Of a stretch of DNA of 64,000 nucleotides, positions 1 to 64,000 are shown one piece after another. The DNA comes from Leucoraja erinacea. Taxonomy: Eukaryota. The notes under the pieces are model-generated. The model had not been told where the DNA came from and made no database searches. It worked only from the letters and a program-made list of their open reading frames with translations. Location of the stretch: contig NC_073411.1 in assembly GCF_028641065.1 (NCBI RefSeq), positions 10,974,001 to 11,038,000 on the forward strand, read 5' to 3'. The translations under genes were made by a program, and so were the position numbers. Position 1 is the stretch's first letter. Every line of letters starts with the position of its first letter.

Positions 1-16
1 TACATGTAATGCTCAC

Positions 17-94
17 CTGAACCATCGCTGATCGCTGATGATGTTGCTAATTCCTTCAGTCAGGAGCTCCACGTTTTCAAACCGCCGGCCCTGG
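17..94 (-). CDS. INPP5F: INPP5F/Sac2-like phosphoinositide phosphatase, coding exon 11 (gene continues left of window)
   Basis: CAG acceptor, GTGAGC donor; encodes (C)QGRRFENVELLTEGISNIISDQRWF, matching Sac2 'CRGMKFENVQTLTDAI...W'; phase continues exon 10. Confidence 0.85.
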
Positions 95-1143
95 CTGCAC
101 AGAGAGAAGAGTTGATGTTGCAGGATAGAGACAGCTGCGTTATATATTTCCCCCCCACTCCCGTCAGGCAGAAGATACCGAAGCTTGAAAGCATGCACCA
201 CCAGATTCGGGAACTGCTTCTTCCCCACTGTTATCAGACCACTACACCCTCCTCCCATAAACTTGGGTGTAATCCCAATCTTCCAACCTACCTCGTTGCA
301 CACCTGGCGCTTTTTTAATATCGGCGCTTTCTCTTTAATTGTAACGCACTTATGCCGCAACACTATACTCTGTACTCGGGTATTTTTAACATAGAGTACA
401 GCACAAGAACAGGCCCTTCGGCCCACAATGTCTGTGCCGAACATGATGCCAAGACAGCACTGCTCTGCGGTAGATTTGCTGACTTACAGCACCATACACC
501 CAGGTTCGATCCTGACTAGGGGTGTTGTCTGTACGGAATTTGCACCTTCTCCCTGTGACCATGTGGGTTTCCTCTGGGTGCTCCGGTTTCCTCCCACATC
601 CCAAAGACTTGGATTTCGTTTCCTCCTGGTTAATTGGCCTCTGTAAATGTGTAGGACAGGACTAGCGGACAAGTGATCGATGGTCGGCGTGGACTCGATG
701 GGCCGAAGGGCCTGTTTCCACACCTGTATCTCTAAATGAACTATACTACAACACCCCAGGACCAAAGGGCGAGGAGTCTAGTGGGGGCAAGAGTGTTGCC
801 TAATCCCAGCCCTAGCCAGCCCTTCACTGCGTTCCCCGGGCACCCGTCACCTAAACCCAAAAGGGAATTGGTGGAATGACGTGGAGTAGGGAGTGGAGAA
901 AAATACCTTGTGGCGTGAAGAGGAGGGGGGGGGACCTCATTGAAACCCACTGTATAATGAGAGTCCTGGATAGTGAATGTGGAGAGGATGTTTCCACTAG
1001 TGGGAGAGTCTAGGACAAGTCATAGCTTCAGAATTAAAGGATGTTCCTTTAGAAAGGAGATGAGGAGGAATTTATTTAATCAGAGGGTGGTGAATCTGTG
1101 GAATTCATTGCCACGAAAGGTTGTGGAGGCCAAGTCCATGGAG

Positions 1144-1592
1144 NNNNNNNNNNNNNNNNNNNNNNNNNNNNNNNNNNNNNNNNNNNNNNNNNNNNNNNNN
1201 NNNNNNNNNNNNNNNNNNNNNNNNNNNNNNNNNNNNNNNNNNNNNNNNNNNNNNNNNNNNNNNNNNNNNNNNNNNNNNNNNNNNNNNNNNNNNNNNNNNN
1301 NNNNNNNNNNNNNNNNNNNNNNNNNNNNNNNNNNNNNNNNNNNNNNNNNNNNNNNNNNNNNNNNNNNNNNNNNNNNNNNNNNNNNNNNNNNNNNNNNNNN
1401 NNNNNNNNNNNNNNNNNNNNNNNNNNNNNNNNNNNNNNNNNNNNNNNNNNNNNNNNNNNNNNNNNNNNNNNNNNNNNNNNNNNNNNNNNNNNNNNNNNNN
1501 NNNNNNNNNNNNNNNNNNNNNNNNNNNNNNNNNNNNNNNNNNNNNNNNNNNNNNNNNNNNNNNNNNNNNNNNNNNNNNNNNNNNNNNNNNNN
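1144..1592. other. Assembly gap
   Basis: Run of N inside a CR1 fragment; another gap at 44117-44259. Confidence 0.99.
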
Positions 1593-1765
1593 GGGGGGGT
1601 GTCAGGGGTTATGGGGAGAAGGCAGGAGAATGGGGTTTGGAGGGAAAGCTCGATCAGGCATGATTGAATGGCGGAGTAGACTCGATGGGCCAAATGGCCT
1701 AATTCTGCTCCTATCACTTATGGACATGAACTTGAACCTTTGACCATGTGCTTCAGCGCTCTTAC

Positions 1766-1890
1766 CATTGATGGTGGAAATCAAAGGCCACATAGATGAG
1801 ACGCGGGTCATTGAAAATCTCAACCTGCCTCCGGTAGGCGTCGCTAATCACCTTCTCTGGCCCCGTCTGTTTCACAAGATTGATGATAAC
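1766..1890 (-). CDS. INPP5F: INPP5F-like coding exon 10
   Basis: CAG/GTAAGA boundaries; VIINLVKQTGPEKVISDAYRRQVEIFNDPRLIYVAFDFHHQ(C), with SAC-domain VIINL and FDFH motifs; 125 nt. Confidence 0.9.
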
Positions 1891-2767
1891 CTGCAGGAGG
1901 AACACAGAAACATGGAAATAAAGGTGCAGGAGGAGTAGGCCATTCGGCCCTTCGAGCCAGCACCGCCATTCAATGTGATCAGAGGCTGATCATCCAGCGC
2001 CAATCGGAGGAACCGCACTTCATATTTCGCTCATAGTTCTTTCCTTGTCCCGCCCCCTCCCCTGACATCAATCTGAAGATGAGCCTTGACCTGAAACATC
2101 GCCCATTCCTTCTCTCCATAGATGCTGCCTCAGCCGCTGAGTTACTCCAGCATTTCGTGTCTGCCTTCGATTTACCAGCATCTGCAGTTCTTTCTTAAAC
2201 ATCTAAACTGAATTCTCCATTTTCTTTTCTGTTTTTTTCTCCCCATATCCCTTGATTCCTTTAGATCTAAATCTAACTCTCTCTTGAAAACATCCAGTGT
2301 TTTATATCTATACTTTCTCTATTACTGTAACACACTTATGCCATAACACTATACTCTGTACTCGGGTATTTTTAACATAGACCGTAGAACAGTACAGCAC
2401 AAGAACAGGCCCTTCGGCTCACAATGTCCGTGCCGAACATGATGCCAAGACAACACTGCTCTGCGGTAGATTTGCCGGCTTACACCTGGGTTCGATCCTG
2501 ACTATGGGTGTTGTCTGTACGGAATTTGCCCGGTGTCTGTACGGCCTCCAGAGAATTCCACAGATTCACAACTCTCTAGGTGAAAAAGCTTTTCCTCATC
2601 TCAGTCCTAAATGCCCCCCTTATTCTTAAACTGGGGAAGGTTTTGGGGGATATGGGCCAAGTGGAGATTGGTGGGACTAGTGTAGATGGGGCATGGTTGT
2701 CTGGGGCAAGTTGGGCCAGGGAGGCTATTTAAACACCGTACGATTCTATAAATTGGAACAAACTAAC

Positions 2768-2835
2768 CCCTTTATTGTAAATCTTGAACTGTTCCATGAA
2801 GTGGCTCTGAAAAGCTTGTGTGTTCTCTGCATCGG
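2768..2835 (-). CDS. INPP5F: INPP5F-like coding exon 9
   Basis: CAG/GTTAGT boundaries; (T)DAENTQAFQSHFMEQFKIYNKG, similar to Sac2 'F.AHFEEQLNIYKKQ'; phases 1 to 0 fit neighbours. Confidence 0.85.
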
Positions 2836-2929
2836 CTGTGTGAAAAGAGGGGAAATATTTCCATTAGAAAGGAATAAATATAACTGCAGCTGCTGGAAAC
2901 CTGAAATAAAATCAGAAAGTGCTGGAGAT

Positions 2930-3320
2930 CAAAGAACCTATAGCAGAGCAAGATAGACCACTCCTGCTAAATGCAATGGGCTGACGTGTAGTACGCAACG
3001 GAGCGGAACGTGGGCCTTTTTTTCATCCATTTCAGTAACCCGACCCGACCGGACTCGCAGTGTAATCAACGTTGCGGGGAAACAGTTTGTGTTAATAAAT
3101 TATAATTCTGAAAACGAGGAGAAGATTTTTACCAAAGGACTTTTATTTTTACGAGGATGTTTCCGTAACCGGCTTCCGTCTCCGCACTAGTATCTTTGCT
3201 CCGCTACGGGATCTTTGGTGCGGAGACGGACATGGGGCCGAAAATGACCCATGGATCTGCCCATGACCGTACTGGGTCTTTTTCGTCGAGTGATCAAACT
3301 TGCTCGCTATAGGATCTATG
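2930..3320. mobile_element. Non-autonomous DNA transposon with 8-bp TSD and CA(A/T)AG termini (P-like or hAT)
   Basis: Imperfect ~33-bp TIRs CAAAGAACCTATAGCAGAGCAAG / CATAGATCCTATAGCGAGCAAG; TSD CTGGAGAT/CTGGAGAC. Confidence 0.75.
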
Positions 3321-4240
3321 CTGGAGACGACAGAGACTCTACATTCATGTCAACCATCCCCCATAGACCACCTCTCGCTGCCACGTTAGGGACCATTTAC
3401 TGCAGCCACAGTTGTCCCCTCAGCCTGCAGAACTTTGGGATATGGGAGCAAACTCAATGTGATCAGGAAGAAAATGTGCAGGTAGCGGTGGGGCGGTGCA
3501 AAAACAGGCCCTTCGGCCCATCGAGATGTCGCCTTACAGCGCCAGAGACCCTGGTTGGCTCCTGACTTTGGATGATGTCTGCACGGAGTTTGCACATTCT
3601 CCCCATGGGTATTCCCTGGGTGCTCTGGCTTCCTCCCACACTCCAAAGTCGTACGGGCGTGTAGGTTAATTGGCTTCGGTAAAGAGTGTAAATTGTCCCT
3701 AATGCTTGGGATTAAACTAATGTACGGGTGATCACAGGTCGGCGCGGACCCAGCTGGGCCCAAGGGTCTTTCTCCGCGCTGTATCTCCAAAGTCTTCAGC
3801 ACGGTGGGTCAGGATTGAACCTGGATCACTGGAGCTGAGAGGCAGCAGCTCTACCTGCTGTAACACTGCTTCTGCTTTGTGTACTTGGCCGAGCTCCTTC
3901 TGGGACCTCCTGCCAGGAATGTCAACGGAGACTGGCCTGGGATTGGGATTGGAAGCTCCTAAACGACACCCTTGCTGTGGCCCAGAATGAAAAGTCAACC
4001 TGGTCGACCCTTTATGATCCATCTTTGGCGATTTTTTAGGCGACTGCCAGCGACTAGGCCAATGGAATTCACCGAAGTCAGCACCAGCGACAACCTACCT
4101 CACCTGGCGACAACCTGCGACAACCCAAATTGACGCCACTGTTGCCGACAATGGTTCAACATGTTGAAATATTTTCGGCAGTCACATTTTGTCAACTAAA
4201 AAAAATCGCCTATGTGGGACAGGCCCTTTACTCTTGTGGA

Positions 4241-4847
4241 CAGACACAAAATGCTGGAGTAACTCAGCGGGACAGGCAGCGTCTCTGGAGAGAAGGAATA
4301 GGTGACGCTTTGGGTCGAGACCACTTCTTCAGGCTGCAGGCATACTTCAGGCAAACAGGACCAGTTCGGTTGTACGTTGCTTAGCAGGCACTGAACATTG
4401 TTGGCTAGGAGAAGGTAAAGTACAAAGCAAACAGAGATGAAATCTCCATCACACCTTACACGTCCTTGTCTCTGTATCTCCTTCTCCCCTGATTCAGTCT
4501 GAACAGAGAGTTGTGAGTCTGTGGAATTGGCTGCCTCAAAGGGCAGTGGAGGCAGGTTCACTGGAGTGAGCTAGAGACGGGTCTTAAAAATAGCGGAGTC
4601 AGGGGATATGGGGAGAAGGCAGGAACGGGGTACTGATTGGGGATGATCAGCCATGATCACATTGAATGGCGGTGCTGTCTCGAAGGGCCGAATGGCCTAC
4701 TCCTGCACCTGTTGTCTATTGAAGGGTCTTGACCCGAAACGTCGCCCATTCCTTCGCTCCAGAGACGCTGCCTGTCCCGCTGAGTTACTCCAGCATTTTG
4801 TGTCTGTCTTGGGTTTAAACCAGCATCAGCAGTTCCTTCCCGCACAC
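4241..4847. mobile_element. Long palindromic hammerhead-family element with nested CR1 tail (4504-4720)
   Basis: Inverted terminal arms; 13-bp duplication TTACTCTTGTGGA at 4228-4240 and 4848-4860. Confidence 0.7.
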
Positions 4848-4851
4848 TTAC

Positions 4852-5031
4852 TCTTGTGGAGCTGGGGAAGGGGTTTATACCGATAGCCCTCCTGGCTCCA
4901 GAACACGGGGATAGACCCTCGAATCTGGACGAACGATAAGACATCGCTCCCCCTGAAGATCAGCTGCTCGGTCTCCACGTAATTGGCCACGTTCCCGCCG
5001 CTGTCGATGCCTCTGCGTTTGTATCGCATCC
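4852..5031 (-). CDS. INPP5F: INPP5F-like coding exon 8
   Basis: GMRYKRRGIDSGGNVANYVETEQLIFRGSDVLSFVQIRGSIPVFWSQEGYRYKPLPQLHK is the hallmark SAC core; CAG/GTAAGT boundaries. Confidence 0.95.
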
Positions 5032-5722
5032 CTGTGGACCAAGGAGAAGGAAGACACTCACGCCCGGCGAACATGGTATCTCAGGCTATTGGTTTCCGTT
5101 TAGTTTAGAGACGCAGCGTGGAAACGGGCCTATCGGGGCCGCACCGAGTCCGCGCCGACCAGCGATCCCCGCACATTAACATTGCCCTACACACACGCAC
5201 ATACTAGGGACAATTTTACACCTACACGAAGCCAATTAACCTGGAGCGTGGGAGGAAACCGAAGATCTCGCGGGTCACGGGGAGAACGTACAAACTCCGT
5301 GAAGGCAAGCATCGCCCTAGACAGGATCGAACCCGGGTCTCTGGCGCTGTAAGACAGCAACTCTACCGCTGCGCCACTGCTGTGAAGCCTCTCCGAGACT
5401 CCCCACCCCCCAACACTGGATGCCTTGCTGGAGGGGTCGGCCCGGCCACATGAATCCAGAGACACAGAGAAGGCAATGCACAGTGAACCTAAACCCATGG
5501 TTGTCAAGTGGAATAGAAAATAGGTGCAGGAGTAGGCCATTCGGCCCTTCAATGTCAGCTCGTGCTTGTATCCTGCAGGATTCAAGTGAAGACCAAGGGT
5601 CATGATGTTTGAAGAAGAATCCCGAACCATTCCTGTCCTCCAGAGATGCTGTCTGACTCATTCAGTTACGCCAACTTTTTGTGTCTCTCTTTTGTTTAAA
5701 CCTGCATCTGCAGTTCCTTCCT

Positions 5723-5789
5723 GGCCCCATAGCAGAAGTGTCCACATCGCGGGGCTGGAAACTGGAAGTATCCCGAGCTAATTCTGCCA
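5723..5789 (+). ncRNA. Predicted HDV/CPEB3-like self-cleaving ribozyme (copy 1)
   Basis: P1 GGCCCC/GGGGCU, P2 GCAGAA/UUCUGC, P3 GUG/CGC, L3 UCCACAU, P1.1 CC/GG, short P4 and J4/2 GCUAA (putative catalytic C5778), in the correct nested double-pseudoknot order. Confidence 0.8.
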
Positions 5790-5916
5790 CCACCATCATC
5801 TATTGCAACAAGTGATGGCTCCTACTGATTGTCGACGGAAGGATTGCGTCCATTTCAGGATGGACGATGACAGCGAGGTCAACATTTGGAACATGGAACA
5901 TGGGCACGAAAGAAGA
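5723..5916 (+). mobile_element. Non-autonomous retroelement with ribozyme head and (GAA)n tail, copy 1
   Basis: TSD AGTTCCTTCCT (5712-5722) / AGTTCCTGCCT (5917-5927); second copy at 9715. Confidence 0.8.
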
Positions 5917-6307
5917 AGTTCCTGCCTACACAGTCACGAGTGTTTAATTGTCGTATATAAACTGAAACGGAACAATGAGATTCCCATCTTGCGGCAGGAG
6001 AACAGGTCTGTGAACACAGTGCCCAATAGATAACATAAGAGTAAAATAAACAGTAAAAAAGTTCAATAAAGAATGAATAAAAACGATATTAGTGCAGAAC
6101 CAAACTCAAGTGGTCAAGAAAGTCAAGAGTGAGAGTCAAGAGTTTTATTGTCATGTTGTAACTGTATAAAACTTTGGTTAGGCCACATTTCGAGTATTGG
6201 GAATCAGCACACAATGCTGGAGTAACTCAGCGGGACAGGCAGCATCTCTGAAGAGAAGGAATGGGTGGTTAATATAGCATTGTGTTGGAAGCGCTGGAAT
6301 CAGGCAC

Positions 6308-6643
6308 AATGGCCCTGTCCCACTGTACGAGTTCATTCCAAGAGCTCTCCTAAGTTTTAAAAAAAAAATCAAACTCGTGGTAGTACGTAGAATGAACGTA
6401 GCGGGTACGTCGGAGCTCGGGGACGTCTCTTAGTGGTTCGTAACGCTTACGGCAGGTACTCGGGAAGACTCGCTAACGGCAGGTAAGCTCGGGAAGACTG
6501 GTGAAGATTTTTCAGCATGTTGAAAAATGTCCACGAGAGCCCCGAGTACTGACGAGCGGCCATTACCGTAAATCTCCGAGTTCGAATCAGGGTAAACTCG
6601 GGGAGAGCTCTTGGAATGAACTCGTACAGTGGGACAGGGGTTT
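6308..6643. mobile_element. PIF/Harbinger-like MITE
   Basis: ~40-bp TIR GCCCTGTCCCACTGTACGAGTTCATTCCAAGAG; inverted sister copy at 58686-59016. Confidence 0.75.
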
Positions 6644-6863
6644 AAGAGACAATTGAGACAGACACTTAAATAGACAAGGATTGGAAGGATATGTCCAACA
6701 GGGGCAAATGGGGTCAGTGTGGATGGACAAGAAGGTTGGCATGGACATCTTGTGCCAAGGATCCGTTTCTGTGACTCTATCCACGAATAAAGTCCACTGA
6801 TGGCAGCACCAACAACATCAATGATTTACCGCTGGACGGCCCTCTTGTAGATTCCCCACTCAC

Positions 6864-7056
6864 CTCCTCTGTACCTGCTTCTCCTGGAGATAAGGACGAA
6901 CAGGAACTTCCCCCCCGGCGCCTTTGGCATGTCCTCGCTCACCACACATTCTTCGCAGGAGTTCCCGCCCTTGTACTTGGAGTGGCTGACGTTGATCTCC
7001 GTCACCTGCACAAAGCCTTGGATGATGGGGATGATCCACGCATCCGACATCGCGCT
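6864..7056 (-). CDS. INPP5F: INPP5F-like coding exon 7
   Basis: SAMSDAWIIPIIQGFVQV...FLFVLISRRSRYRG; SAC motifs WIIP.IQGFV and LISRRS; CAG/GTGAGT boundaries. Confidence 0.93.
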
Positions 7057-7826
7057 CTGGAGAGAAGGTCCCAAACAGAAAGGTGTCAGGGACATTTGCG
7101 TTTGGTTTATCGCCGTGCGGGGCGAGGTGTGGCGAAAAGCGTTTGTGTCGTGTGCTAACCAACCAGCGGAACGACCATGCCCGATTACAACCGAGCCATC
7201 CACAGCGTGCAGATACATGATAAAGGGAATAACACGTACTGACATTTAGTGCAAGGTAAAGTCTGGTAGCACCACCTTTCATCGCCACGCCATTGGATAT
7301 TTTTTAAAGCGGAGGCCGATACCTCTGAAACTCTCTGCCGCAGAGGGTAGTCGAGGCCAGTTCATTGGCTATATTTAAGAGGGAGTTGGATGTGGCCCTT
7401 GTGGCTAAGGGGATCAGAGGGTATGGAGAGAAGGTAGGTACGGGATACTGAGTTGGATGATCAGCCATGATCATATTGAATGGCGGTGCAGGCTCGAAGG
7501 GCCGAATGGCCTACTCCTGCACCTAATTTCTATGTTTCTATGATACGTTCTTGATTGGTAAGGGCGTCCAAGGTTACGGGGAGAAGGCAGGAGAATGATT
7601 GGGAAAGATTGGATTGGCCACGAACGAATGGTGGAGTAGACTTGATGGGACGAATGGCCTAACTCTGCTCTTACGACTTATGCCCTCAGGCAAAACAGGC
7701 AGGCCCGAAACGTTGCCTATTTCTTTCACTCCATAGATGCTGCCGCACCCGCTGAGTTTCTCCAGCATTTTTGTCTACCTAGGAAGTGATAGAAACCGTG
7801 CTGGAAGACAAAAATGCCAATCCTAC

Positions 7827-7883
7827 CTGTTTTTTGAGCAAGTCTCGAATCATGTACTTGTTCCAGAAAAATCTGTCATCGAC
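7827..7883 (-). CDS. INPP5F: INPP5F-like coding exon 6
   Basis: VDDRFFWNKYMIRDLLKKQ, near-identical to Sac2 'VDDRFFWNKYMIQDL'; CAG/GTAGGA boundaries; 57 nt, phase 0/0. Confidence 0.93.
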
Positions 7884-8034
7884 CTGAGTAAAGAGGAAAT
7901 AAGAATAAGGGGGAGGCCTTTTAGGACTGTGACAAGAAAAATCCTTCCACACCCAGAGATTTGATCCTCAGTGGAATTCTCTGCCACAGAAGGCAGTGGA
8001 GGCCAGTTCACTGGATGTTTTCAAGAGAGAGTAA

Positions 8035-8188
8035 TGCCCCTGTCCCACTTAGGAAACCTGAACGGAGACTTTGCGCCCCACCCAAGGTTTCCATGTGGTT
8101 CCCGGAGGTTTTTGTCAGTCTCCCTACCTGCTTCCACTACCTGCAACCTCCGGCAACCACCTGCAATCTTCCTAGTGGGACAGGGGCA
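8035..8188. mobile_element. PIF/Harbinger-like MITE nested in a CR1 tail
   Basis: TIR TGCCCCTGTCCCACT flanked by TAA/TTA. Confidence 0.7.
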
Positions 8189-8574
8189 TTAGATATAGCT
8201 CTTAGGGCTAATGGAATCAAGGGATGTGTGGAAAAAGCAGGAACGGGGCACTGATTTTGGATGATCTTCTTGAATGGCGGTGCTGGCTCAAAGGGCCGAA
8301 TGGCCGACTCCTGCACCTATTGTCTATTGAATGCCTGGAATGCATTGCCAGGGATGGTAGTTGAGGCAGATATGATAGTTATGTTTAAGAGACTTTTGGA
8401 TAGGCACATGGACAGGCAGGGATGTATGGATATGCTGGTAGATATCGGGCGTCAACAACGGGAGCAAAATGGAGAACAGGGGAGAGAAAATACTTTGCCT
8501 TCCATCACAGTGAGGAGGAGATTCACTGTGATGGATGTTTGTGTGAATTGAATTGTTTGAGTGTCTTACATAGA

Positions 8575-9082
8575 GACATAGAAACATAGAAATTAGGTGC
8601 AGGAGTAGGCCATTCGGCCCTTCGAACCTGCACCGCCATTCGATATGATCATGGCTGATCATCCAACTCAGTATCCTGTACCTGCCTTCTCTCCATACCC
8701 CCTGATCCCTTTAGCCACAAGGGCCACATCTAACTCCCTCTTAAATATAGCCAATGAACTGTGGCCTCAACTACCTTCTGTGGCAGAGAATTCCACAGAT
8801 TCACCACTCACTGTGTGAAAAATGATTTTCTCATCTCGGTCCTAAAAGATTTCCCCCTTATCCTTAAACTGTGACCCCTAGTTCTGGACTTCCCCAACAT
8901 CAGGAACAATCTTCCTGCATCTAGCCTGTCCAACCCCTTAAGAATTTTGTAAGTGTCTATAAGATCCCCCCTCAATCTTCTAAATTCTAGCGAGTACAAG
9001 CCGAGTCTATCCAGTCTTTCTTCATATGGAAGTCCTGCCATCCCAGGAATCAGTCTGGTAAACCTTCTCTGTACTCCCTCTA
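8575..9082 (-). mobile_element. CR1/HER1-type LINE 3' fragment
   Basis: IEGVQRRFTRLIPGM...RTRGHSLRI plus the conserved 3'UTR. Confidence 0.88.
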
Positions 9083-9347
9083 TTAAAGAGTCTTGCAGGA
9101 GTCTTGTAGGAATTGTTTTGTTTGTATTGCTATAGAAACAGAGTTTCGTTTGAGCCTCACTGAGGATTAAATGACAAAGAATAAATATTGTATTGTATTG
9201 TATATTGTAGATAAGAGATGGGTTGGCCATTGTGTTTGGTGCTGACATGGTGGGCCAAAGGTCCTGTTCCTTGTGCTGTGCTGCCCTTTGTTCCTATGCT
9301 ACATTGAAAACCACATAGCCCCCCCTACCCACCGCCCCGACCTTCAC

Positions 9348-9518
9348 CTTTGCCAGCAAACCTTCTTCGGAGTTGATGCCTTGCCGCTGCCAACGCCACT
9401 GCCGCTGGGCGCTGTTCGTGATGTCGTAGGTCTGGCTGAAGTAGAAGGCGTCAGAGTCGGTGAACAGTTTGACCAGCTCCTCCAACAGCCGCTTCTCCAG
9501 CTTCTCCTCGTCGCTGAT
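9348..9518 (-). CDS. INPP5F: INPP5F-like coding exon 5
   Basis: ISDEEKLEKRLLEELVKLFTDSDAFYFSQTYDITNSAQRQ..., matching Sac2 'EKLERRLLEELLKMFMDSESFYYSLTYDLTNSVQRQ'; donor AAG|GTGAAG (an alternative in-frame donor would end the exon at 9342). Confidence 0.88.
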
Positions 9519-9714
9519 CTGCAGGGCAGAGAGTGCGGGCGTCACCTGGTAGCGACTGCACGCGGAACGAGCCGCCACGGGGATAGCGGGGGCCACCGTG
9601 TACTAGCGCAGTGCTTAAAATATACGTAGGAAACGACACGAAACTATCAACCACAATAAACTAGATGGAGAAGCAAGGGACTGCAGATGCTGGTTTTTAA
9701 TTTAAAAAAACACA

Positions 9715-10037
9715 GGCCCCCATAGCAGAAGGTCCACCTTTAGGGGCTGGGAAACTGGAAGTATCCCAAGCTAATTCTGCTACCACCATCTACTGCGGCA
9801 AGCGATGGCTCCCACTGATTGTCGCCGGAAGCTTGCGTCCTTTTCAGGACGGTAGATAACAGCGAGGTCAACATTTGAAACATGGAAGGTCCCGAAACGT
9901 TGCCTATTTCCTTCGCTCCATAGATGCTGCTGCACCCGCTGAGTTTCTCCAGCACTTTTGTCTACCTTCGATTTTCCAGCATCTGCACAGTTCCTTCTCG
10001 AACATTTGAAACATGGAAGATGGTCGCAGAAGAAGAA
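9715..10037 (+). mobile_element. Copy 2 of the ribozyme-headed element, interrupted by a hammerhead-family insertion (9889-10000)
   Basis: Collinear with 5723-5916 and starts at the same G; nested insert flanked by the 19-bp duplication AACATTTGAAACATGGAAG (9870-9888, 10001-10019). Confidence 0.8.
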
Positions 10038-10578
10038 TAAAAAATATAAACACAAAGTGCTGGAGTAACTCAGCTTCTCTGGAGCACATGGACAAATTAG
10101 ATTTCAGGTCGGGGCTAGGAAATGGTGGGAGGGATGTGGGCCAAATGTAGGCTGACTGGACTAGCTCGTGTGGCTCCTTGCTTGGCACAGGGAAGTTGAG
10201 TCGAAGGTGGACATAAATGCTGGAGAAACTCAGCGGGTGAGGCAGCATCTATGGAGCGGAGGAATAGGCGACGTTTCGGGTCGAGGCCGTTCTTTTTTTT
10301 TTTTTTCGTGTCGAGATCCTTTTTCTTTTTTTTTTGCCTCGGGCACTGCATGTGTGTGGAGTCTGGACATTCTCCCTGTGACCACGAGGGCTTGGCCTCC
10401 CACATCCCAAAGAAACGCGGGTTTTCAGGAGTAAATGGCCCTCTGTGAAATTGAGCGTGGTGTGTAGGGAGTGGGTGCGAAATCTGGATGAGACGGAACT
10501 TGTGGCACGGTGGCGCAGCGGTAGAGTTGCTTCCTTACAGGGGCCGAAGGGCTTGTTTCCCGCACCCTACCTCTAAAC

Positions 10579-10818
10579 CAAGGGGTTCCCAACCTTTTTC
10601 ATCCCGTTTACCCCCCCTGGCAACTTTTCGACAGTAAATTTACCCCCACCCTGTTTTGTTTAGTAATTTGATTTACACTTCTACCACAATAAAGCAACCA
10701 GCAAAGGGGACATTTTAAAATATTATTTTTTAACAAACCCAGAATCAACAAATGTACCCCCTGGGTAGGCGAAATTTACCCCCCTGGGGATAAATTCACC
10801 CCAGGTTGGGAACCCTTG
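10579..10818. mobile_element. hAT-like MITE
   Basis: TIR CAAGGG(G)TTCCCAACC; 8-bp TSD CTCTAAAC/CTCTGCAC; related copy at 56540. Confidence 0.7.
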
Positions 10819-10941
10819 CTCTGCACTAAACTAAACCAAAGAACTAGTGTGAACGAGTGATCGACGGTGGACGTGGTGAGCAAAGGGACTGTATCGTCCA
10901 CTCATTCAACTAATTAAACAGAGAGGAGTAATGCACATCAC

Positions 10942-11031
10942 CTGCCGCTTAGCACCTGCATCCGCCAGCGATCTTTTCTGGGTGACGGGGACAGTTGCTT
11001 CACCTGCAAACTGCATGTGCATATGGCAAAA
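10942..11031 (-). CDS. INPP5F: INPP5F-like coding exon 4 (short, divergent)
   Basis: Polypyrimidine+CAG acceptor and CAG|GTGATG donor; 90 nt phase 0/0; FCHMHMQFAGEATVPVTQKRSLADAGAKRQ, where FCHMH aligns with Sac2 'LCKKH'. Confidence 0.65.
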
Positions 11032-11512
11032 CTGAATTGAAAAAAAAACAAAAGCATCCATCACAAAACGTTCATCCCAGATGGACCAATGTGATCATTT
11101 CACGGAGCATTTTTCGTCACAGTCGAGGCCTATAATTTTTTGTTTCCCTGGAAGAAAGAGAAATAATTCTCTGCCACAGAAGGCAGCGGAGGCCAATTCA
11201 TTGGCAGTTTTCAAGAGAGAGTAAGATTTAGCACTTTGGGCTAAAGGAATCGAGGGATATGGGGAAAAAGCAGGAACTGATTTTGGATGATCAGCCATGA
11301 TCATATTGAATGGAGGTGCTGGCTCGAAGGGCCGAATGGCTTACTCCTGCACCTATTTTTCAATGTTTCTATGTTTCTATCTGGCAATGGAGGAGGCCCA
11401 GGACAGAAAGGTCAGTGTGGGAATGGGAAGGGGAGTTGATATGGTTGTCAACCGGGAGTTCGTATAGGTCTCCGCAGACCAAATTGAGATTGTTTGTGAA
11501 TAAGACTTTTAC

Positions 11513-11649
11513 CTCCAGCTTCAGGTCCTGAGGTTCATCATTAGTCAACGGTATCACAGCCACCTTGGTGATCTTGTACATCTCATGGTCCCCGAAAACC
11601 GTGCCCACAAGGTCTTTACTTTGAATAAGGACCAGGAAACATTCTAAAT
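11513..11649 (-). CDS. INPP5F: INPP5F-like coding exon 3
   Basis: (D)LECFLVLIQSKDLVGTVFGDHEMYKITKVAVIPLTNDEPQDLKLE, matching Sac2 'GDHEVCKVTKIAVL...EPQDLELE'; TAG/GTAAAA boundaries. Confidence 0.92.
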
Positions 11650-12014
11650 CTACAAAAAATAACAATGAAAAACCTCACAGGTGCAAGTCCCTTTATGCTG
11701 AGGTTATGGCCTCTGGTCCTAGACTCGAGTTCCCACTAGAGGAACCATCCTCACCATATCCACGTTATCCAGGCCTTTCACCATTCACTTTGTTTCAATG
11801 AGGTCCCCCCTCATCCTTCTAAACTCCAGCGAGTACAGGCCCAGCGCCATCTAATGCCCATCATATGTTAACCCAGGTGAGTTGACGTCAACAACCATCT
11901 AATCTATACTAGCCCATACCAAACAACTGTCTTTTCATAGGTCTGTACAGCAACTGCATGGGAGGGGGCACGTTGATCAAACCGGTCCTGTGATTGCAAC
12001 AGATACATCCTTAC

Positions 12015-12092
12015 CTGGGTGAAACTGAAACTTCCCAACAACTCCTTCCACCAGACCGAGACAGACAGCTCTGGACAAGTCCACGTCGGAGG
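12015..12092 (-). CDS. INPP5F: INPP5F-like coding exon 2
   Basis: (A)SDVDLSRAVCLGLVEGVVGKFQFHP, matching Sac2 'ICLGLVEGVIGKIQLH'; CAG/GTAAGG boundaries. Confidence 0.92.
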
Positions 12093-12298
12093 CTGAACGC
12101 ACAAGAAAGGAGTTGTTAGTATCTGCTGAATTTGACCAATGTTGCCGTGCATTTTGCTTTAACCGTTGAAGTTAGAAAGCTCGAATCCTTCTCTGAAATT
12201 CTCAGCTTGGAATTATTACACCTAATCCTTCATATTTTCACTTTTTCACAGTGGGTGCAATGAACAAGCTGCCAGAGGAGGTAGTTGGGGCAGGGACT

Positions 12299-12614
12299 AA
12301 ATATTACAAAATGTTAAATGGTCAGCTCGACATAGACTACAAGACCTACACCAAACCCAAACCAATTAGGAGCAGACGAGGGCATTCGATCCAATTTGTG
12401 ATCCCAGCTACAAAGACAGATGTGTACAGCAATTCGTTCTTCCCCCGCACAATTAAAGCATGGAATAATCTTCACCCAACTATAGTTACCCAACCAGATG
12501 CAACTACATTTAAAGTAGCTCTTTCTTCCCAATAACCCTTTCTGGCTTAAGCCCTCCCTTCACCACCTCCAGTTTAAATTCCATTTGGAATATTTTGGAG
12601 GACCAAGAAACCAA
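12299..12614 (+). mobile_element. LINE ORF2 3' end of a different clade, nested in a CR1 tail
   Basis: YKMLNG...RRGHS...YSNSFFPRTIKAWNNL; ACCAAGA repeat tail; GACTA duplicated at the flanks. Confidence 0.65.
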
Positions 12615-12744
12615 GACTATCCCAAAGTTTAAGAAACAGATGGACAGGTACATGGATAGGACAGGTTTAGGAGGAATATAGACCAAACACGGGCAGGTGG
12701 GACTAGTGTAGCTGGGACATGTTGGCCGGTGTGGGCAAGTTGGG

Positions 12745-13435
12745 CGTGTGTGAGTTATGGTGTGTGTGTGTATGTTATGCTGTGTATGTGTGTGAGTGTT
12801 GATGTGTGTGTGTCTGTGTTAGTGTGTGTAGGTATGTGTATTGGTGTGTGTGTCTGTGTGAGNNNNNNNNNNNNNNNNNNNNNNNNNNNNNNNNNNNNNN
12901 NNNNNNNNNNNNNNNNNNNNNNNNNNNNNNNNNNNNNNNNNNNNNNNNNNNNNNNNNNNNNNNNNNNNNNNNNNNNNNNNNNNNNNNNNNNNNNNNNNNN
13001 NNNNNNNNNNNNNNNNNNNNNNNNNNNNNNNNNNNNNNNNNNNNNNNNNNNNNNNNNNNNNNNNNNNNNTGGGGTGGTGTGNNNNNNNNNNNNNNNNNNN
13101 NNNNNNNNNNNNNNNNNNNNNNNNNNNNNNNNNNNNNNNNNNNNNNNNNNNNNNNNNNNNNNNNNNNNNNNNNNNNNNNNNNNNNNNNNNNNNNNNNNNN
13201 NNNNNNNNNNNNNNNNNNNNNNNNNNNNNNNNNNNNNNNNNNNNNNNNNNNNNNNNNNNNNNNNNNNNNNNNNNNNNNNNNNNNNNGTGTGTGGGTGTGG
13301 GNNNNNNNNNNNNNNNNNNNNNNNNNNNNNNNNNNNNNNNNNNNNNNNNNNNNNNNNNNNNNNNNNNNNNNNNNNNNNNNNNNNNNNNNNNNNNNNNNNN
13401 NNNNNNNNNNNNNNNNNNNNNNNNNNNNNNNNNNN
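12745..13435. repeat. (GT)n-rich tract largely replaced by N-gaps
   Basis: Degenerate GT repeat at 12745-12862, then Ns with short GT islands; intron 1 of the INPP5F-like gene. Confidence 0.8.
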
Positions 13436-13451
13436 CTGCGCTCACACTCAC

Positions 13452-13548
13452 CTGCCTTGATCTCCATGCTGCCGTTGGAGCGACTGCAGGACAGGCAGCT
13501 GTGGGCGCCCCGCACCGTGTACTCAGCCGGTGACTGGAACAGCTCCAT
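13452..13548 (-). CDS. INPP5F: INPP5F-like coding exon 1
   Basis: ATG in AGGATGG context; MELFQSPAEYTVRGAHSCLSCSRSNGSMEIKA resembles the Sac2 N-terminus 'MELFQ...CSRRDG'; 97 nt, G|GTGAGT donor. Confidence 0.88.
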
Positions 13549-13810
13549 CCGCGACCTTGCTTGCTGCCCCCTTCCCTCGCCACCCTCTGTCCCCACGACC
13601 GTTGGAGTCTGTGCAATGGCCAGGTTTCCAATGAAAACATGTTCCACGGTCTGCCCGTCACAGCGGGCGCATTCCAAACAGTGCCCGGCGCCCAGGCGTT
13701 CTGGGGCCGCACCGGCTGCTAAATGCTCCCACCCCGAATAACAAAATGCTCCCACCCCGAATACCCACATGCATTGCATCCCCTCCCCTCCCCTCCCCTC
13801 CCCTCCAAAG
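13549..13810 (-). promoter_or_regulatory. Putative 5'UTR/proximal promoter of the INPP5F-like gene
   Basis: Small CpG-enriched, TE-free stretch directly upstream of the ATG, with a GGGGA repeat; TSS not determinable. Confidence 0.4.
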
Positions 13811-15531
13811 TAAATTACAATTGCAAAAAGAAAAGCAATTCCATCTGCCAAAACCACGCCCTTCCCAGACGTTAAGCATCATACAAAATTGTGTCCATTC
13901 GGCCCATAAAGTCATAGAAACATAGAAATTAGGTGCAGGAGTAGGCCATTCGGCCCTTCGAGCCTGCACCGCCATTCAATATGATCATGGCTGATCATCC
14001 AAGTCAATACTAACCCTTTACTCTACATTCCAACTGGCCTCAAGAGCAATGCTAAACCATTTTGTAATATATCTCTCAGGAAGAGGTTGAGCAGACTTTA
14101 TTCCCTGAAGCGGGGTGGGGGGGGGGGGGGAGATGTGGGTGACTGAGTGTAGAAGTTGGGAGGTCATGTTGCAGTTGTAGAAGACTTTGGTGAGGCCGTG
14201 TTTGGAGGATTGTGTCCAGTTCTGGGAACGTTGGTGTCAAGCTGGAAAGGGTACAGAGATTTACAAGGGTGTTGCCGGGACGAGAGAGGGTCTGAGGCAG
14301 AGGGAGAGGTTGAGTCGGCTGGGACTCTATTCCCTGGAGCGCAGGAGGTTGAAGGGTGATCTTATAGAGGTGTTGAAATCATGAGAGGAATAGATCTGAT
14401 AGACGCACAGAGTCTCTTGCCCAGGGCAGGTAAATTGAATCAGTAGGTACTGATTTTAGATGATTAGCCATGATCATATTGAATGGCAGTGCTGGCTTGA
14501 AGGGCTGAATGGCTGAATGGCCTACTCCTGCACCTATTTTGCTATATTTCTAGAACCAGAGGGCATAGGTTTAATGGTGAAGGGGGATAGATTTTATAGG
14601 AATCTGAGGCGTAACTTTTTCACCCAAAGGGTGGTGGGTGTGTGGAACGAGCTGCTGGAGGAGGTAGTTGAGGCAGGGACTGTCGTGGCATTTAAGAAGC
14701 AATTAGTCAGGTACATGGATAGGACAGGTTTAGAGGGATACGGGCCAAATGCAGGCAAGTGGGACTAGTGTAAATGAGATATGTTAGTCGGTGGGCAAGA
14801 TGGGCCGAAGGGCCTCTTTCCACACTATCACCATGAATGTATGAGAGAGATACAAAATGCTGGAGTAACTCAGCGGGTTGGGCAGCATATCAGGGAGACT
14901 TCCGTGTGAGTGCTGTAATCTCAAACTGCCGAAGGTGGCAGAGGAGGCAGATATGATAGTGGTATTTAAGAGGTTTACAAATAGGTGAATGGAGATGCAG
15001 GGAATGGATATGGATTGCATGCAGGCAGGAAAGATTAGTGCAACCTGGCATCATGTAAGGCGCAGACATTGTGGACAGAGGGCCTGTTGTATCTTACAAA
15101 CCTTCTGCTTGTGTATCAGATTCCCTGCCCAACATTGGGGAGCATGGCAGTGCAACAGTGCCAGCGACCTTAGTTTGATCCTGATTGCTGTCTACACATT
15201 GGGTTCAAGAAGGAACTGCAGATGCTGGAAAATCGAAGGTACACAAAAATGCTGGAGAAACTCAGTGCGTCAGGCAGCATCCCTGGGGAGAAGGGATTGT
15301 CTTGGCCTGAAACTTCCTTTTCATCAGGGATGCTGCCTGACCCGTTGAGCTACTCCAGCTTTTTGTGTCTATCTTCAACATAACCCAAGTTGATTATTTT
15401 AGGAAAGGGTGCCGGAGAATAATTGTTGGCTACGTAACTAGAATTGATCTGAAAACAAATGTGTAACCAATTGTTTGACTAGGTCTCAATGCTTGCACTG
15501 CTAATGATGCAGGACACATTCAGAACTGTAT

Positions 15532-15690
15532 GTACACAAAAATGCTGGAGAAACTCAGCGGATGCAGCAGCATCTATGGAGCAAAGGAAATAGCCTATTT
15601 CCTTCGCTCCATAGATGCTGCTGCACCCGCTGAGTTTCTCCAGCATTTATGTGTACCTTTGATTTTCCAGCATCTGCAGTTCCTTCTTAA
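15532..15690. mobile_element. Palindromic hammerhead-family element with deleted centre
   Basis: Inverted arms; 16-bp duplication ACATTC(A/G)GAACTGTAT at 15516-15531 and 15691-15706. Confidence 0.7.
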
Positions 15691-17823
15691 ACATTCGGAA
15701 CTGTATTGGGCTTATTTAATGTAAGTGAAAGAACCCTTTAGCAAGTAGTGTCTGGAGTGGAAAAAAGTCCCAAATGTAATTAGTGTTACTTAATTGAGTA
15801 TCTAAGAAGTCAGTGCAGAGTCAGTTCTTGGCAGGGGAGCCGAGGCCTGTGGAGTTCTCCTTGCGAGCAATTTTCAGCCTCCATGGCAACTGTACGTGAT
15901 TGAAGTGTGTCCACTAGCTACGTCTATTGTGGAGCTGGAGCTGTGGATAGATTCACCGTGGGGCGCCTGTGATGCTGGGGCAAAAGCAGCACTGGCGTGT
16001 AGTGACCAAGGAATGATCAGCCATGATCACAATGATTGGCAGTGCAGGATCGAAGGACCAACTGGCACCTATTTTCCATGTTTCTATGGAATGTGTAAGA
16101 CGGAACTGCAGATGCTGGTTTAAGCCGAAGATAGACACAAAAAGCTGGAGTAACTCTTTTTGTGTCTATCTTCGGTTTAAACCAGCATCTGGAGTAATGC
16201 TGCATCTCTGGAGAGAAGGAATGGGTGACGTTTCGGGTCGTGCAGAACCCCCCTCCTCTCCCCCGCAGAAATAAAGGAGGCAGATTTAATGTGACTTCAA
16301 CAAAGATCCCGTAGGAAATGATTAAGTGCTGTCTAGGCAGAACTGGAAGCTTCATTGTTCATAGGTTCTAGGAGCAGAATTCAACCATCAAGTCCACTCC
16401 ACCATTTTCCAATCATGGCTGATCTATCTCTCCCTCTCAACTCCATTCTCCTATCTCCCCATTACCCCCGACACCCTTACTAATCAAGAATCTGTCAATC
16501 TCTGCCTTAAAAATAACAGTTGAATTAAGTGGATGTAAAAGGCTCGTTGGACATGGGTATTGGTTACCTGAGTATTCAGTCCAATCTTGCCTTTGCTCAA
16601 TCTTACACAAATCTCAAGATCTGCTTATTTTACTTCAATGCAGCAACTCCGTTGTGCTGCTACCTATAATATTTTGTTTTTTACAGAGTGGTAGGTGCTT
16701 TGAACACTGAGCTATGAGTGATGGCAGAGACAGATATGTTAATTGTATCTCATAGAAACATAGATTCAGATTCAGATTCAATTTTTAATTGTCATTGTCA
16801 GTGTACAGTACAGAGACAACGAAATGCATTTAGCATCTCCCTTGAAGAGCGATATAGCAAACGATTTGAATAAATAATAATAAGTGTCCGGGGGGGGGGG
16901 GGGTGGTGATTGGCAGTCACCGAGGTACGTTGTTGAGTAGAGTGACAGCCGCCGGAAAGAAGCTGCTCCTCGACCTGCTGGGTCGAGGAATTAGGTGCAA
17001 GAGTAGGCCATTCGGCCCTTCGAGCCTGCACCGCCATTCAATATGATCATGGCTGATCATCTAACTCAGTATCCCGTACCTGCCTTCTCTCCATACCCTC
17101 TGATCCCCTTAGCCACAAGGGCCACATCTAACTCCCTCTTAAATATAGCCAATGAACTGGCCTCAACTACCCTCTGTGGCAGAGAGTTCCAGAGATTCAC
17201 CAAGAGACATCTCAAGAGACATGCAGATAGGTGCATGGATATGCTGGGATTGGGTGGGTCTGCATCACACGCCGGCAGAAAAAGATCGATTGAACTGGAC
17301 ATCATATTCGGCACGGACATTGTGGGCCGAAGACTTGTTCCTGTACTGGACTGTTCTAAGTTTATTTCAGTAGTTCAAAAAGAACGTCATTAACCTCAAT
17401 TGTGGAAAGGAACTGCAGATGCTGGTTTACACCGAAAATTGACACAAAATGCTGGAGTTACTCAGTGGGTCAGGCAGCATCTCTGGAGAAAAAAAAAGAT
17501 GGGTGATGTTTCGGGTCGGAAGGGCCGTGACATGAAAAGTCACCCATCGTTTTTCTTCAGAGATGCTGCCTGACCCAACGAGTTACTCCAGCATGTTGTG
17601 CCCATCTTCATCTGAAGAAGGGTTTCGGCTCAAAACGTTGCCTATTTCCTTCGCTCCATAGATGCTGCCTCACCCGCTGAGTTTCCCCAGCACTTTTGTC
17701 TACCTTCATTAACTGGACTTTGTGATGTCCAAAAGGTTCTTGAAAGCTCTGTACAAATGCACACCTTTCACTCTTCAACATCATAATTCCCCTTCCCTTT
17801 GCTTCCACATTAATACCCTTTGC

Positions 17824-17979
17824 TTAAGAAAGAAGGTAAACACAAAATGCTGGAGTAACTCAGCGGGTGAGGCAGCATCTATGGAGAGAAGGAATTGGCA
17901 ACGTTTCAGGGCGAGACTCTTCTTCAGGCTGATACATTGCCAATTCCTTCTCTCCATAGATGCTGCCTCACCCGCTGAG
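17824..17979. mobile_element. Palindromic hammerhead-family element
   Basis: 14-bp duplication TTAATACCCTTTGC at 17810-17823 and 17980-17993. Confidence 0.65.
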
Positions 17980-18149
17980 TTAATACCCTTTGCCTTGGTC
18001 ACTTTGCCCTGAAATTCGTCCCGAAACCTCTCCTCGTCTATCCTAGGATAAAACATTCCCGACAGATGTTTCAGTGCCGCTGCACCCTCCATCAGAAATA
18101 TCCTCATTACCCTGGCACTTCCTGCAGATCTTTCCCAGCAAGAAACCAC

Positions 18150-18444
18150 ACAGAGTTAAACATAAGCAGACGTTTATTGCACAAATCAGAGCAAGCTAGG
18201 GAATGGAAGACAACCAGAGTTCGATACTTATACACCAGAGCACAATAGCAACAATCAGGTGAAGGAAGGCAACACACATAAGTCGGCATTAACAATAAGC
18301 TTGGTCAACATCACAGAAGCACTACTGCTTTTAGATAAAAGATATATATTTTTTCTCATCAAAAAATTAATCTTTAGAAACATTTTCTCACCTCTTGAAA
18401 CAAGTGAGTCCCCGCTACCTATTTTATTCTCTGCAATTCGTGAC

Positions 18445-18491
<47 letters not shown>

Positions 18492-21386
18492 ACTGGAAAA
18501 TACCTGAGATTGCTACACAAAATCATACGGAGAACATAGGTGATGGAAGGACCCTTGTGGATATGACTGCAGTTCCAGAGCAGATACTAAAAACCCAAAA
18601 TCCAGTCATGAGTCAAAAATCGGTGCTGCTGCTCCAAGTTTGGGTGGGTGTGTTTATGTGCACATACATTCATATCATTAGACCCCCATGCTTCTGTTTT
18701 CCAATCAAACTTGATTCTTCAAAGTGTTAACAAAATATAAAATGTTCTATCATGCATATAGAATATAGATATTTATATATAAAACTGCATATAGGCTGCT
18801 GCACTAGGACAACATATTTCACACTACCCCACAACTAGTAATAACAAATCACCCATAAAACGTTTAATCGTTTTAAAGAACCGAACATGGTTATTATCAC
18901 AATAATTTGTTCATGGGTCTGCAACTTTAAACATTATGGTTTATAATCAAAAGGACGGATCGCAACACAAGGTTCACACAAGGAGAAAGGGGCAGTGGCT
19001 AATGGAGGAACATACTAGATAGCTGCTAAAGCGAAGTATACTCGGGACACAACACCTGTGCTGAAGGCCACGATATTACGGCAGACAAGCAATAGTCTGT
19101 TGTACAGAAGCACGCATGCAAACATTGACCAGCCTTCTGATATGCCATTACGTGTGGAGTTTAACCAGAGAATGACGGAAGCGTTGAAAACGGGTAACTG
19201 GGTCTTGGATATTCCAAGTCTCCACACACACACACACACACACACACAACCTCACGTGGCTGGTGAGAACGTGGAGGCTTTGCGATTGCTCCTTGCGTCT
19301 GGGCACTCTGCATCCGTCCCACCCATTCTCAACAGGTAGCTCAGTCTCTCTCCAGGGGGAATGCTCCAGATGTGAAGCTAAACAAAACACTCGCCACCAA
19401 GCCAGTGCTGAGATCTCAAAAACATTCCCAACAAAAAAGGAAAAGCACAAACTGACTGCTCAGATGTTCACGTTAGTCCTGGCCAACACAATGGGCCTGT
19501 CCAAGAACTGCTGAATGGTGAGGCTTGCAGAGATGGTGTGGGTGGCTTGCTTCACAGTGTAATCAACCCTGCTGCATTCACATCCCTGTTCAGTCTAGTT
19601 ATCTTTAATGCCTCTGCAGTTGTATGTGGCAGGATGAATGAACGGAGTGCCGGGCAGCCTGAGACTTTGCTGGTCCTCAGAGGGTCAAGTGGTGGCTGCA
19701 TTTCTCCAAACAAAAACAAAATGGGAGAGAGGAGCAGGATGGAGAAAAAACAGACAAGGCTGTGGTATCTAATTTGCTCCATTTGATAACAGGTTGCCTG
19801 GGTTCTCTGAAACACTGGTGAGTCACAATCAAAAATCACCGCTTGCTTCATTTTTATTTCTTCCGAACCATCCAAGTCTCCACACTCTCCATGTCGCTTG
19901 CTCAGGGCTAGGAGACTTTACAATTGCAATAAGAGAAGAAACAATATGTGTGCTCAGCTGGAAACTGATCGCCAACGCTTCCACATCAGACTTTCTTGTC
20001 GTACCATGTCAGGACGTAAATCCCATGATCGTGTAGCGTGTAGAGTGTCTGTTCTGCCTTGTCCACGATGCACCCGCATCCTCAGCAAACCCGTGCATCA
20101 ACTCGGGACGAAAGGCCCAAGTAACCAGGAGGGCAAACAGAAGAATGGCATTAAAGGCTAAAACACTTCAGGTCCTTTTTTTTCAAAAAAGGGGAAATAA
20201 TTCACTATCCAGGGTCTCAATTCCATTCCTATAGTAAGTGTGATCAGAGTTCTGGAGCTACTGATTAATAATGAGCCACACTGGAGTTAGAGATGGTGTT
20301 AATGATGGCCAACATACTCATGACAATATGGCATCAATTGTATTCAAGCATTGACAACGTGACGCAGGTCAACAGTGAACACCGGCCCGCTTGACATTCA
20401 TCTCATCATTTTCTTCTGGGGACTGGATGACTTTTTGTTAAATTCGCAGCAATTCTCTGCACCCTAGCACCAATTAACGAAGGATACCTACGCCAAAGTA
20501 TCGCTGCTGCGCAGATCAGTGCGCAAGTGGAGGAAGAACAGGCAGACGACTGATTCGGCTTCCAGTCCAGCAGCAGAATCTAAAAGCAGCATTACGGCTC
20601 CCACTGTTATTGTGCCTGTTTTACCCAGTTGCTGAATCCCAGTTCTCGTAGCTGAATCATTCCGGTTTCCAGCACTGGCGGCATTGATAAGCAGTCTTCA
20701 TCTCCACTTGCGATTGCAGAGGGAATTGGAAGTCTTAATATTCAGTCCCACATCCCTCGTTTTGTGTACAAATACATTCAGACTCCATCGCACTGTGGTT
20801 TACCTGCAAACCATGGCTTGTGTTCAGTAACATCACAGCAAAAGCCTTCAGAACGGGGCAAGCGACTGACGATATGAAGATAAAAACCTACGACACATCC
20901 ACAAGCAGGGTTCACCCAAGAAAACTATTTACTCCATCACCCTTTTCACCTTACACATTCCATACCAGGTTTTCACCAAAGCACGGTGAAATAATATCTG
21001 AAACGCCGAATGCAATGAAGCTTTTAATCAGTCCCAAGTGGATACAGAGAGGTTCAGATTTGTCTTAAAAAGATAAATTCATGAAATTGGTCACGTTTTC
21101 TTACAATGCTCACCTGGTCACTACTAAACTGAAATTCTTTATTTGGACTGTTCACTCGTGGTTTCATGGCAAGCATGCTAGGTTCGTTTCAAATGCACCT
21201 GTAAACCAAACAACCTAGTCTGCACAAGAACAATTCATACACAGTGAGGTCAGGTTAAGAGTTTTACTAGCAACAAGGGACTCATTGCCCTGGTCCATCA
21301 GTCCTGTTCCCCTGGTGCTGGAAAGTTATTTCAACTGTTTACTCCTGACAGCGGTGGGTGAATTCTCCTTCTGCTGGCCTCAACTT
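18150..21386 (-). other. BAG4: Long 3'UTR of the BAG gene
   Basis: About 3.2 kb after the stop with no LINE/SINE fragments; minus-strand AATAAA at 18178-18173 followed by GU-rich sequence; second AATAAA at 18428-18423. Confidence 0.6.
18446..18488. repeat. (GA)n microsatellite
   Basis: Perfect dinucleotide run inside the putative BAG 3'UTR. Confidence 0.95.
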
Positions 21387-21890
21387 CTACCTCGCAATCC
21401 TCTCCAATTTCTCCAGCACACTCTGAATCTTGTGGACGGCCGCTTTCCGCACCTGCCGAATGTGCTCCTGGCCGTTCGTCTCCACCGAGTCCACTTCCAG
21501 GAGCTGTTTTGTCAGCAGCTCCTCCAGTAAGCGGTAAGTCTTGTCTCCCCGCTTTCCGTCAAACTGGTTCACCTCGGCCTCCAACTGCTGCACATTGTTC
21601 ATGACTTGCTCCACCTTGACTTGGCCGGGGTGCACGGGACATTCAGCCGGCTGCGTCCCCTCGTCAGTCGCAGCCCCCGCGGCCTTCTCTCGACCTCCCT
21701 TGCTCTCAGTGTGGACCTTGTACACAGTCGGGGGAGCGCTGTACTCCATCCGTGTGGCTTGCGTCGTGCCTGGCAGCTGGTCTGGGGGTTGCGGTGGGAG
21801 GTAGCCTGCGGGTTGCTGGTCATTCCCTGGGAAGTTTGCGTTGTTTAAGCAAGGCAGGGGGTCCTGATGGTTTATGGAATATGGAATATC
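21387..21890 (-). CDS. BAG4: BAG-family co-chaperone (BAG4-like), exon 5 with C-terminal BAG domain
   Basis: TAG acceptor; DIPYSINHQ...NANFPG...MEYSAPPTVY...VQQLEAEVNQFDGKRGDKTYRLLEELLTKQLLEVDSVETNGQEHIRQVRKAAVHKIQSVLEKLERIAR*; protein ends right after the BAG domain, as BAG4 does. Confidence 0.92.
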   Translation of the reverse strand, partial: DIPYSINHQDPLPCLNNANFPGNDQQPAGYLPPQPPDQLPGTTQATRMEYSAPPTVYKVHTESKGGREKAAGAATDEGTQPAECPVHPGQVKVEQVMNNVQQLEAEVNQFDGKRGDKTYRLLEELLTKQLLEVDSVETNGQEHIRQVRKAAVHKIQSVLEKLERIAR

Positions 21891-23399
21891 CTAAAGAAAA
21901 CAACAAGAAACAGTTTAGTTACCGAGGTACACGTTTTTATTGCAAGCTACCAGTCAGCAGAAACCTTCTCTCCAGAGATGCTGCCTGTCCTGCTGAGTTA
22001 CTCCAGTTTTTTGTGACTATCAGCGGAAAGATTATACAAGATTACAATCTAGCTGTCCACAGTGTACAGATATAGGATAATGGGAATAACATTTAATGCA
22101 AGGTTAGTAAATGCTGCTGTTGGAGTAGAGGTTTAAAAGAGTGGAGTGATTGTAAGAAATGATTCTGGGACCATTTTAACATAATCAGTCATTCCCCAAA
22201 CCCGAATAAATCCTAAAATTGTGAAAGGGAAATGTGATTGCAACGAATAAATCAGACAAGGCTAGAACCAGTGAACATTGCATGTATCAATTCAGAAGGC
22301 TTTTAATAAAATTCTATACAGGTCATTAAGCAAACTTAAAGCCCAAATTTGGAGATAGTATACTGATGAATTAAGCTTGGTTAATGGGTAGAAACAGGTT
22401 AAACAGGTCATTCGAGTTGGGAATTTCTGGCCAGGTTGGTCCCAAGCTGTTTCCACGATCTACATCGAGGATTTGGATGAGAGGACCAAGAGGGGTGCAG
22501 AGCAAGTGCGGATTTGTGAGGAGGATACAGAGAGGGGAGAGAGAACGACAGAAGATATGTGAAATGGATAATGACAACGTAAGGTTAAGAGGGATATGGG
22601 CCAAAAGGGGACTACCTTAGATGGCACAAAGTGCTGGAGTAACTCAACGTAACTCCTATACTGTAAGAAACTCATTTACAACTCGGGAGATGTCTTAGAA
22701 AATTGTATTGAGAAAGTTCAGAGCCATATAGCACTGAATGAAACTAGGCCCTTAGGCTGAGCTTGCCCATGCCAATTAAGATGTCCATCTACACTAGTCC
22801 CACATTCCTTCATTAGCCCCGTATCTCTCTGAACAGTTTCTATCACCTGTCCAAATGCCTGTTAAATGTTGTTATAGTAACTGCCTCACCTTCCTTTTCT
22901 GACAGGGAAAGAGTAATTTGCAAAGAATGCCAAATTTGTTATCATATTATCCAATTTTGAGCATCAGTTCTATGGTGAATTATTTACCTTTACCAATTCT
23001 ATGGGAGAAAGGTAAGCCCCAAGTGGTCAACCTGTACACAATTCACTTAGTTTAGTTTAGAGATACGGCATGGAAACTGGCCCTTCAGCCCACCGAGTCC
23101 ATGCTGGCCAGCGATCCCCACACATTAATATTATTCTGCACACACTAGGGACAATTTACGCTTATACCAAGCCAATTAACCTACAAACTTGTACGTCTAT
23201 TGGAGTGTGGGAGGAAACCAGAGATCCCGGAGAAAACCTACGCGCATGCCACAGGGACGATGTATAAACTGAGTACAGACAAGTACCCGTAGTCTGGACC
23301 AAACCCGGGTCTCCGGCGCTGTAAGGCAGCAACTCTACTGTTACACCACGATGCCGCATGTCGCAATAAAGGTGCTATTATGCACAAGGATTTACTTAC

Positions 23400-23717
23400 T
23401 TTCTGGTCATACACAGACGGTGGTGGGTCGACTCTCTGCCAGCCTGGCGAGGGTCCCGAAACAATGTTGCCCCCAAAGCCTGACATGGGATGAGTGAACT
23501 GCTCCGCGGATGACTGCATCGCTGGGACTCGGACCTGGGCCCAGGGGTCGTGAGTTGGCACTCCCGCTGTGGGAAGTGCAGATGCTGGCATCGAGGGTTG
23601 CCACTGTGCAGGCTGATGCTGAGGAGGATAGAGGGCCTGTTGCTGGGCAGTACCCGGGCTTCCAAAGGGGTACTGAGATGGCGTCACTGGGTAGTGAGGC
23701 TGTTGATCGTACAGCTC
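23400..23717 (-). CDS. BAG4: BAG4-like exon 4 (Pro/Gln/Tyr-rich)
   Basis: TAG/GTAAGT boundaries, 318 nt phase 0/0; ELYDQQPHYPVTPSQYPFG...HDPWA...PPPSVYDQK. Confidence 0.85.
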
Positions 23718-24519
23718 CTATTTAGAGAGAAGCAGAATACAGGTTAATTGAGGAAAGAAAGATTAACATCACAAATAACATAGTGGGACCAGGTGCTGGA
23801 ATCTTGAGTAGTGCTGGAGTAACTCAACAGGTCAGGCAGCATCTGTGGAGGGACAGGTGACTTTTCCCAAAATGTCACCTATTCATATCCTTCAGAGATA
23901 CTATCTGACTCGCTAAGTTACTCCAGCACTCTGTCCTCCAAGCATAAATAACACCCTGAAATTGCTTGTTAGCATTAGTATAGCAACCCATGCTAACCGG
24001 ACCTGTTATTGGTGATATAGGATGGGACTGCTCAATTTATTCTGTCAGTGTGAACCATGCTGGTGAAATTCGACTGGAAAGTTTGAAATGTTTCCCGGGT
24101 CAAAGAGTACCCCATTACTTGCTACCTAGAAGCCATCACGACAACCTGCCCTCACGAGAGTCAAGAGCTTAGTTACTGATTTCACGCTTCTTGTGCAGCA
24201 GGGCGGCCCAGCGGTAGAGTTGCTGCATTGCAGCATCAGAGAACCGGGTTCAATCCCGACTACGGGTGCTGTATGTATGGAGTTCGTACGATCTCCCCGT
24301 GACCGCATGGGCTGTCTCTGATATCTTCGGTTTCCTCCCATGCTCCAAAGACGTACTGGTTTGTAGGTTAATTGGCTGGGTATAAATGTAAATTGTCCCA
24401 AGTGTGTGTGTAGGAGAGTGTTAATGTGCGGGCATCGCTGGTCGGCGCGGACTTGGTGGGCCCTGTTTCCGTGTGGTATCTCGGAACTAAACTAAACATG
24501 CTCCAGTGTCAGCACCTAC

Positions 24520-24843
24520 CCGTTGTCCTTGGGCCGGTGAATAAGCCTGATGAGTGGGGGCCTGCGGCCTCGACAGCAGCCCCTGGTTGGGCGGGCCCGT
24601 TTGCGAGTAGGCCCACTGTGCGGAGGAAGCATTCCCGTTGGACGGAGGCCTTGGCAGCCCTGCCTGTGGCGTGGGGTTTTGCTGGTGCTGAGGATGCTGG
24701 CGGTAGGGCTGCTGTTGGTGGCTCTCGCTCGTTATGGGCTCCTCCCGCGGGTGCTCAGCCGGCCCCGGGGGATACCAAGCGTTCCCCTGGACAGGCCGCG
24801 GTGACGGCGCTCGTCCAGACGAGAACACACCATTGACCAACCC
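24520..24843 (-). CDS. BAG4: BAG4-like exon 3 (Pro/Gln-rich)
   Basis: CAG/GTAGGT boundaries, 324 nt phase 0/0; GLVNGVFSSG...AWYPPG...QWAYSQ...AQGQR. Confidence 0.85.
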
Positions 24844-26649
24844 CTGAAAGAAGATATAGGTTGTTACAGATCATACACCCAGCAGAAGCACGTTCACTGT
24901 AACCAGACAGAAAAATAAAATAACCACCCCAGTTACACTTTATAACCGACTGGTGCACTCCCTTTGCCATGATCTCATCGAGTTCCAGCCAATTGATGCA
25001 TCCATGCAGCACTTACACTGAGCTCACCCTTTGTGAGCTCAGAGGCTGAGCCTGTTATCAATGCAGAGGCAGCATCAGGCACCAGGCCTCACCCCCACAG
25101 TGCTGGGTGTAAAGGAGCGAGGCTGATCCCAACCAAACCTTCTCCAGTGATGCTGCCTGACCCGCAGGGTTACTCCACCACTTTGTGCCTTTTTTTTGTG
25201 GCAGATCGGGAGGTGGAATTAGAAAGCTGTGAAGCCAGAAGTCTGAAAACATGGAGAAAAGTAGAAAACCCAAGTGAACAAGCTAACACTAGAACTATGG
25301 GTGAGGGAGGGGAGATGTTTAAAGAGTTCTGGAAACAGATGTTAAGAGTAGGAACTCAACTAGATATTGTAGCATTGAGTAAAACACAAACACATTTATA
25401 CCAAGTCAATGGAGGAACCCAATGGGTCAGGCAGCATCTGGGGAGGGAATGGACAAATGACGTTTTGTGACCCTTCTTCAGACCTAAAAGTCCCAATTCA
25501 AAACGTCGCCTGTCCAGTCTTTCCCCAGATGCTGCCTGACCCATTGAGTTCCTCCAATGACTTGGTATAAATGTGTTTGTGTTTTACTCAATACTACAAT
25601 ATCAATGTCTGAAGAAGGGTTTCGGCTCGAAACGTTGCCTATTTCCTTCGCTCCATAGATGCTGCTGCACCCGCTGAGTTTCTCCAGCTTTTTTGTGTAC
25701 TACAATATCTAGTTTGGTTTAGAAATACAGCATAGAAGCAGGCCTTTTGGCCCAACGAGTCCGTGCTGACCATTGATCGATCACCCATTCATACCAGTTC
25801 TATATTATCCCACTTGCTCATCCATCCCCTCCATACAAGGGCAATTTACAAACACGCACGTCTTTGGTATGTGGGAGGAAACTGGAGCACCCAGAGGAAA
25901 CTCACACGGTCACAGGGAGAACATGCAAACTCCACACAGACAGCACCCGAGGTCAGGATCGAACCTGGTTCTCTTGTGCGGTGAGGTAGCTGATCTACCA
26001 GCTGCATCCTGTGTTGACATATTGGGAAAAGATGGAGGTGAGATTAGCTCACCAGTCTGAGGGGAAAAATGGCCGACATCTGATCCTGAAGTCTGATCAA
26101 AATAGTGAACGGTGAACATGATTAGAGAAGTATACTGGGAAAGGGTTTAAAGCAGGAGATGGACATAACTTGGTATGGACAACGATTTGATCAGTACTCC
26201 GTACAAGCTAAAGTGAATTGTAAAAGCCTTATAATTACAGGCTAGCAGGAGGGAGAGGATTACAGTGTCGGACATTTGAATTCGTGTTAGCATAGGATGC
26301 CAGGTTTGCAAACCATCTATTTCAGTTCAGAACGACATGTAACATAGAACCGGAACTTGTCCTACAGTTTGTTCCGAACATGAAGCCCAGTTAAATTAAT
26401 ATCCTCTGCCTGCACGTGATTCATATCCCTCCATTCCCTGATAATTTCACGTGCATATCTAAATACCTATTGAACGGCAATATCATAGCTCCCTCCACCA
26501 TCACAGCTGACAGCAAGTTCCAGGCATTCGCCACTCTGCGCAAAAACTTGCCTGGCCATCATCAAATTTCCCCCCCTCTGATCTTAAACCAGTACTTAGT
26601 CTTTGATATTTCCACTCTGGAGAAATTGTTCTGACTGTCTTCCTAAAAT

Positions 26650-26953
26650 GTTTAGAATTTAGAGATACATCGCGAAAACAGGACCTTCGGCCTACCAAGA
26701 CCGCACCGACCAGCATTCCCTGTACTCTAGCACTATCTTACACACTAGGGACAATTTATACATTTTACTGAAGCCAATCAACCTACAAACTTGTGCCTCT
26801 TTGGAGAGTGGGAGGAAACCAGTGCACCCGGAGAAAACCCACGTGGTCACAGGGAGAACATACAAACTTGGTACAGACAGCACCCATAGTCAGGATCAAA
26901 CCCGGGTCTCTGGCGCCGTAAGGCAGCAACTCTACCGTTGCGCCATTGTGCCT
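26650..26953 (-). mobile_element. HE1-type SINE
   Basis: Reverse-complement copy; other minus-strand copies near 5100-5380, 23048-23360, 25710-26005, 37405-37680 and 62112-62393. Confidence 0.82.
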
Positions 26954-27191
26954 CCAAGTGATGAAGGGAGTTGAATTGATGACAAGGCGGATGTGAAATT
27001 AACAGCAGCTGTTTAATTAACCGGCTCACGGGTAAGCCTATCACCCATTCATTTGTTCCAGTCTTTCTGACTCACATTATTGATCCTATACAACAATGTG
27101 TTCTGCCAACCAACAGGGAATCACAGATTCAATATCATGAATCAGTTGCTACTACAGATTAGCTGGCACATCTAGATTAACTAAATACTAC

Positions 27192-27503
27192 GGGCAGCGT
27201 GGTGGCGCAGCGGTAGAATCTCTGCCTTACAGCGCCAGGGACCCTGATCCAATCCTGGCTATGGGTCCTTGCCTGTACTGAGTTTGTACGTTCACCCCGT
27301 GACCTGCATGGGTTTTCTCCGAGAACTTCGGTTTCCTCACACACTCCAAAGATGCACAGGTTTGTAGGTTAATAGGCTTGGTATGAGTAAAAATTGTCCC
27401 TAGTGTAGTGTTAATGTGCGAGGATCGCTGGTCGGTGTGGACTTTGTGGGCAAATGGGTCTGTTTCCGCACTATCTCTCTAAACTAAACTAAATTAAACT
27501 AAA
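27192..27503 (+). mobile_element. HE1-type SINE
   Basis: Same family, with (TAAAC)n tail; other plus-strand copies near 466-745, 3525-3790, 24200-24497, 31430-31647, 43148-43433, 46192-46508 and 51778-52140. Confidence 0.82.
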
Positions 27504-28632
27504 TTACACATGGAACTGACACATTTATCCAAAAATGCAGACACAGGAAATTGCAGATGCTGAAATCTGGAGTAAAGGACAAGCTGAGTGAAGAAGAGAC
27601 CCGAACCAAAACGTCATGTCCATTTCCCTCCACAGATGTCGACAAACCTGCTGAGTTCCTCCAGCATTTTTTAAATACAAAAGCGCTAATAGGTTGAATT
27701 ATTATTGGCGGTCACATGGACTGATATCGAGATTGCCTGCAGTTTAGCTTGAGAATGAATCATCAAGAAAATGCAGCAGAACAAAGGTCACACCAGTCAC
27801 TTCCTTTTCTCAGCTCAACCCACATGCAGATTGTTGACGCAAAGTTTCCACCCTAAAGGCTGCTGCACATTCCTGACTCTCTGAACAGCAGACCAGCCCT
27901 GAGGTGGCTGCAGGCCAGGCTTGTGATCATTCTCCAAGCAGTCAGAAAAAATCCCCCCAGCAACAGTAACAAGATAATAATTTATGAAGAGTCATAGTCA
28001 TAGAATCTTATAGCGTGGAAACATGCTCTGTGGCCCAACCTGCCCACACGTCCCATCTACACTAGTCCCACCTGCCTGCATTTGGCCCACATCCCACTAA
28101 ACCTATCCTAATCCAGGTACCTGTCAAAATGTTTCTTAAACGTTGCTGAACTTAAACTTAAGAGAAAAACTGTTGTATAGGAAAACATTGGCACACTTGT
28201 CCAATCTCATGTTTTGCACACTAGCTCAGTAAAAGAAGTCCATGCATAGAGCAAAGGACCCCATGCATTACATATTCCTCTGGCAAGGAACACCGCCTCC
28301 CTTAAATATTCTGTACCTGGGACTAAACACCAGTAAACGAGGGAGTAAATGAGAACATAATATAATAAAAAGTTTAGTTTGAGCTTGGTGTATTATCACG
28401 TGTAACGAGGTACAGTGAAAAGCTTATGTGTTTAAAGGAACACAACAGGAGAACAGAGGGGACAGTTTCAGACCCTACTGCAGGCATTTAAACATCTTGT
28501 AAAATCAACATTGCTTGAGTTTGAGTTTAGTTTGTCAGCAGAAAGACAACACATGATTACAATCGAGCCATCCACAGTGTAGAGATACATAAATATACAG
28601 TAAAGCCTGATCAAAGGTAGTCTGAGGGTTTC

Positions 28633-29190
28633 AATAGACAATAGAAATAGGTGCAGGAGTAGGCCATTCGGCCCTTCGAGCCAGCACCGCCATTCAATGT
28701 GATCATGGCTGATCATCCCCAATCAGTACCCTGTTCCTGCCTTCTCCCCATATCTAGCTCTCTCTTGAAAGCATCCAGAGAACCTGCCTCCACCGCCCTC
28801 TGAGGCAGAGAATTCCACAGACTCCAATGAGGTAGATAGTAGTTCAAGACATAGATACATAGAAAATAAGTGCAGGAGTAGGCCATTCGGCCCTTCGAGC
28901 CTGCACCGCCATTCAATATGATCATGGCTGATCATCCAACTTAGTATCCCGTACCTGCCTTCTCTCCATACCCCCTGATCCCTTTAGCCACAAGAGCCAC
29001 ATCTAACTCCCTCTTAAATATAGCCAATGAACTGGCCTCAAGTACCCTCTGTGGCAGAGAGTTCCAGAGATTCACCACTCTCTGTGTGAAAAATGTTTTT
29101 CTCATCTCGGTCTTAAAGGATTTCCCCCTTATCCTTAAGCTGTGACCCCTTGTCCTGGACTTCCCCAACATCGGGAACAATCTTCCTGCA
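28633..29190 (-). mobile_element. Two tandem CR1/HER1 3' fragments
   Basis: Two copies of the ...GGCCTACTCCTGCACCTA tail; RTRGH...LWNSLP peptide. Confidence 0.85.
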
Positions 29191-29899
29191 AAGACGGCTC
29201 TCTAGTTGTTGGTAGGATGATTCAGTTGCCCGATAAAAGCTGGGAAGAAACTTTCCCCGAATCTGGAGGTGTGCATTTTCACACTTCTATATCTCTCGCC
29301 TGATGGGAGAGGGGAGAAAAGGGAGTATCCGGGTGCGATTTAGCCCTGTCGTACAAAGGAACAGCAGATGTTGGTTTATACCAAAGAAAGACACTAAATT
29401 CTGGAGTAACTTAGCAGGTGAGGCCACATCTTTGGAGAAGTTGGATAGGTAAAGTTTTGGGTCGGGATGCTACTTTGGACCGATTGTGTGGGGGGGGGGG
29501 GATGGGGGGGGGGGGAAGCAAGAAATGACCAGGACAAACCAGGGCCAGCCACAGATGACCTCAGGCAGGGAGGGTCCCGGTAGACTACCTGTTGGCTAGG
29601 GACAGTTATTTGAGGAAATAATTTCCAGATCCCATCACTCAACAAGTCAGCAAAGTCACTCAGCAAGTCAGGCAGCATCTTCGGAGGACATTGACCTATC
29701 TACGTCCTGCAGGCATGTTGCCTGACCTGCTGAATTACTCTAATATTTTTTCCCCATGCATTCTCCTTTTTAATTTACATTTCAACATTTTTGGTTTTTG
29801 ACTATAAAATACACATTTTTGTGCCCGAGCCATCAAGTAGATTCCCGCCTGCAAGCCAAAATAATTTAACAGTTTTAATGCATGAAAAGTGGCACTTAC

Positions 29900-30010
29900 T
29901 TGTGGAGGCATTTGATGGTCCATCATTTGAGAATAGTTACTTGGATATGGACCAGCTTGCGGTCCAGTAGGATACCAGTAATTAGATTCAAACCCTGCGT
30001 ACGGCATTTC
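29900..30010 (-). CDS. BAG4: BAG4-like exon 2
   Basis: TAG/GTAAGT boundaries, 111 nt; EMPYAGFESNYWYPTGPQAGPYPSNY resembles human BAG4 'PYPSYNSNYW...APYPSTY' (recalled). Confidence 0.85.
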
Positions 30011-32233
30011 CTAAAATAATCAAAGCAAGAGTCAAATATAAAGAGCGGCAAGGCCTCACTCTGAGTATGGTCTATAGATCTGGTCAGGCAAACTGAGCTG
30101 TAGACCATGTATTTACCCTGATAGGAGTAAAGCAAAGTTCTCCAACGTGATATTGAAATGGTGTGGTTCTTATTGGAGGAGCTATTAAGTAGAGTAAGCC
30201 TGAAGTCAAATTCGGAAGGGCCTTATTGTTTAGTTTAGTATAGAGATACAGCGTGGAAACAGGCCCTTCGGCCCACCAGGTCTAAGAAGACCAGTAAAAA
30301 ACACACACACGCTCGCGGAAATTTATACCAAAGCCAATTAACCTACAAGCTTGTATGTCTTTGGAGTGTGGAAATAAACCAGAGGACCCAGAGAAAATTC
30401 ACAAAGGTCATGGGTGATGGACAAAAAAATCTGGAGTAACTCAGCAGGACAGGCAGCATCCCTGGAGAGAAGAAATGGGTGACATTTCGGGTCGAGACCC
30501 TTCTTCAGATGACGGACCTCTGGCGTTGTAGGGCAGCAATACTATCACTGTGCCACCGTGCCTTTGAAAGATGCAAATTCTCTAATGCTTCAATAGGGAC
30601 AATTAGGTCTTTAGAACCGTGGTCGCCGTCTGAAGAAGGGTCTCAACCTGAAACGTCACCGATCCACGTTCTCCAGAGCTGCTGCTTGACCTACTGAGTT
30701 ACTCCAGCGCTTTCTGTCCTATTCAGTTTTAAAATAAGTGTCAGAAATTCAGGCCAGATGAGAAGAAATCTATTCCTCTGGAGTGTAGCGAATCTTCGGA
30801 GTAGTCTAGCTAGTCTAAGGTTGTGGTATAAATTTAAAATATATTAGCAGAATTTAAGATATTATTAAGGGAATCACGGGGCATAGGATTAGTGCAGGAA
30901 AGTGGCACCAAGGTAAATGATCAGTCATGAACTAATTAAATGGTAAGATAAGTACAAGGTTCAAATGGCCTATTCCTGCTTCGACTGATCACTCCATTTT
31001 CAGATCCTCCGAATAACCTGTGTTGACTAAAATTAGCAACCCACCAAGTACTTCAATCAGACAATTGCTTTACATCAGTGAATTGAAGGTATTTGACAAG
31101 ACACTAGTGCAGAAAGCAGACAACGTCTCATGGATTGACTCAAAGTAATAGAAATGAATTCAAAATCTTTGTTTTTCTCCTTGCTATCACATTAAATTAA
31201 GATGCTAAATGATAGCGGTCACATTTGGTTTGATGCAACTCACGTCTACATTTTCCGTAGTTAAAACTAAAGCACTAGCTATAAGCAAGAGTTTTCTTCA
31301 CAGGCATTCATTCTGATGAGAGTGTGGGCTGATTTATTGGGGGCTGACACAATTGGACACAAGCCGTGTCACCATGGATCACATTAAACCAAATGCAGCG
31401 ATTATCCTAGCAAAAAAAAAAATCAAATAGCACCAGAGACCCAGGTTCGATCCTGACTATGGGTGCTGTCTAAATGGAGTTTGCATATTCCCCCTGTGAC
31501 CTGCGTGGGTTTTCTCCAGGTGTTCTGGTTTCCTCCCACACTCCAAAGATGGGCAGGTTTGTATGTTATTTAGCTTGGTAAAAATGTAAATTGTTCCTAG
31601 TGTGTAGGATAGTGTGTGGGGGGGATCGCTGGCCGGTGCAGACTCGCAGAACACTTACTCTCCTGTTTAAATGGTGTGAAATGAATTATTCACCTCCATT
31701 ATAAGTATAATCATCCCTATCCATTACAAGTATATTCATCCCTATCCATTGGATAAACTATCCACTCCAACACAAAATATCAAAATACACATATTCAAAC
31801 AAAAGTTTTTATTTTTTCAGATTTTGGAAAAGAATTAATACCTTTTCATGGTTGTTAACTTGCACAATAAAGATAATAAGACCATTGAATTATTCCTGTC
31901 CTTCACGAGCTGCATAGAGAGCTCTCTGTGACTATGTGACCTGAATTATTCTGGCCCACACATTCAGATTGATCAGGTGAATGTGTACTGGAGCTCCATT
32001 TATTGCTTCTCAATAAACAGGCTGACCTGGGACTTATTGCCTTCAACGTGAAAACAAAGTAATTTCTGAATCAATATAACCAATGTAGGTTTTTCCATCT
32101 TTCTAAGCTGTACGTCTATTCTTCCTGCCGTACATCACCTCTTCCCATCCTCTTCCCAATTTCACCTACAATTCCCGAAACCCCCATCCACTAGAGCACC
32201 AGCCTCACATCCTCACTGCCTCCCACTATTGTA

Positions 32234-33602
32234 CAGTGCATTCAGAAAGTATTCAGACCCCTTCACTTTTTCCACATTTTGTTATGTTACAGCCTTATTC
32301 TAAAATGGATTATTATTTTCTTCTAATCATCAACCTACACACAAAACCCCACAATAAATTAGTGAAAACAGGCATTTCAAAATTTTTGCAAAGTAATTAA
32401 AAATAAATAACTGAAATATCACATTTACATGAGTATTCAGACCCTTTACTCATTACTTTGTTGAGGCACCTTTGGCAGCGATTACACCCTCAAGTCTTCG
32501 TGGGTATGACGCTACAAGCTTGGCACACGTGTATTTGGGTAATTTCTTCCATTCTTCTCTGCAGATCCTCTCAAGCTCTGTCCGGTTGGATGGGGAGCGT
32601 CGATGCACAGCTATTTTCAGGTCCCTCCAGAGATGTTCGATCGGGTTCAAGTCCGGGCTCTGGCTGGGCCACTTAAGGACATTCACAGGCTTGTCATGAA
32701 GCCACTCCTGCATTGCCTTGGCTGTGTGCTTAGGGTCGTTGTCCTGTTGGAAGGTGAACCTCCATCCCAGTCTGAGGTCCAGAACGCTCTGGAGTAGGTG
32801 TTCATCAAGGATCTCTCTGTACTTTACTCCGTTCATGTTTCCCTTGATCCTGACTAGTCTCCCAGTTCCTGCCGTTGAAAAACATCCCCACAGCATGGTG
32901 CTGCCACCACCATGCTTCGCCATAGGTATGGTATTGGCCAGGTGATGAGCGGTGCCTGATTTCCTCCAAACGTGACGCTTAGCATTCAGGCCAAAGAGTT
33001 CAATCTTGGTTTCATCAGACAAGATAATCATGTTTTTCATGGTCTGAGAGTCCTTTAGGTGCCTTTTGGCAAACTCCAAGCAGGCTGTCATGTGCCTTTT
33101 ACTGAGGAGTGGCTTCCGTCTGGCCACTCTACCATAAAGGCCTGATTGGTGGAGTGTTGCAGATATAGTTGTCCTTCGGGAAGGTTCTCCCATCTTCACA
33201 CAGGAACTCTGGAGCTCTGTCAGAGTGACCATCTGGTTCTTGATCACCTCCCTGACCAAGGCCCTTCTCCCCCGATTGCTCAGTTTGGCCAGGCGGCCAG
33301 CTCTATGAAGCGTCCTGGTGGTTCCAAAGTTCTGCCATTTAAGAATCACGGAGGCCACTGTGTTCTTTGGTACCTGCAATGCTGCAGAAATTGTTGTATA
33401 CCCTTCCCCAGATCTGTGTCTCGACACAATCCTGTCTCGGAGGTCTACGGACAATTTTGAGTGTCATAGCAAAGGGTCTGAATACTTATGTAAATGTGAT
33501 ATTTCAGTTATTTCTTCTTAATTACTTTGCAAAATTTTCTAAACACCTGTTTTCGCTTCTTCATACTGGGGTATTGTGTGTAGATTGATGATAAAAAAAA
33601 AT
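32234..33602 (-). mobile_element. Tc1/mariner (DD34E, IR/DR-type) DNA transposon, 5'-deleted, one TIR truncated
   Basis: TA|CAGTGCATTCAGAAAGTATTCAGACCC terminus at 32232-32260 with inner direct repeat AGTATTCAGACCC near 32432; partial inverted copy at 33469-33600. Confidence 0.92.
32453..33454 (-). pseudogene. Tc1 transposase reading frame (333 codons, open, lacking its ATG)
   Basis: Paired-like HTH, GR..KLS, SDETK, GGGS.MLWGCF, QQDNDPKH...SPDLNPIE with 34 residues between the second D and E; frame begins at TTG beside a deletion junction. Confidence 0.85.
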
Positions 33603-34254
33603 GGCGTACTTCTCAACCCCAACCCCCACTAACTCCAGGGCCCTCATTTTTCCTTCCCCGATTGACTCAACCCCCACTAACTCCAGGGCCCTTTTTCCTT
33701 CCTTCTCCCCGCCACCCCCTATCAGTCTGAAGAAGGGTTTCGGCCCGAAACATTACCTATCTCCTTCGCTCCATAGATGCTGCTGCACCCGCTGAGTTTC
33801 TCCAGCATTTTTGTGTACCCCCACTAACTCCAATTCTTCCCCTACCACCATCCTCCTCCCTCTCATCCTTACTCTCACTCCCCCTCCCACTTCTCTCTCA
33901 AAATACTTTAAAGTACAGGTTTCGAGGGATATGGGCCAAACCAAGGCAGGTGCTACTAACTTTGATGGGGCATGTTGGTCGGCGTTGGGCCCGTTTCCAT
34001 GCTGTATGACTCTATGTGTAAGAAGGAACTGCACATGCTGGTTTAAACCGAAGATAGACACAAAAAGCTGGAGTAACTCAGCGGAACAGACAGCATCTCT
34101 GGAGTGGGAGTGAAGGAATGGGTGACGTTTCAGGTCGAGACCCTTCTTCAGCCTACGTCACCCATTCCTTCTCTCCAGAGATGCTGCCTGTCCCGCTGAA
34201 TTACTCCAGATTTTTTTGTGTCCATCTTCTCTATGACTCTTTGAAGGGTAGGAC

Positions 34255-35312
34255 ATACCCTTTCACTCCCTTTCCCTATTCCCTACTACCTCCTCTCTCC
34301 CTCTATCCTATCCACCTCCCTTCCTTTACTCTGTTCCCCTCTCTCCCTCACCTCCCTTATTCTCTCCCTCTGCTCCTCCCCCCATTCTTCCCTCCTCCTC
34401 TTACCACCCCTTCCCATTCCCTCTTCCCCCTCCCCTCCAGCCTCGTTTCCTTCCCCTCTATCCTCCCCAATCACCTTTCCTCTCCTCTCCCTTCTTCTCC
34501 TTCCTCCATTCATCTTCTCCTCTTTATTCCCCCTGCTCTTTACCTCATTCCTCTTCTCCCCCCCCCTCACCTCTTCCTCTCCCCTCCTATCCCTCTCTCT
34601 CCCCTTCCATCCTTCACCTCCCCTCCCCTTTGCCTCCCTCAGCTTCTCCCCTCACCCCCCCTCTCCTCCTCCCCTCCCCCCATCCCCCTCCTCCCCATCC
34701 CCCCCTCTCTCACCTCCCCCCTCTCCCCATCCCCCCCCTCTCTCACCCCTCCCCCCCTCCTCCCCCCATCCCCCCCCCCTCCCCCTCACCTCCCCTCCCC
34801 CCCACTCTCTCCCCCCCTCCCCCCCCCCCCTCTCCTCCTCCCCTCTCCCCATCCCCCTCCCCCCCCCCTCTCCCCCCTCACCCTCCTCTCCTCCCCCTCC
34901 CACCCTCCCCCCTCCTCTCCCCCCCACCCTCTCCTCCCTCCCCACTCCCCCCCCCCACCCCTCTCCCCCCCCCCCCCTCACCTCTCCCTCTCCTCTCCTC
35001 ACCTCCACCCTCTCCTCCCCCCCCCCCCTCCTCTCCTCCACCCTCTCCCCCCTCCCCCCTCCCCTCCCCTTTGCCCTCCCTCAGCTTCTCCCTTCACCTC
35101 CCCTCACCCCCCCATCCCCCCCACTCTCTCCCCCTCTCCTCTCCTCTCCTCTCCTCACCTCCCCTCTTCTCTCCTCCCCTCTCCCCCCCTCTCCCCCCCC
35201 CCCCTCACCCTCCCCCCCACTCTCTCCCCATCCCATCCCCCCTCACCTCCCCTCCCCCCCTCTCTCACCCTCCCCATCCCCATCCCCCCCCTCTCCCCTC
35301 TCTCGCCCTCCC
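34255..35312. repeat. ~1-kb C/T low-complexity tract (G/A-rich on the transcribed strand)
   Basis: Almost exclusively C and T runs, directly after the exon 1 donor. Confidence 0.95.
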
Positions 35313-35319
35313 CACTCAC

Positions 35320-35436
35320 CTTGCGGAGCCGGGGGTCATTCCATGTGGTGGTGCCGGTGTTATGGTCGATGTAGTAGGGCCAGCCGCTGTCGGGGTCGCG
35401 CTTCACCTCCCAGCCGCGGGGCAGAACGACGGCCAT
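35320..35436 (-). CDS. BAG4: BAG gene exon 1 encoding a BAG3-type WW domain
   Basis: Strong Kozak GCCATGG; [39 protein letters not shown] has both Trp residues and the final Pro; AAG|GTGAGT donor, phase 0; lies in a CpG island. Confidence 0.9.
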
Positions 35437-35995
35437 GGCCTTCTCGCCCGCTCGCGCGCTCGCTCAGCCGCTGCTCTCCGGCCCCGCTCCAGCGCCCCGC
35501 CCCCCTCGCTGAGCGGCAGCCCCGCCGGCCAATCACGCCCCGCCTGACCAGGACAAGTCCCGCCCCCTAGCTGAGCGACGGTCCCACTGACCAATCACAC
35601 CCCGCCTGACCAGGACAAGTCCCGCCCCCTAGCTGAGCGACGGTCCCACTGACCAATCACACCGCACCGGGCCAGGACAGGTCCCGACCCTCATTGATTG
35701 ACGGCTCCGTCGGCCAATCACACAGCCCCTGTCCAGGGTTAGCCCCACCCCTCCCCCTCCCCCCACTGACTGACGGCCGGCCGTGGTAGCCAATCACACA
35801 GCGCCTGACCGGGACAAGTCCCACCCCCTCGCTGATCGATGGCTCCTTCGACCAATCACACCCCGCCTGGCCCGGACAAGTCCCACCTCCGGTGACTGAC
35901 GGCCCCGCCGGCCAATCACACACAGTCCCGCCCCGCTCCATCCGGCTCACCGGCCAGATTCAGCGGGGCATCGGCCAGAGCGGCACGCCCACTTC
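35437..35995 (-). promoter_or_regulatory. CpG-island promoter of the BAG gene built from ~62-bp CCAAT + GC-box repeats
   Basis: CCAAT at 35529, 35591, 35653, 35714, 35790, 35852 and 35912, with interleaved CCCCGCC/CCCGCCCC boxes; CpG-rich. Confidence 0.75.
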
Positions 35996-36008
35996 CTCTG
36001 ACATCTGT

Positions 36009-37057
36009 AGACACACTCGCTGACACACTAGAGTTGACACACTCGCTGACACACTAGAGTTGACACACTCGCTGACACACTAGAGTTGACACACTCGCTG
36101 ACACACTAGAGTTGACACACTCGCTGACACACTAGAGTTGACACACTCGCTGACACACTAGAGTTGACACACCCACTAACACTAGAGTTGACACACTCGA
36201 TGACACACTAGAGTTGACACACTAGAGTTGACACACCCACTAACACACTAGAGTTGACACACTCGCTGACACACTAGAGTTGACACGCTCGCTGACACAC
36301 TAGAGTTGACACACCCACTAACACTAGAGTTGACACACTCGATGACACACTAGAGTTGACACACCCACTGACACACTAGAGTTCAGATTCAATTTTAATT
36401 TAATTTGACACACTAGAGTTGACACACTCACTGACACACTCAGGACAGTGGCACACTAGAGTTGACACACTCGCTGACACACTAGAGTTGACACCCACTA
36501 ACACACTAGAGTTGACACACTCACTGACACACTCAGGACAGTGGCACACTAGAGTTGACACACTAGAGTTGACACACCCACTAACACACTAGTGTTGACA
36601 CACGCAGGGCAGTGACACGCCAAAGTTGACACACCCACTAACACACTAGAGTTGACACACTCACTGACACGCAGGACAGTGACACACTAGAGTTGACACA
36701 CTCACTGACACACTCAGGACAGTGGCACACTAGAGTTGACACACCCACTAACACACTAGCGTTGACACACTGACACACGCAGGGCAGTGGCACACTAGAG
36801 TTGACACACCCACTAACACACTAGAGTTGACACACTCACTGACACACGCAAGACAGTGACGCACTAGAGTTGACATACTCACTGACACACTCAGGACAGT
36901 GACACACTAGAGTTGACACCCACTAACACACTAGAGTTGACACACGCAGGGCAGTGGCACACTAGAGTTGACACACTCACTGACACACTAGAGCTGACAC
37001 ACTCACTGACACCGCCAGGACAGTGACACACTCGCTGACACACTATAGTTGACACAC
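36009..37057. repeat. Minisatellite, 26-bp unit ACACACTCGCTGACACACTAGAGTTG with GACACAC sub-units
   Basis: Perfect units at the left end, degenerating and rearranging rightwards. Confidence 0.95.
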
Positions 37058-39861
37058 TTTGATTTCCCCCCCCTTCCCCCCCCCCCCCTTCCCTTCACTT
37101 CCCCCCAACCCTAGTCATCCCACTAGTTCCACTGTTCACATCCTTGTGTTGTTAGCACATCTTACCCAGCCAACAACAGGCTGTTATGGACTCCACCCTT
37201 CCTGAGGTTGCCGCCTCTGTTTTTGTCCTGGCCTTCTCTATCGTCAGTCTGAAGCGTTCCGACCCAAAATGTCAGCTATTCTTAATCCCCAGAGATACTC
37301 CTAATCCCCAGAGTTACTCCAACAGTTTGTGTCTATCAAACTAAGAACTAAGCTTGGATATCAATGGTACTGCGTTGTGACTTCCTGTCTGAACCCATTT
37401 AACTAAACGTGGAAACAGGCCCACCAAGTCCACACTGACCAACAATCCCCGCACACTAACACCACGATCCCACACATGCTAGGGTCAATTTACAATTTTA
37501 TCTAAGCCAATTAGCCTACAAGCCTGTACGTCTTTGGAGTGTGGGAGGAAACCGGGGCACCCGGAGCAGGTCTCGGGGAGAACGTACAAACTCCGTACAG
37601 ACAGCACCCGTAATCAGGATCAAACCCGGGTCTCTGGCGTGGTAAGGCAGCAACTCTATCGTTGCACCACCATGCCACCCATAACTATCAATAAATATTA
37701 AAATATTGAACATCGGTGTACACAGAACAAAAGCTTCTTGAGAGTCAAATGTTTTAAATAACTCCTTTAATTTCTTTTTTAAAGTATTCAGCTGGTGTAC
37801 AGAGAAATGGCTTTTTCTGTTAAACTTATTTTCTTTTATACAATTCTTTGATATAGGTAAATCTAATTCAAAAGGCTTCTCTTCACAACAACGATTAAAA
37901 AAAACCCAGGAGGCATTGGTAAAATTCTAAAAAGCTGTGCCAGGGAGATTTCACTGATTATCAGCATTCTACAATTTAATATCTAATACAGCCATTGCTT
38001 TATACCTGATTAGCAGTCACAGTGCCTAAACATTCCTGGTGATGATTGATAAAAGTTCTGTGCAAGTGCTGAAGCATTTCTTACAGTAAGATGCTATAAG
38101 ATTAATACAATTCCGTACCAGCCTGTACTCCATCTACCACCTATTCATTCTCCACTAACTCGCACAGTGCAGTACTCTTCCCCTCTCACTCCCACCATGA
38201 GTCCTTCACCTGCGCACACTCAGAGCGCTCACCATTACAAGTCTTAATGAGGCTCCTCAGTGCACAGTGCAATTGTGTAGCTGCAAGCCAGCCATTTGGG
38301 TCCCGTTTTGAACATGGATATCCTGGTATTGGACAGGGCCATTAACGAAAATCAGCTTTATGCTGAAAATTCCAGGTGCTGGCCCCCAATCACTTATTTC
38401 AAGCTGCTGGGCAAGTGGAATGTGTGAATTCCAAGCTTACCAACAACTCTGCAGCCACAATTTGAAGGTGTGTAAAGAAGCCGAGATGGATTTGTTGTAT
38501 TATTGCTATAAGTGAACTAGAACATCTCTTTCAATTGTGCATAATTAACACAGTCTTTCCTTTTCTCCAATCAAGCCTTGCAATTGAACCTTAAACTTCA
38601 GGTTTCATGTTCATAAGTCATAGGAGCAGAATTAAGCCATTCGGCCCATCGAGTCTACTCCACTATTCAATCATGGCTGATCTATCTCTCCCTCCTAGCC
38701 CCATTCTCCTGCCTTCTCCCCATAACTCTTGACACCCGTACTAATGAAAAATCTATCGACCTTTGCCTTAAAAATATGCAATGACGGCCTCCACTGGCCT
38801 CTGTGGCAATGAATTCCACAGATTCACCACTTTCAACTCCTCAGAGGTCAAAATGGCCCAGAGGTTTTTAAAGAGCTTGTTTAACCTGTGTGCCATACTG
38901 GTGCGTATGTAGGGGCTAAGTTCAATGGACGTAAAAGCATGATGCAAAGACACATTGAGGAAGCTTGGTACACACTTCCCTTGTCCCCTTGCCTTTATGG
39001 AGCAAGGATTCAGCAGGCATACTGTGTCGGGAGGAACAGCAGATGCTGGTTTAAACCAAAGACAGGCACAAAAGGCTGCAGTAAGCCAGAGGGTCAGGCA
39101 GCATCTCTGGGAAAAGGAATAGGTGACATTTCAGGTCTGAAGAAGGATCTCCACCCAAAACATCAACTATTCCTTTTCCCAGGAGATGCTACCTGACCCG
39201 CTAAGTTACTCCAGCCTGTTGTGTCTGTCTAAGGATTCCAGGACATTCCTTGTGGGACTAATGGGATAAGGAATTGGCTGTACTTGACCCAAGACACAGG
39301 TTGAAGGGGATCATTGTTTTTTTTGTCATTTCATACCGTTACAAGTTTTTAATTCACCAAGGCCATCCACTGTAACCCATGTGCTTATTTATCATGTTTA
39401 AGAAGGAACTGCAGATGCTGGAAAATCGAAAGTAGACAAAAGTGCTGGAGAAACTCAGCGGGTGCGGCAGCATCTGTGTAGCGAAGGAAATAATTCGGGC
39501 CGAAACATTGCCTATTTCCTTCGCTCCATAGATGCTGCCTTTGGCATGTGAGAGGAAACCGGATCACCCAGAGGAAACCCACGTGGTCACAGGGAGAATG
39601 CGCAAACTCCACACAGACTCCACCTGAGGTCAAGATCGAACCCGGGTCTCTGGTGCTACACGGCAGTAGTTCTACCCGCTGCACCACTCTACCGTCTTAT
39701 CCCTGACATGTACCATTTATCGCAGCAGTTTGTGTCCCCTTACCATAGTGAAGGATACAGGCAGCAGATCTTTGCTGCGAGCCCAGATGTCAGAAGGTGA
39801 AGTCACAAACACCCCTGACAACAGGTGAAGCTGGGGCCTTGAACTAGTCCTCACTGGAGTA

Positions 39862-40362
39862 ACCATATAACCATATAACAATTACAGCACGGAAACAGGC
39901 CATCTCGGCCCTACAAGTCCGTGCCGAACAAATGTTTTTTCCCCTTAGTCCCACCTGCCTGCACTCATACCATAACCCTCCATTCCCTTCTCATCCATAT
40001 GCCTATCCAATTCATTTTTAAATACCAATGAACCTGCCTCCACCACTTCCACTGGAAGCTCATTCCACACCGCTACCACTCTCTGAGTAAAGAAGTTCCC
40101 CCTCATATTACCCCTAAACTTCTGTCCCTTAATTCTGAAGTCATGTCCTCTTGTTTGAATCTTCCCTATTCTCAAAGGGAAAAGCTTGTCCACATCAACT
40201 CTGTCCATCCCTCTCATCATTTTAAAGACCTCTATCAGGTCCCCCCTTAACCTTCTGCGCTCCAGAGAATAAAGACCTAACTTATTCAACCTATCTCTGT
40301 AACTTAGTTGTTGAAACCCAGGCAACATTCTAGTAAATCTCCTCTGTACTCTCTCTATTTTG
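39862..40362 (-). mobile_element. CR1-type LINE 3' fragment (second subfamily)
   Basis: IERVQRRFTRMLPG...RRRLRGDLIE...FFTQRVVAVWNELP with (TTATATGG)n tail; sister copy at 47455-47800 (+). Confidence 0.9.
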
Positions 40363-43300
40363 TTGACATAAACATGGAGTACAAACATTCAGCTAAAGTA
40401 ATTAAACCCAGGGGTTAATACAGACAGTCTGAAGCACTAACTCACACTGGCCAGGATCAGGAATCCCAGCCACTATTATTCAGAGAGTATAAGGGTCGAT
40501 TGCTTTGCGTACAGCTATGGCTCTTTGGAGGAAGCGAGATTGCTGTGAGCACATTGAAAAATATTGCTTCTGGCTTTCAACTCAAACTATATCGCCTGAA
40601 AATTGCACCATGGAGCAGGATGACCCCTAGTCTGACTCCATGGCCTTTTGTTGAAAATCCAGTCATGATATGGAGGAGGTCACTGTGAAGTGCAACGCAA
40701 GCATGCAATTCATGGACTGGTCTGCAGGGGCAGGCCTGAGCAGCTGGGAGTTAAGATTCCACTTCATTCATAGTCATAGAGCATGGAAACAGGCCTTTCA
40801 GCACAAATTTACCATGCCGACCAAGATGCCCCATCTACGCTAGCCTCACCTGCCCATATCCCTCTAAACCTTTCCTATCAATGTACCTGTCCAAATGTTG
40901 TGATAGCACCTGCCTCAACTACCTTCTCTGGCAGCTCGTTCCATATACCCACAGTGTGAAAACTTACCCCTATGGTTTCTATCAAAACTTTCCCTTCTCA
41001 CCTTAAACCTATGTCCCATGCCCTCCAGGATGCTCTTAATGTCTTTCCTGAAGACGGGCTCATCGTATTTTTTACCACTGCCATCTCATGGTGGGATGGA
41101 GCATGAGCCAGAGGAAGATGGTGCCCCTGTTCTTTACATCCCTGCCACTCGCTGGAAAATCAGCTGAAGTGTACCCCACTAGATAGACACAAAATGCTGC
41201 AGTCACTCAGCGGGACAGGCAGCATTTCCGGATAGAAGGAATGGGTGACGTTTAGGGTCGAGACCCTTCTTCAGATTGTCTCGACACGAAACGCCACCCA
41301 TTCGTTCTATCCAGAGATGCTGCCTGTCCCGCTGAGTTACTCCAGCATTTTGTGTCTATCTACGGTGTAAACCAGCATCTGCAGTTCCTTCCTACACAGA
41401 GAGCACCCCCTACTGGTGGAAGTGGTAATGCAAGGTCACCTCTGCAGGAAGTTGGGTCTATCCATTGCCTGGTGTAATGTGAACTTCTAAACCTCCAAGG
41501 AATGTTCTTTGCAATATGTCAGAACTTCACTTCCCCACAGCCTCTGTGAAATCTGGCACACGCCACACCCCCAGTGCCATTTAATCGCCACTTTTTATGC
41601 ATTTAATTTTTAATTATTAATTATATTTTGATAAAATACTGAAAAAATCCTATTAAGTTGGTAACCATTCCTTCTCTCCGGAGATGCTGCATGTCCCCCT
41701 GAATCACTACAGCATTTTGTGACTACCTTCGATTTAAACCAGCATCTGCAGTTCTTTCTTACACCTAGTCACCATTCAACTACCTACTGGTTGATTTTAT
41801 GTTTCTGACAGGTTTAGAAGCTCTCCATTCTCAACATCAAGGAGCAATCAAAGCTGGGTTGTACATCATAAGTTGTTGGAGCAGGACTAGGCCATCAGCC
41901 TACCTTGCCATTCAATCATGGCTGATCTATCTTTTCCCTCTCAACCCCATTCTCCTGCCTTCTCCCCATAACCCCTGACACCCACACTAATCAAGAATCT
42001 ATCAATCTCCACTTTAAAAATATCCATTGACTTGGCCTCTACCGCCTTCTGTGGCAATGAATTCCACAGATTCACCATCTTCCGTAAAGAAATTCCCCCT
42101 CGTCTCCTTTCTAAAGTTGCGTCCTTTCATTCTGAAGCTATGGTATCCAGTCCTGGACTCTCCCACTAGTGGAATCATCCTCTCCACATCCACTCTCTAT
42201 CAGAGGGCCAATGCCTGCTGTGTTCATTCAGTTACATGAACTGCACAAGCCCACACTTATCTAAGGATGGATTAATTCTGGCTTACACTTCCTTGCTGAA
42301 GAAATAGACATTTTTACTGCGTTGATGCTTGTAGGGCCAATGTGGGCTTTGTATGTTGGTGTTATCACATAGCTACTGTTCTTGCCACCCTGCAATAGTG
42401 GGCACATTTCCTAAATTGTCCTTGATGGACTATGTGTGATTTGGGACATCAAAAGGCAGCACGAGTTAACAGCTCGATCTTTACAAAGTTTATGACCCAC
42501 CATGGTCACACAAGCACTAGTCCTTGTCCACTGAGATGAAGACATCGCCACTGAGCTCTAAGTCTTCTGCACATAGTTATTCACTGGGCAACAACATCAG
42601 TTCAAGTCAAAGATAGACACAAAATGCCGGAGTAACTCAGCAGGACAGGCAGCATCTCTGGAGAGAATAGGTGACGTTTCTGGTCAAGACCCTTCTTCAG
42701 AGTACATACGTTCTCCCCGTGACTTTTCTCCAAATGCTCCGGTTTCCTCCCACATTTCAAAGATGTATGGGTTTAGAGGTTAATTGGCTTCTGTAAATTG
42801 TCCCTAGAGTATAGGATAGAACTAGTATATGGGGTGATTGTTGGTCGGCGCAGACTCGGTGGGCTGAAGGGCCTGTTTTCACGCTGTATCACCAAACTAT
42901 ACTGAATGTCAGCTGAGACAAGCAATTACAAGCTTGTTGTCACTACTGATGGGCTACTTCACAACCCCATCCATTGCCACTGATGCAGTTAAGGTTTACT
43001 GAGAGGCTGGGGCTAATTCTCACTTTTCACAAATTCACCTGTCATCTGTGTTTTTCTGAAGTTTCTTGGATTCTCATTTCCAGTGATCTCCTTGGGATAG
43101 GCAGCTGGTACAGCATCGCCAGTGGATAAACCCAACCTGCCACTTACAGTGGCGCAGCGGTAGTTGCTGCCTTGCAGCACTTACAGCGCCTGAGACCCAG
43201 GTTCGATCCTGACTACGGGTGGTGGATGTACGGAGTTTCTACGTTCTCCCCCTGACCTGCGTGGGGTTTTCACCGGGATCTTCGGATTCCTCCCAAACTC

Positions 43301-43850
43301 CAAAGACATACAGGTTTGTAAGTTAATTGGCTTGGTATAAAATGTAAATTGTCCCTAATGTGCGTAGGATAGTGTTAATGGCTCAGTGGACCAAAGTGCC
43401 TGTTTTTCTTCTGTATCTCTGAACTAAACTAAACCTACACTGCACTCCAGATGATTTCAGACACAGGCAGCTGCTACATCACTCGAGGCTGCATCCATGG
43501 TCAGATTCAACCATATCCAGCCTGCTCCCCTCCTGCATCCCTCTCTCCACTCTCCCCAAGGGCAAGCCACTTTCACTTCAGCTGTGACGTGGAATAGTGT
43601 CGCTTTCAAGCCATCACATGATGGGCAGCCACACAACAGCGTGGTGACAAATGGGAAATAACCAAACCAGAGAACAAGGCAATCAAGCAAGGAACAAGGG
43701 AGAATGAGGAAACCTACCAATTAGTTGGGAAAAACGCAGAACCTGTTAAACAGACATTCCTGAGGAAATTCACCATCCGTTCCTGCATCCCGTGTATTGA
43801 TGCCGACGGCAACAGTCATGGACTGATTGTCCAGAACACAAGAGTGCAGG

Positions 43851-44031
43851 TACACAAAAATGCTGGAGAAACTCAGCGGGTGCAGCAGCATCTATGGAGC
43901 GAAGGAAATAGGCAACGTTTCGGGCCGAAACGTTTCCTATTTCCTTCGCTCCATAGATGCTGCTGCACCCGCTGAGTTTCTCCAGCATTTTTGTGTACCT
44001 TCGATTTTCCAGCATCTGCAGTTCCTCCTTA
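43851..44031. mobile_element. Palindromic hammerhead-family element with deleted centre
   Basis: Inverted arms; 16-bp duplication AACACAAGAGTGCAGG at 43835-43850 and 44032-44047. Confidence 0.75.
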
Positions 44032-45134
44032 AACACAAGAGTGCAGGATTGTTTGAAATTTTAAATACAGTTTAAAACTCTGGCAATGTAAAGTTGGTGA
44101 CAGCAGAATGAATGTANNNNNNNNNNNNNNNNNNNNNNNNNNNNNNNNNNNNNNNNNNNNNNNNNNNNNNNNNNNNNNNNNNNNNNNNNNNNNNNNNNNN
44201 NNNNNNNNNNNNNNNNNNNNNNNNNNNNNNNNNNNNNNNNNNNNNNNNNNNNNNNNNNNTGAGGAATGAATGAGTGAAGAAGAGAGGACACAAAGTATTG
44301 GAGTAACAGAGGGGTCAGATAGCATCATCTCTGGAGAACGTTTCGGATCGGGACCCTTCTTCGGACTGTCTGTCCCGAAACGTCACCTATCCATGTTCTC
44401 CAGAGATGCTGCTTGACCCATGGAGTTACACCAGTACTTGGTGTCCTTTTCTGACAGCAGAGGTGAAGCTGACGACAATGTCCTTTCTGGAAGGAGCTCC
44501 GATCTGGCTGGACGTCTTGCACTGCACAAACATGGTCAACATTTAGCTCTTCTGTAGACCCCACTTGTTCTTCAAAAGCAAGCGAGAGATGGCCTGCCTT
44601 GCCTGCGTCCCGGAAAACAAATTTAAATTCCCTTTCAGAATGGGTATGGGAGGCAACCACCAGTCCAAGGAACTGTGAGCGGACTTTAATTCTCTCGGGT
44701 TGCTCTCTGTAAAATACATAGGTTCACACAGGTGAACACAGTCACACATACAATGTAACTTGACAATGAACCAGGAACTAGTGATCACGTATGTCCCACA
44801 ATAGTTCCCGGAGAGCATAGATTAAGAGGGTGTTGTGGCTTGCATTTTGAAGCCAGTACTGCTGGTGATGAATAGTACTTTGAAAACCTGAAGTAATAAC
44901 AATCCCACATCGTGAGACACAAAAACCAAACAGGAAAAATCGTCTCACGTGTTAAAAAGCAAGAATTGTGGTGGTTCGAGAATATAGGTTAAATGACTAT
45001 CTGCACTCCCAGACACAAAGGTGGAGATGAACCAGAGATTGAACAGAGGAAATTAAACCTCCTGCGTTCAGCTTCAGTTCAAAACCTGACGCTGTCTGGT
45101 CCCAGTTGTGAGCAGGCTTCAACGGAGAAACGGA

Positions 45135-45776
45135 CACAGTGGTTCTTTACTGTTTAATACTTAGAACATAGAGAGCTGCCCTCTTCTGGAATAGGACAAA
45201 TATTCAAACCAAACACAAATCTTACAGGAAATTCTTTAAAAAAATAGAGTAGCAGAATTTAAAAGCTACAAAGCACAATTTTGTACTCCAAGGAATTAGC
45301 GGTGGGCCAGCAAAAAAGGAAAAGTAAGAGAAGCATTTGATGCCAACTAAAGTTGTCTTTTATACAGCTGGTTTGGTACCTACCCAGACAACTGTTGAAT
45401 ATATTGCAGTGCATTGCTGTTATTTTTTTTTTGCATAGTATTATGTTAATCATGTACAGCAAAACAATTGTATTGAAAACTCTACTTGCTATTTAAAACC
45501 CAATTAAAAATGTGAGCATTAAAGCGACTGAATTTTGATTTGATATTGCTGTTGAGATCCGACCCTGGTATCGTTCAGGCTTATTCTGTAGGTGGGGTAC
45601 CTCCCAGCTCTGTGACAATAATTATCATTCAGTCCTTTAGGCGGTACAACAGGGTACATGCTTTGACAGTCAATCATGCTAATTGATAATAGTAACTCTC
45701 CTATAGAAATCATGCCTGTAGCCTAATGTAAAGTCTTTTTCCTCTCACAGCCCCCCAGTCTGCCTGCTTCTTCTTG
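45135..45776 (-). other. ANK1: ANK1 3'UTR
   Basis: TE-free AT-rich stretch; minus-strand ATTAAA at 45158-45153 followed by GU-rich sequence. Confidence 0.5.
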
Positions 45777-45803
45777 TCAAGGCCGTGTTGTAGATACAGT
45801 ATC
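45777..45803 (-). CDS. ANK1: ANK1 terminal exon, coding part DTVSTTRP*
   Basis: TTTTTCAG acceptor with a CTAAT branch-like site ~25 nt upstream; phase 0 to exon 54290; resembles the human ANK1 C-terminus DHTSTPNP (recalled). Confidence 0.7.
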   Translation of the reverse strand, partial: DTVSTTRP

Positions 45804-45866
45804 CTGAAAAATAAAACGGTGCAGAATTAGCGGGTGGGGTTTAGGTAGAAAACAAAAATCAATTTA

Positions 45867-46085
45867 AGGGCCTGTCCCACTAGGGGGTCATTTGCGTGTC
45901 ACTCAGGTGCGTGCGAGGATTGTGAGAATCCCCAAATCCTGGGGCACCGCTCGCTATCGCACGTCACTGCTTACACCACCACGTCTCACCATGCGCCATG
46001 CACGCCATGCCCGCGTCGTGCATCCTGACGCGTAAATTATATCGCGTAATTGACGTGCAAATAACGCCCAAGTGGGACAGGCCCT
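45867..46085. mobile_element. PIF/Harbinger-like MITE
   Basis: TIR AGGGCCTGTCCCACT with a perfect TTA duplication (45864-45866, 46086-46088). Confidence 0.8.
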
Positions 46086-46705
46086 TTAGTCACACCATGT
46101 GCAAGCCCATGCATGGTTTGGTAGAATACACTTTCACTGATTATTTTAGCCATCAGCACTCTCTCAGATAGTTCAAAGATGTTTTAATTGTTGGCTCGGT
46201 GGTGCAACAGTAAGGCTAGTTGGGCCTTACAGCGCCTGAGACCCGGGTTCGATACTGTCTGTATGGAGACAGTAAAGAATACTGTCTGTATGGAGTTTGC
46301 ACGTTCTCCCTGTGACCGTGTGGATTTTCTCCGAGATATTCACTTTCCTCCCACACTCCAAAGACGTACAGGTTTGTAGGCTAGTTGGCTGTAGGTGTAA
46401 AAGTGTCCCTTGTGCGTGTGGGATGATATTAATGTGCGGGGATCGCTGGTCGGCACGGGCTCGATGGGCCGAAGGACCTGTTTCCGCTCTGTATTTCTAA
46501 ACTAAACAAAACGTAATCATGTGTAGGAAGTAACTGCGGATGCTGGTTTAAACCAAAGATAGACACAAAAAGCTGGAGTAACTCAGCGGGACAGGCAGCA
46601 TCGCTGGAGAAAAGGAATAGGTGGCTTTTCGGGTCGAGACCCTTCTTCAATTGTGTGATTACTAAAATACTTCATTCCAATGAACGACTTGTAAAGGAAT
46701 GCAAT

Positions 46706-47283
46706 ACTCCAGGTGAGACCACACCTGGAGTATTGCGTACAGTTTTGGTCTCCAAATCTGAGGAAGGACATTATTGCCATAGAGGGAGTGCAGAGAAGGT
46801 TCACCAGACTGATTCCTGGGATGTCAGGACTGTCTTATGAAGAAAGACTGGATAGACTTGGTTTATACTCTCTAGAATTTAGGAGATTGAGAGGGGATCT
46901 TATAGAAACTTACAAAATTCTTAAGGGGTTGGACAGGCTAGATGCAGGAAGATTGTTCCCGATGTTGGGGAAGTCCAGGACAAGGGGTCACAGCTTAAGG
47001 ATAAGGGGGAAATCCTTTAAAACCGAGATGAGGAGAACTTTTTTCACACAGAGAGTGGTGAATCTCTGGAACTCTCTCCCACAGAGGGTAGTTGAGGCCA
47101 GTTCATTGGCTATATTTAAGAGGGAGTTAGATGTGGCCCTTGTGGCCAAGGGGATCAGAGGGTATGGAGAGAAGGCAGGTACGGGATACTGAGTTGATGA
47201 TCAGCCATGATCATATTGAATGGCGGTGCAGGCTCGAAGGGCCGAATGGCCTACTCCTGCACCTAATTTCTATGTTTCTATGA
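46706..47283 (+). mobile_element. CR1/HER1-type LINE 3' fragment
   Basis: RPHLEYCVQFWSP...LEFRRLRGDLIE...RTRGH...FFTQRVVNLWNSLP ORF2 C-terminus, then 3'UTR ending in (TTTCTATG)n. Confidence 0.92.
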
Positions 47284-48230
47284 ATGTCTATGTTTATATC
47301 AGAGCTCTCCTTACTTTCCAAGTGTGTCTTTTATTAAATTAATTTGCAAATCAACATTATTGAGGTCTGGATTCCAATCTCTAAACACTGCGGAGAATGA
47401 TGACAGAACAAAAATGCTGGAGTAACTCAGTGGGACAGGCAGCATCTCTGGATCTACAGAGTTGATGTGGATCAGCTTTTCCCTTTGAGAAGATGGAAGA
47501 TTCAAACAAGAGGACATGACTTCAGAATTAAGAGACAGAAGTTTAGGGGTAACATGAGGGGGAACATCTTTACTCAGAGAGTGGTAGCGGTGTGGAATGA
47601 GCTTCCAGTGGAAGTGGTGGCGGCATGTTCGTTGGTATCATTTAAAAATAAATTGGATAGGCATATGGATGAGAAGAGAATGGAGGGTTATGGTATGAGT
47701 ACAGGCAGGTGGGACTAAGGGAAAAAAGTTGTTCGGCATGGACTTGTAGGGCCGAGATGGCCTGTTTCTGTGCTGTAATTGTTATATGGTTATATGGTTA
47801 GAAGGAATGGGTGATGCTTCGGGTCGGGACCCTTCTTGTGTCTGAAGTTTAGTTTAGAGACATGTAGAATTATGATATTTGTATCTGATTTTAATTATTT
47901 TATTCATTCACATCATTCAGTCGCATTCTAGATTTTCTTTTTACCATTTACCATTTAATATGTTAAGATTTACGGTCAAATCTCAAGTCCCTCCTTCGGT
48001 TTGAACCTGATCTCCACAGCTCTCGGCTAGACGCAAATAGATCAGCAAGAGACATCACATTGTGGGGTATTTATGGATGTGATGGAACGTATTTCTCAGC
48101 ATTGCCTATCGCTTTACGGGCATAGATTAAGCAATTAGCCGAGCAACACTTGGAAACATAAGAGTTCAAGAGATGGAAAGGTCAGAGAAAACATATCTAC
48201 CCTCTGCAAAAACATCTCAATAAATATATT

Positions 48231-48620
48231 CTTATAGAAACTTACAAAATTCGTAAGGGGTTGGACAGGCTAGATGCAGGAAGATTGTTCCCGATTTTGG
48301 GGAAGTCCAGAACAAGGGGTCACACAGTTTAAGGATAAGGGGAAATCTTTTAGGACCGAGATGAGGAAAACATTTTTCACACACAGAGAGTAGCGAGTCT
48401 CTGGAACTCTCTGCCACAGAAGGTAGTTGAGGCCACAGTTCATTGGCTATATTTAAGAAGGAGTTAGATGTGGCCCTGGTGGCTAAAGGGATGAGGGGGT
48501 ATGGAGAGAAGGCAGGTACAGGAATCTGAGTTGGATGATCAACAAAGATAATATTGAATGGCGGTTCAGGCTTGAAGGACGTAATGGAGTACTTCTGCAC
48601 CTATTTTCTATGTTTCCATG
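48231..48620 (+). mobile_element. CR1/HER1 3' fragment
   Basis: Collinear with 46880-47283; similar copies at 55114-55475, 59822-60070 and 7320-7542. Confidence 0.85.
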
Positions 48621-49245
48621 TCCATCACATATCGGGGTGAGACAGTGGTATGAGTTGCTGCCTTCCATTGCCACAGACCTGGGTTCAATTCCAACTACAT
48701 GTGCTGTCTTGAAGGTGTTTGCACGTCCTCCCTGTGACCACGTGGGTTTTCTCCTGCTGCAAATTAACTTACATACCTGTATGTCGTCGGAGGATGGAGG
48801 AAACCGGAGCAGCTGGAGAAAACCTACCCATGCACAAGGAGAAGGTACAAACTCGGTATGGATAGCACCCGTGGTCAGGATCGAACTGGGTTCCACACTC
48901 AAAGGCCAGGTCTGTACAGTTCTGCACCCCTAGGTGAAGGATAGAACTGGGATCACTAGTCAGCACAGACTCCAAAGGCGAAGGGCCTGTTTCCAGGTCT
49001 CTAGGCTAATTAATTTAAGGCGTTCTAGTAAAATGGGACCCCCTAGTGCCTGAAGGATCAGGCTGAACCAGTGAGTCACTAGTCAGCATAGACCCTTGAT
49101 GGCTGAAAGGCCACATTAACTCCCTCTTAAGTTGCCAATGAAACTGGCCTAACTACCCTCTGTGGCAGAGAATTCCACAGATTCACAACTCTCTGTGTGA
49201 AAAAAGTTCTTCTCATCTCGGTTTTAAAGGATTTCCCCTTTATCC

Positions 49246-49586
49246 TTAAGAAGGAACTGCAGATGCTGGAAAAATCGAAGGTAGACAAAAGTGCTGGAGA
49301 AACTCAGCGGGTGCCGCAGCATCTATGGAGCGAAGGAAATAGGCAACGTTTCGGGCTGAAACCCGTAAGGGTTTCGGCCCGAAACGTTGCCTATTTCCTT
49401 CAGTCTGAAGAAGGGTTTTGGCCCGAAACATTGCCTATTTCCTTCAGTCTGAAGAAGGGTTTTGGCCCGAAACGTTGCCTATTTCCTTCAGTCTGAAGAT
49501 GGGGTTTTGGCCCGAAACGTTGCCTATTTCCTTCGCTCCATAGATGCTGCTGCACCCGCTGAGTTTCTCCAGCACTTTTGTCTACT
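49246..49586. mobile_element. Hammerhead-family element with an internal 44-nt tandem array of cores
   Basis: CTGAAGA at 49405, 49449 and 49493, each followed by a GGG..CCC stem and GAAAC(G/A)TT. Confidence 0.75.
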
Positions 49587-49880
49587 TAATTTAAAGCTCT
49601 CTGTTGCAGCCATGCAGAAGGCTTTGGAGAATGACACCATCTCTGTCACACACTTTAACCAATGGACATGGTTCTGAAATACTGCGTCCATTCATTTAAA
49701 TCTCACACTCGTGTTTGGTTAGAACATATTTTTCATATTTCATCCAATGGTCTGAACAAAACGCTTATTTAAATTGATAAATTATTTTGCAGACCGACAC
49801 TGATATAAAAATGACAAGTGTTGCATATATGTCTTAAATGGCCTGACACTGTGGACAGAGATAGTGTACGGAATGGAGCC

Positions 49881-50660
49881 GCTCAGAACTACACTCAGGA
49901 CCACATCACCCCGATTCTGGCCTCTCTCCACTGGCTTCCCTATGCCGTTCCGTATAAACTTCAAGATCCTCCTCCATGTCTACAAAGCCCTCAATGGGCT
50001 TGTCCTGCCCCCACCTACATAAAAAGTCTTCTCACCCACCACTCCACCTCCAGGCCCCTCAGATCGGCTGACTTGGGGCTGCTGAATATCCCGCGGTCTA
50101 GGCATAAGCTCAGGGGCGATCGACCGCGCCTTTGCGGTTGCAGCCCCTAGACTGTGGAACACCGAGATGAGAAGAACTTTTTTCACACAGAGAGTGGTGA
50201 ATCTCTGGAACTCTCTGCCACAGAGGGTAGTTGAGGCCACAGTTCATTGGCTATATTTAAGAGGGAGTTAGATGTGGCCCTTGTGGCTAAGGGGATCAGG
50301 GGGTATGGAGAGAAGGCAGGTACGGAATACTGAGTTGGATGATCAGCCATGATCATATTGAATGGCGGTGCAGGCTCGAAGGGCCGAATGGCCTACTCCT
50401 GCACCTAATTTCTATGTTTCTATGAAACAGCATCATCCCAATTCCCATCAGAACTGCCCCCTCCATCGACTCTTTTAAGTCAAGACTAAAGACTTATCTA
50501 TACTCCCAAGCCTTTCCTGACGTCCTCTGAGTGAGCTAACATATATATATGTCTTTAGTTTGTTTTGTTGTGCTATTCTTATAACAAATGTATAGCACTT
50601 TGGCCAACGAGAGTTGTTTTTTAAATGTGCTATATAAATAAATGTGACTTGAGTTGACCT
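49881..50660 (+). mobile_element. L2-type LINE 3' fragment interrupted by a CR1 tail (50161-50424)
   Basis: DHITPILASLHWLP...FKILLHVYKALNGL and RPLRS motifs; ends GCTATATAAATAAA...GACTTGA. Confidence 0.8.
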
Positions 50661-51207
50661 GACTACACTGATTTGAGCAATCCAAACGCTGCAGAAATCT
50701 TCTGTTTTTATTCAGATTCAGGTTAATGTTTGATAGAGGTTGAAGAAATGTTCAACGTTTGGGAAGAGGTTGAAGGTCATAAAAGATGACTTTTCAATAC
50801 ATCCTAGTGTTTTAGAAAGAACCTTGCAGCTACTGAGTCAGTGATTTCAACGGAGCCTTGTCGTTTAGTAATCGGTCTTTCGATGCCATGCAAACCCGTG
50901 CTCTGTCAGTGATGGATATAAAGCTCTTGTTAGGAGAGGATTAGAGATGAGAAAGTCTAACATGGGTGCCTTTAGGAAAGGAGTAACATGGCTGTGTGTT
51001 ACGGGAGAGAGCACAGCACACATGACATTTGCCCGAGTTCAGTTCTGTAAGTACATGGTCAACTCTGTATCCTTACAGTACAGTGAACTGTGATGTTTAG
51101 CCTTTTGCTTAAAAGCACAAAGGAATTAAACGAGAAAATGATGGGCGAGAATGTCTTTCTTAGAATTCCAGTTGTACATGAGTTACCTTTGTGCCATCAT
51201 CCCTAAA

Positions 51208-51312
51208 TCACTGCTTTGACGTATTCATGTCCGAGCTGATTTTCTTCACAATCTGCGTGCCCATTCGACTATGAATCCATTCATTGTACAAGGCACTATC
51301 CCTCTCTCCCAG
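51208..51312 (-). CDS. ANK1: ANK1 alternative C-terminal exon (sAnk1.5-type tail); exon extends to donor at 51187
   Basis: CAG acceptor; LGERDSALYNEWIHSRMGTQIVKKISSDMNTSKQ* resembles 'RKGAQIVKRASLKRGKQ'; AAG|GTAACT donor 21 nt after the stop. Confidence 0.8.
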   Translation of the reverse strand: MGERDSALYNEWIHSRMGTQIVKKISSDMNTSKQ

Positions 51313-54289
51313 CTGAATGTGAGGCAGCGGAGACAACAGGTTTGTGACAACACAGAGACACAGGCACAGACAGTGAATGGAAAGAGAAAGTAAATCACAG
51401 TGGGTAAGACAGACAAAATGAAGGAAAGAGAAAATGAAACTAAGGGCACGCACATGAATACATATACATATATAAAGAAAAGTACATGTGTATATATATA
51501 CATAGCATTCACATACATACACACAGCAATGTGCATATGCAAACATCAGTTGACATATATAACTACCCTTCCCCATGCACACAGAGCATATACACAGTAA
51601 GTACACACACACACATGCACGCACATTGTAGCATATATTCACATCAATAACCTTCCACCCAAACATTCCATGTTTTACTGCTGATGATGCCACACTTAGC
51701 AACTCGATCGCAAACTGGCCCCACTCAACAGCTATTAATAAGACCTTGTGATCTGGTCTGACTTGGCCATTGTGCCGGGCGGCACGGCGGTAGGTTTGCT
51801 GGCTTACAGCGCCAGAGACCCGGGTTCGATCCTGACTACGGCCGCTGTCTGTACGGAGTTTGTACGTTCTCCCCGTGACCACACGGGGTGCTCCGGTTGC
51901 CTCCCACACTCCAAGGGCATGCAGGTTTGTAGATCAGCCATGATCATATTGAATGGCGGTGCTGGATCGAGGGGCCGAATGGCCTACTCCTGCACCTACT
52001 CCTGCACCTATTGTCTATTGTCTATTCTGCAAATTGTCCCTAGTTTGTAGGATGGAACTAGTGTACGGGGTGATCGCTGGTTGGCGCGGACTCGGTGGGC
52101 CAAAGGGCTTGAATCTGTACTGTACCTCTAAAGTCTAAAGACAGCGATGGAGAATTCGGGAGGGTGGTCTCCCCACCGACAACCTCCGCTAGTTGTGGGT
52201 TATTTGGACTGCGTTCATTGACTTGGCAAATGGGATATTTGAACAGCTGTGATCTCAGCCACTGTCAAAAGGGAAAAAACAGGGTGAAGGGGAAACAGAA
52301 TTTCCACGTTCAACCAGGACTTCATTCCCCATACACGGCCCGCTGAAATAGACTGCCTCATTGTAGTTGATGCCCCCCCAGCCTGCTCACCCACCAGCCA
52401 AGCTTCTGCTATCTCTGCAAACCCAGGAAGACAAAGAAAACTTAAAGAAGAAAGATTGAAAAGGAGAAAATGGAAACAAGAAATGGCAGCTTCTGTAATC
52501 TGATGGTTTGAGGCACAATATGACCCTTGGACTTCCTGAATCACCAATAGAACCACGAGATAATGGTGTGCGGTGAACCTGCCAGTAACTTGAGTACCAG
52601 ATGGAACTGAACAGAAATGGTGCAGATGGAATATCCTCTCATTGAGAGGGCCTACTTTAAACAACAGTCAGAGTTTACTTGGTGAGTGTTTTAAAGCATC
52701 TGCATGATATTTGGCATCTATTCATAAGACCATAAGACACAGCACAGGAGCAGAATTAGGCCATTAGCCTCAGTATAAAAGGATGTACAATTTAGAAAGG
52801 AGATGAGGAAGAATTTCTTTAGTCCGAGGGTGGTGAATCTGTGGAATTCATTGCCACAGAAGGCTGTGGAGGCCAAGTCAATGGATATTGTTAAGGCAGA
52901 AATTGATAGATTTTTCATTAGTGTGGGTGTCAGGGGTTATGGGGCGAAGGCAGGAGAATGGGGAACGATAGATCAGCCACGACTGAAAGGCAGAGTGGAC
53001 CTGATGGGCCAAATGGCCTAATCCTGCTCCTGTAACTTATGAACATGAGTTACACGCCACAGAAACAGGCCCTTCGGCACAACCCGTTAATGCCAACCAA
53101 GGTGCCTTCTTGAGCTAGTCAGTTCCTGACTTATTAAGACTGAGCATCTTAGTGCTTATCCAGCTGGCCTGCAGGCTGAATGGAAGATTGCTCAGCATAT
53201 CGCTCAGCCTCCACCTCCCGACCTCTTTACGGGAGGCAATGGGAACTAGCAACTCAAACCACTTGGAAAAGAGGGGGTTGGCAGAAACAGGGTGCAGTTG
53301 GCTCGGCGGCAACACATTTGCCTAGAAGTCTGATATTTTGAAGCACCCCGTAGGCTATTATTTACCACCAGCATTTAGCTTCCAGAATCTATTTTGTTGC
53401 ATCAAGCGAAGGAATTACAGATGTAACATGTGCATGCTTACTGGTGTCGAAAAGAAGCAGAAAATTGGAGAATTCAACATTCATACCGTTAGGCTGTGAG
53501 CTACATGTGGAATATGAGATGCTGTTCCTCCAGTTTGCATGTAACCTTCAGGCAATGACCAAGTCAGGCAATGGAGGAGGCCCAGGGAAGAAAGATCACC
53601 ATGGGAATGGGAATGGGAATGGGAAGGGGAGTTCAACTAGTTAGCAACCAGGAGATACTGTATTAGATGAAGCTTGATTTCCCCCCCCTGGCTGGGATGT
53701 CTGGAATCAGTCTCCGAATATGTGGTCACTATTCAGGACATTCTTATGTGTATGCTAGGAAGTATGTAGGAAGGAACTGCAGATGCCGGTATATACTGAA
53801 GATAGACACAAAATGCTGGAGTAACTCAGTGGGTCAGGCAGCATCTTTGGAGAAAAAGAATAGGTGACGTTTCAGGTCAGCACAGACTTAGTCCAGGGAC
53901 TAACTGTACAGAACGTTTTTCCTTCTATTATTTATTATGTAAAATAATATGTGTGTTATGATTGTGTTTATAATTTGTTTGGTTGTTTTGTTGTTCCGCG
54001 AGCATTGCCACTTTCATTTCATTGCACATCTCGTATGTGTATGTGACAAATAAACTTGACTTGACTTGACTTGACTGAGGAAGGGTTCCAACCCAAAATG
54101 TCACCTGTTCTTTTTTCCCAGAGATTCTGCCCGTCCCACTGAGTAACTCCAGCACTTTCTGTCTATTGTCTGCTGTGTAGTCTGTGTAGCACTCATGACT
54201 GGAGATGAACACCTAGACATGAGCATGTGGTGGCTGCTGCATTGCAAACACCAGCCGTCCCGTGAATAATATGTTGAAGTCAGCTTTAC

Positions 54290-54436
54290 CTTACTGTTTG
54301 TGCTGTCTCTTGTTAACATGTACTTTGAGAAGTTATCTGCTGCATTTTCTAGGTCTGACGGATCTGGGTATAGCACCTCCACTGTCTCTTCCTTCCCTTC
54401 GCCGGGGCCGATCCTCCGAACAACCTTTCGAACGAC
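54290..54436 (-). CDS. ANK1: ANK1 exon (obscurin-binding region, VVRKVVRR)
   Basis: CAG/GTAAAG boundaries, 147 nt; VVRKVVRRIGPGEGKEETVEVLYPDPSDLENAADNFSKY...; possible internal donor GAG|GTGCTA ending at 54377. Confidence 0.88.
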
Positions 54437-55574
54437 CTGCGGATAGCAACGAAACATGATCACTTTCACTTTATTTACAACCGTACACTCTCACCACAGA
54501 GACAAGCGTGGTGAATCTGTGGCAGTCATCGCCACAGTCAGGAGAATACTTCGATCAGTACGGGTGTCAAGGGTAATGGGAAGATGGCAAAGGGAATGGG
54601 GTTGAGGGGGAGAGATAGATCAGCCGTGATTGAATAGCGGAGTAGAGTTGATGGGCCGAATGGCCTAATTTTTCTCCTATCACTTATGAAGCCAAGTCAA
54701 TGGATATTTTACGGCGGAGATCGACAGGTTCTTTGGGTTGTGGGAAGAAGGCAGGAGAATGCTGCTTGAGATTGAAAGATAGATCAGCCATGATTGAATG
54801 GCAGAGTAGACCTGATGGACCGAATGGCCTAAGAACTTATGAATTTTTATTTTCAGGTGAACAGACCTTGTCAACATCTGGCAGCACCAGGGCCAAGGTA
54901 CCCAGATGTGATGTATTGGGGGAGAAATTAGTTTAAGATGTTAACATGACATGGAGGTATCCCTTCAGTCATCTACTCCAGCTTCAGCTTGTTGTGGTTG
55001 GTGGTAAATCGACTGAGCCTTTTAACAGATGATGATCACCAATCTAGCGTTGAGATTTGGCTTGCTTACTGGTTTCCCCTTTCTGCTTGTAATTTTATCA
55101 ACGTTGAGGAGTTCTTAAGGGGTTGGACAGGGTAAATGCAGGAAGATTGTTCCCGATGTTGGGGAAGTCCAGAACAAGGGGTCACACAGTTTAAGGATAA
55201 GGGGGAAATCTTTTAGGACTGAGATGAGAAAAACATTTTTCACACAGAGAGTGGCGAATCTGTGGAATTCTCTGCCACAGAAGGTAGTTGAGGCCACACA
55301 GTTCATTGGCTATATTTAAGAGGGAGTTAGATGTGGCCCTTGTGGCTAAAGGGATCAGGGGGTATGGAGAGAAGGCAGGTACAGGATACTGAGTTGGATG
55401 ATCAGCCATGATCATATTGAATGGCGGTGCAGGCTCAAATGGCCTACTCCTGCACCTATTTTCTATGTTTCTATGTTGAGCTACAAGAGAGACTGGAATT
55501 GCTGTAGCCTGGAGCAAAAATAAACAAACCAATGGAGGGGCTCAGCAGGTCAGGCTGCATCTCAGCAGTGTATA

Positions 55575-55800
55575 GAAACAAAGAACTGCAGATGCTGGTT
55601 TATACCGAAGATGCGACAAAGTGCTGGAGTAACTCTGCGGGTCAGGCAGCTCCTCTGGAGAAAAAGGGTAAGTGATTTTTGCTGTCGAGACCCTTCTTCA
55701 GACGTCTGAAGAAGGGTCCCGACCTGAAACGTCAGCTATCTTTTTTCTCCAGAGATGCTGCCCGACCCGCAGAGTTACTCCAGCACTTTGTGTCCATCTC
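55575..55800. mobile_element. Palindromic hammerhead-family element (GAGTAACTCAG subfamily)
   Basis: Perfect centre CCCTTCTTCAGAC|GTCTGAAGAAGGG at 55703/55704; core CTGAAGA 55706 to GAAACGTC 55733. Confidence 0.7.
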
Positions 55801-56227
55801 TCCTGCTGAGTTGGTTTGACCGGTCAGTATAGATCGAAGTATGTAGTATGTAGATTCAAGTCCCCACTGGTGTATCGCCGTTATAATTGCTTCTCATTTC
55901 CCAACTAACTTTACAGCCAACAGTACAGTGATCAGTAATGGCCCACCACAGCAGCTGACGTCACAACCCTGAGCTGAGAGTGGTGTGTAGTGGTTGCCTG
56001 GTCACCCAAGGAGAGGAGGCTTCCAGCCAACTCCACTGGCATCATTTCAAAGCTAAGATGAAGGGTAGAGGTCACCATGCAGTGACACCATTCTTAACGA
56101 GAAGATGTTATTTGCACCACTAAATATTTCTACTGGGCAGAGTTGCTCCAGTTTCCTCCCACATCTCAAAGGTTTCAGGGTTTGTGTGGGTTTGTAGGTT
56201 AATTGGCCCCTGTACATTGCCGCTAGT

Positions 56228-56525
56228 GGGTGGCATGGTGGTGCAGCGGTAGAGTTGCTGTCTTACAGCGCCAGAGACCCGGGTTCGATCCTGACCACAG
56301 GTGCTGTCTGTATGGAGTTTGTACATTCCCCCTGTGACCCGCATGGGTTTTCTCCGGGTGCTCCGGTTTCCTCCCACACTCCAAAGGCGTACAAGGATTG
56401 ATTAAAAGGGAAAAAAACGTCCTTAGTATGTAGAATAGTGCTAGCTTACAGTGTGGTCGCTGGTCAGCATGGTCTCGGTGGGCTGAAGGGCCTGTTTCCA
56501 TGCTGTATCTCGAAAGCTTAAAGTC
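56228..56525 (+). mobile_element. HE1-type tRNA-derived SINE (representative near-full copy)
   Basis: A box TGGTGCAGCGG, B box GGTTCGATCC, central TTTCCTCCCACACTCCAAAG domain, LINE-derived tail GGGCCTGTTTCC..GCTGTATCTC. Confidence 0.85.
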
Positions 56526-56539
56526 TAATATGTGTAGGT

Positions 56540-56754
56540 CAAGGGTTCCCAAACCTGGGGTAAATTTCACCAACCCAGGGGGTAAATCTGTTGATTCTGG
56601 ATTCTACATATTATTTCTCATTGACTGACTGTGTTTGGTTCTGGTATACTGGTATCTGTTCATCATTAGTTGTTCATGAATAAGTGAAATAACATTGTTA
56701 CGCGCTATTAAAGTTGCCAGGGGTAAATGGGATGAAAAAGGTTGGGAAGCCCTG
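56540..56754. mobile_element. hAT-like MITE
   Basis: TIR CAAGGGTTCCCAAACC / GGTTGGGAAGCCCTG; 8-bp TSD GTGTAGGT/GTGTAGGG. Confidence 0.72.
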
Positions 56755-57250
56755 GTGTAGGGAGCCGTAAGTCCAGGACTTATCTTGTCTGCACATCTGG
56801 ACGCCTGCAGTGGCGGCTGCGGAGGGCTGTGGTCCCGACCAGGGGGGAAATGGAGGAGGACTGGCCAAATTAATGTGCCTTCCACCACAGCGATGAATGC
56901 TGTGGTAGATGTTTGTGTAAAATGTTTATTGTGTATTGGGTGTTTATTTTAATTGTTTACGCTGCTGGCAAATTCATTTCACTGCACTGTATGTGCAAGT
57001 GACGAATAAAACTTGACTTGACTTGACTTGGATGAGGAAATGGGATAATAGAGAACCAGTGTGAATGGGTGATCAATGGTTGGTGTGGACAAGATGGGCC
57101 GAGTGGCCTGTTTCCATGCTGTGTCGTAAGGAATGAAATAATTGCTGTGCTATCTTTGGGTTGTGCCATTAACTGGGTGCTTGGTTTCTCTTGGTGTCCC
57201 CCCATTCACTACATTGCTGGGATACACGCGAGAATACTCAATCTCATTAC

Positions 57251-57334
57251 TTTCTTCGTGACGATGTTGCCATCTTCGTCGACAAACTGTTCCTCCGTCA
57301 CCGACTCGCCTGGAATGTTCTTTGCTTCTTCACC
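57251..57334 (-). CDS. ANK1: ANK1 exon
   Basis: [28 protein letters not shown], matching ankyrin '[23 protein letters not shown]'; 84 nt phase 0/0. Confidence 0.93.
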
Positions 57335-58128
57335 CTGCCCGTGAGAGAATGAGAAGAATGAGTGAGCGTTGATTCCAAACTCCGGGCAACACAAGCAACA
57401 ACCTGGAGTGGGTTAAAGGACAAGATGAGCTGAGGGACACCACTCACCTACAAGCATTCATGACTCAGACAGCTCTGTGGGGGAGGACCATCATCCAGGG
57501 ACCTTCTGCTGCTGCACATTGGGGGGGCAGAGTCTGATGGAAACGCCCCTCAAACAAGGGTAGGGTTATCAACAAGGGAAGGCACCTTGGTCAGCATGGA
57601 CGTATTGGGCCGAAGGGCCTCTTTCGACGATGTATAACTCATAAGCAATATCAACCCACATGAGTGGCAAGGGTCGACACAAAATGCTGGATTAACTCAG
57701 CGGGACAGGCGGCATGTCCGGAGAGAAGGAATTGGTGACGTTTCGGGTCGAGACCCTTCTTCTTCAGTCACCCATTCCTTCTCTGCAGAGATGCTGCCTG
57801 TCCCGCTGAGTTACTCCAGCAGTTTGTGTCCATCTTAGTTTAAACCAGCATCTGCAGTTCCTTCATTCACAAAAGTGGCAAGGGTGCTTGGTATAAGGGT
57901 AGCTTTGAGAATATATAACGCTAATGAATGTACGTATAGCGGCTGAGAATGTCAGAAGAGTTTTTGCACTTTTCTTGTTTCGTATGTATTTTTTATTATT
58001 CTGAATAAAGTTTATATTTTGGGGGTAAAAATACATTTACCGGGCCGCTGGCATGCTGCGGGCATTGAGGGCACGATGCCTGGGGTATTGGCAAAGGGGA
58101 GTCAGCTCTTAGTACATTCCAAGCACTT

Positions 58129-58412
58129 TCATCATCATCATCATCAATGTTGATAACATCAAAGGGCACGGTGCCTTACAATGCCATGTACGACAGTGAT
58201 CGCAACTCCTACTGAAGTGTGGATGGCCGTTGGCTCGCTAGGAGCTCATCCAACTTTTGACAGGTCTTGTTTTTGGTCCTGCTGGGGGTCCACAGCCCCC
58301 TCCTCACCTGGCAAAAACCAGGTGGGGGAGACGGTTTAGTTGCCGACTATCCGACCATGGAGCAGGGAGCACGGGATTACATGGTACCCGTGGTGGGGGA
58401 AACTCCCGATAT
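58129..58412 (-). mobile_element. Unclassified structured SINE-like element with (GAT)n tail
   Basis: 8-bp duplication AAGCACTT (58121-58128, 58413-58420); (TCA)n at 58129-58146; several GC-rich hairpins; no tRNA A/B boxes seen. Confidence 0.6.
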
Positions 58413-58454
58413 AAGCACTTCCAATATGCCAATAAAATTAGAAAATCCTTAAAG

Positions 58455-58674
58455 GTACACAAAAATGCTGGAGAAACTCAGCGGGTGCAGCAGCATCTAT
58501 GGAGCGAAGGAAATAGGCGACGTTTCGGGCCAAAACCCTTCTTCAGCGTCTGAAGAAGGGTTTCGGCCCGAAACGTCGCCTATTTCCTTCGCTCCATAGA
58601 TGCTGCTGCACCCGCTGAGTTTCTCCAGCATTTTTGTGTACCTTCGATCTTGCATCTGCAGTTCCTTCTTGAAC
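58455..58674. mobile_element. Palindromic Penelope-like (pLTR-derived) element with back-to-back minimal hammerhead cores
   Basis: Arms of ~90 bp inverted around 58547; CTGAAGA-A-GGGT TTCG GCCC-GAAAC-GTC at 58550-58577, mirrored at 58546-58519; 15-bp duplication AGAAAATCCTTAAAG at 58440-58454 and 58675-58689. Confidence 0.75.
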
Positions 58675-58685
58675 AGAAAATCCTT

Positions 58686-59016
58686 AAAGCCCTGTCCCAC
58701 TGTACGAGTTCATTCCAAGAGTTCCCCGAGTTTGCCCCGATTCGAACGCGGAGATTTATGATAATGGCTGCTCGTAAGTATTCGGGGCTCTCATGGACAT
58801 TTTTCAACATGTTGAAAAATCTTCACGAGTCTTCCCGAGCTTACCTGCCATTAGCGAGTCTTCCCGAGTACCTGCCGTTAGCGCCATGAGCCGCTAAGAG
58901 ACGTCCCCGAGCTCTGACGTACCCGCTACGTTCATTCTCCGTGCTTACCACGAGTTTGATTTTTTTAAAACTCGGGAGAGCTCTTGAATGAACTCGTACA
59001 GTGGGACAGGGCCATT
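58686..59016. mobile_element. PIF/Harbinger-like MITE (same family as 6308-6643)
   Basis: Same TIRs, with the internal sequence in opposite orientation. Confidence 0.75.
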
Positions 59017-60228
59017 ACTAAGAACCTCCCAAGAAGTGCATTTGTGTGTGGCGTTTCAGTGGATTACAAGAATGTAAATCTCTTTCAGATTTCCAGGACA
59101 ACTTCAGCCAGCTACAGACTGATACACGTACAATGTCATCCCCCTTCCCAAACCTAACTTTTAAATTGAGTCTGAAGAAATGTCCCAAGCCAAAACGTCA
59201 GAGAGACTAGGACTAGAGGTCACAGCCTCAGAATAAAAGGACGTACCTTTAGAAGGGAGTTGAGGAAGAATTTATTTCACAGCAAGGTGGTGAATCTACG
59301 GAATTCATTGCCACAGATGGCTGTGGAGGCCAAGTCAAATGGTATTTTCAAAGAGGAAACTGATGTTCTTGATCAGTAAGGGCTTCAAAGGTGACAGGGA
59401 CAAGGCAGGAGGATGGGGTTTAATGGGGAAAATAGTTTAGCCATTATCGAATGTTGGAGTAGATGAAGAAGGGTCTCGACCCGAAACATCAGCTATTTCT
59501 TCGCTCCATAGATGCCGCCTCACCCGCTGAGTTTCTCCAGCATTTTTGTGTAGCATCGAATGTAGACTCGATGGGTGGAACAGTGTAATTCTGCACCTTC
59601 ATCTCAGGAATAAGTCTATCTATGTTCTCCAGAGATGCTGCATGACCAGCCGAGTTACTCCAACACGCTTGAGTCTTTTTTTGTAAACCTGCATCTGGAG
59701 TTCCAATGTGTCCATCTTAACTCCATGTTGTATTGTACATGGGAAAACCATCACATATATACCATGATCTACACACCTTCTATGGTTAACACTGGAGGCG
59801 ATGTGACATTTTAACACACAGATTTTTCACACAGAGAGTGGTGAATCTGTGGAACTCTCTGCCACAGAAAGTAGTTGAGGCCACAGTTCATTGGCTATAT
59901 TTAAGAGGGAATTAGATGTGGCCCTTGTGGCTAAAGGGATCAGGGGGTATGGAGAGAAGGCAGGTACAGGATACTGAGTTGGATGATCAGCCATGATCAT
60001 ATTGAATGGCGGTGCAGGCTCGTAGGGCCGAATGGCCTACTCCTACACCTATTTTCTATGTTTCTATGTTCCATGACATGATCACCACCTATGTGTCTTT
60101 TTTCTTTTTTCTCTTTTTTGTTTTGTATGGATTTATTGACATTTGATCTGTTCAATTAATTTAATCAATCTCTGTAAAGCACTTTGGTACAAATACTGGT
60201 TTTGTTGAAAAGTGCTATATAAATAAAC

Positions 60229-60259
<31 letters not shown>

Positions 60260-64000: not shown

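Follow-up and report, generated by a model that had tools for sequence, protein, structure and literature searches.

To our knowledge, INPP5F is regarded as a single-copy gene across vertebrates. INPP5F/Sac2 features in reviews on Parkinson's disease and endocytic recycling. The left end of a 64,000-nucleotide stretch of the Leucoraja erinacea genome (NC_073411.1, positions 10,974,001 to 11,038,000; hereafter the window) carries a divergent gene of this family beside BAG4, which raises the question of whether it is the skate orthologue of INPP5F, a retrocopy or an ancient second gene. We consider it quite probable that this gene, here INPP5F-B, represents an intron-bearing second INPP5F/Sac2 of elasmobranchs and the coelacanth, likely the beta copy of a BAG-INPP5F pair from 2R, the genome doubling of jawed vertebrates, and likely an active PI(4)P 4-phosphatase with a predicted different targeting.

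Spliced from the window, INPP5F-B comprises 11 minus-strand exons that sum to 1274 nt, or 424 codons with no stop or frameshift, and has AG at 10/10 acceptors and GT at 11/11 donors (Table 1), as a preliminary description of the locus had stated. None of 100,000 random sets of segments of matching lengths gave an open frame by chance. The Sac2-type N-terminus and SAC domain claimed in that description were recovered as well, with Pfam Syja_N matched by 5 of the 6 exons scanned. The gene is incomplete here: the window holds an N-terminus of Sac2 type and the larger share of the SAC domain, and the CX5R exon and everything downstream lie to the left of base 1. The spliced protein is 91.8% identical to the Amblyraja SAC2-like model (426 columns) and 45-52% identical to canonical INPP5F proteins aligning over its whole length (single outlier, 40%), close to the earlier estimate of roughly half. 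RefSeq already names these second copies 'SAC2-like', and its Leucoraja model P0001 has only 266 aa, ending in intron 9. Eleven introns start in the window, and at least three of their positions match points at which truncated canonical models end; a retrocopy is rejected because of these parent-type introns, some of them at canonical positions.

Table 1 Features of the window, with positions counted from its first base.
Feature	Position	Strand	Remarks
INPP5F-B exon 1	13452..13548	-	ATG at 13548; matches P0002; no Pfam Syja_N match
INPP5F-B exon 2	12015..12092	-	Part of the 1274-nt splice
INPP5F-B exon 3	11513..11649	-	SAC (Syja_N) domain begins; Pfam Syja_N match
INPP5F-B exon 4	10942..11031	-	Linker, poorly conserved
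INPP5F-B exon 5	9348..9518	-	SAC domain; Pfam Syja_N match
INPP5F-B exon 6	7827..7883	-	Part of the 1274-nt splice
INPP5F-B exon 7	6864..7056	-	SAC domain; Pfam Syja_N match
INPP5F-B exon 8	4852..5031	-	SAC exon with highest conservation; 100% to Leucoraja SAC2-like P0001; Pfam Syja_N match
INPP5F-B exon 9	2768..2835	-	Unusual donor, GTTAGT; RefSeq model P0001 runs through donor, then stops
INPP5F-B exon 10	1766..1890	-	SAC domain; Pfam Syja_N match
INPP5F-B exon 11	17..94	-	Final exon inside window; catalytic exon expected past base 1
BAG4 exon 1	35320..35436	-	Encodes WW domain, E 3.5e-14
BAG4 internal exons	29900-30010, 24520-24843, 23400-23717	-	Part of the five-exon splice
BAG4 last exon	21387..21890	-	BAG domain, ending at C-terminus
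ANK1 C-terminal exon	57251..57334 (approximate bounds)	-	Ankyrin-1 residues 1799-1826, E 2e-7
Small muscle ankyrin-1 isoform, likely first exon	63011..63229	-	Atlas score 0.85

Second copies of this type occur in the coelacanth and in 14 species of elasmobranch, and a canonical INPP5F record is also present in 8 of these. We placed the window protein in a mixture-model tree whose named rows are invertebrate and vertebrate Sac2, with SAC1, FIG4 and SYNJ not among them. It nests in the Sac2 family, where the vertebrate clade is supported at 100/100 against 7 invertebrate rows. The topology is ((canonical, B), cyclostomes): the B clade, formed by the window, 11 elasmobranch models and the Latimeria SAC2-like protein, has a support of 100/99 and is sister at 96/88 to the canonical clade (19 rows, 97/98), with hagfish and lamprey outside. 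The suspicion that this is not the true INPP5F orthologue was therefore well founded. The canonical reading is rejected, since the gene falls outside the canonical clade and beside BAG4; nor is it the only INPP5F in the genome, as the tables of the little skate genome paper (PMC10115646) place a separate Inpp5f beside Bag3 on skate chromosome 15. Duplications restricted to sharks (p-AU 0.0016) or to the coelacanth (p-AU 0.0007) are likewise rejected. Latimeria B and elasmobranch B, both long branches, share 13 exclusive residues, and each of 13 control rows has 0-3. Judged from these sequences, the duplication predates the shark-bony fish split. In a search with the B profile, the best 120 of 3,552 matches comprised the 12 seeds and then 108 rows named SAC2/INPP5F or unnamed, and none of 407 proteins that were scored proved to be an additional B member. 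A slowly evolving B could hide among canonical matches, given that even Latimeria B obtained a better score with the canonical profile than with that of elasmobranch B.

The neighbouring genes indicate where the copy came from. The BAG4-like gene that had been reported upstream on the same strand has 5 exons and a splice product identical to P0121, and its stop lies 7.8 kb before the INPP5F-B ATG. It is identified as BAG4 by its matches rather than by a BAG tree: 24 of 30 carry that name, the single BAG domain sits at the extreme C-terminus, and the IPV motif is absent. In 9 of the 10 species with both records, the contigs bearing BAG4 and B are equally long, and in Mustelus the two have consecutive accessions on a contig of 65.5 kb. 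Among 7 species with chromosome-scale assemblies, 6 have canonical INPP5F and B on separate contigs. The exception is Cetorhinus, where B, BAG4 and canonical INPP5F are all on contigs of equal length, and in Carcharodon BAG4 and canonical INPP5F are also on contigs of equal length; a lamniform fusion would account for the shared-contig exception. According to the supplement of PMC10115646, the skate Inpp5f-2 and Bag3 baits lie 40 kb apart on Leri_15C and Bag4 on Leri_35C, and LER15 and LER35 are 1-alpha and 1-beta, the alpha and beta of one 1R copy. Through BAG4, we infer that the window belongs to LER35. A 2R ohnolog is favoured because Inpp5f-2 and Bag3 are on chromosome 15 (1-alpha) and Bag4 is on chromosome 35 (1-beta). 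ANK1 and ANK3 are quadruplicates C and D of a single paralogon, on chicken 22 and 6 (PMC8040251). A single ancestral BAG-INPP5F tandem would have yielded BAG3-INPP5F (skate chromosome 15, alpha) and BAG4-INPP5F-B (chromosome 35, beta); ray-finned fishes and tetrapods likely lost INPP5F-B. The gene had been proposed to be the 8p11-side duplicate kept in cartilaginous fish; the BAG4 and ANK1 neighbours and the alpha/beta pair agree with the first part, but the restriction to cartilaginous fish does not hold, since the coelacanth has the copy too.

An older origin as a 1R, pan-vertebrate duplicate, with the cyclostome copy lost or unsampled, seems unlikely to us. The grouping of canonical INPP5F with cyclostomes has a p-AU of 0.279, so the tree alone leaves the date relative to cyclostomes unfixed; FastTree, in conflict with the preferred mixture-model tree, puts B outside the cyclostomes, and a reduced tree without Latimeria B leaves three elasmobranch B rows outside canonical plus cyclostomes at 81/79. 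The mixture-model tree of all rows nevertheless joins canonical and B, Latimeria B analysed alone joins canonical at 90/89, fast beta genes are expected to drift rootward in trees, and the listing of LER15 and LER35 in PMC10115646 assigns them to the same 1R copy. Least probable of all, and very improbable, is that BAG-INPP5F was duplicated as a local segment in stem jawed vertebrates, independently of any genome doubling. This would suit the equal-length contigs that carry both blocks in lamniform sharks, and the readable linkage consists of two genes (BAG and INPP5F) plus ANK1 only; against it, the blocks are separate in six of the seven species, their chromosomes are the published alpha/beta pair, ANK1 and ANK3 derive from one paralogon, and the fusion would explain the lamniform case.

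Whatever its origin, the skate copy could be decaying, truncated or barely expressed, to which we give only a very slight chance. In skates it evolves fast: the window protein is 76.5% identical to Rhinoraja B, whereas the BAG4 proteins of the two fall in one 90% cluster. The short RefSeq model, the unusual exon 9 donor and an Amblyraja model devoid of hSac2 point in the same direction, as does the fact that none of the 14 B records from elasmobranchs derives from assembled-read (Logan) sources. Four RNA runs (about 5, 6, 6 and 25 in 100 of each) on 1700-12150 gave a signal swamped by repeats: depth was low in the exon-bearing bins with fewest repeats, and no exon junction was found in the 15 listed joints, out of a total of about 1,000, which in such repeat-swamped runs counts neither way. 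Decay is opposed by the uninterrupted frame, by full SAC plus hSac2 models in relatives, and by the substitution pattern: between the window and Amblyraja, only 2 of the 131 columns with deep conservation have changed, compared with 27 of the 273 others (p 0.0016), which indicates that B is under purifying selection, although it evolves about 5-7x faster than canonical INPP5F.

For B, the catalytic exon and the regions beyond it, hSac2 and the following helix included, were read in orthologues, whose C-termini come from automatic gene models. The SAC (Syja_N) domain scores E values of about 1e-76 to 1e-88 there, and 12/12 B models in the tree retain the catalytic C, D and R; in Cetorhinus, Ala replaces the final Thr of the CX5R(T/S) motif. 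hSac2 exceeds the Pfam cut-off in 8 of the 12 B models scanned, being absent in Amblyraja, Hemitrygon and Hypanus and partial in Cetorhinus. In fold, Rhinoraja B corresponds to Sac1 (E 1.8e-29) and to the crystal structure of human hSac2, 4xuu (E 1.1e-10). From its sequence, the B product is likely to be an active PI(4)P 4-phosphatase; by analogy with the family, its CX5R cysteine would act on the PI(4)P 4-phosphate as nucleophile, as in canonical Sac2.

In the known gene, the second P-loop cysteine is proposed to form an inactivating disulfide; it is replaced in 6 of 11 elasmobranch B models, for which the tree requires at least 4 changes. A hydrophobic helix follows hSac2, with KD19 of 0.92-1.95 in 8/8 elasmobranch B models extending that far; none of the 19 canonical rows exceeds 0.39, and Latimeria B has -0.26. 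This new amphipathic helix of elasmobranch B is a predicted membrane anchor, which would keep B on the membrane, the canonical alternative being a cytosolic enzyme with transient endosomal recruitment. The conserved C-terminal tail motif is absent in 11/11 elasmobranch B models. Separately, this motif of Sac2 is conserved from invertebrates to mammals. We advance only tentatively, as a doubtful proposal, that a spare 2R Sac2 copy became, in sharks and rays, a membrane-anchored PI(4)P phosphatase by gaining the helix, shedding the tail motif and repeatedly losing the second P-loop cysteine, with the coelacanth as an unremodelled intermediate. If true, remodelled B would be a vertebrate Sac phosphatase type missing from mammals.

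SAC1/SACM1L is a membrane-anchored PI(4)P phosphatase. B shares its SAC fold, and the predicted helix would also tie the SAC domain to a membrane; unlike SAC1, B falls within the Sac2 family and carries an hSac2 domain followed by a single candidate helix, and any likeness in anchoring would be convergent. With INPP5F/Sac2, as described in PMC4395482 and PMC4395491, B shares the SAC domain, CX5R with the D460-equivalent Asp, the PH-like hSac2 domain (in orthologues) and the intron positions noted above; it differs in sequence, rate and BAG neighbour and, in elasmobranchs, in tail, second cysteine and helix. B adds an example to a recognised pattern, Pdx2-like retention: it has the phyletic distribution of Pdx2 (PMC2944030) and of 17 genes kept in chondrichthyans and the coelacanth (PMC10115646), and is a beta-segment gene of raised rate. 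Retained ohnologs of the Pdx2 type are developmental regulators, whereas B is a trafficking enzyme. Retention of this kind is familiar, which makes B a moderate surprise. A literature search returned no paper on these SAC2-like genes, and the supplements of PMC11979771, PMC13450315 and PMC10115646 may list the paralogue. Having lasted more than 400 million years under purifying selection, B amounts to a natural experiment in what Sac2 requires: its core persists, it can do without the tail and the second cysteine, and it has a new helix.

The locus also documents BAG3-INPP5F as an ancestral tandem and bears on BAG4, whose bony-vertebrate form is without a WW domain. The skate protein has a BAG3-type WW domain, unmentioned in the preliminary description. 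The domain is present in 7 of 12 chondrichthyan BAG4 records and absent in 17/17 bony-vertebrate records; BAG4 likely began with it, the WW exon having likely been lost in bony vertebrates. The RefSeq name 'BAG3-like' for skate BAG4 may be due to this N-terminal domain.

The window gene is real, and the preliminary description had read and interpreted it correctly. Its 11 exons splice at AG/GT sites into 1274 nt, comprising 424 codons with 0 stops, an open frame found in 0 of 100,000 random segment sets with the same exon lengths. The SAC domain profile was matched by 5 of the 6 window exons scanned, in agreement with the open, canonically spliced INPP5F-type gene first proposed. This gene, here termed INPP5F-B, leaves the window ahead of its catalytic motif. 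Exon 8 shows 100% identity to P0001, the Leucoraja erinacea RefSeq 'SAC2-like' protein, which spans exons 5-9 only, beginning in intron 4 and stopping in intron 9. The longer 11-exon model is supported by the Amblyraja SAC2-like model (P0002), with which the spliced window protein shares 91.8% identity over 426 columns. At the unusual donor of exon 9, the RefSeq Leucoraja model reads through and the Amblyraja model splices.

Features recognised in the window
Feature	Position	Strand	Basis or remark
INPP5F-B, 11 exons	13548 to 17	minus	runs off the left end
INPP5F-B exon 9	2768-2835	minus	donor GTTAGT
Element in BAG4 intron 1	32234-33570		matching inverted ends
BAG4 exon 1, WW domain	35320-35436	minus	domain scan
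Two 62-bp tandem arrays	35496-35923		directly upstream of BAG4 start
14/26-bp satellite	36010-37058		follows the two arrays
Interval between likely ANK1 3' end and BAG4 start	37100-44300		no gene recognised
ANK1 3' end, last coding exon (likely)	near 45777-45802	as BAG4	right of BAG4
ANK1 small-isoform exon	further right		candidate only

The upstream neighbour, likewise encoded on the minus strand, has 5 exons that splice to a protein identical to P0121, the window BAG4 protein, which bears out the earlier claim that INPP5F-B lies directly downstream of a BAG4-like gene. Since its BAG domain ends the protein and the IPV motif is absent, we read this gene from its domain layout as a putative BAG4. 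Its last exon returned 30 protein matches, comprising 24 BAG4, 1 BAG3, 1 'BAG3-like' (the protein itself), 1 unspecific and 3 unnamed. Among BAG4 records from chondrichthyans, chimaera included, 7 of 12 carry the WW domain, versus 0 of 17 other BAG4-type records, several records being partial. This suggests that the domain was present in the BAG3/BAG4 ancestor, and that the RefSeq name 'BAG3-like' for skate BAG4 is a mislabel; no description of a WW-bearing BAG4 was found in the literature searched. No gene being recognised between ANK1 and BAG4, these two and INPP5F-B seem to be immediate neighbours with a shared strand. Every unit of the 62-bp arrays contains a CCAAT box and GC-rich elements, and the intron 1 element resembles transposons of the Tc1/mariner type.

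INPP5F-B proteins already carry the automatic label 'SAC2-like', and their records cover 14 elasmobranch species and Latimeria. Retention in cartilaginous fish, as originally suggested, stands, with a wider range that includes the coelacanth. Both INPP5F-B and canonical INPP5F were found in 8 species: Mobula hypostoma, Hemitrygon, Hypanus, both Scyliorhinus, Heterodontus, Cetorhinus and Latimeria. In human, BAG3-INPP5F lies at 10q26 and BAG4 at 8p11. Taking equal listed size as a proxy for a shared contig, BAG4 and INPP5F-B lie together in 9 of 10 species (the exception, S. torazame, has short scaffolds of differing size), and canonical INPP5F and INPP5F-B are separate in 6 of 7 chromosome-scale species. 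The Mustelus BAG4 and INPP5F-B accessions are consecutive, on 65.5 kb. By the same proxy, all three genes share one contig in Cetorhinus, and BAG4 and canonical INPP5F do so in Carcharodon. The equal contig sizes in these two lamniform sharks (P0127, P0014, P0449, P0461, P0227) may reflect a lamniform fusion, possibly of alpha and beta sister chromosomes.

Canonical INPP5F of Leucoraja was absent from our protein search matches. In the skate genome tables, Leri_15C carries Inpp5f-2 (20.13 Mb) and Bag3 (20.17 Mb) and Leri_35C carries Bag4 (11.0 Mb); linkage group I/Q assignments put LER15 in 1-alpha and LER35 in 1-beta (PMC10115646, part of the article). A separate INPP5F beside BAG3, which the preliminary description proposed to look for, is listed in these tables on Leri_15C. 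The suffix '-2' suggests that the pipeline of that paper also named a first copy; 'Inpp5f-1' has 0 matches in the part of its text searched.

Phylogenetic analysis (LG+C20+F+G4, 745 columns) included 41 rows, namely the window gene, 12 INPP5F-B, 19 canonical (from >150), 2 cyclostome and 7 invertebrate sequences; SACM1L, FIG4 and SYNJ are not among the named rows. The INPP5F-B clade (support 100/99) is separate from the canonical one (97/98), upholding the earlier view that the protein looks too divergent for a true INPP5F orthologue. The two clades form one group (96/88) that excludes hagfish and lamprey. Duplication in sharks only is rejected (AU p 0.0016), as is duplication in the coelacanth only (AU p 0.0007), and grouping of canonical INPP5F with cyclostomes is not (AU p 0.279). 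In reduced trees, Latimeria INPP5F-B alone is sister to canonical INPP5F (90/89), and three elasmobranch rows alone fall outside canonical plus cyclostomes (81/79). Given these results, the duplication predates the shark-bony fish split, and its placement after the cyclostome split rests on the best tree and the alpha/beta chromosome assignment. Long-branch attraction between the two INPP5F-B lineages is argued against by 13 residues exclusive to them, compared with 0-3 for 13 control rows, a count biased downward for those controls whose close relatives were also analysed. Canonical INPP5F lies 0.15-0.23 from the duplication node, Latimeria INPP5F-B 0.84 and the elasmobranch proteins 1.05-1.38, consistent with the raised evolutionary rate of beta segments (PMC10115646, in part). 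We consider it likely that INPP5F-B is an ohnolog of 2R, the jawed-vertebrate genome doubling.

No paper was found on INPP5F with ohnologs or coelacanth, and no title among the matches listed for sharks, paralogs or cartilaginous fish, 45 of which make no mention of INPP5F, describes a second INPP5F copy. A further set of listed matches concerns canonical Sac2 biology only. The main texts of PMC13450315 and PMC11979771 do not name INPP5F, nor does the searched part of the PMC8040251 supplement. The retention of INPP5F-B follows a known pattern, seen in Pdx2 (PMC2944030, in part) and in 17 ohnologs that chondrichthyans and the coelacanth have retained (PMC10115646, in part), to which our study adds the coelacanth range of this gene and a predicted, testable elasmobranch remodelling.

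Differences between the window and Amblyraja proteins affect 2 of 131 deeply conserved columns versus 27 of the 273 remaining columns (p 0.0016); this skew toward less conserved columns recurs against Rhinoraja, Mobula and Stegostoma. Among orthologues, the catalytic C, D and R are kept in 12/12 models, and hSac2 exceeds the Pfam cut-off in 8 of the 12 scanned. Three batoid models without hSac2 (P0002, P0003 and P0463, from Amblyraja, Hemitrygon and Hypanus) reflect either batoid loss or model error. The predicted Rhinoraja fold (mean pLDDT 71.7; alignment input included canonical rows) matches both Sac1 and the crystal structure of human hSac2. Canonical Sac2, a PI(4)P 4-phosphatase of the cytosol, loses its activity with C458S, and for endosomal localisation it requires the catalytic domain together with either hSac2 or the C-terminal part (PMC4395482, in part). 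INPP5F-B would likely retain this chemistry.

Three features, all from orthologues, point to putative changes in targeting and control; that the elasmobranch protein is a membrane-anchored, redox-altered Sac2 variant is a tentative and rather doubtful reading of them. The terminal C-x-T/S-x-I/F motif, present in 19/19 canonical, 1/2 cyclostome and 6/7 invertebrate proteins and in Latimeria INPP5F-B, occurs in 0/11 elasmobranch models, several of them truncated. A helix after hSac2, predicted from the fold model (Rhinoraja 729-753), is strongly hydrophobic and amphipathic in the 8/8 elasmobranch models reaching it (KD19, a hydropathy figure, 0.92-1.95; moment 0.37-0.58), compared with KD19 of at most 0.39 in canonical proteins, -0.26 in Latimeria INPP5F-B and at most 0.91 in outgroups. 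For synaptojanin, a disulfide between the second P-loop Cys and the catalytic one has been proposed from a model (PMC10924134, in part). This second Cys is invariant in the 28/28 rows outside INPP5F-B; Ser or Asn replaces it in 6 of 12 INPP5F-B rows, which requires at least 4 changes.
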